From: Dehalococcoidia bacterium
GTDB lineage: Bacteria > Chloroflexota > Dehalococcoidia > Bin125
DNA length: 64,000 bases
Assembly (NCBI GenBank): GCA_965261225.1
Contig: OZ253456.1
Coordinates: forward strand, 1,190,099 to 1,254,098
Reading direction: 5' to 3'
The notes beneath the pieces are model-generated. The model worked only from the letters and a program-made list of their open reading frames with translations, was not told the DNA's origin and made no database searches. Positions within the stretch are counted from its first letter, which is position 1, and each line of letters opens with the position of its first letter. This document shows, piece by piece, positions 1-64,000 of the stretch. A program made the position numbers and the translations under genes.

Positions 1-1265
1 GCATTGTCGTCCAGACGGCCAAGTTTGCTTTCATTCGGGCGCCGGTCAAAGCCCCAGTATCCCTGCGTGTTCCTGTTGTTCCATCTACCAACGTTCATCG
101 TCGATTGCCAGATCGCGGTCGTGCCCATGCCGTATTCCGACCAGGAGCCGGCCCGGGTGTCGTCCTCCGAGCGGACCCTCACCTGATAGTTGACATCGGG
201 CTGCAGGCTCGCGATTGTCGTCGTCGTGTCCTGGACACCCTGTGGGCCGTCAGTCCAGGCGGTCTGATCGATAGTGCGGTATTGCAGGTCATATGCGGTG
301 ATCGTCGAAACGGATTCGGTGGGCGCCGTCCAACGCACGGTCAACGCGGTTTGGCCCGCGTCGAACACCGTCGGAGTCTCGGGCGCCGGGGGCGCGCCGC
401 TCTGCTCGTCAATGTCTATCAGCGTCACTGTGATGTCGGCCGAGGTGTTGTTGACGCCGTCGCTGACTTGCACGGTGATGTTGTATATACCACCCGCGCC
501 GTCGTCGTCGGGCGCTTCAAAGTCCTTCGCCTGCGTAAACATCAATGCGCCGCTCGAACTCAGAATGAAGTGGGACTGATCGGCGGCGCCGGTCAGCGCC
601 CAGATCAAGTCTGTAAAATCGGTGTCAGAATCGGTGGCGGAATCGGTGGCGGAACAATTGAACACGCCGACGATTCCCTCAGCAACTGTGAGGGCACTTG
701 CGGTGTTGATCTGCGGGACCGTGCTGTCTGGCACGGTTGAACTCTCCGGCGCGGTCGGTGTTTCCGGCTCGGAGTCCAGTTGCGTGACCAGATCGGTCAA
801 CGGAGCATTAGCCGGATCGGTTACGGGTACGGGGACCGGCTGGGTGACCGGCTGGGTGACAGGCTGGGTGACAGGCTCCGGCGCTGGAGTTTCGCTCACC
901 GTCCCCGTGGTCGTCGTGGACCAGGGTCCGCTCCACGGTCCGTTTCCCGGACCCCCGGTTTCGTATCGGGCGCGCATCCGGATCTTGATGGTCGCTGCCT
1001 CGGTCAGCCCGGTGAGTGTGATCGACGTCGTCACGCCCTCGGGATACTCATTCCCGCGGTCGGCTGCATTATCGGCTTTGAAGGATTGGTACTTGAGACT
1101 CTCTTCGGCCCAGCTAATCCGGTAGTCCGATGGCGCCGGTTCAGGCAAATCCCAGGCGATAGTGAGTTCACCCGGGTTCTCGCTACTGAGCCGAAGGTTT
1201 TCGATGGACCCAGGGGGCGTCGATCCCGTAGCCGGGGCGGCCAGGACGACGAGCATCGCCGTCAT
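1..1265 (-). CDS. Secreted/surface protein with fibronectin type III-like domains (partial; 3' end lies beyond window start)
   Basis: The reverse-strand reading frame is open from about 1334 down to position 1 and has no listed stop because it runs off the window. The translation begins MTAMLVVLAAPATGSTPPGSIENLRLSSENPGELTIAWDLPEPAPSDYRISWAEESLKYQSF... and shows FN3-like beta-sandwich periodicity and Pro/Thr-rich linkers (PVTQPVTQPVTQPV). The first ATG is at 1265 and overlaps the stop of a 99-aa upstream ORF as TGATG, so the exact start is uncertain. Confidence 0.55.
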   Translation of the reverse strand, partial: MTAMLVVLAAPATGSTPPGSIENLRLSSENPGELTIAWDLPEPAPSDYRISWAEESLKYQSFKADNAADRGNEYPEGVTTSITLTGLTEAATIKIRMRARYETGGPGNGPWSGPWSTTTTGTVSETPAPEPVTQPVTQPVTQPVPVPVTDPANAPLTDLVTQLDSEPETPTAPESSTVPDSTVPQINTASALTVAEGIVGVFNCSATDSATDSDTDFTDLIWALTGAADQSHFILSSSGALMFTQAKDFEAPDDDGAGGIYNITVQVSDGVNNTSADITVTLIDIDEQSGAPPAPETPTVFDAGQTALTVRWTAPTESVSTITAYDLQYRTIDQTAWTDGPQGVQDTTTTIASLQPDVNYQVRVRSEDDTRAGSWSEYGMGTTAIWQSTMNVGRWNNRNTQGYWGFDRRPNESKLGRLDDN

Positions 1266-1794
1266 CAGCGCAGTGATCGCGGCGAGGGCCAGAACGCGGA
1301 CCGGCCGAATCGAACGACCAGGTTGCCGTAGTGCCTACCTGTCGCGATGCCCCATAACTTCGACAAGGCGTGTGGGAGAAACCAAACTACGGCGAGTGCG
1401 ACAGCAACCAGTTTCATGGCGGCCCTGCTTCCAACCATGCCGAAGCCGCCATGCAATCGAAGATGTCGGCAATCGCCACCGAAACGGTGGAGATTGATTG
1501 CATAGCGACACGACGACAGACGACTTCGCCGCAAGCAGCGCGCTGCGCTTCGCGACCAAGCCAAACTTGGTGGGTGCTACGAGAACGCCGAATGCGCTCT
1601 CGCCAGCTGCTGACGCGCCCTCAACGGGCGGCGCCAGCGCCGTTCTCTCAATCAGTGCCGCGGCCAGCCACACGGCGAACTCCCAGTTCCGAATCGACCA
1701 GGTGTTATGCGCTGCCGACACTGACGCCGCTCCCTCTCTAGTTCTTGTGTCCTCGCTGAATGAAGCGTGGAACGAGTGTCCTCTCAGAGAATTC

Positions 1795-1900
1795 AACTCC
1801 GTCGTGGCATGTTATCTAATATGAATATGCAAGGCTGGTTATTATAACCGTTGTAAGTCAACTATGATGCGTGTTCAACATCATTAGGTTCCGTATGACA
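1795..1900. promoter_or_regulatory. AT-rich intergenic island with the palindrome GGTTAT-T-ATAACC (1837-1849); candidate promoter/operator for the FN3 surface-protein gene
   Basis: This is a local AT-rich stretch (ctaatatgaatatgcaaggctggttattataaccgttgtaagtcaactatgatg) in an otherwise GC-rich genome. It lies between the Crp-family gene's 3' end and the start of the minus-strand FN3 gene, and it contains a 6-bp-arm palindrome. Confidence 0.3.
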
Positions 1901-2217
1901 CCAGACGCAGATGGGCCGTGGCAGGCTTCGTCGATTGACTGGGCGTGGCCGGCGCAGGACTAGAGCGACGTGTGATTGCCCGAGCGCAAGCCGTCGTTGG
2001 AAGAACGGACCGATGACGACTGGGAAGAACTACGGAGCAAATCGCCGGCCGGATTGCGCATCGGACCAGACGCGAACTCCACGTCAACGACACTCAGCAT
2101 GTCTGCCATCAACCGGTTCCGGACGGTTTGGCTGAGCTCGGGTCAGAAAGCGGCCGGGGTTGCGGGCTAGATTCGTTCAGAATGGATGGGACTGTGAGTT
2201 GCCCGGCGGGTCCTGGA

Positions 2218-2979
2218 TCAATCCAGGTCGGTGTCCGCCAACAGCGGCCGAATCTCCCGCTCGCGCACATCCTGGAAGGCGTGCTCCTTGAGCAGGTCAA
2301 CGTCCGGCACCACCACTTCGCCCGCGAATCTTGCGCCGGGACCGTCGCCCCAGCGGATGACGCGCGCCTCCGAGAGTTCGGCGAGCCCCGCCGCCACTGC
2401 CGACCGTGACATGGTCGTCAGCCGTCCGATGTCCTTCTGGCGCACCGCAACCCGGCGTTCGGCGCCGAAGTCCAGGTCGTCGAGCGCTAACCGCGAAACT
2501 AGCGCCGCCGCCACTCGGGACGGTGGCGCGCCACTCGTCGCCAACGAGACCCAGTAGAAGCAGGCCAGACGCCGCATGACCAGCTCATGCATCCGTACTT
2601 GCACCGAAGGAATGCGATCGACTACCAGCTGCATCACGCTCTTGGGCATTCGGACGACGAAGGTCTCCGTGATTGCCGAGTAGCTCCCGACCCAGCGCTC
2701 GGCGTCCATCAAGAACTCATGCACGCCGATCAGAAACGGCGCGGTCAGCTCCGAGTACGGAGATTGCCAGGCAACCAATGTCCCCTGCTGCACGAAATAG
2801 AGATGCGAAAACGGGGAACCTGACTGAATGAAGGCCGACTCAACGGTGGCTTCCACATAGTCCAGCTCCAGCGTCTCCGGCGACTCTTCGAGGACGCCGT
2901 CCAACTCCTCGCTGGGGACCGACATGAAGTCGGGGCAGCGGACCAACCCCTTGGCAAATCCGGAGACCTGGACAGGCAT
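2218..2979 (-). CDS. Crp/Fnr-family transcriptional regulator (cNMP-binding domain plus C-terminal HTH)
   Basis: The 253-aa ORF has a central beta-roll-like region (FSHLYFVQQGTLVAW...ELTAPFLIGVHEFL) and a C-terminal helix-turn-helix (RQKDIGRLTTMSRSAVAAGLAELSEARVI) that matches the Crp-family DNA-binding helix pattern. The true start may be the internal MSVPSEEL at about 2925. Confidence 0.75.
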   Translation of the reverse strand: MPVQVSGFAKGLVRCPDFMSVPSEELDGVLEESPETLELDYVEATVESAFIQSGSPFSHLYFVQQGTLVAWQSPYSELTAPFLIGVHEFLMDAERWVGSYSAITETFVVRMPKSVMQLVVDRIPSVQVRMHELVMRRLACFYWVSLATSGAPPSRVAAALVSRLALDDLDFGAERRVAVRQKDIGRLTTMSRSAVAAGLAELSEARVIRWGDGPGARFAGEVVVPDVDLLKEHAFQDVREREIRPLLADTDLD

Positions 2980-3282
2980 GCGCGGCGATTTCTCTACGAT
3001 TTGCTCTGTACCCTAGTCCAGTCGGCAACCTGAGAACACAAACCATCGATCTGGCTGGTCGCTTACGGCCGGAGGACATCCTCGGATGCGCAAAGCACGA
3101 CCCGGGCAGGCAGCTGATCCGTGCCGGCGGCGGCTGCCAATCTGCGACAGCCAGGGGTTGTTCACATTGGCGGCTGTCCTCGTTGCCCCGTGTCAAGCAC
3201 GGGGAAACGGAATGCAGCGGTTTCGTACCTTGTGGTCGCTGTCTGAAACTAGAGATCACTGGTTGCAAGTGCTGGTACCGGA

Positions 3283-3297
3283 TGTGTGAACAGGCCC
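3283..3297 (+). promoter_or_regulatory. 15-nt motif TGTGTGAACAGGCCC; the same 15-mer recurs at 24982-24996 and, as an inverted 12-mer, at 24559-24570
   Basis: Three identical occurrences of such a long motif in intergenic DNA are unlikely by chance. This copy is about 300 bp upstream of the Crp-family gene start and immediately precedes the nested-repeat element. Confidence 0.3.
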
Positions 3298-3326
3298 AAG
3301 TTGAGACCGATGCAACACCTTTGATC

Positions 3327-3727
3327 TGCATCTCCCCCCTTGCGGAGACCAATGCATAACTCCCCTTCTCCCCCCATGCGGGGGAGATGCCGAAGGCAGA
3401 GGGGGGGGCTCCCTATCGCAATGCCTATCTGGTCGTCGCCGGCGCCCTCCCACTGTCACTCCGTGACATCTCCCCCCGCAGGGAGACCTTTGAATAAGTC
3501 ACGCATGGGGAATCTCCCAGTCCCCGCCTCCGCGCGGGGACCCGCTCCGCTTCGCCCTGCTCTCGCCTGTTCATCGCTCCTTACCAGATATGCAACCGAC
3601 CCTTCGTCGCTCAGCCGGCGAGGAACGGGGGCAGGTCCCCGCGCGGAGGCGGGGACTGAGAACCGCAAGTGCCGGACTAATTCAAAGGTCTCCGCAGGGG
3701 GGGAGAGAGGAACTGAGAGTTATGCAT
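3327..3727. repeat. Roughly 400-bp intergenic element of nested GC-rich inverted repeats (possible MITE or structured RNA)
   Basis: Three copies of a 20-nt motif are present: TCTCCCCCCTTGCGGAGACC at 3331-3350 and 3469-3488 (direct) and 3687-3706 (inverted). There is a perfect 22-bp inverted-repeat pair, GTCCCCGCCTCCGCGCGGGGAC, at 3520-3541 and 3635-3656, 93 bp apart. A perfect hairpin tctcccccc-atgc-gggggaga sits at 3367-3387. An outer pair atgcataactc / gagttatgcat lies at 3352-3362 and 3717-3727. The only ORF over this region (3340-3939+) is low-complexity. Confidence 0.6.
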
Positions 3728-3733
3728 CACTCT

Positions 3734-6700
3734 CTAGTTGGGGCTGGCGAAGACGCCGATGGCCAGTGGATTCCTGCCCGACACCGTTACCCAACCCCGG
3801 TTCTCTGGTGAGGACGTGTAGTGCCTGGATTTGGTCTGGTCGCCGATACTCCAACCAGCCGCTCCCGATGTGTCCTCGCTGTTCGAGTTGGACTCAGCGA
3901 CGCGGTAGAACGAGTTCGGGTGTTCGCTCAGCGACCTGAACACGATCCAGTACTTCGTGCTCGCCTCAAGCGTCACGCCCGCGCACGTCCCGGCGTACAT
4001 CTCGTCCGGCCAGTCTCCGGTCAACCGTATCAGCCCCGTCTCGTAGCCCGTGAGCCGTTCGAGCTGGCAGAGCTCAGTGCCGGGGCGGTTGGCGGTGGTG
4101 TTGCTGTAGATGGCGACCTGGGGCGCCGCGCGCGTCGGCACGAGCTGCACGGCGGTCACGAGAAGATCGGCACCCACGTAATGCGCGGGTTCATCGGCCA
4201 ATTCGGGGTTTTCGTCGTCGTCCACGCGCACCGCCACTTTGCCAATCACCTCGCTGTAGCCGCCGCCGTTAGCGGTGTGCACCAGCGTGACATCGTCGTC
4301 CGTGCTGTCGGTATCCTCCGCGCTGCTCACTGTCACCGTCTGCGCCTGGTCCCAGGTCGATGAGGTGAAGGTCAGCGAGGCCGGGGCCACGCTGACGTCC
4401 GTGTCCGCGGCGCCGGTGATGACCACCGTCACGTCGGCCGAGGGCCGCGTGCTCAGCTCGACGGTATAGTTCACGCTGAGCCCTTCGACTACCGTCAGCG
4501 TCCTGTCATCGACGACGATGCTGTAGGCCGGGGTCCCAATAGCAACGTTGGCGCCGACAACGCCGGTGATCGTGGCGGTACCCACCCGGGCGGAACGGCG
4601 GCCCATGCTGATGTAGGCCGCGAGCTTGTCCAGCGTGTAGCCCGCGGCATGCGAACCGGTGGTGAAGTCGATCGCCATCTCCTTGACGTGCCCGGTCAAG
4701 CCGTCTTCGGTCAGGTGGCCGACGTTGTAAAACTTAAGACTGTTGTTGGCCCGCTGTCGCAGGTTGCTCACCATGAGCCGCAGCTCCGGCAGTTTGCTGA
4801 GCGTGACCGTGTAGGGGCCGGTGTAGCGGTTCCTGTCTTCTTCGCGGTTCAAGTCGTTGTCCGACTCGACCTGCACGTACATGGTCGAGGTGCCCACCGC
4901 GACCGGCCAGAAGTCGAGCACGGCGTGGCCGTCGTAGTTGTTGTCCCACAGGTCGCCTCGGGCCACCGCCGGCCGGCCCATCGTCGACGAGAAGATATCG
5001 AGCGAACCACCAACCACGTTCGCGCCGAGGAAGTCCACCTCGAGGCGATACTGGCGGTAATGCTCCAGGCCATCGATCCTGAACCAGTCTCTGTCCGAGG
5101 CGTCATCCAGCGTGCCGATCGAGTACTCTCCGAGCCGGACCCGCCCCGGCGTCGCTTCGGAAGCCGGGAAGTCCTGTCCGAGCTGTTCGGCCTGTTCGGC
5201 CCGGCCGAGTGGCGCCACTCTACCTTTCAGGCCGAACTTGACTTCGCCGCCGAAGGACCAGCCGGGAAGGCTCCCCGTATCCATCTCCGTGGCAGTCGTT
5301 GGACGGAAGTACGTTCGCCTGTTAACTCCTTTGCGGTCGTAATCCTGATCACGAACCTGGAACTGGACCCAGTACTTGGTGGACGGGAACAGGAACACGT
5401 CCAGGTACTCAAAGGTGAAGTCATGGTCCTGAAGGAGTGCCCCCTACCCGGCCCAGCTCTGCCAGTTTCACTCCCGGACTGCCGCCCTTGTCCGTCCACA
5501 GGGACACGATGAGAAAGTCGTTCCCGTTGAAGGCCCTGAAACTGAAGCTGTTAACCAAGAACCCCGATCCACCCGGATCGGTTGTGAACGACTGCCGGAA
5601 TCGAACTTCAGCGGAGGTAAGGGTGTTGGCAGGCGTAATCTTCGCGTTCGGCTTGCCCAGGTTGCTGGCCAACGTCACGATCGGGTTGTCGTTGAACGAC
5701 AGGATCCGGTTCTCGTCAACCGCTTGCTGCTGCTCTGCGATCAGTGGTTCTTCGGGTTCCGGGGTCGGAAGGCTCGTCACCCGTGGCGCGGGCAGGGTGG
5801 TGACGTTGCCGGTCGACTGCGGCCCGGCGCCAGGCTGCGCGTGCCCGGGGTCGGGCCGGAACCGGACTTACCGGGCTTGGCCTCAGCGCTCGGCGACGGC
5901 GTCGGTGACGGCGTCGTGGTGCTCGCGGACACCGACGGCGCTCCCTCGCCGGCCGCGCTGAGCGCCACCACGGCGTAGACGTAGGTCGTCAAAGGACTCA
6001 CGCTGGCATCCACATAGCTCGTCGCCGTGCTGCCCGTGTCGGTCGCGATTACCGAGAGCGACACGGCGTCAGTCCCTCGCAGGATCCGGTAGCCGCTGAT
6101 CGCGCTGTGCGCCGGCGCCGTCCAGGACAGCGTCACGCTGCCGCCGGTGTGAACGTCAAGCGGGACCACTGTTCCCGACTCTCGTCCGACCACTCCGTCC
6201 CCGCGACGACGGCGCCGGAGGCGTCATGCACCGACTCGACGATCGGCGCCAGCAAGGTGCAGTCAACACCCGGCGTGCCCAACACCTGGATCCGGTAGGC
6301 GTGCCCGGCCGTCAAGTCCGCCGCGAACCAGTCCGTGTCCCACAGGGCGGTGCTTTCGGTCAGCCGCCCGCGGGCCGCCTGGTCGAGGGCAACCACCCCG
6401 GTCGTGTCGCCGGTCCCGGGTAGATCACCCGCGGCCGGCTCGGAGCGGCTCTGGCCGCTTCGCCCACTGCTCAACGGCACGGTGTCCGGCGTCGTCTCGG
6501 GTTCGGTCTCGGATGGCGTAATGGGATCGGTCACAGGTGGCGTCACCGGTTCGGTCGCAGGTTCGATCACCGGCGTCGTGACGGGCTGCGCCGTTGGCGC
6601 CGGCGTCGGCCTGGTCAGCGCCAGCACGAATCGGTCGCCCGCGCCGATCCTCGTCAGGATCGCGCGTCCCGTCGTCGGCACGTTGAAGTTCACGTAACCG

Positions 6701-7210
6701 CCGCCGACCGTCTCGACGTCGTTCGCCGCAAAGCTGGTCGTGCCGCTATCGGTCTGTACCCACACCGTCAGGTCGACGCCCGCTCCTGACACGCCGAAAT
6801 AGGCGCGCAGCACCAGGGGGCCGTGGTCATTCAGCCGCAGCAGAGACCCATTGCGGTTGGGGACCATCACCCGCACGATCTTCGAATCGGCGCTCAGGTT
6901 GACGTCGCCCTCAAGCAGCGAACCCGTCGCGCCCCAGCGCGAATCGGCTGCCGTATAGAGGGTCTTGGCCCCACCCGCCGTAAACGAGGCGAGCGCCACC
7001 GCCTGCAATCCGTTCTGGTCGAAATCGGCGACCCGTGAGCGAACTGATCTGAGCCTCCGCCAACCCGTTGCCGCTCAGCGATGCGACGGCGAGCCATCCG
7101 ATCAGGACCAGAGCCAGAATGCCGGCAAGCCGCACGAGGCGACGCCGCGGCCGCTTGGCGGCCGGAGACGCCTGGACGTATGTTGTCGTTGATCGCTCGA
7201 TCTGGCTCAT
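3734..7210 (-). pseudogene. Large secreted surface protein (signal anchor, FN3 domain, PT-rich linker, PPC-like and Ig-like/cadherin-like domains) split over at least 4 reading-frame segments
   Basis: The collinear minus-strand ORFs are 6911-7210 (N-terminal RPRRRLVRLAGILALVLIGWLAVA signal anchor), 6133-7008, 5777-6193 (FN3: VTLSWTAPAHSAISGYRILRG...TYVYAVVAL), 5421-5780 and 3734-5398 (PPC-like DWFRIDGLEHYRQYRLEV and SLTFTSSTWDQAQTVTVSS...DDDVTLVH repeat). They overlap by 4 to 98 nt in different frames. The same region in two frames (LVYGGWGQD versus AGGAKTLYTAADSRWG) indicates frameshifts rather than separate genes. Confidence 0.5.
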
Positions 7211-7215
7211 GCTCG

Positions 7216-7330
7216 GCTCCTTCTACCGCAGTTCGCGAACTGCGGTTCGTCAGGAATGATTCGACCGATACGGATTCAAGAAACCATAGTTGAAAGAGTA
7301 TTGCACATATTTCAGTTGGTTGTCAGAAAT
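7216..7330. promoter_or_regulatory. AT-rich upstream region of the 3734-7210 gene with the palindrome ATATTTC-N13-GAAATAT
   Basis: This is the only strongly AT-rich stretch nearby (ccatagttgaaagagtattgcacatatttcagttggttgtcagaaatatttgaatatgg). It lies directly upstream of the signal-anchor start at 7210. Confidence 0.35.
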
Positions 7331-7478
7331 ATTTGAATATGGTTTTCTACATCCATCATCGCGGAAGAGATTGAAACTCTGCTCAGGCCGGGCCGCCGTT
7401 CGCTCCCCGAACCCTGAGTCTGCCAGCTTCGCCGTCGCATCATCCGCACGAGAGGTCGCCTTGACAGGAGCATCTGTG

Positions 7479-8258
7479 TCAACAATCTATGAAGACGAGC
7501 GCTCCGAGTAGTGCCATGCCCAGCATGATCGCGCCACTCCAGGCGGCGAAATAGAACGGGCGCCCATCTAGGCGTTTTGCTTCGCCGACCCACGCCTGTA
7601 GCAAGTAGTGTGCGCCAAAGACCCATACAATCGTGGCGAGAGATCCGAGATAGATGGCGGCGAGTCCTGAATAGTCTTCGCTACTGTTAGCGTCTTGAAC
7701 CGACATGCAGGAGCCCAGGAACGGGAAAGCAACGGTGGCGAACAGGGCGGGGCCCGCAAACATTCCGGCGAGTGTCGCCGTGACTCGCGGAAAGAGCGGC
7801 GTCCAGACCCACGTGATCCCTGCCGCGAGCATGATTCCTAGCCAACGCAACGGGCCGAACTCAAGCTCCGGCACGAACTCGGACTGCGGCGCCCTCCAAG
7901 TCCACGCAAGGTATGTGAACAATCCGACTAGTGAGGCCGCCATTAACAGCGGGAGCCAGGGACCGACATGGCTCCCGCGCAGCGCCAGGATCCGGTCCGC
8001 GCCGAAGCGCAGCCGGGCGGCGGCGACCGCCGTCAGCGGGACGATCGCCAACTCGACGCCTGGCAGTATGACCTCGATCGACCCGAACCTGCGACCAAGA
8101 AGGAGCTCACTGATGCCGAGCCATACGGTCAGGCCGAAGACCCACACGACAGCTACCAGCAACGCAAGAAGCACGACCCAGCCAAAAACCTCGACTGCTT
8201 GCCCAACCGCGCCGCCATTTTCTTTGTGCAACCGTCGCTCCTCCTCGGTTCGCGGCAA
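7479..8258 (-). CDS. Polytopic integral membrane protein of unknown family (copy 1 of a tandem triplication)
   Basis: The 259-aa ORF has about 7 hydrophobic helices and the conserved segment LPLFPRVTATLAGMFAGPALFA. It is a paralog of 8546-9313 across its whole length. Confidence 0.6.
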   Translation of the reverse strand: MPRTEEERRLHKENGGAVGQAVEVFGWVVLLALLVAVVWVFGLTVWLGISELLLGRRFGSIEVILPGVELAIVPLTAVAAARLRFGADRILALRGSHVGPWLPLLMAASLVGLFTYLAWTWRAPQSEFVPELEFGPLRWLGIMLAAGITWVWTPLFPRVTATLAGMFAGPALFATVAFPFLGSCMSVQDANSSEDYSGLAAIYLGSLATIVWVFGAHYLLQAWVGEAKRLDGRPFYFAAWSGAIMLGMALLGALVFIDC

Positions 8259-8545
8259 CTGTCGACAGCCTGAAAAGTGAATCAGGCTGGCGGACGACGG
8301 CTGGCCGGTGGGTGCGAGCGTACCGGTTCGATCGGAGCAACAACGTGGGGATCAACGCCGATTCATTTGAGTGATTGTGCTTGGGAAGGATCCGCCCCAG
8401 GCGACCTGCGACCTCTTCCTTGGAAGGGTTGTGCGGTCGAGGGGGACATTGATAGACCTCAGCCCGCTCAGGTTATCCCTCTGGGCGGGCTCGATCCGCC
8501 CAGTTCGTCATCCGATGTCGGCGCAGTGCAGCATCAGAGGACGCG

Positions 8546-9313
8546 CTAAAAGGTTATTCCACGCACCGCCAGAAACAGCATCAACGCCCCACTCCAGACC
8601 GCGTAGCTCAACGGCGGCCGGTCCTGGCGCACCAGGTCGCCACGCCGCCCCAGGTAGCTCAAGCAAATCACCCCCAGCAGCCAAAAGAACGCTGCCGGCA
8701 GGCCGAGACCGCCGGCCACGCCGGCCAGTCCATCAGACCCTGGCGAGGCGAGCTGCATGTGCGAGCCAAAGAACGTGTAGCCAATCATGGCAAACAGGGC
8801 GGGACCGGCGATCATCCCGGCCAGGGTCGCCGTAATCCGCGGAAAGAGCGGCAGCCAGACAACCGTGAACGCCGCCGCGAGCGCGGTTCCCAGCCAGCGC
8901 ACGAGGCCGAATTCTGGTACCGGTCCAATAGTGGTCAGCGCGGTCTCCCAGGACCAATAAAGATACGCGACCAACCCGACCAGCGCCGCTGCCATCAGCA
9001 AGCCGAGACCGGGGCCGACGCGGCTCGCGCAGAGCGCGATCAACCGGTCCGCCCCAACGCGCCATCGTGCGGCAGCGATCGCGGCGAGCGGCATGATCAC
9101 CAACTCAACACCAGGAAGCGTGGCTCTCCCCGGAGGACGGTGGTGAAGTGTGTCATCCAAAAGGAACGCGCCGATCGCGCCGAAGTAGAACATCAGAGTC
9201 GTCACCACTAGGAGCAGCGCGATCCAGCCCAGGCCTTCAGCCAACTGTTCCGTAGCGCCTCCGATCCCTGCATTCATCGAACACTCCCCCTCTTGGCCTC
9301 CCACACGCATCAT
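8546..9313 (-). CDS. Polytopic integral membrane protein, paralog copy 2
   Basis: The 255-aa ORF is collinear with copy 1 (LPLFPRITATLAGMIAGPALFAMIGYTFFGSHM). The upstream intergenic DNA is also duplicated: ccttggaagggttgtgcggtcgagggggacattgatagacctcagcccgctcagg matches the corresponding stretch ahead of copy 3. Confidence 0.6.
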   Translation of the reverse strand: MMRVGGQEGECSMNAGIGGATEQLAEGLGWIALLLVVTTLMFYFGAIGAFLLDDTLHHRPPGRATLPGVELVIMPLAAIAAARWRVGADRLIALCASRVGPGLGLLMAAALVGLVAYLYWSWETALTTIGPVPEFGLVRWLGTALAAAFTVVWLPLFPRITATLAGMIAGPALFAMIGYTFFGSHMQLASPGSDGLAGVAGGLGLPAAFFWLLGVICLSYLGRRGDLVRQDRPPLSYAVWSGALMLFLAVRGITF

Positions 9314-9596
9314 TAGCCAACGTGGTATGCAGTGTCACGCTCGTGACGCAAGAGTGACAGTCCAGGGCGATTTGCGGGCGTGCGCTGATTTGCGTGGCTT
9401 CGACATTTGCGCACCGACGCGACCAGCCGCAGGCGGTGGGGCGGACCAGATCGCTGTTTGGCGAGCCGCTATCGATTCCCTGGAAGAGCTGGGCAGTCCG
9501 GGCGGACATCGATGGAGCTCAGCCCGTTCGGGCGCTCACGACAGCAGCGTCAGCGGCTGGGCTCTCCACCGTGACCACAGTATTGACGCATCGATT

Positions 9597-10100
9597 TCAA
9601 CAGGCTGTGTAGGGAGTCGTTCCCCATATCGTCAGTCCCAGCATGATTGCACCGCTCCAGAGCGCATGAGCCGAAGGTCGCCGACCTTGGCGAACCAATT
9701 CGCCAAACCATTCCCGGTGACTCAGCCAGATGGCGCCGGGCAGCCACACAGCCATACTCGCCAAGGCGAACAAGAGCCCCGGGATTATCAGGAGCAGGCC
9801 GGGTGACTCGTGGTTGGGAAGCTGAGCGGGCATGCACGAGGCAAAGAACGTATAGCCAACGATGGCAACCAGGGCGGGACCGGCGATCATCCCGGCCAGG
9901 GTCGCCGTGACACGGGGGAAGAGCGGCAGCCAAATGATCGTGAACGCAGCCGCGAGCGCGACGCCCAGCCAGCGCACCAGGCCGAACTGGGGAATCGGGC
10001 CGACAGTGGTCAGCTGCGCCTCCCAGGATCACATGAGAGACGCAATGAGGCCGACCAGCGCCACCGCCATCAGCCAGGCGAGGTAGAGGCCGACGACACC
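9597..10100 (-). pseudogene. Truncated third copy of the membrane-protein gene with an in-frame TGG-to-TGA nonsense change (10029-10031)
   Basis: The C-terminal 126 aa (9597-9977) align with copies 1 and 2. Upstream, the frame continues the homology (…LVGLIASLM*) but hits TGA where copy 2 encodes Trp (YLYWSW). The homology ends at about 10100, so the N-terminal third is missing. Confidence 0.55.
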
Positions 10101-10622
10101 CGTCGCCTTGCATGCGACCTGCTTACGCTCCTCGCACGGCCGTGATTTCCGCAATCAGAGACGGAGCGCAAACGTCAACTCCAAGGTTCTTGATGTTGTC
10201 CAGTTTGCTGGGCCGTGCTGTCCTCTGTTGCGTACACGTCAGTTGTAGCTCTCCTCGCGCACTGCCAATTGCACTCTTGCTCTCACGACGCGCAGATGTG
10301 GGTGACCAGGTCGACTTCGCTTGCCTGATCGTCGTTCTGCTCGACCCCGTGTGCGAGAACTGTTTTGGCCTGCTGTGAGTGTTGCTGATGGCGTCCAGGC
10401 GCCCAGGCGAGCAGGCGAAGCGGCCGGCACACTGGTCCTCCGTGCCGTGCAGGACCATGTCCACGATGTCTTCAGCTACTCCGGTTTCGCGGAGATCGTT
10501 CCAATCCACGGCGACGGCGCGGCAGCGCTGGAGACGTGCTAGCCGTCGTCGATTGCGGAACCGTGGTAGCCGCCAGGATTCGGCTGTCGCGGGAATACTC
10601 ATGGCGTATTGCTGCTGTGCTG

Positions 10623-13600
10623 TCACTGAGCACCTGCAACGACAACCGCACTGCTGGCCAACCAGCGTCCGCTGGCCACGTGAGCTGGAAGGAAGCGAGA
10701 AGGCGGCAGCTGCAGGTCACCCCAGGCGCTGCCAGGTACACGAGCCTGTAATGCGAACTCCATCCTTCCATCTGACCGCGGACGAGCCGCGATTCGGATC
10801 TCGATGCTGACCTGGGCAGTCGTCAACGAGAGCGGCGAGCTCGCCAACCAAACGTCGACGACGGCATTCGTAGGCATGAACCGCGCTTCCGGACTCAGCG
10901 AGACGCCCCAGGAGCCATCTGGTGCGCGCTCCTGTAGCGCGAACTCGGTTCGGCCATCGGCCAAGCGACGAGCCACGATTCGCACTTCGTAGAGGGCCTC
11001 CGCGTTGACGGCCTGCGCGGCGACTGTCACTCGCACGCGAACCGGCGATGTCTCCAGTTCGCCGTCTGAGGCGGTGAGACTGAACGATGCTTCGCCTGCG
11101 GCAACCGGCGCGACAGTGACGACGCCGTTGGCCAGTTCAACCCTGATCTCGTCCGACGAGTCGGGCGCGACCAGCGAGTGTTCGAGTTGGTCGCCGTCGG
11201 GGTCGGAGAAGAACTGGGACAGCGTGAGGCGCGCTGACTCTGCATTGGCCGTCAGAGACAGCGCGGGTATTGCGTTCCCGACCGGCGGCTGATTGGGAAC
11301 TGTCTCGGGCAAGGTGACGCGGTACGTTCTCGCCCGGCTGCCATCCGCTGATGTTACGGTCGCCGCTACAGTGGCCGCCTCGCCGAGCGTGACTTGATGT
11401 CCGTTCTCTGCGTCGCCGTCCCACTTGACAGGTTCCACGGCGATCGTCGCCGACTCCTGAGTAGCTGTTGCCTCGACGATGCTTGAAGTGGCTTCGTCGG
11501 TGGCAGTTGCCTGGTAATCCAGTTTGCTCGGGGAGAACTCTCCGATGTCAATGTCGCTGAGCGAGAGTGAGGCGAGAGCAGCCTGGATGGCGTCGGGGAT
11601 GTTGTACGTGTTGACCCTGTCGTCCTCGGCGTCGACGACATACAGAACATCGCCGTTGGGCCAGATGCCGCGAGCATCGCCGTTCCCCGCTTTGATCAAG
11701 ACACGGAACCCGAATTCTTCTGCTTCGAGTCGTGCCAAGGTCTGATCTTCGATTCGGTAGGCGAAGATTCGGTTGGCGCCGTCATCTGAGACCCAGATGG
11801 ACACTCCATCCGACCAGATGCCGCGCGGGCTCTTGTTCAGGCTGTGGAGCGCATGCTCAGCGTCCAATTCCGCAGTCTCCAGGTTGTAGACGAACAATGC
11901 GTCTTTGACACTGTCAAGCACGTAGAGCGTTTCACCATCCGACCAGATGCCACGCGGATCGCGGTTGCGTTCAGCCAGTTCGATGTCGCGATCTTCCAGC
12001 CGTGATCCATCGGACAGTTCGTAGGCAAACAATGAGTCCCGACCGGCGTCGGCGATCCAGACGGTTTCTCCATCCGACCAGATGCCGTGCGAGAATCGGT
12101 TTCGCGAATCGAGCTCAACCTCGCGGGCTTCCTGGCGGTCCCCGGTCAGCAGGTCATAGGCGAACACTGAGTCGGATCCGATTGACGGGTTGTTGAGGAT
12201 CCAGAGCGTGGTTCGATCGGACCAGATGTCCGTCGGGTTGTCGTTGTCACGGTGCAGGTCGTCGATGTCCCGTGTGAGGTTGCAGTCAAAGTCCTCGTCA
12301 GAAGGCAAACGAACCGGAGCCGCGCCGCCTCCACCACCACCACCGCCACCGCCGCCGCCAGCCGTAGTAGTCCCGGAGCGACCAGTGCGGCCGGGACCGG
12401 CCACGAACTGGCCCGTGTATCGTGCCGCAGGTCCTTGAATGACGTTGATCGTCACCGTAGTCACGGCCTGCCTGTTGTCTCCGTCTGTTGCTGTGACCGT
12501 GAACGTGTGCGTGGGTTCCCGGGCAGCGTCTAGCGTGGCTGTCATAGAGACCCTGATCTGGCCGGTGTGCTGGTCGATTAAGAACTCACTGCAGATACTC
12601 CGGCTGTAGGTCAGCGCGTCGCCGTCGACATCCGTGGCCACAACCGGGACGCCGACTGGGTCGTTGTGACGAGCGCGTTCGGAGACTGTGCGAGTTGCAG
12701 TTTCCGATGCGAATACCGGCGGGTCGTTCCCAGGGGCAACGAGCACCTTGATGGTCCCTGTGTCTGAGAGTCCAACCTGATCGGTCAGCCGATAAGTGAA
12801 GTGGTCCTGACCGAAGAAGTTCGCCCTGGGCGTGTACGTCAAATGGGTCTGGACTGGCTGGTCCTGCTGGTCTGGCTGGTCTGGCTGGTCTGGTGCTGCG
12901 GTCACTTTCCCATTAGGCGGCTGTGTGAACGTTAGAGAAGGTGATTCGTTGTCGGGATCACCGCCCAGCGGTAGGTCGATTCGTAACTCTTCGTCCTCAT
13001 TCGTCGTTACCCATTGTTCAACCGCCACCGGCCGTTCATTGACATCCTCAACGTGAACTTCGAACTGCAGGCCTGTGCCCTCATGACGGTCGTCAACGGC
13101 GTTGACCGTGAAGTAGTGAACACCAATCAACTCGTGGTCCAGCATTGCACCCTGGGCGATCCGGACCTGGCGCGAGCGCGAATCGATGACAAATTCTGCA
13201 TTGTCGCTGACCGTGTAATAAACGGAGTCGCCGTCGCTGTCGGTGGCCTCGGGTACCGTGGTGACGACAGTACCCGCCGGGGCGTCCTCGCGAATCATAA
13301 TCTCGATCTTGGTATTGTCGGCGCATGGTATCTCGGCATTGAAGACCGGTGCGGTGTTTGGGTCGGAGCCCTTCGCACCGACACGGGTCGGCGAAACTGC
13401 CTGAAGTGTCTCCGCGCCGTGCCGATCCGTGTACGTCACAGTGACGCGGAGGAACTGATTCACGTCCTCGATCAACGGGGTGATTCTGGAACCGTTGTTG
13501 CTCAGTGCGACGCTGCCCAGCGCGGGCGTCCAGGGTCCGCCCGAATTAGTGGCCAGTTCCCAGGACCATTCGGCGCTTCCGATGATCATATCGGGCTCGT

Positions 13601-13754
13601 TCAATTCAGCCCGGTACATAGCACCTACGCGCGGCCGCCAGGGAGCAAGAGTCAGCGTTCCCGGCTCTGCCACATCAGTCAGGGTGACGATCAGGCTACG
13701 CTCAACGGGCCTATTCCTTTCTCGTGGTGGGCTGCCGTCAGAAACCTGGACCAT
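10623..13754 (-). CDS. Giant adhesin-like protein, C-terminal segment: cadherin repeats, (Gly)11 linker, 5-bladed beta-propeller (GIWSDG blades), cadherin-like beta-sandwich domain, C-terminal RIAAR/GRWLASS repeats
   Basis: The 1043-aa ORF carries cadherin-type repeats (VYYTVSDNAEFVIDSRSRQVRIA...VNERPV), a GGGGGGGGGGG run, five blades of about 45 aa each (PRGIWSDGETLYVLDSVKDALFVYNL...), the pattern LSLSDIDIGEFSPSKLDYQAT...TYRVTL, and about 45-aa repeats at the end (IRIAARPRSDGRMEFALQARVPGSAWG...GRWLASS). Its start overlaps the stop of 13754-15664 as TGATG. Confidence 0.65.
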   Translation of the reverse strand: MVQVSDGSPPRERNRPVERSLIVTLTDVAEPGTLTLAPWRPRVGAMYRAELNEPDMIIGSAEWSWELATNSGGPWTPALGSVALSNNGSRITPLIEDVNQFLRVTVTYTDRHGAETLQAVSPTRVGAKGSDPNTAPVFNAEIPCADNTKIEIMIREDAPAGTVVTTVPEATDSDGDSVYYTVSDNAEFVIDSRSRQVRIAQGAMLDHELIGVHYFTVNAVDDRHEGTGLQFEVHVEDVNERPVAVEQWVTTNEDEELRIDLPLGGDPDNESPSLTFTQPPNGKVTAAPDQPDQPDQQDQPVQTHLTYTPRANFFGQDHFTYRLTDQVGLSDTGTIKVLVAPGNDPPVFASETATRTVSERARHNDPVGVPVVATDVDGDALTYSRSICSEFLIDQHTGQIRVSMTATLDAAREPTHTFTVTATDGDNRQAVTTVTINVIQGPAARYTGQFVAGPGRTGRSGTTTAGGGGGGGGGGGGAAPVRLPSDEDFDCNLTRDIDDLHRDNDNPTDIWSDRTTLWILNNPSIGSDSVFAYDLLTGDRQEAREVELDSRNRFSHGIWSDGETVWIADAGRDSLFAYELSDGSRLEDRDIELAERNRDPRGIWSDGETLYVLDSVKDALFVYNLETAELDAEHALHSLNKSPRGIWSDGVSIWVSDDGANRIFAYRIEDQTLARLEAEEFGFRVLIKAGNGDARGIWPNGDVLYVVDAEDDRVNTYNIPDAIQAALASLSLSDIDIGEFSPSKLDYQATATDEATSSIVEATATQESATIAVEPVKWDGDAENGHQVTLGEAATVAATVTSADGSRARTYRVTLPETVPNQPPVGNAIPALSLTANAESARLTLSQFFSDPDGDQLEHSLVAPDSSDEIRVELANGVVTVAPVAAGEASFSLTASDGELETSPVRVRVTVAAQAVNAEALYEVRIVARRLADGRTEFALQERAPDGSWGVSLSPEARFMPTNAVVDVWLASSPLSLTTAQVSIEIRIAARPRSDGRMEFALQARVPGSAWGDLQLPPSRFLPAHVASGRWLASSAVVVAGAQ

Positions 13755-15664
13755 CAGATTTCGGCTCGTGTCCTCTTCAAAACATTCAGCGGACGTTCAG
13801 CAAACAGGTCCGCTCGCTGCTCGGCCCCTGAAGACCTCGCTCGCGGACGAAGCGCGAAGCCATTGATCTCATGTGTGCTTAGTGTCCAGATGAGATCAGA
13901 ACCGAGATCGTCAGTGACGACTAACCTGCCTACCAGCCCCGTCCAATTCTCGTCGATCGTCCAGGCTGGCGGATGTGTCATGGCTGGCGGCTGTGTCATG
14001 ACGGGTGTCTCGTTGACATCGGTCACTACGAATCCGATCGGTCGACTGACCGTATGCGTACTGTCCGACGCCTGCAGCGTGACGACGTACGTGTTGTCGC
14101 GGTTGGCATCCCCTGGATTCTCGTAGTTATGCCCATACAGCTTGACTAGCGCTCCCGTCTTCACGTTCATCGGGTCTGGCGTGAACTCGAAACTGTCCGC
14201 ATCGGCTCCGGCGAGAGACCAGGTGATGGTCCCCGACTCGGGATCGGTGGCGTCATAGTCGCCGACTGCCGTACTGGTCGCGGATTCGTCCTCATCGACA
14301 ATGACGAGCACCGGCCCCGTGATCAGCGGCGGCTCGTTAACATTGGTCACGTTGATCGTTACTGCCAGGGTCGTGGTCTTGTTTGCGTCGTCCACGGCTT
14401 TGATTGTGACCCGATGCTCATCCTGTTTCTCGTAATCCACGCCGATCCGGAACGCCAGCACGCCACTTCGGCTTAGCGTGAACTTGCCCGAGTCCCTGCC
14501 CTCCAGGGACAGCGTCACATTCATCCGTCGCTCGGGGTCGTAGGCGGCATACTGAGCAGGTGCGTCATCGCGATCTTCGGCGTAGTCCACTTCCGTGGGT
14601 CCAATGATCACCGGAGGTTCATCGACATCAATGACTTTAATGATGAATGTAATTTCGTTGTCTGTGGTGCTTGAGCTGGCGCCTCCAGAATCAAGTCCAT
14701 CGCTGACAGCCAGACCTACTGTGTACTGGCTGCTGTTCTCATAATCGATCTCGCCGTTCGTGCCAACGGTAATCCTGGCGCTGTTGCCAGCAATGACCAG
14801 CGTGAGACCAGCTTCATCCACATACTGGTCAGGGTAATAGAAGAAATCGAACGGATCCGCGTCCGGATCCGTGGCGCTCACTGTGGCTACGGTTGTTCCG
14901 GGTAGCGTGCCTTCACGAACGCTAAACACGCTCGGTCGTTGCGTGAAATATGCGTTCCGGCTGCTGATCGTCGTACGGACCGCGTCGGTGGGCGGGGATG
15001 CTATGATCTTTCCAGATCCGCTGCCGTCGCTATAGGTGGCAACTGCTCGCAGGTACTGCCCCACGTCGGAATCGGGATCGCCATCGATCTGAACAGGCGT
15101 GTAGCGCGCCGACTGAGCCCCGCTAATCGGCGTGAAGCCAGAGTACTTGTTCGTGGATCGTTCCCACTGCCAAGTCACGTCACGGACGTTGCCGTCGGCA
15201 TCAGTGAGCGAAGCGGACAGGCTGCTGCCGATCACTGGAGTATTGGTCGACAGGCGGACGATGCCGTCTTCCTCGTTGTTCGAAATTGTGAACGTCAGGT
15301 CAACCGAATCGTCGATGCTTGGGTCGAACGATCCAGAGGCGTCGAGATTGTCGGTGACATGAACGGTGACGGAGTACGACCTTCTCGTTTCGTGATCGAT
15401 CTGCGTGTTGTCGCGGACCAGGATATCTCCGCTACGTGAGATGAGCGTGAACGCCCTCGAGAATACGGCCGCATCTCGACCCGTCACGCTGTAGTCGAGA
15501 GTGTCGCCGTCGGAATTGTCTGCGGCCAGGGTCAGGATCAGCTCACCGTTTCGATGTGGCACTTTGTTGATTGAGCGTTCGACTTCGGCATCGGAGAACG
15601 ATGGGTCGGTGTTTAGCTCCGCGGTGCGGATGGCGAGGCGGATGACTGCAGGAGACCCGGTCAC
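13754..15664 (-). CDS. Giant adhesin-like protein, middle segment (cadherin repeats); frame differs from the flanking segments
   Basis: The 636-aa ORF shows cadherin repeat signatures (VDEPPVI, VNEPPLITGP, YDATDPESGTITWSL). It is collinear with 15984-17612 upstream and 10623-13754 downstream but in another frame. Confidence 0.6.
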   Translation of the reverse strand: MTGSPAVIRLAIRTAELNTDPSFSDAEVERSINKVPHRNGELILTLAADNSDGDTLDYSVTGRDAAVFSRAFTLISRSGDILVRDNTQIDHETRRSYSVTVHVTDNLDASGSFDPSIDDSVDLTFTISNNEEDGIVRLSTNTPVIGSSLSASLTDADGNVRDVTWQWERSTNKYSGFTPISGAQSARYTPVQIDGDPDSDVGQYLRAVATYSDGSGSGKIIASPPTDAVRTTISSRNAYFTQRPSVFSVREGTLPGTTVATVSATDPDADPFDFFYYPDQYVDEAGLTLVIAGNSARITVGTNGEIDYENSSQYTVGLAVSDGLDSGGASSSTTDNEITFIIKVIDVDEPPVIIGPTEVDYAEDRDDAPAQYAAYDPERRMNVTLSLEGRDSGKFTLSRSGVLAFRIGVDYEKQDEHRVTIKAVDDANKTTTLAVTINVTNVNEPPLITGPVLVIVDEDESATSTAVGDYDATDPESGTITWSLAGADADSFEFTPDPMNVKTGALVKLYGHNYENPGDANRDNTYVVTLQASDSTHTVSRPIGFVVTDVNETPVMTQPPAMTHPPAWTIDENWTGLVGRLVVTDDLGSDLIWTLSTHEINGFALRPRARSSGAEQRADLFAERPLNVLKRTRAEI

Positions 15665-15983
15665 CTCGGTCCAGGCTACCCACGCCGCTCAGCACACGCA
15701 GGCGGCTGGTCGTATCGGGACGGTCGTCCGAGCCGTTGGGCCAGATCACGAACTGCGGTCTGGATCCTACGACAGTTTCAGCCGCGAATCGAACGGCCAG
15801 CAGCACTACTTGGCTACTGCCGGTGGTGAACGAAACAGCATGGCGCGTGTTGCCGGTTGCGGAGTAAGCCTGCGCCGGATCGGAGGTCTGGCTCAGATTG
15901 CCGACCGCGTAGCTGGCGGTACTACCGACGATCATCAAAGGCAGACTGGTGACGCTGTCCGGGACATCCGCGTCATCGGTGTA

Positions 15984-17612
15984 TCAAACCCGGACCTTGA
16001 ACTGCTTCCCCACGTCAGCGGCCTGGATCGCATAGGTCGCTGCGGTGGCGGTATTGATGTTGGACTCGCTGCGACCGTTGACACGTATCCACTGGTAGGT
16101 AAAGCCTGGGGTCGTCAGGCCATCCGTGTCGCTGATCGGCGACGTATCCACCTGCGCAGTTGTCCCCGGTTCCAGCACACCGGTGATGCGAGGTTGCCCG
16201 ACAGGTCGCGTATTGGTCTCCAGGTCGACACGCACGACATCGTTAACCATCCAGGTCACCCCGGAAACGGTCCACCTCAGCCTCGTGTTGGCCACGTTGG
16301 CGTCCCAGGCTCCCAGCTTCTTGCTCCCGACGCGGAGAGCGACGGTGTTCAGGAATTCGGCCGCTGGCGGGCTCTCGAAATCGATGTCGAGCATGTTCGA
16401 GCTCCTCAGCGCCAGGTTCCTGATGAAGTTGTTCTCGTCTCCAAACTCGAATGTCCGATTCGAAAGCGTCCCCGTGATTGAAGTCAACGCGTCGCTGTAG
16501 CCCTGGACGTTGGTTTCTACTTGCTTCACGGTCAGGCTGCTGCAGAAGGTGAGCTCGCAACCCGCCGTTGAGCCGTCCACCTTCTGGCCTGTGCCTGCCT
16601 CTACCGCGTTGGACGCGATGTCGATCCGGTCCCCCCCGGCGGACTTGACTTCAAGCGTGGACGCCGCGTTGGCGTTGATCGTGAATCCATCCGAATCGGT
16701 GTTGCCGGCCCTCACCACGTGGCGCAAGAGCGCGCGTGTTTCGTCGCGACTGCCCACATACTCGGCCCGAGCGGAACCGGATGGGAACGTCAGACCGATG
16801 TGTCCTCCCGAGACCACGACATTGCTGCTGAATGTCAGTTGCAGCTCGATGTTCTCCCCTGCCTTGTACGTATCGCCTGACAGCGGCGTGGATGAGACTA
16901 CGACCTCGGTAACGGTGATGATCGCTCTGGTGAACAACGCAAGTCGTACGTTCCCCGCTGCCGTGGTCCATGAGCCTCCGCTGAGCCTGCTCGCTGCATC
17001 GTCGCCGATTGTCCACATGCTCGATGAGGTCTGGTTATCCGACGTTGTGTGACCGACACTCAGGTCCCCGGCGCCAAATTCCTTCTGAACAACGACCCAG
17101 TACGTCGTGTTGGCCGCCAACTCGCAGGTAGCGCCGGAGCACTCAAAGTCCTCTGCGGTTGTCAGGTTGGCGTCTATGGCCGAGGGCGCGTTGAGCGTGG
17201 CGACGGGTACTCCAGGCGTAGCCCCGCTGTTGCTGTAGATCCAGGCGCCGACATCTACGTCGGCTCCTGCCGATATCCGCAACTGGACGTTGTCGAGGAA
17301 GTGAATGTCGTTCCCGGTCGTGAACGACTGTGCAATGAGCTGTCGGTTGGCAATCGCATGGCTGCCGTCTCCGGCGTCCGTCTCCGACAAGTTGCTGACC
17401 ACGGGACTGGGCGTCTGGGCCACGGAAGGAGTTGGCGGAGCGCTGGCGAACAGGGCTCCGAGGAACACGAACAGCACGCCCCCCAACAGCCGCAGAGGCC
17501 GTCCCGTTCTCCTGCCCGGAGGAGAACGCAAAGCGGCATTCAGGGACCTCGCCACCAGTTGGAGAAGCTCAAGGCGAGACAGTGACATGTGGATAATCTT
17601 CACTAGTCCCAC
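15984..17612 (-). CDS. Giant adhesin-like protein, N-terminal segment with signal peptide; ends at an in-frame TGA (15984-15986)
   Basis: The 542-aa ORF has an N-terminal signal (LLGGVLFVFLGALFASAPPTPSVAQ), the motif VSNLSETD...AQSFTTGN, and an Ig-like repeat ending FTYQWIRVNG...KQFKVRV. The same frame reopens just after the TGA (ORF 15543-15938, TASYAV...) with the same repeat family. Confidence 0.6.
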   Translation of the reverse strand: MGLVKIIHMSLSRLELLQLVARSLNAALRSPPGRRTGRPLRLLGGVLFVFLGALFASAPPTPSVAQTPSPVVSNLSETDAGDGSHAIANRQLIAQSFTTGNDIHFLDNVQLRISAGADVDVGAWIYSNSGATPGVPVATLNAPSAIDANLTTAEDFECSGATCELAANTTYWVVVQKEFGAGDLSVGHTTSDNQTSSSMWTIGDDAASRLSGGSWTTAAGNVRLALFTRAIITVTEVVVSSTPLSGDTYKAGENIELQLTFSSNVVVSGGHIGLTFPSGSARAEYVGSRDETRALLRHVVRAGNTDSDGFTINANAASTLEVKSAGGDRIDIASNAVEAGTGQKVDGSTAGCELTFCSSLTVKQVETNVQGYSDALTSITGTLSNRTFEFGDENNFIRNLALRSSNMLDIDFESPPAAEFLNTVALRVGSKKLGAWDANVANTRLRWTVSGVTWMVNDVVRVDLETNTRPVGQPRITGVLEPGTTAQVDTSPISDTDGLTTPGFTYQWIRVNGRSESNINTATAATYAIQAADVGKQFKVRV

Positions 17613-17769
17613 GTGTCAATGTTGGAGGATCGGATGTCGTGTCCATAGACTGACTGAGACATAGCATCGAGAAGACATTAGACATGTTCTGCCACGGTCA
17701 TATGAATGCTCTATCGAATGGCTTGCCCCACGTCGAAACGAGGACTCCGAGCGAACCCTGCAGAGCTAG

Positions 17770-18891
17770 GAACGCTCTGAACAAGTCTGCGTTCTGAGGC
17801 CTGGTTAGGATCGAGGCAGCGACCGCTGAAGAGAGCGCCTTGATGCAGGAACCGACGTTTGTCAGCCTGGAGTTCACGCACAAGAAGCGCAAGGCCCGGC
17901 GTGAGCGGTTCATGGAAGGGAGCGACGCGCTGGTTCCGTGGGGCACGCTGGCGGCGCGCGTCGAGCCGGTCTATCCCCAGCCGGGGCGCGGACGGCGACC
18001 GTACCCGCTGGCCGTGATGCTGCGCATCCATTGCGTGCAGCTCTGTCACAACCTCAACGACCCGGCGATGGAGGACTTGCTCTACGAGGCCGAGTCGGCG
18101 CCCGCTTCTGCGGGCTGAACCTGAGTGGGCCGATCCCGAACGAGTCGACGATCCTGCACTTCCGCCGCCTGTTGGAGCGGCATCAGCTGGGCGAGGCGCT
18201 GTTGGAGACGATCAACGCGCACCTGGAAGGCCGGGGACTGCGGCTGCAGCCCGGCACGATCGTGGACGCGAGCATCATTGCGGCGCCGTCCTCAACCAAG
18301 AACCAGCATCGCCAGCGCGACCCGGAAATGCACTAGACCAGGAAGGGCAACGAGTGGCGCCTTCGGGATGAAGTTGCATATCGGCGTGGACGCGGCGCTG
18401 GGCCTGACCCAGAGCCTGAGCACGACGGCAGCGAACAGCGCCGACGCGCCAAGGCTTGACGGCGTGGCGGGTCGCGATGCGTCCCGGACGCCGCCGCATG
18501 CGGCGCCCGACAGTCCGCTGGCCTAGCGCGAGCGCGAGCGGGCTTCGCTGCGGGCCAAGGCCGAGCACCCGTTCCTCTTCATCAAACGACGCTTCGGCTA
18601 CGACAAAAACCTGCCCCCGCGAAAGCGGGGGTGCGCTACCGCGGCCTGGCCAAGAATCATCAGCGGCTGGCGTTGCTCCTGGGCTTCACCAATCTGCTGA
18701 TCGCTGAGCCACGGCTCGCCTCAACCCCGGCGCACTGCGCCCCCGGCCCGGCTCGGCCCCAACCATCGGGCCAACCGGACCCTCGGCATCGCCCCACCCC
18801 ATCGTCCCCCACGCCAGTTCAACTCTGTGACGCCACAGCCCACGCCGAATCAGGACCAAATCCGATCGAGAACCCCCTGTTCAGAGCGTTC
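17770..18891. mobile_element. IS5-family insertion sequence (about 1.12 kb), degenerate
   Basis: The terminal inverted repeats are GAACGCTCTGAACAAG (17770-17785) and CCTGTTCAGAGCGTTC (18876-18891). The flanking tetranucleotides are CTAG and CTGG (an imperfect 4-bp target duplication of the CTAG type). The internal ORFs encode an IS5/InsH-like transposase. Confidence 0.75.
17840..18720 (+). pseudogene. IS5-family (InsH-like) transposase, fragmented over three or more frames
   Basis: Frame 1 gives FVSLEFTHKKRKARRERFMEGSDALVPW...RPYPLAVMLRIHCVQLCHNLNDPAMEDLLYE. Frame 2 gives ESTILHFRRLLERHQLGEALLETINAHLEGRGLRLQPGTIVDASIIAAPSSTKNQHRQRDPEMH. Frame 3 gives GMKLHIGVDAALGL...TTAANSAD. The C-terminal frame gives KAEHPFLFIKRRFGYDK...VRYRGLAKNHQRLALLLGFTNLLIAE. 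The DDE middle part is incomplete, and a hairpin (cccccgcgaaagcggggg) is inserted between GYDK and VRYRGLAKN. Confidence 0.75.
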
Positions 18892-20671
18892 CTGGGTCTG
18901 GGCGCTCATGCGACTGGTCGTCGCTGGATGCTGCGCGCTGGTCGTTCGGGACGCGTACGAATCGCTCCTCGATGAGGTGATCCAACACCAGCCTGGCATT
19001 GCCGCGTGCGGACTGTTGGACAGTGTCAAGCGAAATCTCCGGGTGTTGCGGAGCTTCATACGGATCATCGATCCCGGTGAAGTTGGAGATCTCACCGCGG
19101 CGCGCCCTGGCGTACATGCCCTTGGGGTCGCGCTCCTCGCAGACATGGAGCGGCGTGTCGACGAACACCTCGATAAAGCGCTCGGATCCGACCATGGTCC
19201 GTACCTCATTTCGCACAGCGCTGTAGGGGCTCACGGCCGCGCAGATTGCGACTCCGCCATGACGGACGATTTCCGAGGCGACGAATCCAATCCGGCGAAT
19301 GTTGGCGTCGCGGTCGTCTTTGGAGAAGCCCAGACCTTTGGATAGATGCGTTCTGACGACGTCTCCGTCGAGCACCGTCACCCGCCGCCCGTGCTCCATG
19401 AGCAGTCCCGTGAGCAGCTCGGCGGTTGTGGACTTGCCTGAACCGCTGAGACCGGTGAACCAGACGCACACCCCCTGGCGATGCTTCGGCGGATTGTGCT
19501 CAGCCACGATCCTGGCGACCTCGGGTAAGGCCATCCAGCTCGGCAGCGTTCGCCCCTGGCGCGAGTTCTCCTCACCCATCTGCGGCGGATTGGGCATGGC
19601 TCCACCCGCGCGTACGGGACGAACGGCGACCTCAGTGCGCGTCTCGCCGCCGGTGTCGTCCACCGTCCAGCGAACGGTCACAGCTCTCACTCCGCTCTCA
19701 TCGCGGTACCGGTCGACGAGTTCATGGGCGTCGTCTGGGCTGTGGATCGTGGCGCCCAAGGAGTCGTCGGGGGGACTGGCGTAGTCGCGGCCGACGATCA
19801 GATGGTTGGCGCCGTAGTTGCGTCGGATGATCGCGTGCCAGAGCGCCTCTCTCGGTCCGGCAAACCTCGTCGCCAACGGCAGCAGCGATAACAGCACCCG
19901 ATCGCTCTCGTAATAGTGGAGCGACAGCGTCCGGTACGTGCGGATGCGCGCGTAATGGTCCACCTCCCCGGTATTGGTCAACCCCGCTGCCGGATGAAGC
20001 AGCAGCACCCCGTCCAGACTCTCAGCGGCCCGCCGAGTGAGTTCCTCTTCGGCCCGGCGAAACGGATCGCAGGCATGGAAGGCCACGACGTTGCCTCGGC
20101 CGTAGGCGGAGAGCTCGGCCCGGGTCTCGCGCGGTGTTCGCCTCAGTTCGGTGAAGTCATAGTGTCGTGGAAGCTGCAACACCTGGAGCGGGCCGGATAC
20201 GTTCACCTTCCCCCAGCGCTGCATCTCGGACACGAGTGGATGCCGCGCGTCGCGAGTGCCGAGTACTTGATCCGCGAGCTCCAGCGGGTTCCACTCGTAC
20301 GCCTCCTGAATCGTCATGACCGCGAGCAGATCGTTTCGGGCATCGCGCAGGGCCACGTCAGTATCGAGTTTGACGGCAGAAGCGTCTTCGATGGACAGGG
20401 TTACTGGAACAGGAAACAGCATGCCGTCGGCCAGCCGCATATCGGCGACCGATCGACGGTAGTCGTCCTCGCCCATGAACCGGTCAAGAGGCGAGAACGC
20501 CCCCGTCGCAAGAAGCTCGAGATCGCAGGTCGCGCGTTCGGACAGCTGAATGCTGTCCAATCGTCCGGCGCGGTCCTTGAGATCGGCGAATCGCTCCTGC
20601 GGAGCCACGAGGTCGATCAGCTCGCCGCCGTAGGGCGCGATCAGGCCGGTCTGTTCGATCGAGGACGCCAT
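18881..20671 (-). CDS. sat/cysC: Fusion of an ATP-sulfurylase-like domain (N-terminal, catalytic motifs degenerate) and adenylylsulfate (APS) kinase (C-terminal)
   Basis: The 596-aa ORF's N-terminal half aligns with ATP sulfurylase (VVAF..., LSLLPLATRFAGPREALWHAIIRRNYGANHLIVGRDYA), but QTRN is replaced by HACD, HRAH by RRAE and GRDHAG by GRDYAS. The C-terminal half is canonical APS kinase (VWFTGLSGSGKSTTA, DGDVVRTHLSKGLGFSKDDRDANIRR, ISNFTGIDDPYEAP). The last three codons and the stop lie inside the IS5 right inverted repeat. Confidence 0.85.
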   Translation of the reverse strand: MASSIEQTGLIAPYGGELIDLVAPQERFADLKDRAGRLDSIQLSERATCDLELLATGAFSPLDRFMGEDDYRRSVADMRLADGMLFPVPVTLSIEDASAVKLDTDVALRDARNDLLAVMTIQEAYEWNPLELADQVLGTRDARHPLVSEMQRWGKVNVSGPLQVLQLPRHYDFTELRRTPRETRAELSAYGRGNVVAFHACDPFRRAEEELTRRAAESLDGVLLLHPAAGLTNTGEVDHYARIRTYRTLSLHYYESDRVLLSLLPLATRFAGPREALWHAIIRRNYGANHLIVGRDYASPPDDSLGATIHSPDDAHELVDRYRDESGVRAVTVRWTVDDTGGETRTEVAVRPVRAGGAMPNPPQMGEENSRQGRTLPSWMALPEVARIVAEHNPPKHRQGVCVWFTGLSGSGKSTTAELLTGLLMEHGRRVTVLDGDVVRTHLSKGLGFSKDDRDANIRRIGFVASEIVRHGGVAICAAVSPYSAVRNEVRTMVGSERFIEVFVDTPLHVCEERDPKGMYARARRGEISNFTGIDDPYEAPQHPEISLDTVQQSARGNARLVLDHLIEERFVRVPNDQRAASSDDQSHERPDPGTL

Positions 20672-20775
20672 AATTGCCTTCCTCCGAGCTCGCGGCGGGC
20701 GGGTGGACTGGTGACATCTGGGTCTTGAGCGCTGCCTCCGGAGACCTACGGCTCAGTGGCTCGACCCCGGATTTG

Positions 20776-21888
20776 TCAGCCTGAATCTCGCGCCTTCGCC
20801 ACCAGTCTCTCACTGGCTTCCCACAGCTTGCGACCGTTCTCCGGGTCGGCCGCACTGGCTGAGACTGACTTGGGTTGGGTCATGTGCAGGTACATCCCTG
20901 TGGAGGCGCCGGGTTCTTCAGCACAACAGAGGTAGATCACCGGCGCCACCGCCTCTTGCGGAGACTGGAAGATACGCCGGAACAGCGAATTCAGCAGCGG
21001 CCTCAGCAGTGGCGGAGCTTCTCTGCCGATATTCGTGGCTACTCCTCCGGGACAGATGGCATGTACAGCGACCTCTACCTCCTCGCCTGGGTTGAGACGG
21101 CGCGACAACTCGCGAGCGAACGTGCACTGGACCAACTTGCTGAAACCGTACTGCTTCAGGCTTCCCCTGATCCCGTAGTCAACGTATGCGCCCAGACGAT
21201 CGAAATCGATGTCCTCGGCAGATCGGTGTGATTCGGAAGTGATGAAGACGATCCGCGGGATCTCGCGGCCGCGGCCGCCCGGACGAACGACGCCGTCTCG
21301 CAGCCAGCGGTCGAGCATCACCCGATTTGCAAGGAAATGCACCGCGAACATCAGATCGTATCCTTGCCGGCTCCTCCTTGACCTGCTCGCCGCCAGGCCA
21401 GCGTTCAGCACAGCGATATCGATCTGCGTCCCCTGTTGAACCAGGCGGTCGCAGAAGCGATGCACGGATGCCAAATCCGAGAGGTCCACCTCCATCATCT
21501 CGACCGTCGTGGAACCTGAGAGCTGCACGATCTCGGCACGAGTTTCCTCGTGTCCCGGCCGGCACGCCAGGATCACATGGCCGCCGCGCCTGGCCAGCTC
21601 GATCGCCGCCGCCCTGCCCAAACCACTGTTCGCTCCGGTCACCAGGCAGGTCTTGCCCTCAATTCGCACGTCTTGCGGGACGGCGCTCACCGGAGATTGT
21701 TTCGGCTGCCTGAGGTCTCGCACAGCCGTGACAATGGCGTTCACCAGGTTGCTATGACCTGAGCGTCTGTTGTCTCCGGCAGCATCACTCACGGCCGCGT
21801 TCGCTTTCGAGGCTTCACTCGCTCTACTCGAAAGGGATGCCGTACCTGCGACGATAGGAGCAGAAGTCCTTGTCGACCGTTTCCGCAT
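20776..21888 (-). CDS. Short-chain dehydrogenase/reductase (SDR) family oxidoreductase
   Basis: It has the Rossmann motif TCLVTGANSGLGRAAAIELARRGGHVILACR, an NAG-like segment (DIAVLNAG) and an active-site-region YxxxK (YGFSKLVQ). The listed ORF extends to 22029 and overlaps the sulfotransferase gene, so the start is probably internal (MRKRS at 21888 or VNAIV at about 21744). Confidence 0.7.
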   Translation of the reverse strand: MRKRSTRTSAPIVAGTASLSSRASEASKANAAVSDAAGDNRRSGHSNLVNAIVTAVRDLRQPKQSPVSAVPQDVRIEGKTCLVTGANSGLGRAAAIELARRGGHVILACRPGHEETRAEIVQLSGSTTVEMMEVDLSDLASVHRFCDRLVQQGTQIDIAVLNAGLAASRSRRSRQGYDLMFAVHFLANRVMLDRWLRDGVVRPGGRGREIPRIVFITSESHRSAEDIDFDRLGAYVDYGIRGSLKQYGFSKLVQCTFARELSRRLNPGEEVEVAVHAICPGGVATNIGREAPPLLRPLLNSLFRRIFQSPQEAVAPVIYLCCAEEPGASTGMYLHMTQPKSVSASAADPENGRKLWEASERLVAKARDSG

Positions 21889-23089
21889 CCAGCCCGAAAT
21901 CGGACAGACGATACGTATGTCTGCCAAAGCGATTCTGTGGGTGCGCGCTTGCGTATTGCTCAGCGATACGGGCGGCCACATCACCGAATGAGATCTGAGC
22001 GTGCTCGTAAATTCGCCGGAGTTGCGCAATGGGATCCTCGATCAGATCGTAGTAGGACACATCCATACTTTGGTCGGGGTCCAGCATGTCCCGCGTTCGC
22101 ATGTTCAGTTCCACCATGCGTTGTGTCTTTCTGCTCCAATGCCTGCCGATTTCGCCCGGGTCAATGGCATCGCTGAACATGCCGCGCCCATGAGCGACCA
22201 TGCTGCAGAACGAGGGCAACGTTTTGCGTGGATCGCGATGGGTCTGGACGATCAACGCACGGGGGAAATACTTGAGAAACAGATCGAGGTATTCCATGTG
22301 GTGAGGCGTCTTGAGCACCCAGGCGCGGCCGGGATGCCGCCAACACAGGATCTTCAGCACCCTGGAGAAGTGCTCATAAACCTGGGTGTGGTCCTGTTCC
22401 TCCAGCCAGCGAGAATATGCAGGGACGTGCATCATCGCCTCCGGCGCCTGGCTCATGAAACTCAGATCGAGCAACATGACGTCTTCTTCCGGTTCCTGAT
22501 GGTCGACCGGATGCACCATATTGAACTCTGGGGACAGGTAGGCGAGCAGTCGTTGCGCCAGCATCGCTCGTGTTGTTCGGACGGCAGAACCGGGAGTCAT
22601 GTCGCGGTCGGCAGGAATGGGTTCAAGCGCCTCCGCACTCGACACTCCTCGAATGTCCGGATTCGAGTACAGCAGTCGATGCAGAAAAGTTGTGCCGGTA
22701 CGTTGCAATCCAGCGATCAGAATGACCGAGCCGAGATCGACATCATGGATCTCAGGATGCTGCTTGAACAGTTCCTCTATTCGTAGACGCTGAATCAACG
22801 CGCTAGTCAGCCGCGACCGTTGGATCAGCTTGCCGGTCGGAGTCAAGTCGGCCTCGCCATTGATCGACTCGACGAGCACTGCCAATGCCCGAACGTGACT
22901 ATCGTTCCCGAAGTCCGTTAGACCGGATTTGCGAGTCGCCTCGCCGATGAGGGTCTCGACGACCAGATCACTCGACCAACCAAGCTGTCGGGCAGCGCGG
23001 CCCATGGAGTTGAATGCCCTGACGGGGAGAGGGCGGTGGGGTTGAACGTAGTTCGTGGAAGTTTCTACACGGCGGCTGAGCATGGCCAT
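21824..23089 (-). CDS. PAPS-dependent sulfotransferase family protein
   Basis: It has the 5'-phosphosulfate-binding loop LIAGLQRTGTTFLHRLL and the 3'-phosphate-binding motif THRDPRKTLPS, with an overall sulfotransferase fold pattern (KTPHHMEYLDLFLKYFP). The listed ORF extends to 23182, so the likely start is MAMLSRR at 23089. Confidence 0.8.
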   Translation of the reverse strand: MAMLSRRVETSTNYVQPHRPLPVRAFNSMGRAARQLGWSSDLVVETLIGEATRKSGLTDFGNDSHVRALAVLVESINGEADLTPTGKLIQRSRLTSALIQRLRIEELFKQHPEIHDVDLGSVILIAGLQRTGTTFLHRLLYSNPDIRGVSSAEALEPIPADRDMTPGSAVRTTRAMLAQRLLAYLSPEFNMVHPVDHQEPEEDVMLLDLSFMSQAPEAMMHVPAYSRWLEEQDHTQVYEHFSRVLKILCWRHPGRAWVLKTPHHMEYLDLFLKYFPRALIVQTHRDPRKTLPSFCSMVAHGRGMFSDAIDPGEIGRHWSRKTQRMVELNMRTRDMLDPDQSMDVSYYDLIEDPIAQLRRIYEHAQISFGDVAARIAEQYASAHPQNRFGRHTYRLSDFGLDAETVDKDFCSYRRRYGIPFE

Positions 23090-23103
23090 ATCCGGGCACT
23101 CAG

Positions 23104-24300
23104 TCAGTTCTTCAGACTGCTCAGTTTGACCAGCCGGGTGCGGGGTTGGGGATGCTCCTTCGCCTGAACCCAGCGGAAACACATGGTCCCCGACGTGTGG
23201 CCGGCGGTCTCGATCCAGTTGGGCAGGCCGGGATCGGCGTGGGCAACCACTAAACGAACGGCTTCGTCGGCGTCATAGACCGCGAGGTGCTTGTTGGTGT
23301 GAATCCGATGATGACGATAGTCCAGGGATTCCATCCAGTAGTTGTTCAACTGAAAGTTCCAGTACTCGCACTCAGGAGGCAAGACTTCGATCACAAGCGC
23401 TTCGTCCTCAGCAACAGCCCAGTGGCTGTGATAATACCTGATGTTCGGATCACCCCCGGCGCTCAGCGATCGCTCCGGGTCGAACTCCGGCAACTTGTTG
23501 CTGTGCTGTTGAAAGTCGCGCGCCCACTTGGCGAACAACAGCGGCGCACCCACGACCAGCGCTCCCACCTTCTGCAACCCCTCGTCAAGTTGTTTCGCGG
23601 TAAGCGAGGAAGAGCGACGCTCGTCTTCCGGGCAGTTGATCCGCTCGATCTGCAGTTCCGCCGGGATCTCAGTTTGCCGATCGAGAAACGTCTGGCGCAC
23701 GACCAGTGTGCCGGTCTCAGGCGTCATCGGCAGCCAATTCCTGGCTTGCGGGCGGCGACTCAGGATCAGCTCGAAGTTTCCCTGCTCGTCCATCTCGATC
23801 TGGCTGGAATCGATGTGGCCGGTGGGCGGCAACCCTCGTCCCTGGCCATAGTTTCCGCTCTGCGTGCCAAAGCTGAGGAAGGCAATTGTGTTGCGGCGGC
23901 CGCTGATCTGGTACTCGTATGTGCCATCCAGTGCCGCCGTCAGATAGAAGTTATCGGGATTGTCGGCGCCCAACTTGGTGAACTCATTGACCACTCGGTG
24001 CAGGACCGGCGCCTGTGGATCGGCGTGCTCGATGAACGCCATCAAGCCGGCCCGCGCGATCCGGCTGAGATATCGATATCCCTCCGCCTGGGCCACTGCG
24101 TCTCGAGGCGTCCCGGGAAACTGCAAGGCTGCTCCAGCAGCCTTCAACGTGTCACAGAATTCATTCCATGACTCGCCACTCGTCACACGGCGCGCAGCGA
24201 GATCGTCTTCAGTCATCCCGCGCAGCTTCCAGATCAATAACGAGATGCGTCGATATAACGTCAGCAGAGCGATCACAAATTTCCGCATGGCGTGCCTCAA
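23104..24300 (-). CDS. Conserved hypothetical protein (398 aa), family not recognised
   Basis: This is a long non-repetitive ORF of ordinary composition (codon usage not computed). It is co-oriented with, and partly overlaps, the sulfotransferase/SDR genes. I cannot assign a family from sequence alone. Confidence 0.45.
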   Translation of the reverse strand: MRHAMRKFVIALLTLYRRISLLIWKLRGMTEDDLAARRVTSGESWNEFCDTLKAAGAALQFPGTPRDAVAQAEGYRYLSRIARAGLMAFIEHADPQAPVLHRVVNEFTKLGADNPDNFYLTAALDGTYEYQISGRRNTIAFLSFGTQSGNYGQGRGLPPTGHIDSSQIEMDEQGNFELILSRRPQARNWLPMTPETGTLVVRQTFLDRQTEIPAELQIERINCPEDERRSSSLTAKQLDEGLQKVGALVVGAPLLFAKWARDFQQHSNKLPEFDPERSLSAGGDPNIRYYHSHWAVAEDEALVIEVLPPECEYWNFQLNNYWMESLDYRHHRIHTNKHLAVYDADEAVRLVVAHADPGLPNWIETAGHTSGTMCFRWVQAKEHPQPRTRLVKLSSLKN

Positions 24301-24558
24301 CGGGGTCGCGTGACATCTGGTCGTTGGACATCGTAACGCTTGTCACCGGCCGGTTAATCTCGACACGGACGTCGAGCGACCGCTTGCAATGTCATGGAAT
24401 CACGCTCCGCGCTTGCCGATGGCGTATATCCGACAGGCCGACAGACGAGCAGCATGGAGGAACGTCTCTTCCGTCGAATCGCCGCCGCTACGACAAGCTG
24501 GATATGGATCTGCGCGTCCTCGGACGGGCCATGCTTGTTGTCGATGACGATTGACTCA

Positions 24559-24995
24559 GGCCTGTTCACATAGAACGCTCGCGACGGCCAACCCCAAACC
24601 AAGCCCTGCGCCGCAGCTCCGTCCCTGCCGAGCCACGCTACCATCAGAACGCATGAGCGCTTGAAAGACGGAGCCAATGTCAACCCCACACCCAACCACA
24701 ACCCGGTACGCCCCCGACCACCCGCCAACCCCCGCTCACCGCGTGATAACCCAGCGAACCGTTTCGTCCCAATCCGCACAGATCCGAACAAATCCGAACA
24801 GCAACCGACCAGAAATCCCTCAACCAGACTGAAAAAACCTGAAAAAACCTGAAAGAGCTGAAACACGATCTCCAGCAATGCACGGGAGATCGCCCCCGAA
24901 CCACCCCAGAAAAAAAGTCCCACCTGAAACCTGAAACCGCCAATGACCACAACACACGCCTCGACCGAACCCATCCCCGGCTGTGTGAACAGGCC
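24559..24995. repeat. Intergenic segment bounded by the inverted 12-mers GGCCTGTTCACA and TGTGAACAGGCC, with internal A-rich direct repeats (CTGAAAAAAC x2, CTGAAA x4, ATCCGAACA x2)
   Basis: The bounding inverted repeat is at 24559-24570 and 24984-24995. CTGAAAAAACCTGAAAAAACCTGAAAGAGCTGAAACAC lies at 24829-24866 and CCTGAAACCTGAAACC at 24922-24937. The region ends 36 bp upstream of the GMC oxidoreductase ATG, which has a strong GAGGAGG Shine-Dalgarno sequence. Confidence 0.4.
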
Positions 24996-25031
24996 CTAGC
25001 CTGACCAGACCCTGCTGAGGAGGTCACAGCG

Positions 25032-26543
25032 ATGTACGACGACATCATCATCGGTGCGGGTTCGGCTGGGGCGGTGATTGCGGCAAGACTCTCGGAGGAT
25101 CCCGGACGCCAAGTGCTGTTGCTCGAGGCGGGACCCGACTACAGCCGGATTGAAGATCTGCCGCGCGATCTGGTCAGGCCCTGGATCTCGTGGGTGGATC
25201 ACGATTGGGGCTTTAGCGCCAATGCACGCCACGGTCGCGAGCTTCGCATGCATCGCGGCAAGGTCATGGGCGGCACCTCCGCCATCAATGGGGCAGTCGC
25301 GCTGCGCGGCGTTCCCGCCGACTTCGACGCGTGGGTCGAACTGGGCTGTGATCAGTGGTCGTACGAAGACGTGCTGCCCTGGTACCGCAAGCTCGAGTCG
25401 GATCCCGAGGGCGGCGACTTCCACGGCTCGCGCGGCCCGGTCCCGATCGAACGCAGCCCCAAGGACTCGTGGCAGCCGCTGCACCGCGCCTTCTACGACG
25501 CCTGCCGCGAACGAGGATTCGATGATGTCTGGGATCACAACCGCCCCGATGCGACCGGCGTCGGACCGTGGCCACGGAACCGCCGCGAGGGCCTGCGGAT
25601 CTCGACCAACATCGCCTACCTGATGGGCATCCGCGACCGGGAACATCTGACTATCCGTCACGGAGTGCTGGTCGACCGTGTGCAGCTCGAACATGGTCGC
25701 GCCACGGGTGTCGTGCTTGCGGACGGGAACGTGATCGAAGCGAAGCGAGTGTGTGTCAGCGCCGGCGCTGCCGTGACGCCGGCGATCCTGCTTCGCTCGG
25801 GGATCGGCCCAGCCGAGAAACTGACACCGCACGGAATCAAACAGGTGCACGTGCTACCCGGAGTCGGCGAAAATCTGATCGACCACATCGCGATCGGTGT
25901 AGCGGCATCGGCGAAGCCGGACATTGCCCACGACCCCGCCGTGGTCTTCGAGGTTGGCCTGCGCTACACGGTGCCCGGCAGCGACCTGTTCAATGACATG
26001 CAGATCGCGCTGTCGACAAACTGGGATCCGGAGCACATGCGCGGATTCAGCAATGCACCGCGTGGATATCCGGGCATCAGCTTCGCCGCGATGCTGCAAC
26101 GTCCGTACTCGCGTGGCTCGGTCACGCTGCGCTCGTCCGATCCCGAGGAGCAGCCCAACATCGACTTGAACTATGGCCATCCCGAAGATTTGCGTCGGCT
26201 CATGGAAGCTGCGCGACTCTGCTGGGATCTGATGCACAGCGACCAGATGGCGCCTTATGTCGATGAGATCGTTGCGCCTCAACCTGGGCTGATCGAATCG
26301 GACCTGGCCCTGGCCGACTACGTCCTTAGCGCGGCATCGACGGCGTGGCACATCAGCGGGACCGCGCGGATGGGACAGGCTACGGATCCGTTGGCGGTCA
26401 CCGATCAACAGGGACGAGTCCACGGATTGGACGGCCTGCGGGTGGCCGACACGAGCCTGCAACCGGACATCGTGAGCTGCAACACGAATCTGACCAGCAT
26501 CATGTTCGGCGAACGGATCTCCGACTTCATGCGTTCGGCATGA
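25032..26543 (+). CDS. GMC-family FAD-dependent oxidoreductase (choline dehydrogenase-like)
   Basis: It has the N-terminal FAD fingerprint MYDDIIIGAGSAGAVIAARLSED...VLLLEAGPDY, a GMC signature region (GKVMGGTSAINGAVALRG) and a C-terminal catalytic-domain pattern (HISGTARMG). The Shine-Dalgarno GAGGAGG is 7 nt upstream. Confidence 0.85.
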   Translation: MYDDIIIGAGSAGAVIAARLSEDPGRQVLLLEAGPDYSRIEDLPRDLVRPWISWVDHDWGFSANARHGRELRMHRGKVMGGTSAINGAVALRGVPADFDAWVELGCDQWSYEDVLPWYRKLESDPEGGDFHGSRGPVPIERSPKDSWQPLHRAFYDACRERGFDDVWDHNRPDATGVGPWPRNRREGLRISTNIAYLMGIRDREHLTIRHGVLVDRVQLEHGRATGVVLADGNVIEAKRVCVSAGAAVTPAILLRSGIGPAEKLTPHGIKQVHVLPGVGENLIDHIAIGVAASAKPDIAHDPAVVFEVGLRYTVPGSDLFNDMQIALSTNWDPEHMRGFSNAPRGYPGISFAAMLQRPYSRGSVTLRSSDPEEQPNIDLNYGHPEDLRRLMEAARLCWDLMHSDQMAPYVDEIVAPQPGLIESDLALADYVLSAASTAWHISGTARMGQATDPLAVTDQQGRVHGLDGLRVADTSLQPDIVSCNTNLTSIMFGERISDFMRSA

Positions 26544-26573
26544 TTCCGCACTGATCGCGTGCGGCCCAATTGG

Positions 26574-26906
26574 CTACTCCGACCCGCGCACGGCGCACAC
26601 TGGCACCTCAATGTCCAGCAGCGGCGCGTACTGCTGTCCACCGAAGCAGTCGCTGTCTTCAAGGTCGCCCGACGAGACGGGCCTGGGGATCGAGAACTTG
26701 ATCGCCAGCGCGTTATCACAGTTGAAGAAGAGCACGTCCTCCTCGTGTTGCTTGTAGATCTCCGCGACCAGCTTCTTGTTCAGCACCCCGGAATCGCGTA
26801 CCTGTTCGTACACGTCGACGTCATCGAACATGATGTCGAAGGTCAGCACGAAGGGTCCGGCGTTCTTGCTGCGCACCAGCTTGGTGACCTCCCAGAGCTT
26901 TGCCAT
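26574..26906 (-). CDS. Small conserved protein that co-occurs with AtuA-like proteins (DUF4387-like)
   Basis: The 110-aa ORF lies immediately downstream of the AtuA-like gene on the same strand and has non-repetitive composition (MAKLWEVTKLVRSKNAGPFVLTFDIMFDD...). Confidence 0.45.
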   Translation of the reverse strand: MAKLWEVTKLVRSKNAGPFVLTFDIMFDDVDVYEQVRDSGVLNKKLVAEIYKQHEEDVLFFNCDNALAIKFSIPRPVSSGDLEDSDCFGGQQYAPLLDIEVPVCAVRGSE

Positions 26907-26921
26907 GACGCGCCTCTACCT

Positions 26922-28292
26922 CTATACCGTCGCCATCTGAATGGGGAACATCTCGTAGGGATCAGCCGGTTCGACGACGTGGTTCAGGTTGAACCTGTGA
27001 GTCGCGCCCCGATGCAGTACTGCGGGGCTGTACGGGAACGCCAGGGCGCTGATCAAGCCGTGCCATTCAGGCACCGGGAAATGCAGCGCCAGGTGGTGCG
27101 CGGTTTCGGCCAGTTGACCGGCCAGGTCGGACTCGGGTGCGGTTACCTCGATGATCAGACACACCTCGTGGGCAGGCGTCGTCACCGGCTCCAATGCGCC
27201 CATGACTCCGTCTCGACCGTAGACGCGGAAGAAGACCGAGTAGTGCTCGTCGATCTCCAGGCCGTCGAACGCATCCCTGATCCGCAAGGCCAATCGCTCC
27301 TTCATCCGGCCGAGCCAGTCATCGAGTTGGCGGATGATGATTGGGTCTCTGATCGCCCCGATGATTATGCTCTGGTAACCCGCCAGTTCCACTCCCTCGA
27401 GCTTCACCGTGTAGCGTTCCGCCGGAACCCATCGGCTGTTGGAGACCTTGACGGCCCGGTCCGAGACGGCCTCATAGACCGAATCCGTGGTGTCGAGCAT
27501 CCCCGACGACTCGTACAGGTGGAAGGGATCGGCGTTCTCGTACAGCGTGTGAGAGGCGACGCTCTGCGGCGTGCACCAGAGTTCGTCGGCCGGTGGTTCG
27601 ACGATGAAGTGGTCGTTGCGGACAGTGGCAAACATGCAATCGGGCGACTTTCTCAGAGCCACGGACGCAGCTCCGCACTCCAGGATCTTTGCGGCGTGCC
27701 AGACCGGGCCTTCAGCGAATCCCCGCGCCAGGGGCATGGCTGCAAAGAGCGTGGTGTCGCTGGCTCTGCCGCCGACGATCACCTCTGCGCCATCATCCAG
27801 CGCCCTGGCGATCGGCTCGGCGCCCATCATGCCGACGATGTGCAGGCTCTGGTCGATCACTGCTTCGTCCAGATGCGGCGCCGGCTTGAGCGGCGTGATC
27901 TTGCCCGCTCGGAGTTTTGACTTCAGGTACTCCCGGTCCTGCTCCGAGCGGATCACCGCGAGGTTGAACTGCAGTTCCTCTTCCCTGGCGATCTCCTCGA
28001 CGATCTCCACCGTCCACTGGACATTCAGGTCCCCGCCGGCCGACCCGGCTGAGCCGATGATCACCGGAATGCCCGCCGCTCGCCCGGCCTGGAGGATGAG
28101 CCGGATGTCCCGTTTGACCGCGGTCCGGGGAAAGTTGCTCCTCCCGGTCGCGAGGGCGTCCGGCCCGCCGTCGGTGGTGCCCGCGTCGGCCGCGATGAAG
28201 TGCGGCTCCCATCCCATGGCCCGCTTCAACGACGCTTCCAGGAAGCCGGATCCGATCATCCCCGTCGCCGAAAGCGCTCTGATCTCGTCCAT
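26922..28292 (-). CDS. AtuA-like (DUF1446) family protein
   Basis: The N-terminal MIGSGFLEASLKRAMGW...IAADAGTTDGGP and the overall length of about 455 aa match the acyclic-terpene-utilisation AtuA family pattern. The listed ORF extends 48 nt further to 28340. Confidence 0.6.
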   Translation of the reverse strand: MDEIRALSATGMIGSGFLEASLKRAMGWEPHFIAADAGTTDGGPDALATGRSNFPRTAVKRDIRLILQAGRAAGIPVIIGSAGSAGGDLNVQWTVEIVEEIAREEELQFNLAVIRSEQDREYLKSKLRAGKITPLKPAPHLDEAVIDQSLHIVGMMGAEPIARALDDGAEVIVGGRASDTTLFAAMPLARGFAEGPVWHAAKILECGAASVALRKSPDCMFATVRNDHFIVEPPADELWCTPQSVASHTLYENADPFHLYESSGMLDTTDSVYEAVSDRAVKVSNSRWVPAERYTVKLEGVELAGYQSIIIGAIRDPIIIRQLDDWLGRMKERLALRIRDAFDGLEIDEHYSVFFRVYGRDGVMGALEPVTTPAHEVCLIIEVTAPESDLAGQLAETAHHLALHFPVPEWHGLISALAFPYSPAVLHRGATHRFNLNHVVEPADPYEMFPIQMATV

Positions 28293-28486
28293 GAGGAGTC
28301 TCCCAAATCGCAAATGCCCGAAGTCCCACCGCAGCATCACCAGGGCAGGATTTGCGTCGGAGCATACCGAGTTCTCGTACCGCTCTCAAAGGACTCGACT
28401 ATTAGGGACCACGCCACCCTCGACCCAGACTCCGAACCCTCGTGCTTGCACTCGACATCACGCCAACAGATCGGGGAGGGCGCCGA

Positions 28487-28978
28487 TCATTCTGTCCGGA
28501 CAGATAGCCTCCCTTCCACAAGCCGGTCGCCGTCTGCGTCCACCCAGACGCCGTAGATGCCCATCCGTTGCGCGCCCCCGATGTCGTGCTCCAGGTTGTC
28601 GCCGACCATCCAGGCTTCGGTCGGCCCCACGCCCAGCGCTTCGAGCGAATGCAGGAAGGCTCGCTCGTCCGGCTTCCCGACCCCGAACTCTTCCTCGATC
28701 TGGATGTGGTGGAAGAAGCGGTCGAGGCTGAACCGTTCGATCTTTCGGCGCTGATTCCTGGTCTGGCCATTGGTCAGCAGACCGAGGCAGATGTCCGCCT
28801 CTCGAATCCGCTGGAGCGTGTCGATCACTCCGGGCAGGGGCTTCACCGCCTCCTCCCTGACGACGGTGAAGCGGTCGGCCAACTCGCGACAGAGCCTGCG
28901 CCAGACCTCGTCGGGGTTGCCGTACGAATCGAGGATGGTGTCGTCAAGGTCGAGGAGGAGCGCGTTGGGGAGATCCAT
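28487..28978 (-). CDS. HAD-superfamily hydrolase (subfamily IA)
   Basis: Motif I is LLLDLDDTILD, motif II is LGLLTNG, and motifs III/IV are VGK...MVGDNLEHDIGGAQRMG. The probable start is MDLPNALLLDLDDT. Confidence 0.75.
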   Translation of the reverse strand: MDLPNALLLDLDDTILDSYGNPDEVWRRLCRELADRFTVVREEAVKPLPGVIDTLQRIREADICLGLLTNGQTRNQRRKIERFSLDRFFHHIQIEEEFGVGKPDERAFLHSLEALGVGPTEAWMVGDNLEHDIGGAQRMGIYGVWVDADGDRLVEGRLSVRTE

Positions 28979-29304
28979 GGCGTCTTCGATCGTAGTTGGA
29001 TAGGGGCGGGTGAGATCGAGCCGGGTCGCAAGCACGCCTGCTCGGCGCGGCTCCGGACCTGCCCGATTGCCTCGGACTCGCCGACGAAGTAGCGCAGCCG
29101 TCGTCCGCCCGTGAGTGGGAAACGGTTCGTATCAGGGAATAGCGGAATAGCGGACCACACGATCGAGTGTTAGAAGTCAACGTCAGCGGCGTGTCTGGGG
29201 AACTAGAGGCCCGGCCCACTGGCTAAGCGCTAGCACCGACAACAGTTCATCGGCCCTCAGCGTCTTCACAGGTCAAGCGTAAACGTCAACTCGAAGTTTC
29301 TCGA

Positions 29305-30948
29305 TTAAGTCAAGTTTGGTGGGCCGGACTGGACAAAATCGAGAACCGATGTTTCGTCTCTGGTCACGCCGTCTGAAGGCATTGGAATGGTGTATCTCAA
29401 CGTCACGTCGTCATCGAGGACCTCGATTGATTTGACGAAGTTCCGAATCAGCGCCTTGCGCTCAGGAAACGTTCCCGCTTCGAGGAAGCCGCGGAAGTCG
29501 GACACGTACTCGGCAATCTCGGTGCTGGTCGGGAAGTCGGCTTTGCGCTGCCGCAACTGACGGTCCGCATCTTCCTGGGTGGCGGCGAGTTGATCCTCGC
29601 GCTGGCGCAGCGTGAGGATGCGCGGCGACAACGCCTGCATCGTCAGCTCCGTTGTCTCTAGCGCTTCATAGAGTCGTTCGAGCCGGCTGCGGACACCTGC
29701 CAACTCCGCCTCGATGGCCGTAAGTTGGCCGCCGAGCTCACCCGCCCAGGCGTCGATCTCCTCGGAGACCAGCACGATCAACTCAGTGATCGTCTCATCG
29801 GTCAGAATCCGTCCGAGGATGCGCTCGACAATGCGTGCCTCCACCCGGTCGGCGTTCAGGTAACGAGCGGAGAAGGAGCCGGCCCCTTCGCGCAGCAAGG
29901 TCCTACAGACGTAATAGAAGAAGCGGCCGCTCTTTGCTCCCTGGCCGGTGTAGGGATTGCCACAGATTCCGCAGCGGAGCAAACCACTGAGTAGGAACTT
30001 GCTGCCGACGCGGGCAGGCCGCTGCTTCTTCGGCGCGCGCTCCTGCAATCCCTGCTGGACCTCATTGAACAGTTCCCGCGAGACCAGGGCTTCCCAGGCG
30101 CCCTCGGTCCGTACCGGGTCGGGCTTCTTGTCGCCCGTCGTCGTGCGGCCCCAGATTGCCGTGCCTGTGTAGGCCTCATTGGTCAAGACGTAATGCAGAC
30201 TGTTACGTCGCCAACGCTTCCCCTTATTCGTGATTCCCCGCTCGTTGAGCTCGGCCGCAATCTCCTTCAGCCCAACGCCGCGCAGCGACTTCTCGAAGAT
30301 CTCCTTGACGATCGGACCAGTGTCCGGGTCGACCTGCAGTGTCGGTCGCTCCTTGGCGCCGTCCAGCACCTTGATCCGACGGTAGCCGAAGGGCGCCTTC
30401 GAACTCAAGAAGAATCCGCGCGAGGCGGCCTCGCGCATGCCGCGGGTCACTTCCTGGGCGAGATGCTCGGAATAGAACTCGTCCACGCTCTCGATGCTCG
30501 CCTCCATCAGCTTGCCGGTCGGCGTGTCGTCGGCGTGCTCAGTAACCGAGGTGACGCGGATCCCGCGCCGGCGCAACATCGATTTGAAGGCGACCGCGTG
30601 CTCACGCTTCCGAGTGAAACGAGAGAACTTCCAGACCAGTATCTCCTGCAACGGCGCGTCGGGTTGAGCCGCCTCATCCAGCATCTTGCGAAACTGGGGC
30701 CGGTCGGCGACGCGACCGCTCTCGGCCTCGTCTATGTACTCGCGCTCAATCAAGTAGCCATTCCGCTCCGCGTAGTCGCGAAGGGCGCGCAGCTGCGCCG
30801 CGATAGAGAGGTCGACATCCTGGCGGTCGCTGGAGACGCGGGCATAGAGGGCGGCGCTAAGGGGCGGGACTGCGGGATTCACTGATTGATGCTCTCGTTT
30901 CACGTCGCTGGGATAGGCACGTGAATGATCTGGCGTTCCAATGCTCAT
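29305..30948 (-). CDS. Large serine recombinase (resolvase-type catalytic domain, recombinase domain, zinc ribbon and coiled coil)
   Basis: It has the catalytic N-terminus AALYARVSSDRQ...SIAAQ...L..YA, the recombinase-domain pattern GKRWRRNSLHYVLTNEAYTG, a zinc ribbon LLRCGICGNPYTG...FYYVCR, and a C-terminal coiled coil. The start may be an internal GTG near 30870. Confidence 0.85.
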   Translation of the reverse strand: MSIGTPDHSRAYPSDVKREHQSVNPAVPPLSAALYARVSSDRQDVDLSIAAQLRALRDYAERNGYLIEREYIDEAESGRVADRPQFRKMLDEAAQPDAPLQEILVWKFSRFTRKREHAVAFKSMLRRRGIRVTSVTEHADDTPTGKLMEASIESVDEFYSEHLAQEVTRGMREAASRGFFLSSKAPFGYRRIKVLDGAKERPTLQVDPDTGPIVKEIFEKSLRGVGLKEIAAELNERGITNKGKRWRRNSLHYVLTNEAYTGTAIWGRTTTGDKKPDPVRTEGAWEALVSRELFNEVQQGLQERAPKKQRPARVGSKFLLSGLLRCGICGNPYTGQGAKSGRFFYYVCRTLLREGAGSFSARYLNADRVEARIVERILGRILTDETITELIVLVSEEIDAWAGELGGQLTAIEAELAGVRSRLERLYEALETTELTMQALSPRILTLRQREDQLAATQEDADRQLRQRKADFPTSTEIAEYVSDFRGFLEAGTFPERKALIRNFVKSIEVLDDDVTLRYTIPMPSDGVTRDETSVLDFVQSGPPNLT

Positions 30949-31028
30949 TGGAATAGTGTTCCGAACATACTATCCGATACGCCGGACCAGATGCTGAAAC
31001 AGACCTCACACACCACGCGTCATGCTGT

Positions 31029-31400
31029 TTAGGGTTGTCGAGTCACAACTCGGCCAGCTACAGGAGTGGATTCCCGCATCAGCGGGAGTAATAGACTTGG
31101 CGGGCTATTCGGCTTGTCAGCAGCCCGTTGGTCCGGCGGGATAAGGTCTGTTCCCAAGGATGTGAACGGGTTGATCACCGTGACGCCGCCATACTCCTGG
31201 CCAGCGTTCAAGTCCTCGGAGTAGACCGCGTCGCAATACGAAATCTGGTAGCGCTGGCTAATCACTGTGGCCGAGCGGAACAGCTCGATCGTCAGCGCCT
31301 GCACATGTCGCTTCGATAGTTCCTCAACAAACAGGATCGCAGCGTCGTGCGACAGTCTACCTGGTCGGCTCGGTCGGGTGACGTGGTAATAGAACTCTTG
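31029..31400 (-). CDS. Possible PIN-domain (VapC-like) protein
   Basis: The segment LLDSVDIVLSVQVLQEFYYHV...ISYCDAVY...GGVTVINPF loosely fits PIN-domain spacing. The listed ORF (to 31586) overlaps the higB remnant on the opposite strand, so the extent and even the reality of this gene are uncertain. Confidence 0.3.
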   Translation of the reverse strand, partial: QEFYYHVTRPSRPGRLSHDAAILFVEELSKRHVQALTIELFRSATVISQRYQISYCDAVYSEDLNAGQEYGGVTVINPFTSLGTDLIPPDQRAADKPNSPPSLLLPLMRESTPVAGRVVTRQP

Positions 31401-31511
31401 CAGAACCTGGACAGATAGGACGATGTCGACTGAGTCCAACAGACCGTCGGCGGCGCTGCCGGAGTGGTGCATAGCGCTTTGCCAGACGCCAAATGGAGGT
31501 ACGCTCGGCGA

Positions 31512-31791
31512 ATGATCCTGCGCATTCGGCACCGCGGAATGCGGCATTTCCACCGTCGCGGCGACCCAAGCGGATTGACTCCGCACGAGATCCCAGGAAT
31601 TCGCCGTATCGTGACAGCACTCGAAGTAGCGTCCGGACCAGGGGGACTCGGACGCGCCTACCTACCGATTGCATCCACTGAAAGGAAGCATGTCAGGATT
31701 GTGGACCGTTGACGCTTCCGCGAATCGCCGCATGATCTATCGCTTCGGAGAGAGAGACGTCACGGACGTTGACCTGCTCGACTACCACTGA
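31512..31791 (+). pseudogene. higB: higB-like toxin gene (copy 1) with a 1-nt insertion frameshift
   Basis: The N-terminal frame gives MILRIRHRGMRHFHRRGDPSGLTPHEIPGIRRIVTALEVASGP. The +1 frame gives LHPLKGSMSGLWTVDASANRRMIYRFGERDVTDVDLLDYH*. Both halves align with the intact copy at 32098-32376. The junction (around 31655-31668) carries 28 nt where the paralog has 27. Confidence 0.6.
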
Positions 31792-31802
31792 GGGAGAGTC
31801 CG

Positions 31803-32093
31803 ATGCCGATGAAGAACCCTTGTCATCCAGGCGAGCTGATCCTGTACGACTGGATCGGCGGTCTCAATCTGACCGTGGAGGCAGCCGCGGAGCATATGCA
31901 GGTGTCAGCCCAGTCGTTGGAGGACATCTGCCAGGGCAAGGCGCCGGTCACAACGGAAATGGCCGTGCGCCTCTCCAAAGCGCTCGGCAGCACACCTCGG
32001 TTCTGGATCCAACTACAGGCCAGCTACGACGCCTCCCAGGCCGACCAAATGCTCGACCAATTCAACATCAAGCGAATCGAACGGGCCGCCTGA
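31803..32093 (+). CDS. higA: HigA-family antitoxin (XRE-type HTH), copy 1
   Basis: The sequence MPMKNPCHPGELILYDWIGGLNLTVEAAAEHMQVSAQSLEDICQGKAPVTTEMAVRLSKALGSTPRFWIQLQASYD is the classic HigA N-terminus. The ribosome-binding site GAGGGAGAG precedes the ATG. Confidence 0.75.
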   Translation: MPMKNPCHPGELILYDWIGGLNLTVEAAAEHMQVSAQSLEDICQGKAPVTTEMAVRLSKALGSTPRFWIQLQASYDASQADQMLDQFNIKRIERAA

Positions 32094-32097
32094 GCCT

Positions 32098-32376
32098 GTG
32101 ATTACACACTTCCGACATCGCGGGGTGCGGCGTCTGCACGAGCGGGGCGACCAAAGTGGAGTCTCCGCTCGGCACGTCCGGAGGATCCGGCTCATTCTGC
32201 AGCAGCTAGACGTTGCGACGGGACCACAAGACATCGAGTTGCACTCGCTGGACTTGCATCCACTGAGGGGCGATCTCGCGGGACATTGGGCGCTGCGCGT
32301 GAGTGGTAACTGGCGGATCACGTTCCGTTTCGAAGAAGGTGATGTCCGCGATGTGGACTTGACCGACTACCATTAG
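32098..32376 (+). CDS. higB: HigB toxin (RelE/ParE superfamily, plasmid-maintenance killer protein), copy 2; GTG start
   Basis: The sequence (M)ITHFRHRGVRRLHERGDQSGVSARHVRRIRLILQQLDVATGPQDIELHSLDLHPLRGDLAGHWALRVSGNWRITFRFEEGDVRDVDLTDYH matches the HigB consensus throughout. Confidence 0.8.
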   Translation: MITHFRHRGVRRLHERGDQSGVSARHVRRIRLILQQLDVATGPQDIELHSLDLHPLRGDLAGHWALRVSGNWRITFRFEEGDVRDVDLTDYH

Positions 32377-32397
32377 GACGGCGAATGGAGACTAGCA

Positions 32398-32688
32398 ATG
32401 CCGATGTACAATCCGCCGCACCCGGGGGAAGGTGTTCTGGGCTTGTGCCTGGAACCGTTTGACCTGTCGGTCACGGACGCCGCGGCGCACCTTGACTTGG
32501 ACGAGGGGTATCTGGCCGACCTCTGCGCGGGGCGAGAGCGGATTACGGCTGACCTGGCAATCCGGCTGGAGCAGGCGTTCGGCGGCACCGCCGACAATTG
32601 GATGCGCGTGCAAGCGGCGTACGATCTCGCCCAGATGCGCCTGAAGTCAGACCACATCCAGGTCAAACCAATCGGCTCAGCAGCTTGA
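32398..32688 (+). CDS. higA: HigA-family antitoxin, copy 2
   Basis: The sequence MPMYNPPHPGEGVLGLCLEPFDLSVTDAAAHLDLDEGYLADLCAGRERITADLAIRLEQAFGGTADNWMRVQAAYDL is a paralog of copy 1. Confidence 0.8.
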   Translation: MPMYNPPHPGEGVLGLCLEPFDLSVTDAAAHLDLDEGYLADLCAGRERITADLAIRLEQAFGGTADNWMRVQAAYDLAQMRLKSDHIQVKPIGSAA

Positions 32689-32790
32689 CCACTGGGTCAG
32701 ATTGCAGACCGCCTACGACCTCGTCCAATCCGCAAGACAGCCTGCGACTTCAAGCGGATCAAGCGCGTAGCCTGACCATTCCGACACTGC

Positions 32791-33759
32791 CTAAAGCTGC
32801 TCCGGGGGAATGCCGTGCCAAGACAGTAAATCACCGGCGTCGGCATCTCTGACATCCTTCAGTTTGGGCGGATTGTCTTGATCATCGAGTGCTTCGTCCA
32901 ACTGACTCTGCGTAAGGCCAACGACGCCCTGCGATTCTTCGCGACGGCCACTATATTCGCCTTCTCTGTTGACTGACCAGGCACTAAACCGGGTCTCCGA
33001 CAAGACAGATTGACGTATGTTCGCACCACGGAAAGAGGCTCCGCCGAAAAAACAGCGACTAAGGTCCGCGTAACTTAGATTCGCGTCCCCTAAGTTGGCC
33101 CGCCTAAAGAACGCATCGTGAAACAGTACTCTCTCGAGATTCATTTCACGCAAGTCCCATCCCTCGAAGAATCTATCACTCAGATCGATCTGAAATTCTC
33201 GTCTCGCTTCGAGTGCCAGTTCAGCATCAGTACGGGACCCAATGAGTTTCAGCGCGGCAGCTTCATCCTCACGCAGCTTCGTGCCGAAACCGCCGTCGAA
33301 TGTGACGGCCGTAACGAGCTTTGAATCAGGAGGGTTTCGAATGAATGCAGCGAGCAAGGTCACCGTATCGACGTAATAGCGCTCTGGAACCTCCCGCGCT
33401 AGTGCACCCAAAGTGTGGATTGCACCCAGACGAACCGCATTCGAGTGATGCCCGAGCATTTCTGCGGCAGCCTGAAACCTCTGATTCGCGATCGCCTCTT
33501 GCGCTGCATCAACACTCTTCTGCGTTGCTTTGACTTGTCGCTCAGCCACCCAGCCCCTCCAGATTGCGAGCGGTAGCGCCAGTAAACCACCCATCATCAG
33601 CATGACGTTGCGAACCGTCGTGCTCAGGCTCTCACTCGTGCCGTTTGGCGTCGTGGAGAGGTCGCCCCAGAAGCCCGCTGATAGCCCTGCTCCGACACCC
33701 AGCACGACGACAACAGCGACGCTGAACCAGAATGTCCCTGACCTCAATAGGCGCCTCAT
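32791..33759 (-). CDS. Membrane-anchored pentapeptide-repeat protein
   Basis: Two N-terminal hydrophobic helices (FWFSVAVVVVLGVGAGLSAGFW and VMLMMGGLLALPLAIW) are followed by pentapeptide repeats (RANLGDANLSYADLSRCFFGGASFRGANIRQSVLSETRFS). The start codon overlaps the stop of the upstream restriction-modification gene as ATGA. Confidence 0.7.
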   Translation of the reverse strand: MRRLLRSGTFWFSVAVVVVLGVGAGLSAGFWGDLSTTPNGTSESLSTTVRNVMLMMGGLLALPLAIWRGWVAERQVKATQKSVDAAQEAIANQRFQAAAEMLGHHSNAVRLGAIHTLGALAREVPERYYVDTVTLLAAFIRNPPDSKLVTAVTFDGGFGTKLREDEAAALKLIGSRTDAELALEARREFQIDLSDRFFEGWDLREMNLERVLFHDAFFRRANLGDANLSYADLSRCFFGGASFRGANIRQSVLSETRFSAWSVNREGEYSGRREESQGVVGLTQSQLDEALDDQDNPPKLKDVRDADAGDLLSWHGIPPEQL

Positions 33760-36700
33760 CGGTCAGCCTCCGAGATCTTCGTGATACCCGCCGCCCGACG
33801 AGCCACTTCTGAGAACCATGCCACCTCGGACACCTCCAACCCCCTCCCCAACACCTTCGACTCACGGTAGCTCAGCCACTTCTTTAGCACCTGGTAGCCG
33901 CCTAGCCGATACTCCCACACCTCGATCGGCACGTCTTTCCAATACGCTCGATCGTTCAGATACACATCCACCATGTCTCCCCGACGCACCACCTTGCCCT
34001 GGCCGGGCATGACGGCTTGGTTGGTTCCGAAGTGGCCCCAGCCGGCGCTGATTTTGAAGTCGTTGGGTTGCATCGGGGCGCCGTCGGTGGTGGTGGGGAC
34101 GGCGATGCTGGTGTCGAGGAGGTCGCTGACGTCGGACTCGGTGTCTAGCAGGCGGGCGAGTCGGCGGCCTCGGGCGGCGGACTCGGCCAGGGCGTCGGCG
34201 CTGTCGGGCAGGGGGATGCGGGGCCAGCCCATGCGCAGACCGCCGGCGTTGGCCTCGCGGTAGGCGGGGTCGTGCAGCGTGGCGAGGACGTGGTGGAAGA
34301 GGTCCTCAGGCTCGGCGCTCATGGACTCGATGTAGGCCTGCGCCCGCTCGCTCAGGTTGGCGGTGCGCTTGACGCCGTTCACTTCTTCGCCGAACTGGTC
34401 GTCTCGGAGGTAGAGGGGGACGCATGTCGCGCTCCGGTCGAACAGGTCGAGACAACCAATCGTCGATATCACTTGCGCTGGTGACCACTCGCGACGCGGC
34501 TTCTGTTGCGAAACTATCGCCAAGTTGCCGGGAAACACGTGCGGTCGATACTCAGGTCGCGGTCGATCCAATAGTCCCGTCTTTTCCGACCAGTAGAGCC
34601 AACGGACATCAAACGGACGGTAGGCGTAGCGAATGAAGTCAGAGTCAGCCGCTTCAACGAGTTCGCTGATCCGCTTCCTGAGATCATCCAAGTTGATGTC
34701 TACGACCAGGGAGTCACGGCTCGTCTTTACGCCAGGGAAGTAGGCAGGAAACAGATCTAGCAGCGAGGGCCACTCGAACCAGTCGTCACTCACTGCGACA
34801 GGAGAGAAAGGCAAGCCCAAACCAGCCATCGGCCTGACCGACCCATATAGCGCTGAAGGATCCACCCCAGCAGACTCATCCAGTTCCCGCGACTTGCTGG
34901 TTCCCCACAGCTCACGCCAATCGATCTGTTCCGCGCTCTGATGCGACTCCTTACGTACTAATGTCGCGATGGCCGTCCCCACCTGGATGCCGACCGGATT
35001 GTCGGACGTGGAGAAGATGCTGGGATCGGAATCGCCCTCTGGGGTGAGCTTGCCGGTTCGGTATTTGTCTCCGTTGAGGTTGTCGATTCGGACGATGTCG
35101 AAGGCGTCGAGGTAGCGCTGTCTCATGCCAGGGAAGGAGAGGCCGTCGAGCCAGGAGTAGTTGCTGATGAAGCAGACGATGCCCTGGCCGGTCTTCTCGG
35201 CGATGCGGCGCTCGGCCATGCGGAAGAAGCGGACGTAGAGGTCGTTGAGACCCTGGCCCTGCGGTTTGGGCAGGTCGGCGCCGGGAACTTGCTTAACGGT
35301 GCGGTAGGCGTCGGTCAGGTTGCGCTCTTCGTCTACCTCGGCGACGCCGGGGAAGCCGTTGTAGGGCGGATTGCCGAGCACGACCAGGATTGGGCGCTGC
35401 TGCTTGACCTCGGTGGCGTCCTTGCGCTCCTGTTCGAGTTCGGGGAAGGGCAGCGGCTTGGTCGTATGCGGCTCCCAGCCGGTCAGGGCGTTGGTCAGGA
35501 AGACTCCGGCGCGCTGGCTGGGCGCAAGTCCCGCGCCCATCTGCTCCAGCGCCAGCCCGATCTCCAGGTGCGAGACAACCAGAGGGGCGGGCATGATCTC
35601 GAATCCGAAGACCCGCGTCGCGGCGGCCTGCCGGACCGACTCGGCCCAGGCCGCCCCACCGCCCGATGACTGCTCCGTCTCGGCAATCCGGCGCAGCGTC
35701 TCGACCAGGAAGGCGCCCGTTCCGCAGCACGGGTCGAGCACGTAGACGCGCTCATCGGCCAGTCCCTTGGCGATACCGAGGTCGTCGCGCAGCGCCCGGT
35801 CGACACGCGCCACCATGTAGCGGACCACCTCGCGCGGCGTGTACCAGACGCCGAGGTCCTTGCGCAGCTTCGGGTCGAAGGCTTCCAGGAACGGCTCATA
35901 GAAATACTGCACCGCTTCACCCTCGCTGAAGCGCTTGAGGAAGGCCTCACGGTCAACCCGCTCCAACGCAGCCTCGGTCCAGTCCAGCACGTCGTTCAGC
36001 GCCAGCCGTTCCAGCCGGCCGGGATCGGTGAGCTGGTGGAACAGCATCCGCAGCACGGGCGCGCGCAGGTAATCGCGCGTGTCCTTCCAGCGGAAGCGGT
36101 CCGCTGATTTGCTGGATGGGCCGCCCCGCGCCCAGAGCACCCAGGCGGCGAAAATCCCATAGAACAGCGTCTGCACGAGAGTCGAGCGGAAGAACTCCTC
36201 GCCGCGCTCGTCCTCGAAGGACATGCCGAGCGCCTGCTCGATGGAGTCGCGAATCGGTTTGAGCGAGTCCTCTTCCTCCTCCGCCTGTTCAACCCGCTGC
36301 AACGCATCGCGGGCATACGAGGCGAGCAGTCGGGCGAGGTCGCGCGGCTCGGAAATGGTCGAGCGGTGCGACATCACCCGCAGCAGATACTCGCCCAGCG
36401 AGACGCCGTGTCGATTGGCGGCGGTCACACGATGCTTCAGAAGGTCGTCGAATGCTGCAACCGTGTTGGCCGCGCTGTAGCGTTCCAGCGTCGCCTTTGA
36501 GCCGCTGTTGTCCTGTCCGACCAGCGCGAACTCGCGCAGATTCGTGACCAGCACGAGCTTGTGCTTCTGCCAGTACGTATCGACCTGCTCGGAGGCGATT
36601 AGCTCATCGAGGTCGGCGTCAGCGCCCTTGACCTCGACAACGCCGCGGTCCGGTCCGGTCGCAAGCGCTTCGCCGGCGCTTGAGAAGAACCCCAGGTCCG

Positions 36701-36902
36701 GTTGATGGCCACCCTGTTCGGAGTAATGCACAACGGCGCGGACTCGATGCGCGAGTTGAGCGCCGATCGCATTGAACAGATTCGCCAGCGCGGTGTAGTG
36801 CGATAGCTCCGGCGTTCCGACGAGGCTGACCTCTGCGATGGCGTCGAGGTACGCCTTGACCGCTTGCCTGAGTTCATTCACTGTGGTGACCCAGCTTCCC
36901 AA
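33756..36902 (-). CDS. Type IIL/IIG restriction-modification enzyme, MmeI-like (N-terminal PD-(D/E)XK nuclease, gamma-class N6-adenine methyltransferase, C-terminal target-recognition region)
   Basis: The N-terminus has D...EVK (HQPDLGFFS...GVVEVKGADADLDEL). The methyltransferase has the region VWYTPREVVRYMV, motif I VYVLDPCCGTGAFL and motif IV LGNPPYNGF. The length is 1048 aa with no helicase motifs. Confidence 0.75.
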   Translation of the reverse strand: MGSWVTTVNELRQAVKAYLDAIAEVSLVGTPELSHYTALANLFNAIGAQLAHRVRAVVHYSEQGGHQPDLGFFSSAGEALATGPDRGVVEVKGADADLDELIASEQVDTYWQKHKLVLVTNLREFALVGQDNSGSKATLERYSAANTVAAFDDLLKHRVTAANRHGVSLGEYLLRVMSHRSTISEPRDLARLLASYARDALQRVEQAEEEEDSLKPIRDSIEQALGMSFEDERGEEFFRSTLVQTLFYGIFAAWVLWARGGPSSKSADRFRWKDTRDYLRAPVLRMLFHQLTDPGRLERLALNDVLDWTEAALERVDREAFLKRFSEGEAVQYFYEPFLEAFDPKLRKDLGVWYTPREVVRYMVARVDRALRDDLGIAKGLADERVYVLDPCCGTGAFLVETLRRIAETEQSSGGGAAWAESVRQAAATRVFGFEIMPAPLVVSHLEIGLALEQMGAGLAPSQRAGVFLTNALTGWEPHTTKPLPFPELEQERKDATEVKQQRPILVVLGNPPYNGFPGVAEVDEERNLTDAYRTVKQVPGADLPKPQGQGLNDLYVRFFRMAERRIAEKTGQGIVCFISNYSWLDGLSFPGMRQRYLDAFDIVRIDNLNGDKYRTGKLTPEGDSDPSIFSTSDNPVGIQVGTAIATLVRKESHQSAEQIDWRELWGTSKSRELDESAGVDPSALYGSVRPMAGLGLPFSPVAVSDDWFEWPSLLDLFPAYFPGVKTSRDSLVVDINLDDLRKRISELVEAADSDFIRYAYRPFDVRWLYWSEKTGLLDRPRPEYRPHVFPGNLAIVSQQKPRREWSPAQVISTIGCLDLFDRSATCVPLYLRDDQFGEEVNGVKRTANLSERAQAYIESMSAEPEDLFHHVLATLHDPAYREANAGGLRMGWPRIPLPDSADALAESAARGRRLARLLDTESDVSDLLDTSIAVPTTTDGAPMQPNDFKISAGWGHFGTNQAVMPGQGKVVRRGDMVDVYLNDRAYWKDVPIEVWEYRLGGYQVLKKWLSYRESKVLGRGLEVSEVAWFSEVARRAAGITKISEADR

Positions 36903-37020
36903 CCAACGACACCAACTTCGACATCAATAGACACTTTACTCCCGGCTCTCTAGCTCTCTCCCTTGTCAGTCGAGAGTTGACTTCAGTCGCAATCGTGGGG
37001 CATTTGGTGCAGAGGAACTA

Positions 37021-38035
37021 GTGTCCTGAGTCGGGAATACGGTTGAGATATGCGGCGAGGTTGTCGAAGATCTGGTCGGCGGTCTTGTGTCAGACGAAGG
37101 GGCGCGGATGTTCGTTCCAGCCGGCGACCCAGCGTTCGATGTCGCCGGTCAGGTCAGACACGCGACAGTGGGCGCCGCGCCGGAGCCATTTGGTGGTCAG
37201 TTCGGCGAACCAGCGCTCAACCAGGTTCATCCAGGAGGTGGGCGTGAAGTGAAAGCGGAAGCGGGGATGACGCTGGAGCCAACGCTGGATCTCGGCGGTG
37301 CGGTGGGTGGCCACGTTGTCCAAGACGACATGCACGGCGAGTTCGTCGGGTACCTGCTCGTCAATCAGGTCGAGGCAGCGCCGGAACTCGCGGGCCCGGT
37401 GTCGCGGAGTCAGGTCGGCGATCACGTGTCGCGAGGCGATATCCAGCGCCGCGTAGAGATTGGTGGCCCCGTGACGCACGTAGCCGTGAGTCTGACGGCG
37501 AGGCGCCGCCGGGCAGCATCGGCCGCGTCGCAGCGGTGCGGTCAAGCGCCTGGATCTGGGTTTGCTCGTCCACGCACAGCACGACCGCCGCGTCGGGCGG
37601 GTCGACCAATGGGTCGCGTGGCGCGGTTGCTGTTCCAGCGTCTTGACGATCACCGCTTCCACCTGCTCATCGCCGATCGTGCGGGGCGCGTCGGGACGCG
37701 GCTCATCGCTCAGCCCATCCAGCCGCCGCTGGGCGAAGCGTCGCCGCCACTTGCCGGCCGTGACCGGATGGCAACCGAGCGCCGCGCCGATCTCAGTATG
37801 CGCCTGCCCGGCCGCCGCCGCGAGCACAATCCGGCTGCGTAGCGCCAAGGCCTGCGCCGTGCTCGGTCGGCGCGCCCAGCGCTCCAGCGTCTCTCGCTCC
37901 TCCGCACTCAACACGATCGTCACCGTCGGGCGGCCCTGTCGGGTACGCATGACACTCCAGCGAAAGCCCCGGACGGCCAAACCGGCTCCATCAACACCAG
38001 ACCCCGTTGTTCATCGCATTAGCGACTCAGGACAC
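37021..38035. mobile_element. IS630-family insertion sequence, degenerate (about 1.0 kb)
   Basis: The terminal inverted repeats are (C)TAGTGTCCTGAGTCG at 37018-37033 and CGACTCAGGACACTG at 38023-38037. The flanking dinucleotides are TA and TG, consistent with IS630 TA-target duplication allowing one mismatch. Confidence 0.65.
37090..37980 (-). pseudogene. IS630-family transposase with an internal deletion and frame change
   Basis: The N-terminal HTH region (RSRIVLAAAAGQAHTEIGAALGCHPVTAGKWRRRF) and the C-terminal DDE region (HVVLDNVATHRTAEIQRWLQRHPRFRFHFTPTSWMNLVERWFAEL) are present. The central ALVLCVDE...QALDRT segment is readable only in another frame (ORF 37361-37609), and about 50 aa are missing ahead of it. 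Confidence 0.7.
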
Positions 38036-38139
38036 TGGGGAGTATCCCGTTCCGGGCGGGGCGACCGCCCCACCCAGACACCCCGTGTATCGGGACTTCT
38101 CCGATTGCTGGCCGGGGCCTGCGATGACGCATGATCGGG

Positions 38140-41100
38140 CTACCCGTCCGGTCCGACGACGGTAAACTCCAACCCGTTGGAGAGCTTCCTGCCGTCACCG
38201 GTGCAGATGGCCCCCTGGTCGTCGCAGTCATTGGTGACGGGAAGGACGATGGTCACGTTCCCGTTGGCGTGCGGTTGCACAGTGATTCGCCACTGGATGT
38301 TGCTAGGCTTTTCCACCCGCTGCGCTTTCTTCACCGTTCCCCCAGTCACCGTGAACGCATCAAACTTCAGGTTCCTGAAGCTCAGCGCGACCTCCTCGCT
38401 GAAGCGGATTTCGAACGTGAATACGTCAGTGCCGTTGTGAATAGTGGGATTGTTCTCCAAGCTGACGGTCAGCGGGATGAGAGCCGCCGTCACCGCGTCC
38501 GTTGCGGCGCTGGTCAAAGACTCCGCGTTGCTCCGGTCGTCGATGAAGTTCACCCGTACCTGAATGGTCTGTCCCTGCTCGCTGGACGTGAGGGTGTAGG
38601 CGGAGCCCGTGGCTCCGGCGATGTCCGACCCACCGGCAACCCACTGGTAGGTGAAGGTGGCGCCAACGAGCCCGTCAGCGTCAGCGATGCCGGAGGTGTT
38701 CGCCGTCAACGTCTCGCCAACCTGGGCGGTGCCGATGATTGTCGGCGCTGCGGTGGCGGGGCTGTTGGGCGCGGCGTCTACTGCTGCCGTCGCCGCGCTG
38801 GTCAGCGTCTCCCCGTTGTCGGCGTCGTCGGTAAAGGACACCTTAACCTTGATGGTCCTGCCCTCGTCGTCGGCAGCCAGGGAGTAGGTAGAGCCCGTCG
38901 CGCTTGTGATGTCCGAGTCCGAGCTACCGTCGTTTCTTATCCACTGGTAGCTGAAGGACACGTTGCTCAGCCCGTCGGCGTCGGCGATGGCAGAGGTGTC
39001 CGCCGTCAATGTCTCCCCGACCTGGGCAGCGCCGCTGATGGCGAGAGCCCCGGTGGCCGGGCTGTTGGCTACCTGTTGCTGGACAGCAAAGCTGACCGAA
39101 TCCGTCGCCGCGCTGGTCAGGGATTCTGCGTACCCGCCCCTGTCGGTGAAGGCGACCCGGACCTTGACGATCTTTCCCTCGTCGGCTGCAACCAAGATGT
39201 AGGTAGAGTCGGTTGCGCCCGTGATGTCAGCGTCTGCGCTCCCATCGTTGGTTACCCATTGGAACCGGAACTGCACCTGGTCCAGACCGTTTCCGTCCTC
39301 TATTCCCGTCGTATCGGCGGTGAAGCTCTCTCCGACCTGCGCCGTGCCATTGATGACAGGCGCGCCACTGGCCGTCACGTTGTCCGGCCTGGCCTGTTTG
39401 CCCAACGAAGATTGGTTCGTGGAGCCCACTTGCCTGAAATCGGACCAATCCGAGGAGCTGTGAGCGTTTCTGGCACGTACCTGGAACCAGTGCGTGGAGC
39501 CGGGGTCCAGTTTGCTGATGATGCCCCCCGCCCCGTAGAACGCGATCTCAACGCCGTCTCCCGGCAGGTCCATCCACTGGCCGTTCCGGAACAGCTGCAC
39601 GTCGTAGGAATCGGCCCCCGGCACATCGTTCCACTCCAGGTCTACGCCCCCGACGAAGACCGCAGTCCCGACCGGCCGATCCGGAGTGTCCGGAGCGCTG
39701 ACCGGCGGCGGCGGCGGTCCGGCTATCTGCAGGGCGGGAGCAACCGTCAGAGTCCCTCCGTCCGCGGTGCAAAGCGCCCCCACCTCGGTACACGCCCGGT
39801 TCAGCGGCGTGAGTATCGACACCGGCCCGTTCCCCGAGGGCTGAAGCGTCAGATCCCAGAGGGTCTTGAGTCCTTCCACCTGCTCTGCGCCGGTCACCGT
39901 CCCACCGAACACCGTCAACGCGTGGTCGCGCATGTCCTCGGGCGTTATCTCCACGTCCTCGCTGAAGGCCATCCGCAGCGTGAACGCGCTCGACCCGTCA
40001 TGGGACAACGGCGGGTTCTCGAAGGCTGCCATCAGTGGCTCGGCCGCGGTCGCCATGGACGCAGCGGCTTTGGTAATCCAGAGCTGGTACACCCTCCGAT
40101 CGAAGGCGGTATGCCCTTCGACTCTAGCGTTCGGGCCAATGACCCAGATCGACCTGTAGCGATTCTGTCTGCCCAACTTGAGGTCGAACCTGTCCATCTC
40201 GAGGTCGAACTGAACGCCGGCCAGGTCCGGGTCCTCGTCGATAGCATCCAGCCGGACCGTCTCGGTGCGCATCAGGCGCACGTCCGGGTCGGGTGAGTTC
40301 TTCTCCACAGACACCGTTACCGCGGTCGTGCCGGAGGACACCCTGATCTTGAAGGTGGCTGCATTCGTGCCCAGGTGAAAACCCGGTGTGAACGAGAGCA
40401 GCGTCCCGTTGACCGGCGTCACCGTGAGCGTCTTCAGTCTCACATCCGCCGCCGGGCCGCCGCCACCTTCTCCCCGACGGACCGTCACTCTGTAGGTCTT
40501 GGTCTCGTTGCCGTCCGCCGAGGTGACGGTCACCCTCCAGGTGGTGGAGCCTTCCGGCACGTCGAGCTTCGCCGTGGCGCCGCCGTCCCAGCGGTCGCCG
40601 GCGGTGAAGGTGCCGGCGGGACCGGTGACGACGACCGTGGCGCCCGTGGCGTAGGGCGCTGCCTGCATGGTCAGCTCACTGAAGGAGTGGCGCCCGTCGT
40701 AACTGTAGGTGTCTGACCCTATCCCGCCGAGCCAGATTCCGCCCTTCGTCGTGAGCCACAGCTTCGACAGCCGCGCATCGTCCTCCTTGCCCACCCAGCG
40801 CTTGATTTCCTGCCCCAACGCATCGCCGGCAGCGGTGCAGATGGGGTGGCCGGAGGAACTGCAGTCCAGGGTTTGCCGCACGCGGATGCGGACCGGATCC
40901 CCCGAGCTGGGCGTGATCGTCATCGTGAAGTTCCGCTTGCTGCTGCCCACCGCGGCGAGGTCGCTCTTGGTCCCGTTCTTGATCCCGACTGCCCCGTCGA
41001 GGTTGTCGATCGAGTCGTCGGAGATGTCCTTGTTGAACTTGAGCGTCACCGAGAACGCCGTGCTCCCGTCGTGGGACGACGGCAGGTTCTCGATCCGCCC

Positions 41101-42198
41101 ACTGAGTCCCCCGCCGCGGTCCACGATCACCGTGTAGACCTTCATGGTGCTGTCGTCCGGCGCCGTGACCTGCACGGTGAAGGTGTTGAGGCCGGGCGAG
41201 ACATCCCCATAAATCTCGTCTGCGTCCCCGGTGTCCTCTTGCGTGCTCCCGTCGGGACGGGTTACCACCAACTCGGCGCCGGCTTCGGTCGCCGTCGCAC
41301 TCAAGATAGCTACCGTGACTCCGCTGGGAACTCCGGCTGTGTACTGGGTCGTGTCCGGGGAGAATGCAGGGTCGAGGGGCGCGTTGTTCGTAATTACCAC
41401 ATCAGTTAAGTAGTCGACTCTGAGGCTTTTCAGCGTCGCATCGTCGGAGGCCATCACGGTCGCCTCCGACAGCTTGACCTCCACCGTATCCCCGACGCTC
41501 CAGCCCCTGCCGGTTTGAACGTCGAGAAATCCATCGCCCTCCGGATCGAGGAAATCGAAACTTCTGCTGCCCAGATCAAGGGTGTAGCCCGAGCCTGAGA
41601 GATCGCCGGTGTAGTACAACTCCAGATAAGTGCCATCGTGGGTGAGCTGGTTCACGGTGATGGGCGAGCCGTTGCGGGTGAATTCATTGGGCGTTAGCGC
41701 GCCATATGAAATGGAGAATGAAGTGGCGAACCCGGTAAAAGCGATTGAGGTTGGGTGCTGCCCGACCGTGAGCGTGGCGCACCAGAGGACGTCGCACTCC
41801 TGGGCCTGCGCCCGGGCCGGTAGGGCCAGGAGCGCGGCGAAGGCCACGAGCAGCAACACGGCCGATATCCGCCAACGTGCGAGAGAACCAACGCGGACGG
41901 ACCGGGCCAGCGCTGCGCCGAGGATGGTTCGGCTGGTCGCGCCGGACCGGGCCGCGTCAGCAGGCTCGGTTGGTGCGGACGCGCGAGGAAGAGCACCGCC
42001 GGACTTACGGGATGCCGCCGGAGGGTTGGCGGCGAGTGGCTCGTCCGCAATCGAAGATTCGTCCACAGCCGACGAGGAACGTTCACCTGACCGGCTGCGC
42101 CGCCAGCGGCTCAGCCCAGTCATGCCACGCCGCCGCCGCAGCGCGTCGAGAACGCGTGATTCGTAGGCGCTGTGCGGCTGCGCAGGCGCGTGCTTCAT
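38140..42198 (-). CDS. Giant adhesin-like surface protein (about 1350 aa) with an Arg-rich N-terminal leader plus hydrophobic anchor, cadherin-like beta-sandwich domains, an FN3 domain and Ig-like YQW repeats
   Basis: The listed ORF runs to 42327, but homology with the divergent paralog places the start at MKHAPAQ (42198). The leader is RWRRSRSGERSSS...RISAVLLLVAFAALLALPARAQAQ. Downstream features include the CDVLWCATLTVGQ motif, LKSLRVD...FSPD...YTA cadherin-like patterns, and three YSYQWIRNDGS...GATxSTY...VKVSFTDD repeats. Confidence 0.7.
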   Translation of the reverse strand: MKHAPAQPHSAYESRVLDALRRRRGMTGLSRWRRSRSGERSSSAVDESSIADEPLAANPPAASRKSGGALPRASAPTEPADAARSGATSRTILGAALARSVRVGSLARWRISAVLLLVAFAALLALPARAQAQECDVLWCATLTVGQHPTSIAFTGFATSFSISYGALTPNEFTRNGSPITVNQLTHDGTYLELYYTGDLSGSGYTLDLGSRSFDFLDPEGDGFLDVQTGRGWSVGDTVEVKLSEATVMASDDATLKSLRVDYLTDVVITNNAPLDPAFSPDTTQYTAGVPSGVTVAILSATATEAGAELVVTRPDGSTQEDTGDADEIYGDVSPGLNTFTVQVTAPDDSTMKVYTVIVDRGGGLSGRIENLPSSHDGSTAFSVTLKFNKDISDDSIDNLDGAVGIKNGTKSDLAAVGSSKRNFTMTITPSSGDPVRIRVRQTLDCSSSGHPICTAAGDALGQEIKRWVGKEDDARLSKLWLTTKGGIWLGGIGSDTYSYDGRHSFSELTMQAAPYATGATVVVTGPAGTFTAGDRWDGGATAKLDVPEGSTTWRVTVTSADGNETKTYRVTVRRGEGGGGPAADVRLKTLTVTPVNGTLLSFTPGFHLGTNAATFKIRVSSGTTAVTVSVEKNSPDPDVRLMRTETVRLDAIDEDPDLAGVQFDLEMDRFDLKLGRQNRYRSIWVIGPNARVEGHTAFDRRVYQLWITKAAASMATAAEPLMAAFENPPLSHDGSSAFTLRMAFSEDVEITPEDMRDHALTVFGGTVTGAEQVEGLKTLWDLTLQPSGNGPVSILTPLNRACTEVGALCTADGGTLTVAPALQIAGPPPPPVSAPDTPDRPVGTAVFVGGVDLEWNDVPGADSYDVQLFRNGQWMDLPGDGVEIAFYGAGGIISKLDPGSTHWFQVRARNAHSSSDWSDFRQVGSTNQSSLGKQARPDNVTASGAPVINGTAQVGESFTADTTGIEDGNGLDQVQFRFQWVTNDGSADADITGATDSTYILVAADEGKIVKVRVAFTDRGGYAESLTSAATDSVSFAVQQQVANSPATGALAISGAAQVGETLTADTSAIADADGLSNVSFSYQWIRNDGSSDSDITSATGSTYSLAADDEGRTIKVKVSFTDDADNGETLTSAATAAVDAAPNSPATAAPTIIGTAQVGETLTANTSGIADADGLVGATFTYQWVAGGSDIAGATGSAYTLTSSEQGQTIQVRVNFIDDRSNAESLTSAATDAVTAALIPLTVSLENNPTIHNGTDVFTFEIRFSEEVALSFRNLKFDAFTVTGGTVKKAQRVEKPSNIQWRITVQPHANGNVTIVLPVTNDCDDQGAICTGDGRKLSNGLEFTVVGPDG

Positions 42199-42351
42199 CC
42201 CAGCCTCCCGTTCCTCATCGACACGCATGCACGGGCTCGGACGCTGTGCACGCACGAGAAGCCGGACCACGCTTGAGCGGGCCCAGACGACTTCCGCCCG
42301 CGGAATCGCATCCTGCACGCGTGACACCGGCGAGGCGAGGCCCAGAGTTCC

Positions 42352-42378
42352 GAACAGATGTGTTATAGCGTGTATAAA
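42352..42378. repeat. Left copy of a 27-bp near-perfect inverted repeat (GAACAGATGTGTTATAGCGTGTATAAA), overlapping a 10-6-10 palindrome GCGTGTATAA-atcttg-TTATGCACGC
   Basis: Its reverse complement matches 43701-43727 at 26 of 27 positions. It lies 154 bp upstream of the 42198 start codon. It is AT-rich relative to the surroundings and contains the near-palindrome AACAGATGTGTT. Confidence 0.7.
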
Positions 42379-42512
42379 TCTTGTTATGCACGCTTTATCT
42401 CCCTTATTCGAGCGTTTACGACCGATATCAACACATCTCTGCGTGGTGTAGCAGTGTATCCACTGCCCAGGGAAATGAGCAAATCACGAGATCCGCGAGG
42501 CGCCCAGCGTGC

Positions 42513-43646
42513 CTAGCCAAGTTGTCTGCGGCGGCCAACACAATATTGCGCCACTGCCCCGCGGGCGGCCGTCTCGTTGCGCGTGTAGAGGGCCGGCATG
42601 GCCGAGTCGCGCCAGCGCCCGGCGGTCATCAGGCTGGTCAGTTCGATCCCGGCGCGGGCCAGGTCCTGGGCCATGCCGACGCGCGGCGAGTGGCCGCTGA
42701 AGCCCGCGCCGAGGCCGGCCGCCGCCGCCGCCTGGCTGATCCGCTCGGCGATCTGATTGGGCCGCAAGGGGAAGAGGCGCTCGTCGCTGTCCGCTCCGCT
42801 GCGCAGTTGTTCAAGCGCAGCCATCGTCTCAGGCGAGATGTAGAGGATCGCGCCGGCCCCCTCGGCGTCCGTCTTCGAGTGCCGGATCAGCAGTCGTCCG
42901 GTGCCGTCGCGCATCAGGCTGATCAGGGCGATATCGAGGAGCCCGCGGTTGCGAGCGGTCTGAGGATATTCAGGCCGCCCGCCCCTGCCCAGGCGGGGCA
43001 TACAGGCCGTTGAGCGTATCTGGTCAAGGGCCGTGTCCGTGAGCGGTCTGGCTTGCTGTTGGCCGCGGCCGAGCTTGCGCCCGGCTCCACGCAAGGTGCG
43101 TTTGACCTCGTCCGAGCTGCAGGGGTCAAACGGTCCCGCGGCGCGGTGCACAAACGCGATCGCCGAAGCGGCGACCCGCAGCGTGGCTGGCTTGTGCTGC
43201 TGGCGTTCGATTCGTTCGGCGAGGTATGCCGCGACCTGAGCGGGTGCGGCCGGCAGCGGGCTGACGGCCTTGGCCTGCGCCCATTCGGCGAAACGGTTCC
43301 ATTGGCCGCGGTAGTTCTTGAGCGTGTTGGCGGGGAATTCGTGCTCCTGCACCGCTTGCAAATCATCGAGCTCGATTTCTGACAGTTCTGAAGCATCCCG
43401 GCCGAACGCACGCCTGGCCGGGGGTGGACCTGGGCCATCGTCGATCAGCCGACGGCGGTCTGGCGACTCGCCCGACGGCGACCACTTCGCGCTCAGCGGA
43501 GGGCTGACGGGCGACCGGCAGTCGAGCTGTGCGGCTCCCGGGGGCAAGTAGCCAGTCTGGTCAAGCACAAGGTTTGGCCGATTCTCCGCCGTTTGCGTCG
43601 GACGGTCGGGTTCCAGTTTGGAGACGTGAACGGTCTTTAGAAGCAT
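42513..43646 (-). CDS. Tyrosine-type site-specific recombinase (XerC/D and phage-integrase family)
   Basis: The C-terminal catalytic signature is HSPRVGMAQDLARAGIELTSLMTAGRWRDSAMPALYTRN (H-x-x-R, W and the nucleophile Tyr). The core-binding region is LQAVQEHEFPANTLKNYRGQWNRFAEWA. The gene lies entirely between the two 27-bp inverted repeats. Confidence 0.8.
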   Translation of the reverse strand: MLLKTVHVSKLEPDRPTQTAENRPNLVLDQTGYLPPGAAQLDCRSPVSPPLSAKWSPSGESPDRRRLIDDGPGPPPARRAFGRDASELSEIELDDLQAVQEHEFPANTLKNYRGQWNRFAEWAQAKAVSPLPAAPAQVAAYLAERIERQQHKPATLRVAASAIAFVHRAAGPFDPCSSDEVKRTLRGAGRKLGRGQQQARPLTDTALDQIRSTACMPRLGRGGRPEYPQTARNRGLLDIALISLMRDGTGRLLIRHSKTDAEGAGAILYISPETMAALEQLRSGADSDERLFPLRPNQIAERISQAAAAAGLGAGFSGHSPRVGMAQDLARAGIELTSLMTAGRWRDSAMPALYTRNETAARGAVAQYCVGRRRQLG

Positions 43647-43700
43647 GTAGATACCAGATGTGTAGGTACCGAGTTGTTAGCTAAACCGTGTATAACTGCA

Positions 43701-43727
43701 TTTATACACGCTATAACACATGTGTTC
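43701..43727. repeat. Right copy of the 27-bp inverted repeat (TTTATACACGCTATAACACATGTGTTC), adjacent to the palindrome CCGTGTATAA-ctgcat-TTATACACGC (43686-43711); contains the perfect palindrome AACACATGTGTT
   Basis: It lies 154 bp upstream of the 43881 start codon, the same spacing as the left copy. Flanking DNA shows only about 70% identity between the two arms, which makes this conserved core stand out. Confidence 0.7.
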
Positions 43728-43880
43728 TGCCTTCTGACCCTGGTCCGCTGGAGTGACGCGTCGTCGTCGCGACGCCCTCGGGCGGCTTGCCGCCTGAGCG
43801 CCGTCATGCACGAGGGGACCACCCAGGTCGGTGCGGCGTCGAGCACTCGCACGCGTGCCGGCTGAACAGGAGACGCCGGG

Positions 43881-44972
43881 ATGAAGAACTACCCTGCGCT
43901 GTCGCCCAGCGCCAGTGATTCGCGTCTGTTTGATGCGCAGCGGAGCCGTGGCATACCGCGGTTGAGCTGGTGGCGGCGCAGCCGGCCGGGCGGACGTTCC
44001 TCGTCGGGGGCGGACGAAGCTTCGATCTCGGACGAACCGCTCGCCGCCAACCTTCCGGCGGCATCCGCTGAGCCAGGTGCCGGGTCTGTTTCCGGCGCGT
44101 CCGCACCGACTGAGCCTGCCGCCGCAGCCCGGAACGGCGCTGCCCGGTTCGGCGCGACCAGCCGAACCATCCTCGGCGCCGCCCGTGCCCGGTCCGTCCG
44201 CGTTGGCGCTCTCGCAGGTTGGCGGATATCGGCCGTGCTGCTGCTCGTGGCCTTCGCCGCGCTCCTGGCCCTGCCGGCGCAGGCGCAAACGGCGGGCACG
44301 CTGGTCTCGAATCTGGAGCAGACCGACACTTCCGGGTCCACTTCGCAGCTGGCACAGGCCTTCGACACCGGCTCGAACGCCGCTGGTTACGGGTTGACCA
44401 GCGTCACTCTCAGACTGGCCGGGGCAGAGCAAAATCCTGGCAGAGGCGCCCTGGTACGAATCACGCCAGCGACCAGCAGCGGCCCGGACTTGAGCGACTC
44501 GACCAAGATCATCACGCTAACCACTCCGACGTTGACGACGGACGCCGACAATGTATTCACCGCGCCTGCCGGCGCCACGTTGGACGCGGACAGCACCTAC
44601 ATGGTCGTGGTCACGAGCGCTGACGGCACTGACGGTAATCGATTTCCTGTGGGGCGGACCCGATCAACCGGAACGGACAGCGACAGCGATCCCGAGTGGG
44701 ACATTGCCGATACCAGGTTCTTTAGAGACGACAACACAGATACCTGGTCTACAAGCAGCACCCTTCTCCAGTTCAAGATATCGGGCACCGCCAGCGTCGG
44801 CCCCACCGAGGTCCCCAGTGACTGGAGCCTGATCCCCACCGGCCTGACCACCGGCGACCAGTTCCGGCTGATCTTCCTCTCCTCGACCAAGCGCGACGGC
44901 GAGGCCACCGACATCGCGACCTACAACAGCTTCATCCAGACCCGCGCCGCGGCCGGCCACACCGACAGCTAG
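43881..44972 (+). CDS. Giant adhesin-like protein 2, N-terminal segment (Arg-rich leader plus anchor, VSNLEQTD...AQAFDTG N-domain); ends at an in-frame TAG (44970-44972)
   Basis: The leader MKNYPALSPSAS...RWRRSRPGGRSSS...RISAVLLLVAFAALLALPAQAQ is about 65% identical to the leader of the 38140-42198 protein. The same frame reopens after the TAG (45048-45410, IYWLNGAKVADDYADFYDEDWDEE...). Confidence 0.6.
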   Translation: MKNYPALSPSASDSRLFDAQRSRGIPRLSWWRRSRPGGRSSSGADEASISDEPLAANLPAASAEPGAGSVSGASAPTEPAAAARNGAARFGATSRTILGAARARSVRVGALAGWRISAVLLLVAFAALLALPAQAQTAGTLVSNLEQTDTSGSTSQLAQAFDTGSNAAGYGLTSVTLRLAGAEQNPGRGALVRITPATSSGPDLSDSTKIITLTTPTLTTDADNVFTAPAGATLDADSTYMVVVTSADGTDGNRFPVGRTRSTGTDSDSDPEWDIADTRFFRDDNTDTWSTSSTLLQFKISGTASVGPTEVPSDWSLIPTGLTTGDQFRLIFLSSTKRDGEATDIATYNSFIQTRAAAGHTDS

Positions 44973-45367
44973 ACCTACAGCGCCGGCTTCAGCGTCGTCG
45001 GTTGCACCGCAGACGTCGACGCCCGCGACAACACCGGCACGATCGGCGTGGGCGTCCCGATCTACTGGCTCAACGGGGCCAAGGTCGCCGACGACTACGC
45101 GGATTTCTACGACGAGGACTGGGACGAGGAGCGCCACAACCAGAATAAGAACGAGTTAGGCGCCAACGGCCCCGACACCGGCAGCAGCGGCAACTACCCC
45201 CGCACCGGCTGCGACCACGACGGCACCGAGGCTTTCACCCCGGGCGGGTCTTCAGTGCCGCTCGGATCGACCGCTGACACCACGCGCGTTGGCCGTCCCA
45301 ACTCATCCACGAGCAGCGAGGGCCCCTCAGTAGCGGCACCCTCGCGGACTCCGACAAAAACCGCCCC

Positions 45368-48300
45368 ATGTACGGGCTCTCGGCGGTCTTCAAGGTGGCC
45401 GCGGTGGTGACCAACAGCGACCCGACGTTCGCGATGTCGACGGCGGACCGCGAGGTGGCCGAGAACACGGCGGCGGGCCAGAACGTCGGCGCCGTGCTGA
45501 CCGCCAGCGACAGCGACGGCGACACGCTGACCTACACGCTCGAAGGGACCGACTCAGCCTCCTTCGTCCTCGACACGACCACGACCGCCGGCTCGGCCCA
45601 GATCCAGACCAAGACGGGCGTGAGTTACGACCACGAGGTCAAGTCCAGCTACAGCGTCGTGGTCAAGGCCGACGACGCTGGCGGCGGAACCGCCGCCAGC
45701 GTCACGGTGTCGATCGCGATCACCGACGTGGACGAGGCCCCGGAGCGGCCGGCGGCGCCGGCGGTGACCGCGACGTCGGGATCGACCACCAGCCTGTCCG
45801 TGAGCTGGACCGAGCCGGCGACCACCGGTCCCGACATCGACGACTACGACCTGCGCTACCGCGAGGGCACCAGCGGCAACTGGAGCAACGGCCCGCAGAA
45901 CGTGACCGCCACGCTTGCCAGCATCGGCAGCCTCGACGCCGGGACCTCGTACCAGGTGCAGGTACGCGCCACCAACGACGAGGGCGACAGCAACTGGTCG
46001 CCCTCGGGCAGCGGCTCAACCACTGCGGAGGCGACGCCGACGGTGAGCATCTCGGCGGACAAGACCAGCGCGGTCTTCAAGCAAGACGGGATCAGCTACA
46101 CGCTGACGCGCAGCGGCTCGACGACCGGCGCCCTGACCGTCTCGGTCACGCTGACACAGACGAAGGATTTCCTGTTGGCGACGGAGCTCACGAAGACGGT
46201 GACGATCGCCGCGGGCCAGTCGACGAAGACCTTCACGGTCGCGGCCTCGAGCTTCCAGCATTTCGCGGTGGGAACCACGGTCGAGGGCGGAACCCTGACC
46301 GCGGCGGTGCAGGATGTCCTCGGCTACGACCTGGGGACGCCGTCCTCGGTCGCTGTGTCCATCGTCATCCACTCGATGATCGGGCTCGACCAGGCGTCCT
46401 ACACCGTCGGCGAGGCAGCCGGGACCCTCACCGTCAAGCTCACTGGGCGCACCAGCCCAGGCGCGCCGCAGCCGACTTCGAACACCAGCACTGTGGAGCT
46501 GACTCCGGTTGACCAGACCACCTCGTCAGGAGATTTCGACGCTTCTTTCATTGCATATCAGTTCACGCCCTCTCACTTCAGCTTGACCGGCGGAGTGTGG
46601 AAGGCGGAGGAATCGTTAGCTATCACGATCACGAACGACGATCTCGACGAGGACGACGAAACCTTCGATCTCGAAATCGAGTATCGAGTCGGGACCCAGC
46701 ACAGCCCGCTCGTGGATGCGTCCGGCAACTCCTGCGGGTCCAAGTGCACGGTGACGGTGACGATCACCGACGACGACACGGCGGGCGTCACGGTCTCGAA
46801 GTCGTCGCTGACGGTGACCGAGCAGGACACGACCGGCGACAGTTACACGGTGGTCCTCGACAGCCAGCCGACCGCGGATGTGACGATCTCCGTCGGCGGG
46901 CAGTCGGGCACGGACGTCACTGCGGCTCCGACTCCAATGACCTTCACGACCGTGAACTGGGCGACGCCGGTGACGGTGACGGTGACGGGCGACGACGATG
47001 CGGACACGACCAACGACATTGTCTCGCTGACCCACAACGCGGCGAGCGGCGACAGCGACTACCAGGGCATCACGATCGCCGGCCTGACGGTGTCGGTCAA
47101 CGACAACGACACCGCCCAGGTGACGGGGCTGATGGTCGAACCGGGCAACGGGCAACTGGTGGTGCAGTGGACGGCGGTCACGGGCGCGACGGGCTACCAG
47201 GTGCAGTGGAAGTCGGGCGGCCAGGGCTACAACAACAGCGGCCGGCGCGCCGTCATCGGTTCGGGTTCGACCACGAGCCACACGATCCCCAGCCTGAGCA
47301 ACGGCACCGAGTACACGGTGCGGGTCAGAGCGACGCGGACCGGCGCCAACGCCGGCGCGTATTCGTCGGAGGTGTTGGAGACGCCGGTGATGCCGACGGC
47401 GGCGGGCGTCACGGTCTCGAAGTCGTCGCTGACGCTGACCGAGCAGGACACGACCGGCGACACATATACGGTGGTCCTCGACCGCCTGCCGACGGCGAGT
47501 GTGACGGTGACGGTGGGAGGCCTGGGCAGCTCGGACGTCACCGCCAACCCGTCCAGCCTGACCTTTACGACCGTGAACTGGGCGACGCCGCAGATGGTGA
47601 CGGTGACGGCCGGCAACGATGCGGACACGACGAACGACACGGTCTCGCTGAGCCACAGCGCGATGAGCAGCGACAGCGCCTACCAGGGCATCACGATCGC
47701 CGGCCTGACGGTGACGGTCAACGACAACGACACCGCGCAGGTGACGGGGCTGATGGTCGAACCGGGCAACGCGCAACTGGCGGTGGAGTGGACGGCGGTC
47801 ACGGGCGCGACGGGCTACGAGCTGCAGTGGAAGTCGGGCGTCCAGAGCTACAACACCAGCGGCCGGCAGGCCACAATCAGCTCGGGTTCGACCACGAGCC
47901 ACACGATCCCCAGCCTGACCAACGGTACCGAATACACGGTACGGGTCAGAGCGACGCGGACCGGCGCCAACGCCGGCGCGTATTCGGTGGAGGTGTTGGA
48001 GACGCCGGTGATGCCGACCGCGGCGGGCGTCACGGTCTCGAAGTCGGCGCTGACGCTGACGGAGCAGGACACGACCGGCGACACGTACACCGTGGTCCTC
48101 AATACCCTGCCGACGGCGACTGTCACGGTGACGGTGGGAGGCCTGGGCAGTTCGGATCTGACCGCCAACCCGTCCAGCCTGACCTTCACGACCGTGAACT
48201 GGGCGACGGCTCAGACGGTGACGGTGACGGCCGGCAACGATGCGGACACGACGAACGACACGGTCTCGCTGAGCCACAGCGCGATGAGCGGCGACAGCGA

Positions 48301-51300
48301 CTACCAGGGCATCACGATCGCCGGCCTGACGGTGACGGTCAACGACAACGACACCGCGCAGGTGACGGGGCTGATGGTCGAACCGGGCAACGCGCAACTG
48401 GCGGTGCAGTGGACGGCGGTCACGGGCGCGACGGGCTACGAGCTGCAGTGGAAGTCGGGCGTCCAGAGCTACAACAACAGCCGGCGCGCCGTCATTAGTT
48501 CGGGTTCGACCACGAGCCACACGATCCCCAGCCTGAGCAACGGCACCGAGTACACGGTGCGGGTCAGAGCGACGCGGACCGGCGCCAACGCCGGCGCGTA
48601 TTCGTCGGAGGCGTTGGAGACGCCGGTGATGCCGACGGCGGCGGGCGTCACGGTCTCGAAGTCGTCGCTGACGGTGACCGAGCAGGACACGACCGGCGAC
48701 ACGTACACCGTGGTCCTCGACCGCCTGCCGACGGCGACTGTCACGGTGACGGTGGGCGGCCTGGGCAGTTCGGATCTGACCGCCAACCCGTCCAGCCTGA
48801 CCTTCACGACCGTGAACTGGGCGACGGCCCAGACGGTGACGGTGACGGCCGGCGACGATGCGGACACGACCAACGACACGGTCTCGCTGAGCCACAGCGC
48901 GATGAGCACTGACGGCGACTACCAGGGCATCACGATCGCCGGCCTGACGGTGACGGTGGCAGACAACGACACCGGCAACACCCCCGCCGAGGGCAAGCCG
49001 ACCATTTCGGGTCCGGCGCAGGCGGGTCGGACGCTGACGGCCTCGACGGCCGGCATCACCGACGCCGAGGGGCTGACGACGGTCAGCTACAGCTACCAGT
49101 GGCTCGCGTCGGGGACGGCTATCGGGGGCGCCACGAGTTCCACCTACAGCGTGAGCGCGAGCGTGCAGGGCGACAAGATCTCGGTCAGGCTGACCTTCGA
49201 CGACGATGAGGACAATCCCGAGACGCTGACCAGCAACGCGACCAACAACGCGGTGGTGCCCGCTGCGGTCACCTGTCCCACGGGCACGCTCTGGTGCTCC
49301 ACGCTGACGGCGGGGTACGGCACAGCAGATATGGACGGTGAGTTCTTTCTTGGGCTGGGCGCCGGCGTCGATACGCCCCCCGAGAGTTACGGCAGCCTCG
49401 ACGACGGCGCCTTCACGCACCTCGGGGCGCCCTACACGGTCACGCAGTTCTTCGCTGACGCGGACGGCTTGGCGGCGATCTTTGCCACCAGTCCGAACCT
49501 GCCCGACGACGGCGCCGGGCTGACGCTGCAGGTCCAGCAGGTCTCGGGCCAACGCGAGATCCCGCTGAGCGGAAAAGCGTACTCCAGCATCCCCTATTTG
49601 CCAGCGACCATAAAGGCCTGGCAGCTTAGAACTGCTCTCAGGTCCAGCGTTACTGATCCCTTGACCGCCCCGCTCCTGCGCGGTTTCGATCGAGCTTACG
49701 ATCCGTACGGAAGTCAAACCGACGAGGACACCGAGGTCACGGTCTGGCTGACCTACACCAACCGCCCTGCCGAGGGCGGCCCGACGATTTCCGGCAGGGC
49801 GCAGGTAGGCGAGACGCTGACGGCCGGCATGGGCGACATCGCCGACGCCGACGGGCTGCCGACCACGTTCCCGGGCGACTACAGCTTGCAGTGGCTGCGG
49901 GTGGACGCCGACGGCGTCTCGAACGAGACGCCCATCGGCGCCGACGCCCTGACCTACACGCCGCTGGCGGTGGATCTGGGCAAGAAGCTCAGGGTGCAGG
50001 TGAGTTTCAGCGACGGCGGCGGCGGCAGCGAGACGCTGACCAGCGACGCCTACCCGTCCAGCGGCACGATCACCGACGACTCCGCGGCGGGCGTCACGGT
50101 CTCGAAGTTGGCGCTGACGGTGACGGAGGAGGACTCCTCCGGCGACACCTACACGGTGGTCCTCAATACCCAGCCGACCGCGAGTGTGACGGTGACGGTG
50201 GGAGGCCTGGGCAGCTCGGATCTGACCGCCACCCCGGCCAGCCTGACGTTTACGACCGTGAACTGGCAGACGGCCCAGACGGTGACGGTGACGGCCGGCT
50301 CCGATACGGACCTGACGGACGACACGGTCGCGCTGAGCCACAGCGCGGCGAGCAGCGACAGCGCCTACCAGGGCATCACGATCGCCGGCCTGACGGTGAC
50401 GGTGGCAGACAACGACGACCCGCCGCCGCCGCCGCCGGGGGTACGGGCCCTCGTCTCGAACCTCTACGAGACTCCCGCCTCCACCGGCACTGACTTTGAG
50501 ACGGTGGCGCAGCCCTTCACCACCGGCAACAACCCGGACGGCTACGTACTGACGAGCGTGGAGTTGCGGGCGGACGATACGACGGACGACACGCGCTTCC
50601 GCGTGCAGATCGTGACGCTCGACGGTGACGGCGAGCCGTCCGCCTTGCTGTATACGCTGAGCAACCCGGCCAGCATCGACGACGGACCCCTGACGTTCAC
50701 GGCGCCGGAGAGCGCGAACCTCGCTGCCGACACGAGCTATGCGGTCCAGGTGGTGATCAGCAGCGCCAACGGCGGCCCCAATCCCGGGGCCACGCTCGAT
50801 GTGACCCCCTCGTGGAACGAGGACCTCGCGCTGTACGGCTGGAGCATCGCCAACACCCGGTTCAAACGCTCCAGCGATACGGATCCCTGGAGCAGCAGCT
50901 TCACCCGCCTGGTCCAGCTGAGGATCAGAGGCGCGTTCTACATCGGACCCTCCAACAATGCAACGCTGGCGGCGCTGACGCTGGCCGACGCCGCGGACGA
51001 CAGCGCCATCGCGCTGAACGAGAGCGTCGCGGCGGGCACGACAGCCTATACGGCGGAGGTGGAGGACGGGGTCGAGACGATCACCATCAATGCAGAGACG
51101 GCCGACGACGGGGCAACCGTGGCGTTCCTCGACGGCAGCGGCGCGGCGCTCGCCGATGCGGACGCGACCGCGGACGGCTGGCAGGTCCAGCTGGGCGCGA
51201 GCGCGACCACCATCCAGGTGACGGTGACGGCCGAAGACGCCAGCACCCGGACCTACACCGTGACGCTGGTCGTGATCGACACCAGCGACGCGACGCTGCA

Positions 51301-53500
51301 GTCGCTCAGTCTGAGCGAGGTCGCGCTGAGTCGCACGTTCTCGCCTGACGTCACTTCGTACACGGCGAGCGTGGCGGACAGCGTCCTATCCACGACCGTG
51401 ACGGCGAACCCGGCTCAGCCCGAGGCCACGGCGGTGGTCAGGTTGGACGGCGTCGAGGACAGCGACGGCATTGTCGAGTTGGAGGAGGACACGACCTCGT
51501 TCAGCATCAGTGTCGTGGTGACCGCGCCCAACCGCACGAACACGCGGACCTACAGCGTCGCCGTCAACCGGGGCAGCGTCGCCGTCACCGGGACAACAGG
51601 CGGCGGCGGTGGCGGCGGCGGCGGCGCGCCGCCGGCGGCGGTCCCCTCCGAGGCCGACTTCGACTGGAACGTGACCCGCGACATCGAGTCGCTGGACCCC
51701 GACCACGACGCGCCGACCGACATCTGGTCGGACGGCCGGACGTTGTGGGTCCTGCAGAACGCGTCGGCGGGCGCCGACGCCGTGTTCGCCTACGAGTCGG
51801 ACAGCGGTGAGCGACAGGCGGAGCGCGAGTTCGAACTCGACCGGCGCAACCGCTTCGCGCACGGCCTCTGGTCCGACGGCGCGACCGTCTGGGTATCCGA
51901 TAGCGGTCAGGACACGCTCTTCGCCTACGAGCTCGGCAGCGGCGAGCGGCTCGAGGCGCGCGACATCGAACTGGCCGAAGACAACCGCGACCCACGCGGC
52001 GTCTGGTCGGACGGCGAGACGATCTACGTGCTCGACAGCGTCCAGGACGCGATCTTCGCCTACGACCTCGAATCGGGCGAGTTGCTGGCCGAGTACCCGC
52101 TGGACACGCTCAACCAGAGCCCGCGCGGGATCTGGTCGGACGGCGTCACGATCTGGGTCTCGGACGACGGCGCCAAGCGCATCTTCGCCTACCGGATCGA
52201 AGGCGGCGTGCTGGTCCGCTACGAGGCTGAGGAGTTCACGTTCCGCTCGCTGCTCAAGGCCGGCAACGGCGACGCGCGCGGGATCTGGTCGGACGGCGAT
52301 GTGATCTTCGTCGCGGACGAACAGGACGACAAGCTCTACAGCTACAACCTGCCCGACGCGATCAACGCGAACCTGGCGGCGCTCAGCTTGAGCGATGTCG
52401 AGATCGGCGCGTTCTCGCCGCTGCGCACCAGCTACGAGGCCGCAATCGGCGCCGCCACGCAGACCACGGTGTCGGCGCAGCCCGTGCGTGAGGACGCGAG
52501 CGTCAGCATCGTTCCGGCCGACGCGGACCCGGCGGACGGACACCAGGTCGCGTTCGCCGGTCTGGACGAGATCGCGGTCACCGTGACCTCACCCGACGGC
52601 AGCCGGACCCGTGTCTATCGCGTCAGCCTCGAACCAGGGCTAACCCCAGTCGACCAGACGCCGCCGGCGTCCGACGAGACTCCGCCGCAACCAGCGGACG
52701 CCGGCGGCGAGTCCAGCAGTGAGCCCAGCAGCGACGAGACGGCGGTTGAGGTGACCAGCGAGGTGCGGATCACGGTGCGCAATGCGCCGGACGGCCGGGT
52801 CGAGTTCGCACTACAGCAGCGCGCCGCCGATGGGAGTTGGGGCGAACGGCTGTTGCCGCGCGGCCGCTTCCTGGCGGCCGATGCGGCGCTCGGACGCTGG
52901 CTGTTCAGCACCCCGGTCGCCATCACGGTCGGCGGCGAGATCCTGGAGCTGCGGATCGGCGCCCGCCGTCTTGAGGACGGCCGGGTCGAGTTCGCACTAC
53001 AGCGCCGGACCGCGGACGGCTCCTGGAGCGGGCGGCTGCTGCCCAGCGCCCGCTATCTCCCGGCCGGGACCGAGGCCGGGCGCTGGCTGGCCAGCAGCGC
53101 CCTCGACGTCGACAGCGCCGGCAGCCTCAACGTGCGCATCGCCGCACGGCGGCTGGACGGCGGCCGGGTCGAGTTCGCCCTGCAGCAACAATCGGCGGAC
53201 GGCGCCTGGGGCGAACGCAACCTGCCCAGCGGCCGCTTCCTGCCGGTCGGAACTGAGGTCGGACGCTGGCTGGCCAGCAGCGCCGTCAACGTTGGCGAGG
53301 CCGCCGCCGGCGCAGTCGTACGCATCGCCGCACGGCGGGCGGCCGACGACCGGGTCGAGTTCGCACTGCAGCAACAATCGGCGGACGGGTCCTGGGGCGA
53401 GCGCCATCCGCCCAGCAGCCGCTTCCTGCCGGTTGAGGCCGAGATCGGACGCTGGCTGGCCAGCAGCGCCCTCGCCGTGTCGCTCGCGGACGCGCCATGA
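45368..53500 (+). CDS. Giant adhesin-like protein 2, main body (2710 aa): cadherin repeats, FN3 domains, five or more copies of an Ig-like SLTFTTVNWAT...VTVTAGxDADTTNDTVSLSH module alternating with FN3, YQW repeats, (Gly)9 linker, GIWSDG beta-propeller, cadherin-like beta-sandwich domain, four C-terminal RIAARRL...GRWLASS repeats
   Basis: The reading frame is +2 relative to the 43881 segment. The frame is open upstream of the first ATG back to about 45280, so the frameshift lies near 45290-45370, where there is a homopolymer-rich stretch (gacaaaaaccgcccc). The repeat modules are near-identical at the DNA level (47380-48960). Confidence 0.7.
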   Translation: MYGLSAVFKVAAVVTNSDPTFAMSTADREVAENTAAGQNVGAVLTASDSDGDTLTYTLEGTDSASFVLDTTTTAGSAQIQTKTGVSYDHEVKSSYSVVVKADDAGGGTAASVTVSIAITDVDEAPERPAAPAVTATSGSTTSLSVSWTEPATTGPDIDDYDLRYREGTSGNWSNGPQNVTATLASIGSLDAGTSYQVQVRATNDEGDSNWSPSGSGSTTAEATPTVSISADKTSAVFKQDGISYTLTRSGSTTGALTVSVTLTQTKDFLLATELTKTVTIAAGQSTKTFTVAASSFQHFAVGTTVEGGTLTAAVQDVLGYDLGTPSSVAVSIVIHSMIGLDQASYTVGEAAGTLTVKLTGRTSPGAPQPTSNTSTVELTPVDQTTSSGDFDASFIAYQFTPSHFSLTGGVWKAEESLAITITNDDLDEDDETFDLEIEYRVGTQHSPLVDASGNSCGSKCTVTVTITDDDTAGVTVSKSSLTVTEQDTTGDSYTVVLDSQPTADVTISVGGQSGTDVTAAPTPMTFTTVNWATPVTVTVTGDDDADTTNDIVSLTHNAASGDSDYQGITIAGLTVSVNDNDTAQVTGLMVEPGNGQLVVQWTAVTGATGYQVQWKSGGQGYNNSGRRAVIGSGSTTSHTIPSLSNGTEYTVRVRATRTGANAGAYSSEVLETPVMPTAAGVTVSKSSLTLTEQDTTGDTYTVVLDRLPTASVTVTVGGLGSSDVTANPSSLTFTTVNWATPQMVTVTAGNDADTTNDTVSLSHSAMSSDSAYQGITIAGLTVTVNDNDTAQVTGLMVEPGNAQLAVEWTAVTGATGYELQWKSGVQSYNTSGRQATISSGSTTSHTIPSLTNGTEYTVRVRATRTGANAGAYSVEVLETPVMPTAAGVTVSKSALTLTEQDTTGDTYTVVLNTLPTATVTVTVGGLGSSDLTANPSSLTFTTVNWATAQTVTVTAGNDADTTNDTVSLSHSAMSGDSDYQGITIAGLTVTVNDNDTAQVTGLMVEPGNAQLAVQWTAVTGATGYELQWKSGVQSYNNSRRAVISSGSTTSHTIPSLSNGTEYTVRVRATRTGANAGAYSSEALETPVMPTAAGVTVSKSSLTVTEQDTTGDTYTVVLDRLPTATVTVTVGGLGSSDLTANPSSLTFTTVNWATAQTVTVTAGDDADTTNDTVSLSHSAMSTDGDYQGITIAGLTVTVADNDTGNTPAEGKPTISGPAQAGRTLTASTAGITDAEGLTTVSYSYQWLASGTAIGGATSSTYSVSASVQGDKISVRLTFDDDEDNPETLTSNATNNAVVPAAVTCPTGTLWCSTLTAGYGTADMDGEFFLGLGAGVDTPPESYGSLDDGAFTHLGAPYTVTQFFADADGLAAIFATSPNLPDDGAGLTLQVQQVSGQREIPLSGKAYSSIPYLPATIKAWQLRTALRSSVTDPLTAPLLRGFDRAYDPYGSQTDEDTEVTVWLTYTNRPAEGGPTISGRAQVGETLTAGMGDIADADGLPTTFPGDYSLQWLRVDADGVSNETPIGADALTYTPLAVDLGKKLRVQVSFSDGGGGSETLTSDAYPSSGTITDDSAAGVTVSKLALTVTEEDSSGDTYTVVLNTQPTASVTVTVGGLGSSDLTATPASLTFTTVNWQTAQTVTVTAGSDTDLTDDTVALSHSAASSDSAYQGITIAGLTVTVADNDDPPPPPPGVRALVSNLYETPASTGTDFETVAQPFTTGNNPDGYVLTSVELRADDTTDDTRFRVQIVTLDGDGEPSALLYTLSNPASIDDGPLTFTAPESANLAADTSYAVQVVISSANGGPNPGATLDVTPSWNEDLALYGWSIANTRFKRSSDTDPWSSSFTRLVQLRIRGAFYIGPSNNATLAALTLADAADDSAIALNESVAAGTTAYTAEVEDGVETITINAETADDGATVAFLDGSGAALADADATADGWQVQLGASATTIQVTVTAEDASTRTYTVTLVVIDTSDATLQSLSLSEVALSRTFSPDVTSYTASVADSVLSTTVTANPAQPEATAVVRLDGVEDSDGIVELEEDTTSFSISVVVTAPNRTNTRTYSVAVNRGSVAVTGTTGGGGGGGGGAPPAAVPSEADFDWNVTRDIESLDPDHDAPTDIWSDGRTLWVLQNASAGADAVFAYESDSGERQAEREFELDRRNRFAHGLWSDGATVWVSDSGQDTLFAYELGSGERLEARDIELAEDNRDPRGVWSDGETIYVLDSVQDAIFAYDLESGELLAEYPLDTLNQSPRGIWSDGVTIWVSDDGAKRIFAYRIEGGVLVRYEAEEFTFRSLLKAGNGDARGIWSDGDVIFVADEQDDKLYSYNLPDAINANLAALSLSDVEIGAFSPLRTSYEAAIGAATQTTVSAQPVREDASVSIVPADADPADGHQVAFAGLDEIAVTVTSPDGSRTRVYRVSLEPGLTPVDQTPPASDETPPQPADAGGESSSEPSSDETAVEVTSEVRITVRNAPDGRVEFALQQRAADGSWGERLLPRGRFLAADAALGRWLFSTPVAITVGGEILELRIGARRLEDGRVEFALQRRTADGSWSGRLLPSARYLPAGTEAGRWLASSALDVDSAGSLNVRIAARRLDGGRVEFALQQQSADGAWGERNLPSGRFLPVGTEVGRWLASSAVNVGEAAAGAVVRIAARRAADDRVEFALQQQSADGSWGERHPPSSRFLPVEAEIGRWLASSALAVSLADAP

Positions 53501-53512
53501 CCTTCATCTGCA

Positions 53513-53568
53513 GGCGTTGATCAACGCTGGGCGACCGAACACCGGGCACTCCCTGCTCGGTCGCCCAG
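53513..53568 (+). terminator. Two adjacent palindromes immediately after the giant-gene stop: GCGTTGATCAACGC and a 12-bp-stem hairpin CTGGGCGACCG...CGGTCGCCCAG
   Basis: The palindromes are perfect inverted repeats at 53513-53526 and at 53527-53538 / 53557-53568. There is no U-tract, so this is a stem-loop rather than a canonical intrinsic terminator. Confidence 0.35.
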
Positions 53569-53674
53569 CTCATTCCCCTCGTGGGCGATGGCCCAGTGAT
53601 CGTCCGATAGGAGGACCCGGCTCGGCGACAGACGAAATCAGGCGGCGGGACGAGACAAGAAGGAGTCGTTCACC

Positions 53675-53911
53675 ATGGATTCTGGTCAACCCGAGCCACG
53701 CGCCCGACTCAATCCTGATGCCGTCTGGGCCCAGCTCAATCGGCGCAACCTGGCGCAGAACGAACTCGCACGCGCCGCCGGCATCACATCTGGATACCTC
53801 TCCCAGTTGATGAGCGGGACACGCTACCCATCGGCCGCGGTGAGAACGCGGCTGGCAGAGGCGCTTGGCCTGGAAGATCGCGACCTCTTCACTCTTGACC
53901 TGGATGACTAG
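53675..53911 (+). CDS. XRE-family helix-turn-helix transcriptional regulator
   Basis: The HTH is LAQNELARAAGITSGYLSQLMSGTRYPSAAVRTRLAEALGL. It is 78 aa long and divergent from the helicase-led minus-strand gene block, as a prophage or integrative-element repressor typically is. Confidence 0.7.
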   Translation: MDSGQPEPRARLNPDAVWAQLNRRNLAQNELARAAGITSGYLSQLMSGTRYPSAAVRTRLAEALGLEDRDLFTLDLDD

Positions 53912-54115
53912 CCGCCGTCCCTGGCGTCCTACCTGCTCAGGTTCACCGCTCAGGCCTGGGCATCTCGCATCTGAGCTGCCGAGCAGACTGGCGCTGGTCG
54001 CTTGCCTCGCAGGCTTTGGTCGATGGCGCGTGCGCCACGGACACGAAAAAAGCGTCCCACACATGCGACCGCGGGGAGGTCATTGCCGATGTGGCAATGA
54101 CCTCCCCGCTTGCGC

Positions 54116-56473
54116 TCAACCGGCTGCAGCAAGTCCGGCGCCTTGCTCCTGTTCCAGCGCCCACTCGAACAACGATGGCGAGGCTGGTTGCGCCTGGCGC
54201 CCGCGCCGCTTCGACGGCTGAGGCGGCTCAGCCATGAACTCGGTCCAACTGAACAGTGACGGCTGCGCTTGCGGCAATTTGTGATGGCCGCCGCAGGGAA
54301 CCAGTTCCAGTACCGATTCCTCATGGCGGTCGCTGGGGATCGTCACGACCAGCGGTCGCGCCTCCGGTTCGACGCGCTCCCAGCCGTCATCGACCAGCAA
54401 CGCGTCGGCGTCGGCCGCGACCTGCTGCGCCTGCTGGAAGATGTCTTCGACCGGCTCGTCGTCGGTCTCGCCGGCGATCAGCTTGCGCGCCAGGGCCATC
54501 ATCAGGTCGTCGCCGCTGTCGCCGTAGGCGGCCAGCCCGTCTTCGGGCAGGTCGCCCTCGACCGCCAGCGAGGATTGCAGCTTCTGCGCGACCAGCTTGA
54601 GCGCGTCGGCCTGCAGCGTCGAGCGGTAGGCCATGAACACGACCTTGACCGGCTCGCTCTGGCCGATTCGCCACGAGCGCCTGGAGGCCTGGCGCATCGT
54701 GTAGACCGAGTAGTCGGTCTCGTACCAGCAGATCGTCGGAAAGGCGATCAGGTCGAGTCCGGTCTGGACCAGCCTGGGGTGGCAGATCAGGACATCGACG
54801 CCTTCCTTGACCCGCTTCGCGACCCAGGCCTCGCGCTGCTTGGGTTCAACCCGGTCGGCCTTCATCACTGCGGTGCGGAAGCCGTGCCGGGTGAGCAACG
54901 ACTCCAGCCGGCCGGTGATGTCCCGCGTTCCGGTGTGGGTGGCGTAGACCAGCACCCGCCTTCCGGCCATCCGCTCCTTGGCTACCAGATCGATCAGCTG
55001 CTGCTCCTTGGGATAGACGCGCTCCTCGTCGAGCGGCGGCAGTTGCACGATCAAGTCGCCGGAGTCGGGGTCGAACACGGACTCGCCCCTGGTGCAACCC
55101 TCGGGATAGGCCAGTAGCGCCTGCAGGTAGGTCGAGAGCAGCCGCGCCGAGCCGCGCTCGATCGCCTGCAGCAGGGCCCGCTTGAGGTTCGTCGAGAGGA
55201 TGCGATAGGCCGAAGCCTGAGAGAATCCGCTGTCGTCCTCTTCGGTGTCCAAGCTCGTCACCTGGATCTGCTCCTCGTAGGCCGGCAGTCCCGAGGCGAC
55301 ATCAGCGAGGCGCAGGAACAGCGAGTGGCCGATGATGTGGAACAGCGCCGCCGGCGCCATCCCCGGCCGCTCCTTGACCTGCTTGCGGTAGCCGCGGCGG
55401 CGCGACTGCGAGCCGTCCTCAGTCGGATCGTCGTCACGGTCGTTGCGCACCCGCTGCTCGAGGAAGCCGTAACGCTCGACCCACTTGTGCTCCTCGGCGC
55501 GGCCGAACTCCGAGCGGATCTCCGGCGAGAAGCGGTAGAGCAGGTGGAACAGGGTTGAGGCGTGGCCGCCCATCAGGGTTCCCGAGAGGGCCAGCGACTT
55601 GCCGCAGGCGTCGGCCAGGATGCCGGCCGAGACGCCCTGCGCGGAGCCGCGACCCTTGTGTTCGTGCACTTCGTCCACGATCAGCAGGTCGAAGTAGCCG
55701 CGCATGCGCTGCTTGACGTAGTCGGCCAGGGGGTACTTGCGCGGGCCCCGGCCGGGCGACCGGCGAGCCATCAGACCGGCGTTGTAATCGGTCGTCACGT
55801 TCTGCACCGGACGCGCCTCGGCCGTCCACAAGGGCGTCCCGCACTTGGGGCACTTGTGACGCTTCTTGTTCAGCGCCGTGTGCGAGACGGGGACGCCTTC
55901 GCCATCCACGATCTGCGTGGTGCAGTCGGGACAGGCCGGGGTCATGACGAACGCGCCGGTCTGCTCGTCGCGTACGGGCAGGCCGTCCTCATCGGTGAGC
56001 CGGCGCATCCAGTAGGCGGGCCGGAAGCGGTGGCCCAACTTGGCCCGCGAGTGCGACATGACCACGTACTGGGGGCCGGAACCCTCCTGGCGGCGCAGTG
56101 CTTCGAGGTCGGTGATGCTGTCGGCGATGCCCGTGCGGACCAGCGGGATGGTCTCCTCGATCTCGCGCTGCCACTTGCCGACCAGGTGCGGCGGACAGAG
56201 CACCAGCACGCGGCGGAAGCCGGCCAGCTGCGCGGCGGCGATGCCGATGAACGTCTTGCCCACGCCCATTTCGCCGACGACGGTCGTGCCGCGCTGCTCG
56301 GTCAGGCTCAGCGCGGCGCCGCGGATCACGGTCTCCTGGGCGCCCATCGGTTGGCGCTTGAGCGGCGGCATCGGGCGGTCGTCCGCCGCCGGTCGGTACC
56401 TGGGTGGGTAGCTGTGGACGATCCGCTTGGTGATCGCCTCGCGGTAGGTGTCGATGAACTCTGAGAGGTTCAT
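54116..56473 (-). CDS. SNF2-family helicase with an internal zinc ribbon (phage/ICE-type)
   Basis: Walker A is GEMGVGKTFIGIAAA, DExH is LLIVDEVHEHKG, helicase motif VI is QASRRSWRIGQSEPVKVVFM, and the zinc ribbon is CPDCTTQIV...CPKCGTPLW. Confidence 0.8.
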   Translation of the reverse strand: MNLSEFIDTYREAITKRIVHSYPPRYRPAADDRPMPPLKRQPMGAQETVIRGAALSLTEQRGTTVVGEMGVGKTFIGIAAAQLAGFRRVLVLCPPHLVGKWQREIEETIPLVRTGIADSITDLEALRRQEGSGPQYVVMSHSRAKLGHRFRPAYWMRRLTDEDGLPVRDEQTGAFVMTPACPDCTTQIVDGEGVPVSHTALNKKRHKCPKCGTPLWTAEARPVQNVTTDYNAGLMARRSPGRGPRKYPLADYVKQRMRGYFDLLIVDEVHEHKGRGSAQGVSAGILADACGKSLALSGTLMGGHASTLFHLLYRFSPEIRSEFGRAEEHKWVERYGFLEQRVRNDRDDDPTEDGSQSRRRGYRKQVKERPGMAPAALFHIIGHSLFLRLADVASGLPAYEEQIQVTSLDTEEDDSGFSQASAYRILSTNLKRALLQAIERGSARLLSTYLQALLAYPEGCTRGESVFDPDSGDLIVQLPPLDEERVYPKEQQLIDLVAKERMAGRRVLVYATHTGTRDITGRLESLLTRHGFRTAVMKADRVEPKQREAWVAKRVKEGVDVLICHPRLVQTGLDLIAFPTICWYETDYSVYTMRQASRRSWRIGQSEPVKVVFMAYRSTLQADALKLVAQKLQSSLAVEGDLPEDGLAAYGDSGDDLMMALARKLIAGETDDEPVEDIFQQAQQVAADADALLVDDGWERVEPEARPLVVTIPSDRHEESVLELVPCGGHHKLPQAQPSLFSWTEFMAEPPQPSKRRGRQAQPASPSLFEWALEQEQGAGLAAAG

Positions 56474-56475
56474 GG

Positions 56476-56661
56476 TTACTCCTCAATGTGGGCCCGCGCG
56501 TCGCGGACGCAGTCGGGCAGGCTCTCGTAGTCGTCCCGGCTGCGGTTGCAGGCGCAGCACCAGGAGAAGGTTCCCGTGCCGGTCTCCTCGCCGTGCTCGT
56601 TGATGGTCACGGTCTTGTCGAAGTAGATCTGGCAACCTCGGTCGTTGATCCAGGGGTTCAT
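56476..56661 (-). CDS. Small Cys-containing protein (61 aa), translationally adjacent to the helicase gene
   Basis: The sequence MNPWINDRGCQIYFDK...FSWCCACNRSRDDYESLPDCVRDARAHIEE ends 3 nt before the helicase start. It is a typical small phage-module ORF. Confidence 0.35.
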   Translation of the reverse strand: MNPWINDRGCQIYFDKTVTINEHGEETGTGTFSWCCACNRSRDDYESLPDCVRDARAHIEE

Positions 56662-56902
56662 GCTTGGCGTTCCGTTCTAGCCCGACCGGCGACAGTGCGG
56701 GTCGGGCGGGCTGATGGTCTAGGCGCTGAGCGGGAGCGGCAGCTGTCGCTCGGGGGCGACGGTGCTGAGGCGCTCGGCCAACAGTCGGGCGTCGTCGCGG
56801 TCGGCGCAGTCGTCGAGGTCGATCCACTCGAGTTCGAGCAGCTCGGCGATGACCTGTCCGATCGTGACGTAGGCGTTGAAGTCCGGTAGCGGCGGCGTGC
56901 GC

Positions 56903-57136
56903 TCAGGCATCGGTCGCCAACCAGACGAGATCCGAGGGCTGCCAATCCACCAGTTCGACGTGGTCGTCGGGCTGCCAGTCGAACATCGGGAAGTCTCGCT
57001 CGCGGACGCCGCGGGCCTCTTGCCGTGCGCAGGTCGCGCACCGGTTGAGCGTGGGCGCCTCGGCGTCAGGCGTGAGGCTCTGGTCTCCGACTCGGTAACT
57101 CTCGCGGCAAGAGCCGCACTGGGTAGTCTGGGTCAT
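56903..57136 (-). CDS. Small zinc-ribbon protein
   Basis: The sequence MTQTTQCGSCRESYRVGDQ...LNRCATCARQE has two CxxC pairs. The listed ORF extends to 57265. Confidence 0.3.
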   Translation of the reverse strand: MTQTTQCGSCRESYRVGDQSLTPDAEAPTLNRCATCARQEARGVRERDFPMFDWQPDDHVELVDWQPSDLVWLATDA

Positions 57137-57198
57137 GTCAGTTCTCCGTATCTGACTAGAGCGGGCGAGGGGTACGATCCCTCGCTCGCTCGCTGGTT

Positions 57199-57489
57199 TC
57201 AGTTGGTGCAATCGCAGGGGTCGGGCGACTCCAGCGATTGCTCGATGAGGCCGCAGCCCGAACACTCCCAGCGGGTGAACCCGTGCTGGTGAAACTGCCG
57301 CCAGGTCTGGCGGCGAGGTTCGTCGTCCGTGATCCGGTCGACGCTGCGGGGCGTGTGCTGCGTCATGTAACCGCAGCCGTCGCAGGGTCCTCGGACGATC
57401 TCGGTCTCGTGGTACCGATAGTCGAAGTACTCGGCGGACGACTGGCGGCCGCAGCGGTCGCAGGCGTAGTGAACTCTGAGTCGGGGCAT
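57199..57489 (-). CDS. Zinc-ribbon protein (4 CxxC-type motifs)
   Basis: The motifs are CDRCGRQ, CDGCGY, CSGCGL and CDC, in 96 aa. Confidence 0.45.
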   Translation of the reverse strand: MPRLRVHYACDRCGRQSSAEYFDYRYHETEIVRGPCDGCGYMTQHTPRSVDRITDDEPRRQTWRQFHQHGFTRWECSGCGLIEQSLESPDPCDCTN

Positions 57490-57584
57490 GGTGGGTCTCC
57501 AGTTCCGGTGTGGGCGCTGTGAGTGGTGGCGCGCGTCGCGCCCGACCGCGCTTGGGGTCGTGAGATTGATTTGGTTCGGGGCTG

Positions 57585-58613
57585 TTACGCCTCGATCCGT
57601 TCGATCCGGCCCGTGTCGAGGTCGAGCGTGACCACGCTGGTGCAGAGTTGCTCGCGGTAGACGTCGTGCGTCTCGCCCTCCTCGACCAGGACCATCTCCT
57701 TCGTCGTGCGTCCCTTGACGAGGACGCGCGATTCGGGCGTTTCCAGTTCGAGGTTGTCGAGGAAGCCGGCCGCGACCAGCATCGCCAGGTGTCCCTTGCG
57801 CAGCGGCATCAACGGGCGCGTGGAGCGGTCGCTGGGCGGCCAGAACGCGTCCGTGATCTCCTCCTGGGTCCAGAGACCGCGCGCGCGTGCCTCGGCGACC
57901 GCCTTCTGGAAGTCGATCACCCGAGTCGTGAACATCGCCGCTCCGGGCGGCGAGTGCCCCACGTCGTAGACGGGTTGCAGGTCCTGACGCAGCGGCGTCA
58001 GCTCGTCGATACTCCCGAGCAAGTCGTTCATCGCCCGAGCGTCAGGTCGCGGATGTTCCTTGCGCAGACCCATGACCACGACCTGGTTGAACTGCTCGAT
58101 CTCGGGCTCGGGGAACGCCCAGGCCCGGACGCGGGCGTAGTTCGTGGTCAGGAACCGCGCCGAGGTCGCGATCTGCGCACGCGGGATGATGTAGACGAGC
58201 ACGCCCGAGGGCTCCAGGTAGCGGGTGCAGTGGGTCAGGAACGCGTGCTCGACCCGCTTGTCTTCGCGGTCGTGGTCGTAGGGCGGGTTCAACCAGAGCA
58301 GATTGAACGTGCGGTTGGCGATCGAACAGCGGAAGAGGTCGCTGGCCAGCGCGTGGTCGAGCTGTTCCGCCGCCTGCTGCGCGCGCTCGGTCTGCAGTTC
58401 GACGCCGTAGGTCTCAACCGTCATGCTGCGCTTGATCGAATCGGCCAGCTGCCGCAGGGCGTCGCCCGGGCCGCAGCAGGGGTCGAGCAGTCGGACGATC
58501 TGGTCGCGGTTGCGGCTGTAGCGGATCGGCGCCATCAGCAGCGAGCGGATGTAGTCGACTACGCGCGGCGGCGTGGGGTAGTAGCCGCCTTTGGCTTGTC
58601 CGGCGAGTCTCAT
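57585..58613 (-). CDS. SAM-dependent DNA methyltransferase (N6-adenine/N4-cytosine type, NPPY motif); no adjacent restriction partner
   Basis: Motif I is VRLLDPCCGPGDAL and motif IV is LLWLNPPYDHD. It sits in a phage-like gene block with no cognate endonuclease nearby. Confidence 0.75.
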   Translation of the reverse strand: MRLAGQAKGGYYPTPPRVVDYIRSLLMAPIRYSRNRDQIVRLLDPCCGPGDALRQLADSIKRSMTVETYGVELQTERAQQAAEQLDHALASDLFRCSIANRTFNLLWLNPPYDHDREDKRVEHAFLTHCTRYLEPSGVLVYIIPRAQIATSARFLTTNYARVRAWAFPEPEIEQFNQVVVMGLRKEHPRPDARAMNDLLGSIDELTPLRQDLQPVYDVGHSPPGAAMFTTRVIDFQKAVAEARARGLWTQEEITDAFWPPSDRSTRPLMPLRKGHLAMLVAAGFLDNLELETPESRVLVKGRTTKEMVLVEEGETHDVYREQLCTSVVTLDLDTGRIERIEA

Positions 58614-58972
58614 TGGTTGTCTTCCTTTCGGTTGTCGGCCTCAACGAGGCTGATCAGGTGGTCTTCGAGGTCTTCGGCGATCTGGGGATCTGCCAGCCGG
58701 ACTCCTGCGGTTGCAGTAGCCAGCCGGCCGTCTCCCCCGGACCGCGTTGGACCGTGATGATGATCTGGTCGTCTGACGCTTCGGTCATTGGTTCTCCTCC
58801 CGGTACTGCTCAAGCAGGTTGAGCAGGTGGTCGTGGATGTCCTCGTGGAAGCCTTCGTCGATCTGCGATCCGTCCTCCTTGAGGTCGAAGTTGTAGATCG
58901 CGGTGATCTCCTCGCCGGCGATATCGTGTTCGCCGGCTCGGGTCTCGACGGTGACCGCGACGTAGCGATGAC

Positions 58973-59647
58973 TCATGCGGGTGCGCCGTTCAGTTCACGC
59001 GGCAGCTTGAGCGCGCCGTACTTGACAGCCGCCGAGAGCTCCGATTCGAGCAGGTCCGGGTCGTGGTAGCAGGACCAGGCGTGCAGGCCCTCCGACTTGA
59101 GCGGTCTGATCGCTCCGCTGTCGAGCCCGTGTTCCCAGAGCCAGTCGGCCCAGCTGTGATGCAGCGGCAGCTCGCTGCGCTGGTTGAGGAAGCGCAAGTG
59201 CAGCGCCGGCGCTTCGGCGGCGTCCGGAGTCAACAGCAGGAAGGCGTCGCGCTCAAACGAGAGTTCCGCCATCTGCGTGTAGACCATCGCGTGCCAGGCG
59301 CCCGCCTGCGGCAACCGCGCGATCTTGGTCTTCCAGGTGCCGATGCTGCTCTCGGGGATCTGATAGCTCTCGTAGCCGCCCTCGTGGATACCGTCGGCCG
59401 CGCCTTTGATCAGGAACGCGGGTTGCGGCGGTGAGTTGAGCAGCGCCGCCCAGATCGCCTTGAGCGAGGTCTGGGCGCCGACCATCGAAACGAACCAGAG
59501 CTGGTTCTGCTCGGGGTCGGAGGCGAACGCGTCGACCGTGGCCGAGAAGCCGCCGGCCGTAATCGTGTAAAGCTGGGTTGCCTGCCCCGCACTTGATGCG
59601 GGCGAGAGCTCATCTCCTGAGGGAGACGTGGTGTGGGTGTCGAGCAT
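58973..59647 (-). CDS. Hypothetical protein (224 aa) in the phage-like module
   Basis: It is co-oriented and tightly packed with flanking module genes (its start overlaps the upstream small ORF). Confidence 0.4.
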   Translation of the reverse strand: MLDTHTTSPSGDELSPASSAGQATQLYTITAGGFSATVDAFASDPEQNQLWFVSMVGAQTSLKAIWAALLNSPPQPAFLIKGAADGIHEGGYESYQIPESSIGTWKTKIARLPQAGAWHAMVYTQMAELSFERDAFLLLTPDAAEAPALHLRFLNQRSELPLHHSWADWLWEHGLDSGAIRPLKSEGLHAWSCYHDPDLLESELSAAVKYGALKLPRELNGAPA

Positions 59648-59686
59648 GGCTCGTCCTTTCGTTGAATGCGGTGTTGGGGAGCGGGC

Positions 59687-60226
59687 TCAGGCGAGGAGGC
59701 CCTGGCCCTTGAGGCTGGTCCAGCCGTCCGAGCCGACCACGACGTGGTCGAGCAGTTCGATACCCAGGAGCTGGCCGACCTCGACCAGGTCCTTGGAGAG
59801 CTTGATGTCGTCGCGGCTCGGTTCGGGGTCGCCCGAGGGATGGTTGTGCACGACCACGATGTGCGGCACGGCCTCGACCACGGCGGGGCGGAAGACCTCG
59901 GCCGGGCGGACCAGCGCGCAATAACCATTGCCCCCCGATCGAGTCGGGGGCAGGCTCTGGTAGATCGTGCGCTGGCCGACGACGCGGTTCTTGCGGTCGA
60001 GCAAGACCCGCACTTGTTCCTGGGCGAGCCGCGACATCTCCTCGCCGAGCAGCTCGACGACCGTCTCGGGCCGGTAGATGGTGGGCATGTCCAAGGGCCG
60101 CTCGGGCCGGGTCTCGACCTCGTAGCGGATCGCCAGTTCGCCGAGCAGGTTGAGGTTCTGGCGCAGGGCGTCGAGCAGCGCCTGCTGCTCGGCGTTCGCG
60201 GGGATGGTTTCGGTCAGGGTGGTCAT
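59687..60226 (-). CDS. radC: RadC-family JAB/MPN-domain protein
   Basis: The JAMM motif is HIVVVHNHPSGDPEPSRDDIKLSKDLVEVGQLLGIELLDHVVVG. Confidence 0.8.
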   Translation of the reverse strand: MTTLTETIPANAEQQALLDALRQNLNLLGELAIRYEVETRPERPLDMPTIYRPETVVELLGEEMSRLAQEQVRVLLDRKNRVVGQRTIYQSLPPTRSGGNGYCALVRPAEVFRPAVVEAVPHIVVVHNHPSGDPEPSRDDIKLSKDLVEVGQLLGIELLDHVVVGSDGWTSLKGQGLLA

Positions 60227-60335
60227 CTCGGGTTCCTTTCAGGTAGTGGGAACGAAGCGGGGCCGCTCCCCTCGTTGGTGGGAGAGCGGCCCCGTGATGC
60301 GCCTCGGTAGAGGCGTCGGTTCGTGTGATGTGTGA

Positions 60336-60734
60336 CTAGAAGGGTTGGTCGCTCCCCGATCGAGTCGGGGACAGGCTGTCCGACTGGCGGCCGTTGCCCT
60401 GGCCATTGCCATTACGGCTGTCGAGGAAGACGACTTCGTTCGCGTGGACCTCGGTCGTCTGACGGCGCTGGCCGTCCTGGTCCTCCCAGCTGTCGTAGCC
60501 GAGCCGGCCCGCGGCGTAGATCCGGTCGCCCTTCCGGACGTACTCGGCGACGGCCTCGGCGGTCTTGCCCCAGACCACGAGGTTGTGCCAGTCGGTCTGG
60601 CTCTCCCCGTTTCCGTTGCGGCGGTCGGTCGCCAGCCGCAAGCGGCAGACGGCGGTCCCGTTCTTGGTCTGGCGCAGTTCGGGTTCGGTCCCGACCCGGC
60701 CCAGGAGTTCGATTCGGTTGATCGTTCGTGACAT
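60336..60734 (-). CDS. ssb: Single-stranded DNA-binding protein (copy 1)
   Basis: The OB-fold is INRIELLGRVGTEPELRQTKNGTAVCRLRLATDRR...DWHNLVVWGKTAEAVAEYVRKGDRIYAAGRL...EVHANEVVFL, with a Gly-rich tail ending DQPF. The listed ORF extends to 60818. Confidence 0.85.
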   Translation of the reverse strand: MSRTINRIELLGRVGTEPELRQTKNGTAVCRLRLATDRRNGNGESQTDWHNLVVWGKTAEAVAEYVRKGDRIYAAGRLGYDSWEDQDGQRRQTTEVHANEVVFLDSRNGNGQGNGRQSDSLSPTRSGSDQPF

Positions 60735-60878
60735 TGGTCGTGCTCCTTTCAGAGAGCGCGTGTTGGCGCGGGACTCCCGCGCCTGTGTGCGAAACAGAAG
60801 CGGGTCCGCCCTCCGCATTGGTGGGAGAGCGGCCCCGAAGTGCGCCTCAGCGAAGGCGTCAGATGGCGTGATTGGTGA

Positions 60879-61247
60879 CTAGAAGGGTTGGTCACCACCG
60901 GACTGGCGACCGTTACCCGTCCCGTTGCGCGAGTCGAGGAAAACGACCTCGTTCGCGTGGACTTCGGTTGTCTGACGGCGCTGGCCGTCCTGGTCCTCCC
61001 AGCTGTCGTAGCCGAGCCGGCCCGCGGCGTAGATCCGGTCGCCCTTGTGGACGTACTCGGCGACGGCCTCGGCGGTCTTTCCCCAGCAGATGAGGTTGTG
61101 CCAGTCGGTCTGGCTCTCGCCGCCCGAGTTGCGGCGGTCGGTCGCCAACCGCAAGCGGCAGACGGCCGTGCCGTTCTTGGTCTGGCGCAGTTCGGGGTCG
61201 GTTCCGACCCGGCCCAGGAGTTCGATCCGGTTGATCGTGCGTGACAT
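60879..61247 (-). CDS. ssb: Single-stranded DNA-binding protein (copy 2, tandem paralog, about 90% identical)
   Basis: The sequence MSRTINRIELLGRVGTDPELRQTKNGTAVCRLRLATDRRNSGGESQTDWHNLICWGKTAEAVAEYVHKGDRIYAAGRLGYDSWEDQDGQRRQTTEVHANEVVFL ends in DQPF. Confidence 0.85.
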   Translation of the reverse strand: MSRTINRIELLGRVGTDPELRQTKNGTAVCRLRLATDRRNSGGESQTDWHNLICWGKTAEAVAEYVHKGDRIYAAGRLGYDSWEDQDGQRRQTTEVHANEVVFLDSRNGTGNGRQSGGDQPF

Positions 61248-61397
61248 TGGTAGTGCTCCTTTCAGAGAGCGTGTGTTGGCGCGGCCTGCCCCCGACTTGA
61301 TCGGTGGACTGCCCGCGCCTGTAGGAAACGAAAGCGGGGCCGACCTCCAATGTGTGGAGACCGGCCCCGTGTTCTGACCTCTCAGAGGAGGGGTCGC

Positions 61398-62462
61398 CTA
61401 GCTGACTCGGAGGTATTCCGAGGTTTGCTCGGTCACGATCTCGGCCCGCTGTTCGGGTTCGAGCAGCGCGTTGAGCCGCTTGTGGTCGACCGCGTAACGG
61501 CGACTCGTGACCATGCCGACGATGCGGGTCTTCTCGGATCCCTCCAGCTTGGCCTTGGCTTCTCCTTTCCCTTGCAGCCACTGCTGGAGAGTCTTGAGCG
61601 CGACTCGCTTGTCGGCGTCGAGCGACTTGAGCTGTCGTTGGACCTGCTCGTACTCGCGCAGCGCGCCTTGCGCCGCCTCGTCCGACACCGGCTCGACCGG
61701 CTCGATTTCGGCCTCGTCGGACGCCTCAATCGCCTGGCCGGGCTGGCAGGCGTTGAGGTAGGGGCAGCGGCGGCATTGCCAGTCCGAAGCCTCGAAGTCG
61801 CGTTCCGGCAACGCCTCGGGGTCGGGACCGCATGCCTGGTAGCGGTCGGCGAGCGGCGCCAGCCGTTCGCAGGCTCGGTCCCAGGCCCGCTCGATGCGGT
61901 CGGCTGGGATTACTTCGTAGTCCCAGCGCCGCGAACCCGTGTCGAGCGTGGCGATCACTGTCTCGCGGAAATCGCCGTAGACCCCGAGCGTGTAACAGGC
62001 GGCCTGGGCCACCGACTCGGGGTGGCTGCGCTCGGCGCCCAGCGTCTGCCAGCGCTTGAACGCCTCGGGGCCGCGCGTCTTGACCTCGATCACCCGTTCG
62101 TCGCCGAACAGTTCGATCGCGCCGGTCGCGTCGGGGTGACCGGTCACGGTCAGTCCCGGCACGGCCTCAACCGCGACTTGCAGCGGCGCCTGCGGGTCGG
62201 CCGGGGTGACCGTCCAGAACCGGCGCTGCATGGCGCGGACGACGACCGGTTCGAGCGCCTGGCCGACTTCGAGCACGGTCTTGGTCTCGTCCGACATCGG
62301 GTTGGTCACCTCCTGCTCGGTGGCCGCGTACCAGAGGGCGCGGCGGCACTGGCCCAGGGCGGAGGCGCGGACTTCGATCCGTCCGTCGTCGGTGAACCGC
62401 GCGGCAGGGCGGTCGAAGACGCGAGAGCGGCTCGGAGTCAGGGGTGGGTTGCTGAGGGTCAT
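61398..62462 (-). CDS. PD-(D/E)XK-type exonuclease (YqaJ/lambda-Exo-like), likely partner of the annealing protein
   Basis: It has the D...ExK pattern GHPDATGAIELFGDERVIEVKTRG, and a CxxC pair later (CRRCPYLNAC). It lies directly downstream of the Rad52-like gene, in the order typical of phage recombination modules. Confidence 0.55.
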   Translation of the reverse strand: MTLSNPPLTPSRSRVFDRPAARFTDDGRIEVRASALGQCRRALWYAATEQEVTNPMSDETKTVLEVGQALEPVVVRAMQRRFWTVTPADPQAPLQVAVEAVPGLTVTGHPDATGAIELFGDERVIEVKTRGPEAFKRWQTLGAERSHPESVAQAACYTLGVYGDFRETVIATLDTGSRRWDYEVIPADRIERAWDRACERLAPLADRYQACGPDPEALPERDFEASDWQCRRCPYLNACQPGQAIEASDEAEIEPVEPVSDEAAQGALREYEQVQRQLKSLDADKRVALKTLQQWLQGKGEAKAKLEGSEKTRIVGMVTSRRYAVDHKRLNALLEPEQRAEIVTEQTSEYLRVS

Positions 62463-62548
62463 GGTGGATACCTTTCTGGGTTCCGGTAGAGAGGAAGAGC
62501 GGGGCCGCCACTTCAGTGCGCGGCCCCGCTGTGCTCGGTGGGCTGGGG

Positions 62549-63454
62549 CTAGCTGTGCTCGGCCTGCTGCCGCTGTTCGAGCTTCTCGGCGGCGGAGGCG
62601 ATCAGCGGGTTGATCTCGTCCGGGCCGAGTTCGTCCAGCGGGCGACCGGTCTTGGCTTCGACGGCGGCGCGGACTTGCTGCTCGGAGAAGCCCTGCTGCG
62701 CGCTCAGCTCGATCAGGTGCGCGCGCAGGTTTACGGCATCGCGCCCGTCGTCCCGGACCGGTTCCGCCGACGGTTGAGCAACCCGGCGTCGCGGCTGCTG
62801 CTGGGCGCTGCGTTCGGACGGTTGCTGCCGGCGAGGCTGTGAGGCCGGTTCGGACTGTCGGCCGTTGCGCGTGTTCGTTGGCGGGTCTCCGTAGAGGCCG
62901 TTGCCGAAGCGGTCGCCGAAGCTGCGCAAGGCTCGCTTGAGTGCGTCGGTGACCGCCCCTTTGAAGGCCGTTTCGTGGCCGTCCGCGGGCTCGCCCGTGA
63001 CCGCCTGGAAGCCGACGTCGGTGCGCGAAGGCGCGCCCGGCACCGTGACCCGGACCATCGCCGAGTAGGCGGCGCTGCGCGTGACTTCGCCGGTGCGCGA
63101 GTCTGTGGACTCGATCTGCCGCATGGTCACATCGCCAATCAACTCATAGCCCCAACCGCCGAATCCGAAGATCCGGTTGGCCTGATCGATCGCTGTGTGG
63201 CCCTCGATGTAGTCGAACTTACGTCCGCCGCGGCCCTTGCGCTGCGAGACCAGCGCCGGGTCGAGCGGTTGCGCCAGCGCGTCGCTGACGACCGGCGCCA
63301 GCGCGTCCCAGTGCAGCGCCTCCATCGCGCTCGACGTGGGGATGTGCTCGAGGATCGTGGGGGCCGCGCCGTTCGGTCGCGAACCGTTTCCGTTCCTGCG
63401 AACCGCTGTCGCGGTTCCATTTCCGTTGCTGTTGCGGTGAGTTCCGTTGTTCAT
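62549..63454 (-). CDS. Rad52/Sak-family single-strand annealing protein
   Basis: The signature is RKFDYIEGHTAIDQANRIFGFGGWGYEL...AVTDALKRALRSFGDRFGNGLYGD. The listed ORF extends to 63535, so the likely start is MNNGTHRN. Confidence 0.7.
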   Translation of the reverse strand: MNNGTHRNSNGNGTATAVRRNGNGSRPNGAAPTILEHIPTSSAMEALHWDALAPVVSDALAQPLDPALVSQRKGRGGRKFDYIEGHTAIDQANRIFGFGGWGYELIGDVTMRQIESTDSRTGEVTRSAAYSAMVRVTVPGAPSRTDVGFQAVTGEPADGHETAFKGAVTDALKRALRSFGDRFGNGLYGDPPTNTRNGRQSEPASQPRRQQPSERSAQQQPRRRVAQPSAEPVRDDGRDAVNLRAHLIELSAQQGFSEQQVRAAVEAKTGRPLDELGPDEINPLIASAAEKLEQRQQAEHS

Positions 63455-63604
63455 CTCGTACTCCTCATTCAGTGGTGTGCGTGGTTGGTGAGCGCGGTTG
63501 CCCGTTGGGGCAACCGTGAGCCGTGCCGCGGGCACGGTCGGCCAGGGGCCATAGGCAGGCCCTCCGTTCGTTTGATTGGGTCTCGTGAGTTGGTGGGTTG
63601 GCAG

Positions 63605-64000
63605 CTACCGAGCGGCCATGGCCGCTCGGCGCAGCAGGTTGAGGAAGGCGGTGCGGCCGTCGGGCCGCGTGGCCAGTTCAGCCACATCGCCGACGCCCTC
63701 AGGCAAGGTCACGACCGCGCTTCGGTGGTGGCCGAGCAGGTCGCGAAGTTGACCGGCGGCGTCGCGTCCGGCGTCGTCCGCGTCGAACGCGAGGAAGACG
63801 CGGGGCTGTCCCTCCAGGGCGGAAGCGACCTTGTCCATTCCCTGCGTGCCCAAGGCGGCACAGGCGGGCAGGCCCCAGGAGGCCAGCGCGAGCCAGTCGA
63901 ACAGTCCCTCGGCGACGACGATCCACGGAGTCGGCGAAGGAACCGCCGCCAGACCGAGCACAGGCTTGCGCCCGGGCAGCGCCTGGAATCGCGGCTTAGC
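63605..64000 (-). CDS. Toprim-domain protein (primase-like), partial; 5' end beyond the window
   Basis: The Toprim acidic motif is PRVFLAFDADDAGRDAAGQL. The ORF is open to the window edge. Confidence 0.5.
   Translation of the reverse strand, partial: AKPRFQALPGRKPVLGLAAVPSPTPWIVVAEGLFDWLALASWGLPACAALGTQGMDKVASALEGQPRVFLAFDADDAGRDAAGQLRDLLGHHRSAVVTLPEGVGDVAELATRPDGRTAFLNLLRRAAMAAR

Follow-up and report, generated by a model that had tools for sequence, protein, structure and literature searches.

Between a Crp-family gene and an fn3-like adhesin ORF, the DNA analyzed here (the window, a stretch of 64,000 nucleotides from contig OZ253456.1 of a Dehalococcoidia bacterium) contains a short region packed with GC-rich repeats in both orientations. 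This density of symmetric sequence raises the question of whether the region is mobile DNA, a structured RNA or a cluster of protein-binding sites, all of which had been put forward in a first-pass annotation. Our analysis indicates that the region is very probably built of nested MITEs (non-autonomous DNA transposons) and occupies the space between the adhesin stop codon and the promoter region of the Crp-family gene. The latter gene (253 aa, 2218-2979, with a weak HTH_Crp_2 match) and the adhesin ORF (554 aa, 3734-5398) are both encoded on the - strand, and the nest between them is thus downstream of the adhesin ORF, whose stop codon (3734-3736, - strand) overlaps its right end, and upstream of the regulator gene.

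Layered structure of the intergenic region

The repeats initially reported are all present in the stretch 2400-4600, which was read and searched for repeats, and an origin by chance is not expected. The 20-nt motif TCTCCCCCCNNNNGGAGACC occurs in both orientations, at 3331-3350 (+), 3469-3488 (+) and 3687-3706 (-); the 22-mer GTCCCCGCCTCCGCGCGGGGAC is found as a perfect inverted pair (3520-3541, +, and 3635-3656, -) spaced by 93 nt, a two-match arrangement seen in 0 of 100 shuffles; the perfect 8-bp stem is formed by 3367-3374 and 3380-3387, and each 22-mer also forms an 8-bp stem; and the outer 11-nt inverted repeat pairs ATGCATAACTC (3352-3362) with GAGTTATGCAT (3717-3727). A hairpin akin to the 20-nt motif is also present at 3367-3387. 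The true span of repeated DNA is ~3302-3735, slightly wider than the 3327-3727 first delimited. Folding of 3320-3740 gives -232 kcal/mol for the + strand and -249 kcal/mol for the - strand (z ~ -11 and ~ -10, respectively, relative to dinucleotide shuffles). The ORFs overlapping the region have no Pfam match and the region has no coding capacity; no tRNAs were found in the window.

These symmetries are accounted for by three MITEs that, with high probability, are stacked one inside another across 3302-3735 (Table 1), in the order, from outer to inner, of a ~80-bp mini-element (R0), the 178-bp R1 and the 212-bp R2. What had been described as 20-mers are junctions of hairpin arm, loop and transposon tip; the 22-mers are internal arms of R2; and the outer 11-nt repeat is a subterminal portion of R1 and of the outer termini. 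R1 sits in the hairpin loop TTGC of R0, and the R0 unit GAGACCGATGCAAAACTCAC...CTCTCCCCCCC TTGC directly borders many R1 and R2 copies at other loci; a complete mini-element of 73 bp is found elsewhere (locus L082, 3005-3077), the general size being ~75-80 bp. R2 has perfect 14-nt terminal inverted repeats and arms that are 81-87% complementary over 37-39 nt, and it folds at -127 kcal/mol (z = -9). It is flanked by the direct repeat CCGCAGGG at 3476-3483 and 3692-3699.

Table 1. Features of the nest, of the short element beside it and of the IS5-family remnant in the same window
Feature	Position	Strand	Description
Short element near the nest	3154-3296		Inverted repeat bounded by GGGGTTGTTCACA (3154-3166) and TGTGAACAGGCC (3285-3296)
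R0 left end	3302-3343	+	Degenerate terminal repeat TGAGACCGATGCAACACC, hairpin arm CATCTCCCCCC (3329-3339), loop TTGC (3340-3343)
R1 left part	3344-3481	+	Positions 1-141 of the 178-bp consensus, matching the 60-copy consensus; terminal repeat GGAGACCAATGCATAACTC, left hairpin 3367-3387, central core, GTCAC-TCC-GTGAC hairpin
R1 right hairpin, left half	3467-3477, 3478-3481		Arm CATCTCCCCCC (3467-3477), loop GCAG (3478-3481)
Left target-site duplication by R2	3478-3481		GCAG
R2 MITE	3482-3693	+	212 bp, nearly perfect long palindrome; terminal repeats GGAGACCTTTGAATAAGTC / GACTAATTCAAAGGTCTCC
Right target-site duplication by R2	3694-3697		GCAG
R1 right-hairpin right arm and hybrid R1/R0 right end	3698-3735	+	Arm GGGGGGGAGAG, then right end GAGTTATGCATCACTCTCT
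Decayed IS5-family insertion sequence	17769-18892	+	Outside the nest; terminal repeats GGAACGCTCTGAACAAGTC related to the MITE termini

The motif TGTGTGAACAGGCCC (3283-3297), which had been read as marking a promoter, is a terminal motif from another repeat family, the tips of which are GGCCTGTTCACA...TGTGAACAGGCC, and no sigma-70-like promoter was found within 2900-3900. Within 834 kb of related DNA the 12-mer tip of this second family was counted 37 times, in many cases with CTAG or TTAG after it, and a 437-bp member lies at 24559-24995 of the window; the short element next to the nest is tentatively assigned to the same family. This adjoining element holds a hairpin of its own (3181-3209).

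Copies elsewhere and the empty site in related strains

The search for further copies, suggested together with the initial description, was successful in related genomes, where a dispersed family was found, but a second copy in the 64-kb window was not: self-BLAST of the element against the window revealed no other copies. When the terminus 19-mer GGAGACCTTTGAATNAGTC was scanned over one genome per GTDB species, 75 loci were obtained, comprising 39 loci (42 matches) in OZ253471.1, a 3.6-Mb Dehalococcoidia chromosome, 27 loci (28 matches) in the Dehalococcoidia MAG CAXXUV01, two loci in a Chloroflexota MAG and seven scattered, chance-like singletons. Nearly all of the Dehalococcoidia matches run on as GGAGACCTTTGAATAAGTCCCCTTCGCCCCCCTTGCGGGGGAGATGCCGAAGGCAGAGGG, the sequence of window positions 3344-3410. 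In viral contigs the 22-mer has no match, and the 20-mer pattern gives 13 chance-like loci and one unrelated repeat.

The sequence read for motif counts (834 kb in all) consists of the window and scattered 8-kb blocks of relatives; as the sampled loci were picked for containing the terminus, proportions are biased and the frequencies given here are indicative only. The sampled loci contain 119 repeat clusters. An R1 consensus of 178 bp was built from 60 aligned copies; its terminal repeats are 13-19 nt long, it has two hairpins of the C-run/G-run type and it folds as a long hairpin (z = -11.6). The sampled DNA has 60 near-full copies, with a median identity to the consensus of 96.6%, and a further 51 partial copies that match only the first ~140-160 positions, so that their ends fall at the right-hairpin loop or close to it. 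R2 of the window is 98-100% identical to three copies in OZ253471.1 (L035, 7355-7566; L086, 7402-7613; L028, 1-105) whose flanks are unrelated to the window locus; the two complete ones, L035 and L086, each lie in the right-hairpin loop of an R1 with a TTGC duplication. R2 has diverged relatives as well. No description of the R1/R2 family was found in literature searches.

Ten orthologous loci were retrieved with the Crp protein of a sister cluster and aligned to the window (alignment A1), among them one on OZ253471.1 itself (L019, without R2). The central 216 bp, exactly 3482-3697, are absent in 10/10 strains, so that the empty site whose existence had been proposed as a check is a precise one. 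In the four Type-1 strains (L015, L017, L020, L024) the site, read on the window + strand, is a plain single-loop hairpin, CATCTCCCCCC-GCAA-GGGGGGGAGAG, and is otherwise undisturbed, whereas in the window the loop is split as CATCTCCCCCC-GCAG/GGAGACC...GGTCTCC/GCAG-GGGGGGGAGAG (slashes here and below mark element boundaries); comparison of the split loop with the intact hairpin identifies R2 as an insert with 14-nt terminal repeats and a 4-bp duplication. The DNA on the right-hand side of R2 shares 97.5% identity with the orthologous L015 sequence, which argues for a clean gain of R2 and against an exchange of the entire repeat. As a source of R2, gene conversion by a second R1::R2 composite was considered and rejected: the surrounding R1 is no nearer to the L035 copy than to its ortholog, and the sequence to the right of R2 is orthologous at the identity just given.

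The outer layers are shared between strains: the R0 left end is conserved in all ten related strains, and the R1 copies that those strains have at this locus share 87% identity with the window R1. The right end is more variable. In the six Type-2 strains it reads ...GAGTGTTTCGAAGGTCTCC GCGA GGGGGGAGATGGGTAGTGATCCATCACTCTCTAG, whereas the window and the Type-1 strains have a shorter form, with ~40 nt missing at 3698-3735 relative to the six, including the right terminus of R1 itself and the outer hairpin arm. In sum, the elements are multi-copy and have terminal repeats, duplications and a precise empty site; of the candidates first proposed, a MITE or REP-like repeat, it is the MITE that is borne out by these four properties, with copies in the dozens, and not the REP.

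Target sites and a possible link to IS5-family elements

The common terminus of R0, R1 and R2 is GGAGACCTTTGAAyAAsTC, which is degenerate in R0. The sequences GGAGACCTTTGAA / TTCAAAGGTCTCC are found at both ends in 61 pairs of termini 165-225 bp apart. Identical 4-nt direct flanks are present in 26 of the 61 pairs and exactly reverse-complementary flanks in only ~3; a perfect duplication is missing in 35, some of which are non-cognate pairings or recombinants. The duplicated 4 nt are varied, with at least 10 sequences represented (TTGC, GCAA, GCGA, TCGC, TCTG, CAGA, ACAA, CCAA, CGGA, GCAG), and the flanks almost always have the pattern C-run NNNN/element/NNNN G-run: 134 of 187 tips (72%) are preceded by at least four C plus 3-5 nt, compared with 1.1% of background positions. 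Since the arms stay constant whereas the duplicated bases differ, it is the arms, or the hairpin they can form, that define the target. The length of the duplication may be read as 4 nt (tips GG...CC) or 6 nt (tips G...C), since the tips extend the C-run/G-run symmetry; its register is ambiguous by 1 nt on each side, and lengths of 3 or 5 nt suit a small number of copies.

The hairpin loop is the preferred site of insertion. This is also seen in a ~110-bp host MITE with termini GGAATGCTCTGAACAACTC, flanked as CTA/.../TAG, whose hairpin is empty at three loci (L048, L087, L079) and holds R1 in the same loop at three others (L053, L047, L081).

In the history that we propose for the locus, the ~80-bp mini-element would have inserted first, R1 (178 bp) would then have landed in its hairpin loop, and R2 would have entered third, in the lineage of the window strain, into the tetraloop of the R1 right hairpin with duplication of GCAG. 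An IS5-type DDE transposase acting in trans would bind the terminal repeats and integrate the element by a short staggered cut, its favoured target being the centre of a C5-6/N4/G5-6 palindrome that would presumably be recognised either as duplex sequence or as an extruded hairpin. As every R1 has two such palindromes, the family would insert into itself, and dense nested symmetry would arise.

An element whose termini fall in the same superfamily as those of the MITEs is present in the window itself. The decayed IS5-family element, located through a match of the host-MITE terminus at 17769, is 1124 bp long, is closed by an inverted copy of the terminus at 18878-18892 and has a 23-nt inverted repeat (91% complementary); its DUF772 domain is broken by a frameshift over two reading frames, the frames also contain an in-frame stop, and the DDE_Tnp_1 match is weak. 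A repaired 207-aa sequence from this remnant was used as the transposase query. It retrieved intact 315-aa transposases (DUF772 + DDE_Tnp_1) of 83-86% identity to the query, two of them on OZ253471.1; intact transposases (P0022, P0025) are found on that chromosome and on contigs from the window's own sample. Intact 1191-bp IS elements occupy at least 8 different sites in sister strains, flanked as CTA/GGAAAG...CTTTCC/TAG. Read as CTAG/GAAAGCTCTGAACAAGTC, the resident element has 18 nt to GTC, like E. coli IS5 (GGAAGGTGCGAACAAGTC), and 14/18 positions are identical in a manual alignment. At the site of the remnant, one related locus (L125) carries the remnant too and another (L126) is occupied at that position by an element of another type (DDE_3); no empty site for the remnant was found in these two.

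The MITE termini appear to be related to the inverted repeats of these IS5-family elements in the same genomes, although the likeness is suggestive and not more. When the terminal repeat is compared with the E. coli IS5 right inverted repeat, 13/22 positions match, with 10/11 in the inner block (GAATAAGTCCC; GAAyAAGTCCC), a resemblance to be taken as suggestive only, because IS5 was picked for comparison after the likeness had been noticed; the resident IS5-type terminus and the R1 terminus agree at ~13-14 of 18-19 positions by manual alignment. The target of IS5 is the tetranucleotide Py-T-A-Pu (PMC5493358), and the CTAG/CTAA sites of the resident IS and of the 110-bp host MITE fit it. R1 and R2 do not: they duplicate 4 nt of hairpin loops, such as TTGC, GCAA or GCGA. 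Cross-mobilisation of R1 and R2 by the resident IS5-type elements, which target CTAG and not hairpin loops, is an unproven possibility.

An autonomous element with exact GGAGACC termini was not found in the genome scan, in the sampled loci or among the IS5-type homologues. Exact 19-mer matches in the two Dehalococcoidia genomes all lie in MITE-sized repeats, with no transposase found nearby. Pairs of termini 2.6-3.7 kb apart were considered as full-length IS and rejected, as they enclose housekeeping genes (solute-binding protein, prephenate dehydratase, Fpg, S41 peptidase, glutamine synthetases). None of the multi-copy ORFs in the sampled loci is transposase-like, judged by size, and their sizes suggest ABC-transporter paralogues; one related member, when scanned against Pfam, was an SBP_bac_5 solute-binding protein. 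A metagenome scan for the terminus followed by a non-C base, intended to enrich for non-R1 elements or an autonomous IS, gave chance matches only. Six further IS5-type transposase homologues include none with GGAGACC tips; their readable termini are of the CTAG-flanked GGAAxGCTCTGAAC type, and two of them (L120, L127) have no clear terminal repeat. With no transposase gene of GGAGACC termini found in these searches, the enzyme that moves R1 and R2 is a putative one.

One tentative proposal for this enzyme is an IS5-type transposase whose target has shifted from Py-T-A-Pu to the centre of a C6-N4-G6 palindrome, possibly extruded as a hairpin or cruciform, and which generates self-seeding nested arrays; we regard this as possible rather than probable. 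Each element would carry its own preferred target, so that the family would be self-seeding and build such arrays. If true, the amplification of these MITEs would be directed by structure and aimed at the family itself; to our knowledge, amplification of this kind has not been described for the IS5 family.

Alternative explanations and comparison with known systems

Insertion and deletion of R2 were told apart by parsimony alone (ten strains versus one), and it is conceivable that the R2-bearing allele is ancestral and R2 not recently mobile, the ten strains having lost it by deletion between the 8-bp CCGCAGGG repeats. Long palindromes are indeed prone to deletion, and a flanking 8-nt direct repeat could mediate it by slipped-strand events. 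However, loss would be required in both other allele types (or in their ancestor) and would have to leave a perfect canonical hairpin each time; near-identical (98-100%) R2 copies are found in other R1 loops with different duplications (TTGC, GCAA); and R1 shows similar filled and empty states in the 110-bp host MITE. Loss in ten strains being less parsimonious than one gain, we consider this history quite improbable. The modular, strain-variable architecture of the region resembles that of a BIME; on this reading the small C-run/G-run hairpins would be REPs, assembled into a mosaic through single-strand transposition by a RAYT (Y1/HUH) transposase. In its favour, the hairpins are short GC-rich palindromes that cluster in alternating orientation in intergenic regions, often beside ABC-transporter genes. 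It is nevertheless very improbable, since 13-19-nt terminal inverted repeats with variable direct-repeat flanks are not products of Y1 transposition, the termini resemble IS5 inverted repeats, and what varies between strains is a unit of 212 bp with a 4-bp duplication, not a hairpin or hairpin pair. The palindromes also have no GTAG or CGTC head (compare PMC3733652). A palindrome-associated element of the IS200/IS605 type was rejected on account of the terminal repeats and of variable direct-repeat flanks on both sides.

The remaining alternatives assign the region a function. A functional RNA element, acting on the adhesin transcript as a read-through barrier or mRNA-stabilising 3' structure, or as an insulator before the Crp-family gene, would be compatible with a transposon origin and is the least implausible of the alternatives, though unlikely. 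The structure begins right after the adhesin stop codon on the transcribed (-) strand, where its folding energy is the larger; R1 and the outer element are kept in 11/11 alleles; and one weak terminator-like hairpin is present at 3706-3689, with a 5-bp stem and a CCTTTGAATT tail, although shuffles give as many. Against this, both strands fold equally, as is expected of DNA palindromes and as a long inverted repeat does on either strand, and with R2 missing in 10/11 alleles and the right end rearranged the region is not conserved as a unit. The structured non-coding RNA first suggested has no Rfam counterpart: there is no match at gathering level in the whole window, and those within 2900-4000 are sub-threshold only (MIR918, 39 bits versus a gathering score of 268; whalefall-1, 18.9 versus 37). 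The MIR918 match was discarded because the likeness of a long hairpin to a plant miRNA precursor is one of shape only. The cluster of protein-binding sites that was likewise among the initial suggestions, whether for the neighbouring Crp-family regulator or for some other protein, deserves the least credence; the region does lie upstream of the Crp-family gene and has TGTGAACA / TGTTCACA motifs at 3285 and 3159, but these are not in a TGTGA-N6-TCACA palindrome arrangement and are the tips of a dispersed repeat family at many unrelated loci, and the GC-rich repeats themselves, which recur at ~70 loci, are termini and hairpins of transposons.

Reading the region as a MITE nest turns an odd intergenic structure into ordinary mobile DNA and guards against its annotation as a riboregulator or operator cluster. 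It also introduces a MITE family of uncultured soil-type Dehalococcoidia that had not been described before and is apparently active; its presence or absence between near-identical strains could provide strain markers, and it is a likely source of assembly breaks in short-read metagenomes. The preference for the loops of its own hairpins, where a related resident IS uses CTAG, offers a natural case for the study of target choice by DDE transposases. The nest may secondarily act as a barrier to transcription beyond the adhesin ORF, and may affect read-through or expression of its adhesin and Crp-family neighbours.

R1 and R2 resemble the IS5 family and its MITE derivatives in that their termini follow GG/GA...TGAAyAAGTC and their duplications are short (4 nt if read most economically); IS5-type transposases are, moreover, active in the genomes that carry them. 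Unlike IS5, however, the duplicated 4 nt vary while the bordering C-run and G-run are constant, and the terminus is 1 nt longer than that of IS5 and the resident elements (18 nt to GTC). IS elements of five families that target REP palindromes (IS1397, ISKpn1, ISPsy8, ISRm22, ISPpu9/10) are known to enter small GC-rich palindromes at a fixed point and with short direct repeats, ISRm22 exactly at the symmetry axis (PMC1525189). R1 and R2 share this fixed point of insertion in a small GC-rich palindrome; unlike these IS, they are non-coding MITEs whose target palindrome is carried on members of their own family, which results in self-nesting.

BIMEs, BOX, ERIC, Correia and RUP elements are modular intergenic repeats made of small hairpin units, strain-variable and often located between the genes of an operon. 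The nest is likewise modular, hairpin-built, intergenic and strain-variable, but its modules are bounded by terminal inverted repeats and duplications, and successive insertions, not REP pairing, explain how they are arranged. In plant genomes MITE-in-MITE nesting is common, with TA or TAA as the usual target; the nest described here is similar in having a MITE inside a MITE, but it is non-eukaryotic and R1 and R2 prefer the loop of a specific hairpin. What is particular to the R1/R2 family is that the MITE carries its own preferred palindromic target.

The fn3/adhesin gene at the outer repeat

In loci L015 to L024, retrieved from relatives, the fn3/adhesin gene is intact (~1000-5460; 1303-1481 aa), and in the window (3734-7008) it is broken into four ORFs of 288, 130, 119 and 554 aa. 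Its TAG stop codon (3734-3736, - strand) straddles the boundary to the outer repeat, the outermost of three nested MITEs (R2 within R1 within R0); the original C-terminus may therefore have been replaced through insertion.

Insertion sequences, the second repeat family and a probable island

The decayed IS5-family element, in which a frameshift splits DUF772, an in-frame stop is present and the DDE domain appears to be partly missing, lies directly downstream of the sat/cysC-like gene and overlaps the gene end by ~12 nt. A DDE_3 (IS630-type) transposase fragment of one sister genome (L126, 4277-4723) is found downstream of sat/cysC, at exactly the point occupied by the IS5 remnant in the window (~18895); the use of the same point by elements of both types suggests an insertion hot spot. 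Comparison of L114 with L117, loci of two strains that carry the same IS5-type copy (~2617 onward), shows identical left flanks, with a thyX-like gene, but different right flanks, which indicates an IS-adjacent rearrangement or deletion.

IS5-type elements and MITEs also repeatedly adjoin directly the tips of a second repeat family, GGCCTGTTCACA...TGTGAACAGGCC (e.g. L121, L064, L090), and these tips are often followed by CTAG or TTAG; the 12-mer of this family has 37 matches, with at most one mismatch, across 834 kb of related DNA. Farther along the window is a probable genomic island with very large surface-protein genes around it.

Features of the window and their coordinates
Feature	Position	Remarks
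Second repeat family	24559-24995; also 3154-3166 / 3285-3296	
Hairpin	3181-3209	12-bp stem, 5-nt loop; columns ~620-635 of alignment A1
Cadherin/fn3 surface-protein genes, very large	10623-15664, 38140-42327, 45368-53500	around probable island
Decayed IS5-family insertion sequence	17769-18892	1124 bp
sat/cysC-like gene	18881-20671	- strand
Probable genomic island	29305-44000	
Large serine recombinase	29305-30948	in probable island
Type ISP restriction-modification enzyme	33756-36902	in probable island
Tyrosine integrase	42513-43646	in probable island

Hairpin loops and termini in other genomes

In alignment A1, which places the window beside ten orthologous loci of related strains, the loop of the hairpin at 3181-3209 occurs in either orientation, CTTGA in some strains and TCAAG in others, and this difference is a loop-flip polymorphism.

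The IMG/VR viral contig UViG_3300048598_000549 has a repeat of its own, present three or more times (L004, 7430-7490; L007, 1985-2210), which contains the hairpin GGTCTCCCCCCGTGAGGAGACC; its likeness to the GC-rich 20-mer of the nest is superficial, and the repeat is otherwise unrelated. The Chloroflexota MAG JAJDUU01 (L052, ~7175; L070, ~2690-2879) contains a different MITE, of ~190 bp, with a 19-nt terminus identical to that of R1 and R2 and an unrelated interior. Its L070 copy is preceded by CCTTCCCCC-TGGAA and followed by TTGAA-GGGGGAAGG. Conservation of both the terminus and its target, a hairpin loop, thus extends past the two Dehalococcoidia genomes rich in this terminus (OZ253471.1 and CAXXUV01).

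Follow-up and report, generated by a model that had tools for sequence, protein, structure and literature searches.

Three large adhesin-type genes of an uncultured Dehalococcoidia bacterium are very probably genuine pseudogenes

Several very long adhesin-type genes in a 64,000-nucleotide stretch of Dehalococcoidia DNA (the whole of it analysed here, and referred to as the window) carry in-frame stops and frameshifts. This raises the question of whether these genes are dead, belong to a system that varies the cell surface, or only appear broken. Our analysis indicates that three of them, A, B and D, are very probably genuine pseudogenes, which once encoded large secreted proteins of the adhesin type and accumulated lesions over time. 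Gene layouts were defined by open reading frames and their translations, Pfam and NCBIfam domains, and alignments to relatives. The genes in question are:

10623-17612, minus strand: adhesin gene A, pseudogene, ~2330 codons with its frames joined
3734-7210, minus strand: adhesin gene B, pseudogene, five frame segments and four lesions in the frame map
38140-42198, minus strand: adhesin gene C, intact, a single open reading frame; sister ortholog intact (1347 aa)
43881-53500, plus strand: adhesin gene D, pseudogene, three pieces of 363, ~120 and 2710 codons
1-1330, minus strand: fifth adhesin-like gene (signal peptide, fn3, cadherin, fn3 and onwards), cut by the left window edge

The original prediction held that all giant adhesin genes but one are interrupted. 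This stands for the four complete genes and has to be limited to them, because the fifth runs off the left edge and is open where visible (start near 1330, ~440 visible codons all open in translation, tblastn matches all in one frame from 1292 down to 12). All of the interruptions that it listed are present in the sequence, several of the causal lesions being slightly offset from the positions first assigned. Adhesin genes are broken in three of four cases against about one of 22 other window genes (hypergeometric p ~0.006), an enrichment partly accounted for by gene length. Some 20 other genes of the window are uninterrupted and have counterparts of equal length in related loci, transposase remnants excepted. 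An intact comparator was found for each broken gene, and the breaks fall within identifiable domains of the choice-of-anchor R, fn3 and Ig-like/cadherin-like types. In A, B and D the N-terminal module scores 84.3, 51.9 and 84.6 bits against choice-of-anchor R (NCBIfam NF041539), above the curated cut-off of 30 bits; this is a domain label that implies no function, and two of the copies are truncated or split by lesions.

Two assemblies were central to the comparison. The sister genome (ERZ25069191, 16x, loci L083 and L084) comes from a different sample and is ~97% identical to the window. Meanwhile, window positions 3754-16504, which hold three lesions of A and four of B, are 100.000% identical over 12,751 bp to a separately assembled contig (L081, ERZ25068833, 2x coverage) that may not be independent of the window's own assembly.

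Gene A starts with a signal peptide, a choice-of-anchor R domain, Ig-like domains and a truncated second choice-of-anchor R, followed by cadherin-type domains, a poly-Gly tract, an IWSDG beta-propeller and C-terminal repeats. Its relatives in loci L088 and L089 (94.5-96% nucleotide identity) are called as single open reading frames of 2477 and 2569 aa, and the L089 copy is free of stops throughout its initial 971 codons. Compared with these and the sister, A carries the following lesions:

15984-15986, minus strand: nonsense TGA, TCA (Ser) in intact orthologs (TCA>TGA)
15668-15683 (~15676), minus strand: junction of a 176-bp out-of-frame deletion, from alignment with L088 and L089
13779-13782, minus strand: TT insertion (T2 to T4) inside a cadherin-type domain

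The TGA, correctly predicted within KVRV*YTDD, is shared with the sister, and L088 and L089 read TCA (KVQVSYTDD). It sits within an Ig-like repeat, and weak Pfam matches continue beyond the codon. The predicted frame change is also real; it had been placed at 15543-15664, which is only where two open reading frames overlap, and its cause is the 176-bp deletion. This gap is seen in both the window and the sister relative to L088 and L089. In the intact copies CCTGGAC flanks the missing segment, and the deletion joins these direct repeats, leaving a single copy. The second choice-of-anchor R domain loses its latter half this way, and what is left of it matches only profile positions 1-65 of 155. 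A TGATG noted at 13754 does exist, as the point where the shifted frame stops; the lesion behind it is the TT insertion, which is present in this strain (and in L081) and not in the sister, where GAATG--TTGAAG keeps PLNVEED in frame within a 1461-aa open reading frame. The sister has indels of its own in A, -1 at window ~15094 and +1 at ~10714; the first ~480 bp of its gene do not align, and upstream there is a different IS. Along A, dS varies from 0.02 to 0.07; this unevenness suggests recombination and makes it harder to date the shared lesions.

Gene B comprises a signal peptide, an N-terminal domain, PPC-like, fn3, choice-of-anchor R and PPC-like domains, and a C-terminal choice-of-anchor R. 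It has many intact homologs (1059-1481 aa, 63-79% identity), whose alignment spans all four of its junctions. The prediction that B is split over at least four frames was borne out, its five segments being separated by:

7031-7033 (~7032), minus strand: extra G (ACGGGTC; G2 to G3), frameshift just past the signal peptide
6136-6151 (~6145), minus strand: junction of a ~56-codon out-of-frame deletion, identical in sister L083
5820-5833 (~5826), minus strand: junction of a ~90-105-codon out-of-frame deletion, identical in sister L083
5440-5444, minus strand: extra G (G4 to G5), frameshift inside the choice-of-anchor R domain

At the first site the homologs read SSLTVADFDQ unbroken, and the sister has the same sequence as the window. 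The ~56-codon deletion takes the end of a PPC-like domain and a linker; between TFTPA and GGSVTLSW the homologs contain TDGRYYISVVGE...GLSEVTGG, and residues 375-430 of P0139 gave no tblastn match. The larger deletion corresponds to a whole fn3 domain, present as an extra fn3 between ...TRSLAP and GAGPQSTG... in five of five aligned homologs. The extra G at 5440-5444 is found in the window strain (L081 agrees) and not in the sister, which has G4 and a continuous 678-aa open reading frame. Taking out one G restores a match of the domain to NF041539 positions 1-129 with 46.5 bits.

Gene D, which is carried by a mobile island, has a long leader, a signal peptide, a choice-of-anchor R domain and fn3 repeats, then cadherin-like beta-sandwiches, a propeller and C-terminal repeats (Pfam, NCBIfam). 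Locus L082, from OZ253471.1, holds a copy of the island with an intact D ortholog of 3206 aa at 97.0% nucleotide identity; D is likewise intact over at least 3196 aa in L087 (~96-97% identity) and reaches at least 2753 aa in L086. The two lesions of D are seen on a single contig and are absent from L082 and L087:

44970-44972, plus strand: nonsense TAG, CAG (Gln) in intact copies (CAG>TAG)
45329-45330, plus strand: GT insertion (net +2), two bases that are missing in L082 and L087

At the stop, which had been predicted at this position, the window reads ...GACAGCTAGACC... where L082 and L087 read ...GACATCCAG[G/A]CC.... A +2 shift had also been anticipated near 45290-45370 at a homopolymer-rich site. 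The shift is the GT insertion, which adjoins C4 and A5 runs and does not itself lie in a homopolymer. It falls in a hyperdivergent patch (45150-45400) with ~30% mismatch against ~3% elsewhere. Another copy of the island (L085) has D broken by other frameshifts, +1 at reference position 3654 and -1 at 6544. The island is 97% identical between genomes with a core region that is 89% identical, which is evidence of lateral transfer.

Gene C was rightly described as intact, given its one open frame and the intact sister ortholog. It displays a leader, a signal peptide, a cadherin-like beta-sandwich and Ig-like/ZirU-like domains. Between window and sister it shows in-frame indels only (12, 21 and 12 bp) and a dN/dS of 0.91, from which we infer that this paralog keeps its frame and that its amino acid sequence changes fast. 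C and D are divergent and have a common leader of ~600 bp, arranged as inverted repeats around a tyrosine recombinase gene:

41807-42400 and 43679-44287: arms of the inverted repeat, 74% identical overall and 91% over 150 nt
42513-43646: tyrosine recombinase gene, apparently encoding the integrase of D's mobile island

How the damage is distributed among strains shows an order of events. The TGA and the 176-bp deletion in A and three of the B lesions are common to the window and the sister genome, so the oldest lesions of A and B predate the split of the two strains (~3% diverged). Four frameshifting indels separate window and sister inside A and B, and the flanking non-adhesin coding sequence that was compared has only 1-bp and 6-bp indels, in an IS630-like transposase. 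After the split, this strain gained +TT and +G, and the sister -1 and +1. D appears to have been inactivated in this strain alone, island copies elsewhere being mostly intact. The mutations that knocked the genes out are of ordinary kinds: a nonsense substitution in A (TCA>TGA) and another in D (CAG>TAG), one- or two-base insertions in short runs, and three internal deletions that break the frame. At least one of these deletions joins 7-bp direct repeats, as is typical of slippage or microhomology-mediated deletion. The predicted maximum products are N-terminal stubs of ~540 aa (A), 363 aa (D) and ~60 aa before the frameshift (B). Since the downstream fragments lack signal peptides, adhesin function would be lost. 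The truncated products could have some remaining function.

One cause that had been raised is error in the assembly or consensus of long, repetitive genes, the true genes being uninterrupted. Three of the lesions are short homopolymer length changes (G2 to G3 at ~7032, G4 to G5 at 5440-5444, T2 to T4 at 13779-13782), the kind of error that long-read consensus sequences most often contain, and those of D are on one contig. However, L081 is identical at the homopolymer sites as well, and a genome from another sample, ~3% different, also has the TGA, the 176-bp deletion and three of the B lesions; this speaks against assembly error for A and B. Consensus errors do not typically take the form of nonsense substitutions, a GT insertion or deletions of 176 bp to ~300 bp, and no frameshift is seen in gene C, a repetitive gene of 4 kb, or in ~20 neighbouring genes. 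Assembly error is also an unlikely cause of the D lesions, as these consist of a substitution and a GT insertion, and overall we regard this explanation as most improbable. Phase variation by homopolymer slippage, which would make these genes contingency loci that toggle on and off, is extremely improbable and was likewise not sustained. Phase-variable adhesins such as Neisseria opa, Haemophilus hmw and Helicobacter sabA have in common with our genes that adhesins are frameshifted, in some cases at short homopolymers varying between strains, and here T2/T4 and G4/G5 differ between two closely related strains. Tracts of contingency loci typically have ~7-8 or more bases, whereas those at the lesions have just 3 to 5; tandem repeats were found at no lesion site, and tract lengths are the same in the 2x-coverage contig L081. 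Moreover, each gene has several lesions, including nonsense codons and large out-of-frame deletions that slippage cannot reverse.

The broken genes might instead be silent cassettes of a surface-variation system, donating segments to a copy that is expressed or exchanging the 5' ends of C and D by recombinase inversion. The inverted-repeat leaders of C and D around a recombinase resemble the inversion of a conserved 5' region in Campylobacter fetus sapA, one of the known cassette or inversion systems together with Neisseria pilE/pilS and Borrelia vlsE, and the mosaic patch of D, diverged but protein-like, shows that allelic segments are imported. Unlike in those systems, there is no single expression site, and near-identical donor blocks between the adhesin genes were not found, the best match outside the leader being 71% over 824 bp, too low for cassette-type gene conversion. 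No broken gene is a promoterless partial copy, since all three retain a start, a signal peptide and an N-terminal domain of their own. The lesions of D lie outside the inverted repeat and would not be mended by an inversion. In the window, the sister (L084) and OZ253471.1 (L082), the recombinase is oriented alike with respect to the genes around it, and it resembles an island integrase. The original prediction, which had offered pseudogenes and silent cassettes beside phase variation and assembly errors without favouring any of them, is upheld for genuine pseudogenes, given the intact orthologs, the shared and strain-specific lesions and the three deletions; silent cassettes are very unlikely. 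There is similarly little likelihood that these are functional split genes or deliberate truncations, for instance N-terminal choice-of-anchor R modules made for secretion. A signal peptide and a complete choice-of-anchor R do persist in the initial fragments of A (542 aa) and D (363 aa), and the rest of D remains open over 2710 codons, as expected if inactivation is recent. The dN/dS between window and sister, 0.56 for the whole of A and 0.40 for its 636-codon fragment A3, is under the value of ~1 that long-standing neutrality would give, but cannot tell dead from live copies here because intact C scores 0.91. Against functional splitting, the breaks fall within domains and not between them, downstream fragments have no signal peptide and keep gaining frameshifts in sister lineages, and elsewhere intact single-ORF orthologs are the norm. 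Recoding, by stop readthrough (TGA or TAG as an amino acid) and programmed frameshifting, is effectively refuted. Its sole support is the in-frame stops themselves, at which orthologs have Ser (A) and Gln (D) codons. TGA, TAG and TAA terminate 18 ordinary open reading frames in the window, which has no tRNA genes or Rfam elements, and hence neither a suppressor tRNA nor a SECIS-like Rfam match, and whose G+C content of ~63% is unlike that of known TGA-reassigning lineages.

The reading of A, B and D as genuine pseudogenes has precedents in host-restricted bacteria, in which large adhesin genes have become pseudogenes (shdA, ratB and sivH in Salmonella Typhi; inv and yadA in Yersinia pestis). 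As here, very long genes were hit by nonsense mutations, frameshifts, deletions and IS activity, with several lesions per gene and intact copies in close relatives. Adhesin loss in the window is ordinary gene loss, unusually well documented. The present case differs in its uncultured Dehalococcoidia host, in having one gene as mobile island cargo, and in its choice-of-anchor R, fn3, cadherin-like and propeller domains. Sponge-associated MAGs are enriched in attachment genes with cadherin and fibronectin-III domains, which have been transferred laterally (Robbins et al. 2021, PMC8163846), and pseudogene-rich sponge symbionts have been described (PMC8546597). Our data agree with these in domain families, evidence of lateral transfer and the ongoing gene decay in relatives; those studies count domains in MAGs without stating which copies are broken. 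Judging by gene content and record style, the uncultured Dehalococcoidia of the window is probably host- or sponge-associated. Gene decay in this clade extends beyond the adhesins: both L088 and L089 have a frameshifted GMC oxidoreductase, and L089 also has a frameshifted sat/cysC.

All of the interruptions that the original prediction listed in adhesin genes A, B, and D were found in the sequence, with refined coordinates, and gene C was confirmed as an open frame. The adhesin-like genes of the window are as follows:

1-1330, minus strand: fifth adhesin-like gene, absent from the original list, starting near 1330 and leaving the window at its left edge, with a signal peptide followed by fn3, cadherin, and fn3 domains
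3734-7210, minus strand: gene B, split into five frame segments
10623-17612, minus strand: gene A, interrupted by a TGA at 15984-86 and by two shifts of frame, the second of them upstream of the TGATG at 13754
38140-42198, minus strand: gene C, open reading frame
43881-53500, plus strand: gene D, with a TAG at 44970-72 and a +2 shift

Genes A, B, and D code for large proteins of the secreted or surface type, each with a signal peptide at its start and a choice-of-anchor R domain at the N-terminus (NF041539, scoring 52-85 bits where the cut-off is 30), downstream of which fn3, cadherin-type, Big_9, and Ig-like domains follow. An IWSDG-type propeller and C-terminal repeats are present in A and D. 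Adhesin is a reasonable label for their putative function. The approximately 440 visible codons of the fifth gene are all open.

The evidence supports the reading of A, B, and D as genuine pseudogenes, which was one of three alternatives offered for the interruptions, and makes them a clear and well-resolved case of a known phenomenon. For each of the three genes there are intact full-length homologs that align across the break points, as is expected of a pseudogene. Moreover, the lesions cut conserved domains and not natural gene boundaries: a choice-of-anchor R domain is truncated in A, another is split at 5444 in B, and B has also lost fn3 and PPC-like sequence.

Intact orthologs of gene A occur in two relatives, L088 and L089 (contigs of 2,442,452 bp and 2,652,355 bp, 94.5-96% identical to the window at the A locus), as a single called gene of 2477 aa and 2569 aa, respectively; the L089 copy is stop-free over the first 971 codons, and the visible parts of the two genes run over 971 and 650 codons. 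An alignment of these two with the window and its sister genome (ERZ25069191, ctg587100_16x_c, 3,636,229 bp, ~97% identical across the locus) showed that the TGA at 15984-86 of the window and the sister is TCA in the relatives, encoding the Ser of KVQVSYTDD. This codon falls within an Ig-like repeat that has only weak Pfam matches. Behind the first frame change is the loss of 176 bp (58 codons and 2 bases) between two copies of CCTGGAC, common to window and sister. This deletion takes out the second half of the second choice-of-anchor R domain of A, and what remains matches only profile positions 1-65 of 155; when the frames on its two sides were combined, the composite gave no NCBIfam match. 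The third lesion is a TT added to a T2 run at 13779-82. In the sister, which is without it, PLNVEED is in frame as part of an ORF of 1461 aa; this ORF was used in place of a cadherin-type domain rebuilt across the insertion, as the latter had no Pfam match. Meanwhile, the sister displays lesions of its own in A (-1 at window ~15094 and +1 at ~10714), and the 5′ end of its copy is unalignable to the window and adjoins a different IS. The two copies also differ by an 18-bp in-frame indel at ~13733 and by 12 bp, (GGT)4, in a poly-glycine tract of 12 Gly (GGN) codons at ~12310-12350.

The orthologs of A were reached only indirectly, via neighbouring GMC oxidoreductase fragments. Two homolog searches with the repaired gene, one at full length and one with the junction region, returned no long-stretch match above 36% identity, and they missed clusters known to hold the fragments of the window or the near-identical ones of the sister. 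The result of no close homolog was therefore misleading for this gene.

A frame-joined query of gene B retrieved many intact homologs (1059-1481 aa, 63-79% identity), and the lesions were read from an alignment with five of them. Three are identical in the sister: an extra G at ~7031-33, between the SSLT and VADFDQ of the homologs; an out-of-frame deletion of ~56 codons with its junction at 6136-6151, by which the end of a PPC-like domain is lost; and the out-of-frame loss of a whole fn3 domain (~90-105 codons, junction 5820-5833). The fourth lengthens a G4 run by one G at 5440-44 and is not found in the sister, which has a continuous 678-aa ORF; once this G is taken out, the split domain aligns to positions 1-129 of NF041539 with a score of 46.5 bits.

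In OZ253471.1, gene D is an intact ORF of 3206 aa, and the window matches this region at 97.0% identity over the gene and the 6 kb that follow it. Relative to that copy, the window has CAG>TAG at 44970-72, an inserted GT at 45329-30, and an in-frame indel of 3 bp. Another copy (L087, at least 3196 aa) keeps the CAG and is without the GT, a further one (L086) displays only an in-frame change, and yet another (L085) is broken by other frameshifts, +1 at reference position 3654 and -1 at 6544.

Errors of assembly or consensus were among the explanations offered for these interruptions, and they are not supported for those of A and B. A separately assembled contig (ERZ25068833, ctg46824_2x_l, 16.2 kb) is 100.000% identical to window positions 3754-16504, which span all three lesions of A and all four of B, and five of the seven recur in the sister, which comes from a different sample and diverges from the window by ~3%. 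The lesions of D, a substitution and a GT insertion, were seen on one contig only, and errors are unlikely for this gene: neither such changes nor the deletions of 176 bp to ~300 bp in the other genes are usual in a consensus sequence. Frameshifting indels between window and sister were confined to A, B, and an IS transposase, and in the open frame of C the sole length differences from the sister were indels of 12, 21, and 12 bp.

The proposal of phase-variable homopolymers likewise found no support, as the runs at the lesions are only G3, G5, and T4 (3 to 5 bases, when a typical contingency tract has at least 7 repeated bases or units), and Tandem Repeats Finder reported no repeat at any lesion. 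In addition, each gene carries two to four lesions, among them irreversible ones (nonsense codons or out-of-frame deletions), so that there is no single reversible lesion that could act as an ON/OFF switch. Silent cassettes of a variation system would be expected as promoterless partial copies sharing high-identity blocks; instead, A, B, and D each have their own 5′ end and signal peptide, and, the C/D leader aside, the best identity between genes was 71% over 824 bp. Stop-codon recoding was also rejected, since TGA, TAG, and TAA all terminate ordinary genes of the window and the lesion codons correspond to Ser and Gln in the orthologs; the Ser speaks equally against selenocysteine at the TGA of A. 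Scans of the window found no tRNA genes or Rfam elements.

Gene D is the cargo of a mobile island (window 42459-64000) that encodes a tyrosine integrase, an HTH regulator, a helicase, a DUF6094 methyltransferase, RadC, two SSB genes, and a Rad52-type recombinase, with a DnaG-like primase additionally carried by other copies of the island. Apart from D, every island gene is intact in the window and equal in length to its counterparts in other copies. At least four other assemblies contain the island at 96-98% identity, compared with only 89% nucleotide identity between the core region and OZ253471.1, which points to a recent horizontal spread of the island. Within D, a patch at 45150-45400 around the GT insertion is ~30% diverged from copies that are otherwise 97-100% identical, versus ~3% elsewhere. 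Its protein pattern is nevertheless retained, with G, C, NGTE, and VGRPNSS conserved, and the patch thus looks like an imported segment of a divergent allele. No source for it was found among the fetched loci. A diversity-generating retroelement was considered as the source and set aside, as no reverse transcriptase was present among the ORFs and called genes examined and the patch carries an indel.

The 5′ leaders of C and D are inverted repeats (41807-42400 and 43679-44287) placed around a tyrosine recombinase gene (42513-43646). These leaders of ~600 bp comprise an upstream region, an N-terminal extension of ~130 codons, and the signal peptide, and share 74% identity overall and 91% over 150 nt. 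The locus thus has the layout of an invertible segment, with inverted repeats on both sides of a site-specific recombinase gene, and it is the one feature that hints at a variation system. The opposite orientation of the recombinase segment was not found in any of three genomes (the window, the sister, and OZ253471.1, compared as assemblies). Homology to OZ253471.1 begins at window position 42459, just past the integrase stop codon, and the position of D is occupied in the sister by a different, IS-disrupted adhesin. The recombinase is most simply the integrase of the D-carrying island. A far bolder alternative is that C, D, and the different adhesin of the sister mark a recombinase-served exchange hotspot, at which mobile islands would swap in whole adhesin modules with their ~600-bp leaders, and broken copies would form an archive re-imported as mosaic segments such as 45150-45400. 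If true, this would amount to population-level surface variation in an uncultured symbiont rather than plain decay; we consider it very improbable.

Substitution rates between window and sister (dN/dS by Nei-Gojobori) did not separate the dead A from live genes: dN/dS was 0.56 over the whole of A (1.08, 0.17, 0.40, and 0.68 by segment), 0.91 for C (106 non-synonymous versus 40 synonymous differences; window 38140-42198 against L084, the C/D locus of the sister, 11419-15462), and 0.06-0.56 for the flanking control genes. For a gene that was already dead when the strains split, a dN/dS near 1 is expected. Synonymous divergence was uneven, with dS of 0.02-0.07 along A and of 0 to 0.095 along the flanking genes, which points to recombination tracts. 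Some of these tracts may come from lineages with an intact A, and this could explain why the dN/dS of A is below ~1. For gene C, the values and the purely in-frame indels suggest that the protein evolves fast or diversifies while its frame is kept open.

In this clade, different lineages show different gene decay, which extends beyond adhesins, as is evident from the two relatives in which A is intact. Both share a 1-bp deletion (window position 25725) that splits the GMC oxidoreductase (L088 9303-10681 and L089 10001-11379), and in L089 a +1 at window position 19418 also splits sat/cysC (4045-6032). Within the window, decay was seen only in adhesins and transposases. The length of the adhesin genes (3.5-9.6 kb) accounts for part of this enrichment, which, by our arithmetic on first hits alone, is not significant relative to the ~22 kb of other coding sequence.

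The number of cadherin and fn3 "attachment" domains in symbiont MAGs, from which host adhesion is inferred, can mislead: of the four giant adhesin genes that are complete in these 64 kb, three are dead. Close relatives keep A and have lost the GMC oxidoreductase, the window strain and its sister show the reverse, and with lineages losing different genes, domain counts overstate functional capacity and the turnover of the repertoire is quick. The loci of A, B, and D should be annotated as pseudogenes rather than as a series of individual "hypothetical" or "cadherin" proteins. Their decay leaves the current understanding of how such genes work unchanged.

The window has a G+C content of ~63% and carries sulfotransferases, sat/cysC, cadherin and fn3 proteins, restriction-modification genes, IS elements, and recombinases, a gene content similar to that described for sponge-associated MAGs (PMC8163846). 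The DNA may itself have come from a sponge, and the contig names (ctgN_coverage_c/l) look like those of long-read metagenome assemblies. By sat/cysC, the nearest species representatives are OZ253471.1 (85% amino-acid identity) and OZ244584.1 (83%), both labelled as "MAG: Dehalococcoidia bacterium" chromosomes. Exact-sequence look-ups with sat/cysC and with the 2710-aa fragment of D matched no contig. Adhesin A was absent from the two nearest GTDB representatives in a contig scan anchored on sat/cysC, though upstream synteny is conserved.

Other genes of the window were also inspected. Between A and B lie tandem paralogs (7479-8258, 8546-9313, and ~9550-10113) encoding multi-pass membrane proteins of ~255 aa, whose repeats are 70-81% identical and of which the third copy looks degraded; none had a Pfam or NCBIfam match. 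Between A and sat/cysC, a remnant of an IS5-like (DUF772) transposase occupies 17711-18800 in several frames. An IS630-like (DDE_3) element at 37090-37980 has an 89%-identical partial copy adjoining A in the sister and differs from its sister counterpart by a 1-bp indel. Finally, a 1048-aa protein (32791-36902, minus strand) combines an N6-methyltransferase domain with a Type ISP C-terminal specificity domain, and no helicase or nuclease domain was detected in it. The end of its gene overlaps the start of a pentapeptide-repeat protein gene by 4 nt, and comparison with the sister copy gave a dS of 0.17 and a dN/dS of 0.08.

Follow-up and report, generated by a model that had tools for sequence, protein, structure and literature searches.

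A horizontally spread sulfotransferase cassette in a Dehalococcoidia bacterium, with a proposed role in the sulfation of a lipid-like molecule

Mycobacterium tuberculosis has dedicated cytosolic sulfotransferases for the PAPS-dependent sulfation of lipid-type acceptors, as in the Stf0/sulfolipid-1 and Stf3/sulfomenaquinone pathways, and its carriage of stf0-stf3 is documented in a review. The literature assigns the M. tuberculosis genes Rv3529c-Rv3531c to the cholesterol-catabolic cluster and places a KstR operator upstream of Rv3531c. We analysed a stretch of 64,000 nucleotides from a Dehalococcoidia bacterium (the window), in which a sulfotransferase gene belongs to a core that is, judging from sequence comparison, distantly related to the Mycobacteriales module laid out like Rv3531c-Rv3530c-Rv3529c. 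No paper describing this cassette was found. We consider it fairly probable that positions 18881-24288 (minus strand) constitute a functional operon of four genes whose products use PAPS to O-sulfate a lipophilic hydroxyl compound.

Layout of the operon

In coding order, the operon encodes a DUF1214-like protein, a sulfotransferase, an SDR and a Sat-like/APS-kinase fusion (Table 1). Its operon structure is indicated by the intergenic gaps of 14, 31 and about 104 nt, all between genes on the same strand, and by the identical gene calls in relatives. The sulfotransferase ORF (21824-23182) and the SDR ORF (20776-22029) are longer than the genes, as the real starts lie at 23089 and at the GTG codon at 21792, and the SDR start and spacing agree with the genes called in the related loci L001 and L002. 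All gene classes named in the original prediction do exist, and its limits at 18881 and 29035 are real gene ends (the Sat/CysC stop and the HAD start, respectively). It correctly placed Sat/CysC, sulfotransferase and SDR on the same strand, but the order was different from the one given, with the SDR between the other two and Sat/CysC last, and the DUF1214-like gene, the most conserved of all, had been missed.

The region directly upstream of the operon appears to be its leader or promoter region. Nucleotide similarity to loci L002, L005 and L006 stops at window position 24425, and the sequence immediately 5' of the ATG of the first gene contains a conserved block; neither a match to the sigma-70 consensus nor an Rfam hit was obtained for this leader. 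An ORF at 24354-24974 was rejected as a gene, as the stretch is non-coding and 24556-24996 is missing from the nearest relative. The window is also rich in surface adhesin-like cadherin and fn3 proteins.

Table 1. Features of the cassette and its neighbours, in window coordinates
Feature	Position	Strand	Remarks
IS5-family transposase, decayed	17840..18710	+	not cassette; DUF772 over two frames, DDE_Tnp_1 faint in third
Gene 4, Sat-like/APS-kinase fusion, 596 aa	18881..20671	-	Pfam PUA_2 + ATP-sulfurylase + APS_kinase
Gene 3, SDR, 338 aa, GTG start	20776..21792	-	protochlorophyllide-reductase-like subfamily; adh_short
Gene 2, PAPS-dependent sulfotransferase, Stf1/Stf9 type, 421 aa	21824..23089	-	Sulfotransfer_3, E 1e-45
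Gene 1, DUF1214-like protein, 394 aa	23104..24288	-	weak partial Pfam DUF1214 match
Putative leader/promoter region	24289..24425	-	travels with cassette
GMC oxidoreductase	25032..26543	+	not cassette; GMC_oxred_N/C
DUF4387	26574..26906	-	not cassette; Pfam DUF4387
AtuA-like	26922..28340	-	not cassette; Pfam AtuA
HAD-IA hydrolase	28487..29035	-	not cassette; HAD_2
Large serine recombinase	29305..30948	-	neighbour; Resolvase + Recombinase + Zn_ribbon_recom

The encoded proteins and their proposed function

A cassette survey retrieved 80 genome loci, from metagenome-assembled genomes (MAGs) of about ten phyla. The DUF1214-like protein is the most conserved cassette product over these loci (73-96% identity), with a mean column identity of 84% across phyla. 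About 70 positions, among which Arg, Asp, Glu, His and Tyr are frequent, are invariant down to homologues at 45-52% identity, and these polar positions look enzyme-like. The protein matches an uncharacterised Burkholderia cenocepacia protein (PDB 6ANS; sequence E 6e-114, Foldseek identity 49%), to which the AlphaFold model (pLDDT 86) aligns with a TM-score of 0.86-0.92; the fold of the model matches solely uncharacterised DUF1214/DUF1254 proteins. Residues 2-22 form a basic amphipathic helix at the N-terminus, which is missing in free-living homologues.

The sulfotransferase aligns over nearly its full length with PDB entries 2ZQ5 (E 2.5e-54) and 2Z6V (E 7e-48), which are M. tuberculosis Stf1 and M. 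avium Stf9. Both PAPS-binding loops are intact (GLQRTGTT and HRDPRKTLPS), so that the PAPS-type assignment originally made for this protein stood up to alignment; the 5'-PSB residues (G127, L128, R130, G132, T133, T134) and 3'-PB residues (H284, R285, P287, S293) are invariant or have one exception each among 80 homologues. The SDR has 3RD5 and protochlorophyllide reductases as top PDB matches, and resembles PRK06197 in NCBIfam at a score under the cut-off. The three core genes are under purifying selection, with dN/dS values of 0.08-0.23 (0.08-0.12 for the DUF1214-like gene, 0.17-0.23 for the sulfotransferase gene).

The fusion shares its architecture of PUA-like, sulfurylase and APS-kinase domains with the bifunctional Sat/APS kinase of Aquifex aeolicus (2GKS, E 7e-182) and the Thiobacillus denitrificans fusion (3CR8, E 1.5e-97). 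Whereas 2GKS has QTRNPMHRVH and GRDH, the window protein has HACDPFRRAE in place of the QTRNPxHRxH motif and GRDY in place of GRDH. These changes are found in the window copy and in all five related Dehalococcoidia, while Acidimicrobiales copies are canonical. The APS-kinase domain is intact, and dN/dS is 0.12-0.13 for this domain versus 0.32-0.42 for the Sat-like domain. Degeneration of the ATP-sulfurylase catalytic motif makes an inactive Sat domain probable, in which case the fusion would only convert APS to PAPS; in this it appears to resemble the 3CR8 protein, whose sulfurylase-like domain is inactive. The fusion nevertheless scores above the NCBIfam equivalog threshold set for the bifunctional enzyme (691 vs 669 bits), so that an automated pipeline would presumably annotate it as bifunctional. 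Its stop codon has been lost (TAG to CAG), adding a tail of 19 aa. L001, the nearest relative, has a split Sat/CysC gene, which hints that the fourth gene is dispensable. A gene for activated sulfate, proposed originally as a dedicated supply, is thus present in an operon with a PAPS-type sulfotransferase, but the supply is only partial because the fused sulfurylase domain is degenerate.

We propose that APS is supplied by a sulfurylase encoded elsewhere, as the fused Sat-like domain lacks the catalytic motif, and that the APS-kinase domain would convert it to PAPS beside its consumer. The SDR would fix the oxidation state or stereochemistry of the acceptor carbonyl/hydroxyl, and the Stf1-like sulfotransferase would transfer sulfate from PAPS to the hydroxyl set by the SDR. 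The DUF1214-like protein, encoded always directly upstream and the most constrained, may be an indispensable partner that acts as an enzyme or handles the substrate, and its N-terminal amphipathic helix might tether it to the membrane. As to the acceptor, palmitate reportedly occupies the acceptor cleft in an Stf9 crystal, and Stf3, which also belongs to the broad Stf family, has a menaquinone-derived alcohol as its acceptor; the two cases suggest lipid acceptors, and our best guess is a lipophilic alcohol. The cassette probably makes or processes a sulfated lipid-like molecule.

A catabolic or detoxifying role, in which the module would modify a sterol, terpenoid or aromatic alcohol from the host or the environment while it is taken up or degraded, seems unlikely, although several neighbourhoods suit it. 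Its presumed counterpart Rv3529c-Rv3531c has the cholesterol-catabolic setting and KstR operator mentioned above, and sphingomonad homologues lie beside genes for a TonB-dependent receptor, an SDR, an extradiol dioxygenase, FadD3 and CysQ. Among the free-living hosts are Pseudomonas, Cupriavidus, Hydrocarboniphaga and Nevskia, names associated with the breakdown of hydrophobic compounds, and sponge tissue is rich in sterols. However, the sponge-type cassettes lie outside catabolic clusters (between queA/argG and rluD in L024, adjoining trp genes in L002), and it would be energetically odd to spend PAPS on a compound bound for degradation.

Sulfation could also be a transient activation, as in terminal-olefin formation by CurM/OLS and in sulfate-assisted aziridine formation: the SDR-set hydroxyl would become a leaving group, the DUF1214-like protein would carry out an elimination, substitution or cyclisation, and the product would be free of sulfate. 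This would agree with the tight coupling of the DUF1214-like and sulfotransferase genes (a 14-nt gap here, 4-nt overlaps in Pseudomonas and Cupriavidus), with the enzyme-like invariant residues, including many Arg able to bind sulfate, and with an SDR beside the sulfotransferase, akin to a KR-then-sulfotransferase logic. It looks rather improbable, since the DUF gene is 5' and not 3' of the sulfotransferase gene, the protein model gave no match to a thioesterase-, hydrolase- or lyase-like fold, and on sphingomonad megaplasmids the DUF1214-like gene is paired with genes for an SDR and an extradiol dioxygenase, while no sulfotransferase gene lies 7 kb or less away. The DUF protein does not always need sulfation, which also counts against our main proposal.

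If the acceptor were instead a glycan, exopolysaccharide or protein tyrosine, sulfate at the cell surface could mimic a sulfated host matrix, sponge matrices being rich in sulfated glycans, and the adhesin-like cadherin and fn3 proteins that fill the window would fit. We regard this as highly improbable: no glycosyltransferase, polysaccharide-export or sugar-nucleotide genes accompany the cassette in the 80 loci, the partner genes (SDR, SRPBCC) are typical for small hydrophobic substrates, and the solved structures nearest to the sulfotransferase are of the Stf type rather than of carbohydrate or tyrosyl sulfotransferases.

Distribution and flanks of the cassette

The DUF1214-like/sulfotransferase/SDR triad is contiguous in 78 of the 80 genome loci, the SDR gene adjoining the sulfotransferase gene in each; the other two loci run into a contig end. 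This three-gene core has spread horizontally as a cassette; the MAGs that carry it represent about ten phyla, and several of these MAGs are explicitly sponge-associated according to their record titles. The cassette tree is scrambled relative to taxonomy, a sign of old horizontal spread; cassette GC follows host GC. A gene for an SRPBCC protein (a hydrophobic-ligand-binding fold) is added in 35 loci, most of them also with a second SDR gene; the window cassette has neither, a point against the function proposed for it.

Among close relatives, the 5.5-kb unit (18932-24425) occurs with at least four different flanks, and similarity ends at the stop codon. Its GC3 (0.68-0.77) is lower than that of the right half of the window, with 0.83-0.87 for the DUF4387/AtuA-like pair. 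Horizontal acquisition as originally suggested is thus supported for the cassette by its tree, flanks and GC3, but not with the IS5 element and recombinase as ends of the unit. The IS5 element is a frameshifted remnant shared with L001 (92% nt identity) and not beside the cassette in L002 and L004-L006. The recombinase has an 87% homologue next to the cassette in L004, is missing from the other 79 loci, and does not delimit a conserved unit. The GMC oxidoreductase, choline-dehydrogenase/MftG-like below cut-offs, is found in the window and L001 only, and the DUF4387/AtuA-like pair, among the loci, in L001 and L003 only. The closest relative is the only one in which the GMC, AtuA/DUF4387 and HAD genes lie with the cassette, and in L004 the block 24338-29316 is missing.

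The idea that 18.9-29.0 kb is a single horizontally acquired, Stf0-sulfolipid-like biosynthetic island between IS5 and recombinase, to which the genes lying within 10 kb with mobile-element genes on the flanks, and a block collinear in L001, had lent some appeal, is scarcely credible and largely refuted by synteny, as the GMC, AtuA, DUF4387 and HAD genes are missing from 79 of 80 other cassette loci, the recombinase side meets the cassette directly in L004, these genes are on the other strand or in another transcription unit with higher GC3, the GMC gene of L001 is broken up into two ORFs, the IS5 copy is frameshifted and lineage-specific, and a Stf0-type domain and SL-1 genes are missing from the window.

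Comparison with known modules

Linkage of the module to PAPS-pathway genes recurs across lineages, via non-orthologous enzymes. Eleven Acidimicrobiales loci have a canonical Sat/CysC gene directly upstream of the cassette, Poriferisodalis-type loci have APS-kinase genes downstream, Cupriavidus necator and Tsukamurella have cysD plus cysN/C placed divergently from the module, and Pseudomonas has a PAPS_reduct-family gene and an SRPBCC gene near it.

The Mycobacteriales Stf1 module of Tsukamurella tyrosinosolvens (L089) contains the same three classes in an operon, with the DUF1214-like gene first, and is likewise linked to PAPS-synthesis genes; by order and annotation its layout is that of M. 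tuberculosis Rv3531c/Rv3530c/Rv3529c (Stf1). The sulfotransferase is 34% identical to that of the window (and 66% to 2ZQ5), and the DUF protein 31.5%. The gene order is DUF, SDR, sulfotransferase, whereas the window has DUF, sulfotransferase, SDR, and the Tsukamurella DUF protein lacks the N-terminal amphipathic helix. A further difference is that M. tuberculosis has its module in the KstR cholesterol regulon. The Tsukamurella SDR is of the 259-aa classical type, without BLAST similarity to the 338-aa SDR of the window, and the Cupriavidus SDR likewise belongs to another subfamily with no BLAST hit between them; because of these differences, the redox step in the window may not be equivalent to that in Tsukamurella and Cupriavidus.

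The proteobacterial pairs (Burkholderia cenocepacia with 6ANS, Pseudomonas L083, Cupriavidus necator L085) are from free-living hosts. Their DUF proteins are about 50% identical to that of the window, with the same fold, and their sulfotransferase genes, directly downstream of the DUF gene (overlapping it by 4 nt in Pseudomonas and Cupriavidus), encode proteins 32-35% identical to the one studied here. They differ in lacking the N-terminal helix and in having an additional conserved protein of about 320 aa after the pair, and their mutual divergence is far above that among sponge-type cassettes.

The original analogy with Stf0-type pathways is not supported, as the homology is to Stf1/Stf9-type enzymes and sulfolipid-1 genes are missing; the window has neither a Stf0-type domain nor a cyp128-like P450 partner, and none of the trehalose, pks2, papA or mmpL8 genes. 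What the window may share with the Stf0 and Stf3 pathways is the principle that a dedicated cytosolic sulfotransferase transfers sulfate from PAPS to a lipid-type acceptor, here with a DUF1214-like protein and an SDR as partners, unlike in those pathways.

Organization and occurrence of the operon

The gene inventory of the window was based on an ORF listing combined with Pfam scans (see table). All gene classes named in the original prediction could be recovered, yet not in its order of Sat/CysC, sulfotransferase and SDR: the start sites and spacings of the four operon genes are those called in relatives, and the minus-strand order therefore is DUF1214-like, sulfotransferase, SDR and Sat-like/APS-kinase fusion. 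The DUF1214-like gene, which is the first and the most conserved of the operon, had been overlooked. Upstream of the operon lies a non-coding stretch containing, between the cassette leader and the GMC oxidoreductase gene, a C/A-rich segment in which short motifs such as CCTGAAA(A)AACCTGAAA are repeated; it is missing from the otherwise collinear locus of the closest relative (L001), and no second copy was found in the window or the retrieved loci. An ORF overlapping this segment was rejected as a gene, as it has no Pfam match, is of low-complexity composition and is mostly absent from L001. Neither an RNA element at the cassette (Rfam) nor a sigma-70-type promoter upstream of the operon could be found.

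Features of the window, with dN/dS of the operon genes computed against four relatives
Feature	Position	Strand	Remarks	dN/dS
Giant surface-type protein genes	10623-15664	-
IS5 remnant	17840-18710		DUF772 split over two frames; DDE domain barely detectable
PUA_2 + ATP-sulfurylase + APS-kinase fusion, 596 aa	18881-20671	-	~104 nt after SDR gene	APS-kinase domain 0.12-0.13; Sat-like domain 0.32-0.42
SDR, 338 aa	20776-21792	-	GTG start; 31 nt after sulfotransferase gene	0.19-0.21
Sulfotransfer_3 protein, 421 aa	21824-23089	-	14 nt downstream of DUF1214-like gene	0.17-0.23
DUF1214-like protein, 394 aa	23104-24288	-	Marginal, partial DUF1214 match	0.08-0.12
ORF rejected as gene	24354-24974
C/A-rich segment, 440 bp	24556-24996		Non-coding
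GMC oxidoreductase		+	Right of (operon-upstream) non-coding stretch
DUF4387, AtuA-like, HAD		-	Beyond GMC gene
Large serine recombinase	29305-30948	-	Beyond GMC gene
PIN-domain ORF	31029-31586
Pentapeptide-repeat protein	32791-33759
Type ISP restriction-modification enzyme	33756-36902
Giant surface-type protein gene(s)	38140-42327	-
Tyrosine integrase	42513-43646
Giant surface-type protein gene(s)	45368-53500	+
Helicase	54116-56473
DUF6094 methyltransferase	57585-58613
Rad52-like protein	62549-63535

Significant matches number more than 3,000 each for the sulfotransferase and the DUF1214-like protein, and the latter shows 76-84% identity among the matches listed, which derive from Gammaproteobacteria, Chloroflexi, Acidobacteria and Acidimicrobiia. 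A scan using one genome per species yielded at least 437 relatives, and the best 80 loci were analysed. According to their checked taxonomy these represent about ten phyla, with members of the Dehalococcoidia, Tepidiformaceae, Caldilineaceae, Nitrospirales, Binatia, Gamma- and Alphaproteobacteria, several Acidobacteriota orders, Thermodesulfobacteriota/Dadabacteria, Spirochaetia, Acidimicrobiia (including Candidatus Poriferisodalis), Rhodothermales and Bacteroidota, across which the DUF1214-like protein retains 73-96% identity. Several record titles hint at a sponge origin ('lac_sponge', and the genus names Poriferisodalis and Porisulfidus), and the IRC, RHO and SB bin series stem from sponge studies as well.

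The genes for the DUF1214-like protein, sulfotransferase and SDR are adjacent and in this order in 78 of the 80 loci, the two exceptions being truncated at contig ends. An SRPBCC (Polyketide_cyc2) gene is added in 35 loci, mostly together with a second SDR gene; both are lacking in the window. Linkage of a Sat/CysC gene to the triad is limited to the Dehalococcoidia clade of the window, where it lies downstream, and to 11 Acidimicrobiales loci, where it lies directly upstream. In Poriferisodalis-type loci, APS-kinase genes follow downstream of the cassette at a distance of a few kb. In Poriferisodalis-type Acidimicrobiia (L056, L057, L059, L061, L070, L073, L076-L079) two tandem APS-kinase-like genes occur ~5.8-7 kb downstream of the match, one with the canonical P-loop GLSGSGKST and the other with the variant GLTAAGKST. 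Literature pairing DUF1214 with a sulfotransferase, or describing the cassette or its cross-phylum distribution in sponge symbionts, was not found; the enzyme families are known, and the module itself is uncharacterised everywhere.

Properties of the encoded proteins

The sulfotransferase belongs to the Stf1/Stf9 type (Pfam Sulfotransfer_3), as judged from its profile score (157 bits against PF13469, cut-off 27, E 1.1e-45), both PAPS-binding motifs and full-length structure similarity. The 5'-phosphosulfate-binding loop is GLQRTGTT (residues 127-134; pattern G-L-x-R-T-G-T-T) and the 3'-phosphate-binding motif is HRDPRKTLPS (pattern H-R-x-P ... S), the latter aligning to the same segment in 2ZQ5 and 2Z6V, the structures of Mtb Stf1 (Rv3529c) and M. 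avium Stf9, respectively. In 80 homologues including 2ZQ5, no more than one exception each was seen at G127, L128, R130, G132, T133 and T134, and the same holds for H284, R285, P287 and S293 in 80 homologues; a loss of PAPS-binding residues, which would have counted against the original prediction, is therefore not what is seen. Similarity to the solved Stf structures is nearly full length and includes the N-terminal helical extension, the alignments pairing residues 43-410 with 12-382 of 2ZQ5 (E 2.5e-54) and 49-419 with 35-409 of 2Z6V. A literature search with these PDB codes and Stf9 gave nothing relevant, and we know of no acceptor even for Stf1. The proposed analogy with Stf0 and sulfolipid-1 is not supported: the protein matches only PF13469, PF00685 and PF17784, with no match of Stf0 type, and no PKS, acyltransferase or MmpL genes (cf. 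pks2, papA1/2, mmpL8) were found among the Pfam-scanned ORFs of the window.

In the fusion protein, the PUA-like, ATP-sulfurylase and APS-kinase Pfam domains were all matched at full length, and it passes the equivalog threshold of NCBIfam NF004040 (691 bits, cut-off 669), being nearest to the bifunctional Aquifex enzyme 2GKS (E 7e-182). However, the canonical sulfurylase motifs QxRNPxHxxH and GRDH, of which the first is universally conserved as QTRNPMHRxH, are replaced by HACDPFRRAE and GRDY, whereas 2GKS, 1I2D and the cassette-linked Acidimicrobiales copies retain them. The degenerate first motif is common to all five related Dehalococcoidia. In contrast, the kinase P-loop GLSGSGKST is intact, as in all fusions compared, and the APS_kinase profile is covered over 1-152 of 152 positions. 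We conclude that the protein probably functions as an APS kinase whose Sat-like domain is relaxed and probably non-catalytic, much like the T. denitrificans fusion 3CR8. Sat/CysC fusions scoring above equivalog cut-offs may thus have a dead sulfurylase site, which should be borne in mind in annotation. An exact-sequence look-up of the window fusion gave no record. In the window and in L001 its stop codon has been lost (TAG to CAG), adding 19 residues. In L001, moreover, the GMC oxidoreductase and the fusion (7073-8451 and 12420-14407) are each broken up into two ORFs, with the HAD match spanning only half of its gene, which suggests ongoing gene decay around the three core genes and not inside them.

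The DUF1214-like protein matches PF06742 only marginally and in part (26.1 bits, cut-off 25, no single stretch passing alone), and has a far better match to an uncharacterised Burkholderia cenocepacia protein of solved structure (PDB 6ANS; E 6e-114, Foldseek identity 49%). Superposition of an AlphaFold model (pLDDT 86, built from 58 diverse sequences) gave TM 0.86-0.92 with 6ANS, against only TM 0.44 with Vibrio DUF1254/DUF1214 proteins. As a fold search with this model returned only uncharacterised DUF1214/DUF1254 structures, it offers no functional analogy; likewise, no functional annotation was found and DUF1214 is hardly mentioned in the literature searched. About 70 positions are invariant down to homologues of 45-52% identity, and many of them are Arg, Asp, Glu, His or Tyr, suggesting enzymatic activity or specific binding of a ligand. 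The family comprises 950 clusters at 50% identity (E <= 1e-30), and its cross-phylum (sponge-type) version carries an extra N-terminal basic amphipathic helix (residues 2-22) that is missing in free-living homologues.

Mobility and genomic surroundings

Nucleotide comparison of the window with five related Dehalococcoidia MAGs delimits a shared block at 18932-24425 (87-94% identity), which begins ~140 nt before the first ATG and ends at the stop codon of Sat/CysC. Its flanks vary: L001 is collinear with window positions 12582-29322 and has sortase genes in place of the recombinase, whereas in L004 the restriction-modification/pentapeptide/recombinase side (29316-35473) is joined straight to the cassette, without the GMC-to-HAD block; a trp operon lies downstream in L002 and L005, and the flank of L006 is different again. 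In the cassette tree family-level lineages group but the deep order is scrambled: Dehalococcoidia are scattered over at least four positions, and the clade that holds the window has sequences from Vicinamibacterales, Nitrospirales and Binatia as its sister group. Cassette GC follows that of the host (0.47 to 0.68), GC3 within the window is 0.68-0.77 for the cassette and 0.83-0.91 for genes at 45-64 kb, and no cassette was found on viral contigs (IMG/VR). Together, these data point to old and repeated horizontal transfers, after which the cassette was inherited vertically and rearranged locally, and not to a recent bounded island. The idea of horizontal acquisition is upheld in this older form, while the proposed ten-gene island between an IS5 element and a serine recombinase is not: the IS5 remnant is frameshifted, the mobile unit is the shared block, the recombinase is adjacent in only one other locus, and the GMC, AtuA, DUF4387 and HAD genes lie beside the cassette only in L001 (= L003) among the 80 loci.

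In seven Tepidiformaceae/Chloroflexota loci (L009, L011, L014-L016, L047, L081) a HAD protein 54-64% identical to that of the window is encoded at a constant site ~5 kb upstream, probably reflecting lineage synteny; it nevertheless represents another, independent instance of HAD occurring with the cassette. A role of HAD as PAP phosphatase was rejected, since CysQ is of a different superfamily.

Mobility and defence genes are dense between 29305 and 44432, and the window as a whole has the look of a plastic region of the genome. It also encodes giant surface-type proteins (1043, 636, 1395 and 2710 aa) with cadherin, Big_9, cadherin-like and fibronectin-III domains, eukaryote-like adhesion domains being of a type reported for sponge symbionts. 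Their genes vary in GC3 between 0.68 and 0.91, which may point to mixed origins.

Predicted function and relatives outside sponges

The best-supported reading of the sequence evidence is that the module carries out PAPS-dependent sulfation of a small lipophilic hydroxyl acceptor. The fusion protein would make PAPS from APS, and the SDR and DUF1214-like protein would prepare, present or further process the substrate. A lipid-like acceptor is favoured indirectly by the SRPBCC and POR/RDH-like SDR partners, by the lack of glycan-synthesis genes with the cassette in the 80 loci, by the steroid or hydrophobic-compound contexts of distant relatives, and by the palmitate that reportedly occupies the Stf9 crystal structure and the derivation of the Stf3 acceptor from menaquinone. 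Alternatively, the module might act catabolically on host sterols or detoxify them. On sphingomonad megaplasmids (L087, Novosphingobium sp. ES2-1 plasmid p1; L088, N. aromaticivorans pNL2) genes for a TonB-dependent receptor, SDR, DUF1214-like protein and class III extradiol dioxygenase recur with CysQ nearby and no sulfotransferase within 7 kb, and on pNL2 a FadD3-family ligase is also encoded near the DUF1214-like gene. This possible steroid or aromatic catabolic context implies that catabolic functions of the DUF protein need not involve sulfation. As a further alternative, sulfate could serve as a transient leaving group.

Taking sulfation of a lipophilic acceptor one step further, the core could be a symbiosis determinant, shared horizontally by essentially all major bacterial lineages of high-microbial-abundance sponges and making one common sulfated lipid (e.g. 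a sulfated sterol, isoprenoid or long-chain alcohol) for host recognition or phagocytosis evasion, or as the bacterial source of some 'sponge' sulfated lipids, with the same chemistry explaining the orphan Stf1 operon in the Mtb cholesterol regulon; we regard this extended scenario as unlikely. To our knowledge, few gene sets are common to phylogenetically disparate sponge symbionts, and a cassette with 73-96% protein identity that has moved among about ten phyla is a strong candidate for a host-adaptation function shared by them. Its distribution and conservation are striking, and with three to five genes it is experimentally tractable, heterologous expression being feasible. Its study would give comparative leverage on the DUF1214-like family, with a solved structure (6ANS) and no assigned activity, on Stf1 and, if its homology holds, on Rv3531c, the last two being orphan genes of the Mtb cholesterol-catabolism region.

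Outside sponges, a Pseudomonas locus (L083) has a DUF homologue and sulfotransferase overlapping by 4 nt, followed by a ~320-aa protein, with SRPBCC and PAPS_reduct-family (CysD/CysH-type) genes nearby. Cupriavidus necator (L085) has divergent cysD-like (PAPS_reduct family) and cysN/C genes, then DUF, sulfotransferase, SDR and a further unannotated gene. In Tsukamurella tyrosinosolvens (Mycobacteriales; L089) cysD, cysN/C and a regulator are divergent from genes for a DUF homologue (388 aa), SDR (259 aa), sulfotransferase (385 aa) and hypothetical protein (179 aa). This layout corresponds in order and annotations to Mtb Rv3531c, Rv3530c, Rv3529c and Rv3528c, and the Tsukamurella sulfotransferase is 66% identical to 2ZQ5. 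Published tables place Rv3531c-Rv3528c in the Mtb cholesterol-catabolic cluster, with a KstR operator in the Rv3531c/Rv3532 intergenic region, and Mtb has four sulfotransferases, stf0 to stf3. A full-library HMM search combined with cluster names did not turn up Rv3531c, the named ones among the ten representatives checked being from marine or soil Proteobacteria; the Mtb link therefore runs through the Tsukamurella plasmid locus and published annotations, and from matching order, sizes and annotations we infer that Rv3531c is a presumed DUF1214-like homologue.

The Mycobacteriales Stf1 module, as present in Tsukamurella, and the window both combine a DUF1214-like protein, an SDR and an Stf1-type sulfotransferase in one operon, in permuted order. 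Their SDRs show no BLAST match to each other, that of Tsukamurella matching only the Cupriavidus SDR. Compared with these mycobacterial and proteobacterial relatives, the sponge-type cassette is distinguished by a different gene order, a different SDR subfamily and the N-terminal helix on the DUF protein, and in the window clade also by a Sat-like fusion that is probably kinase-only.
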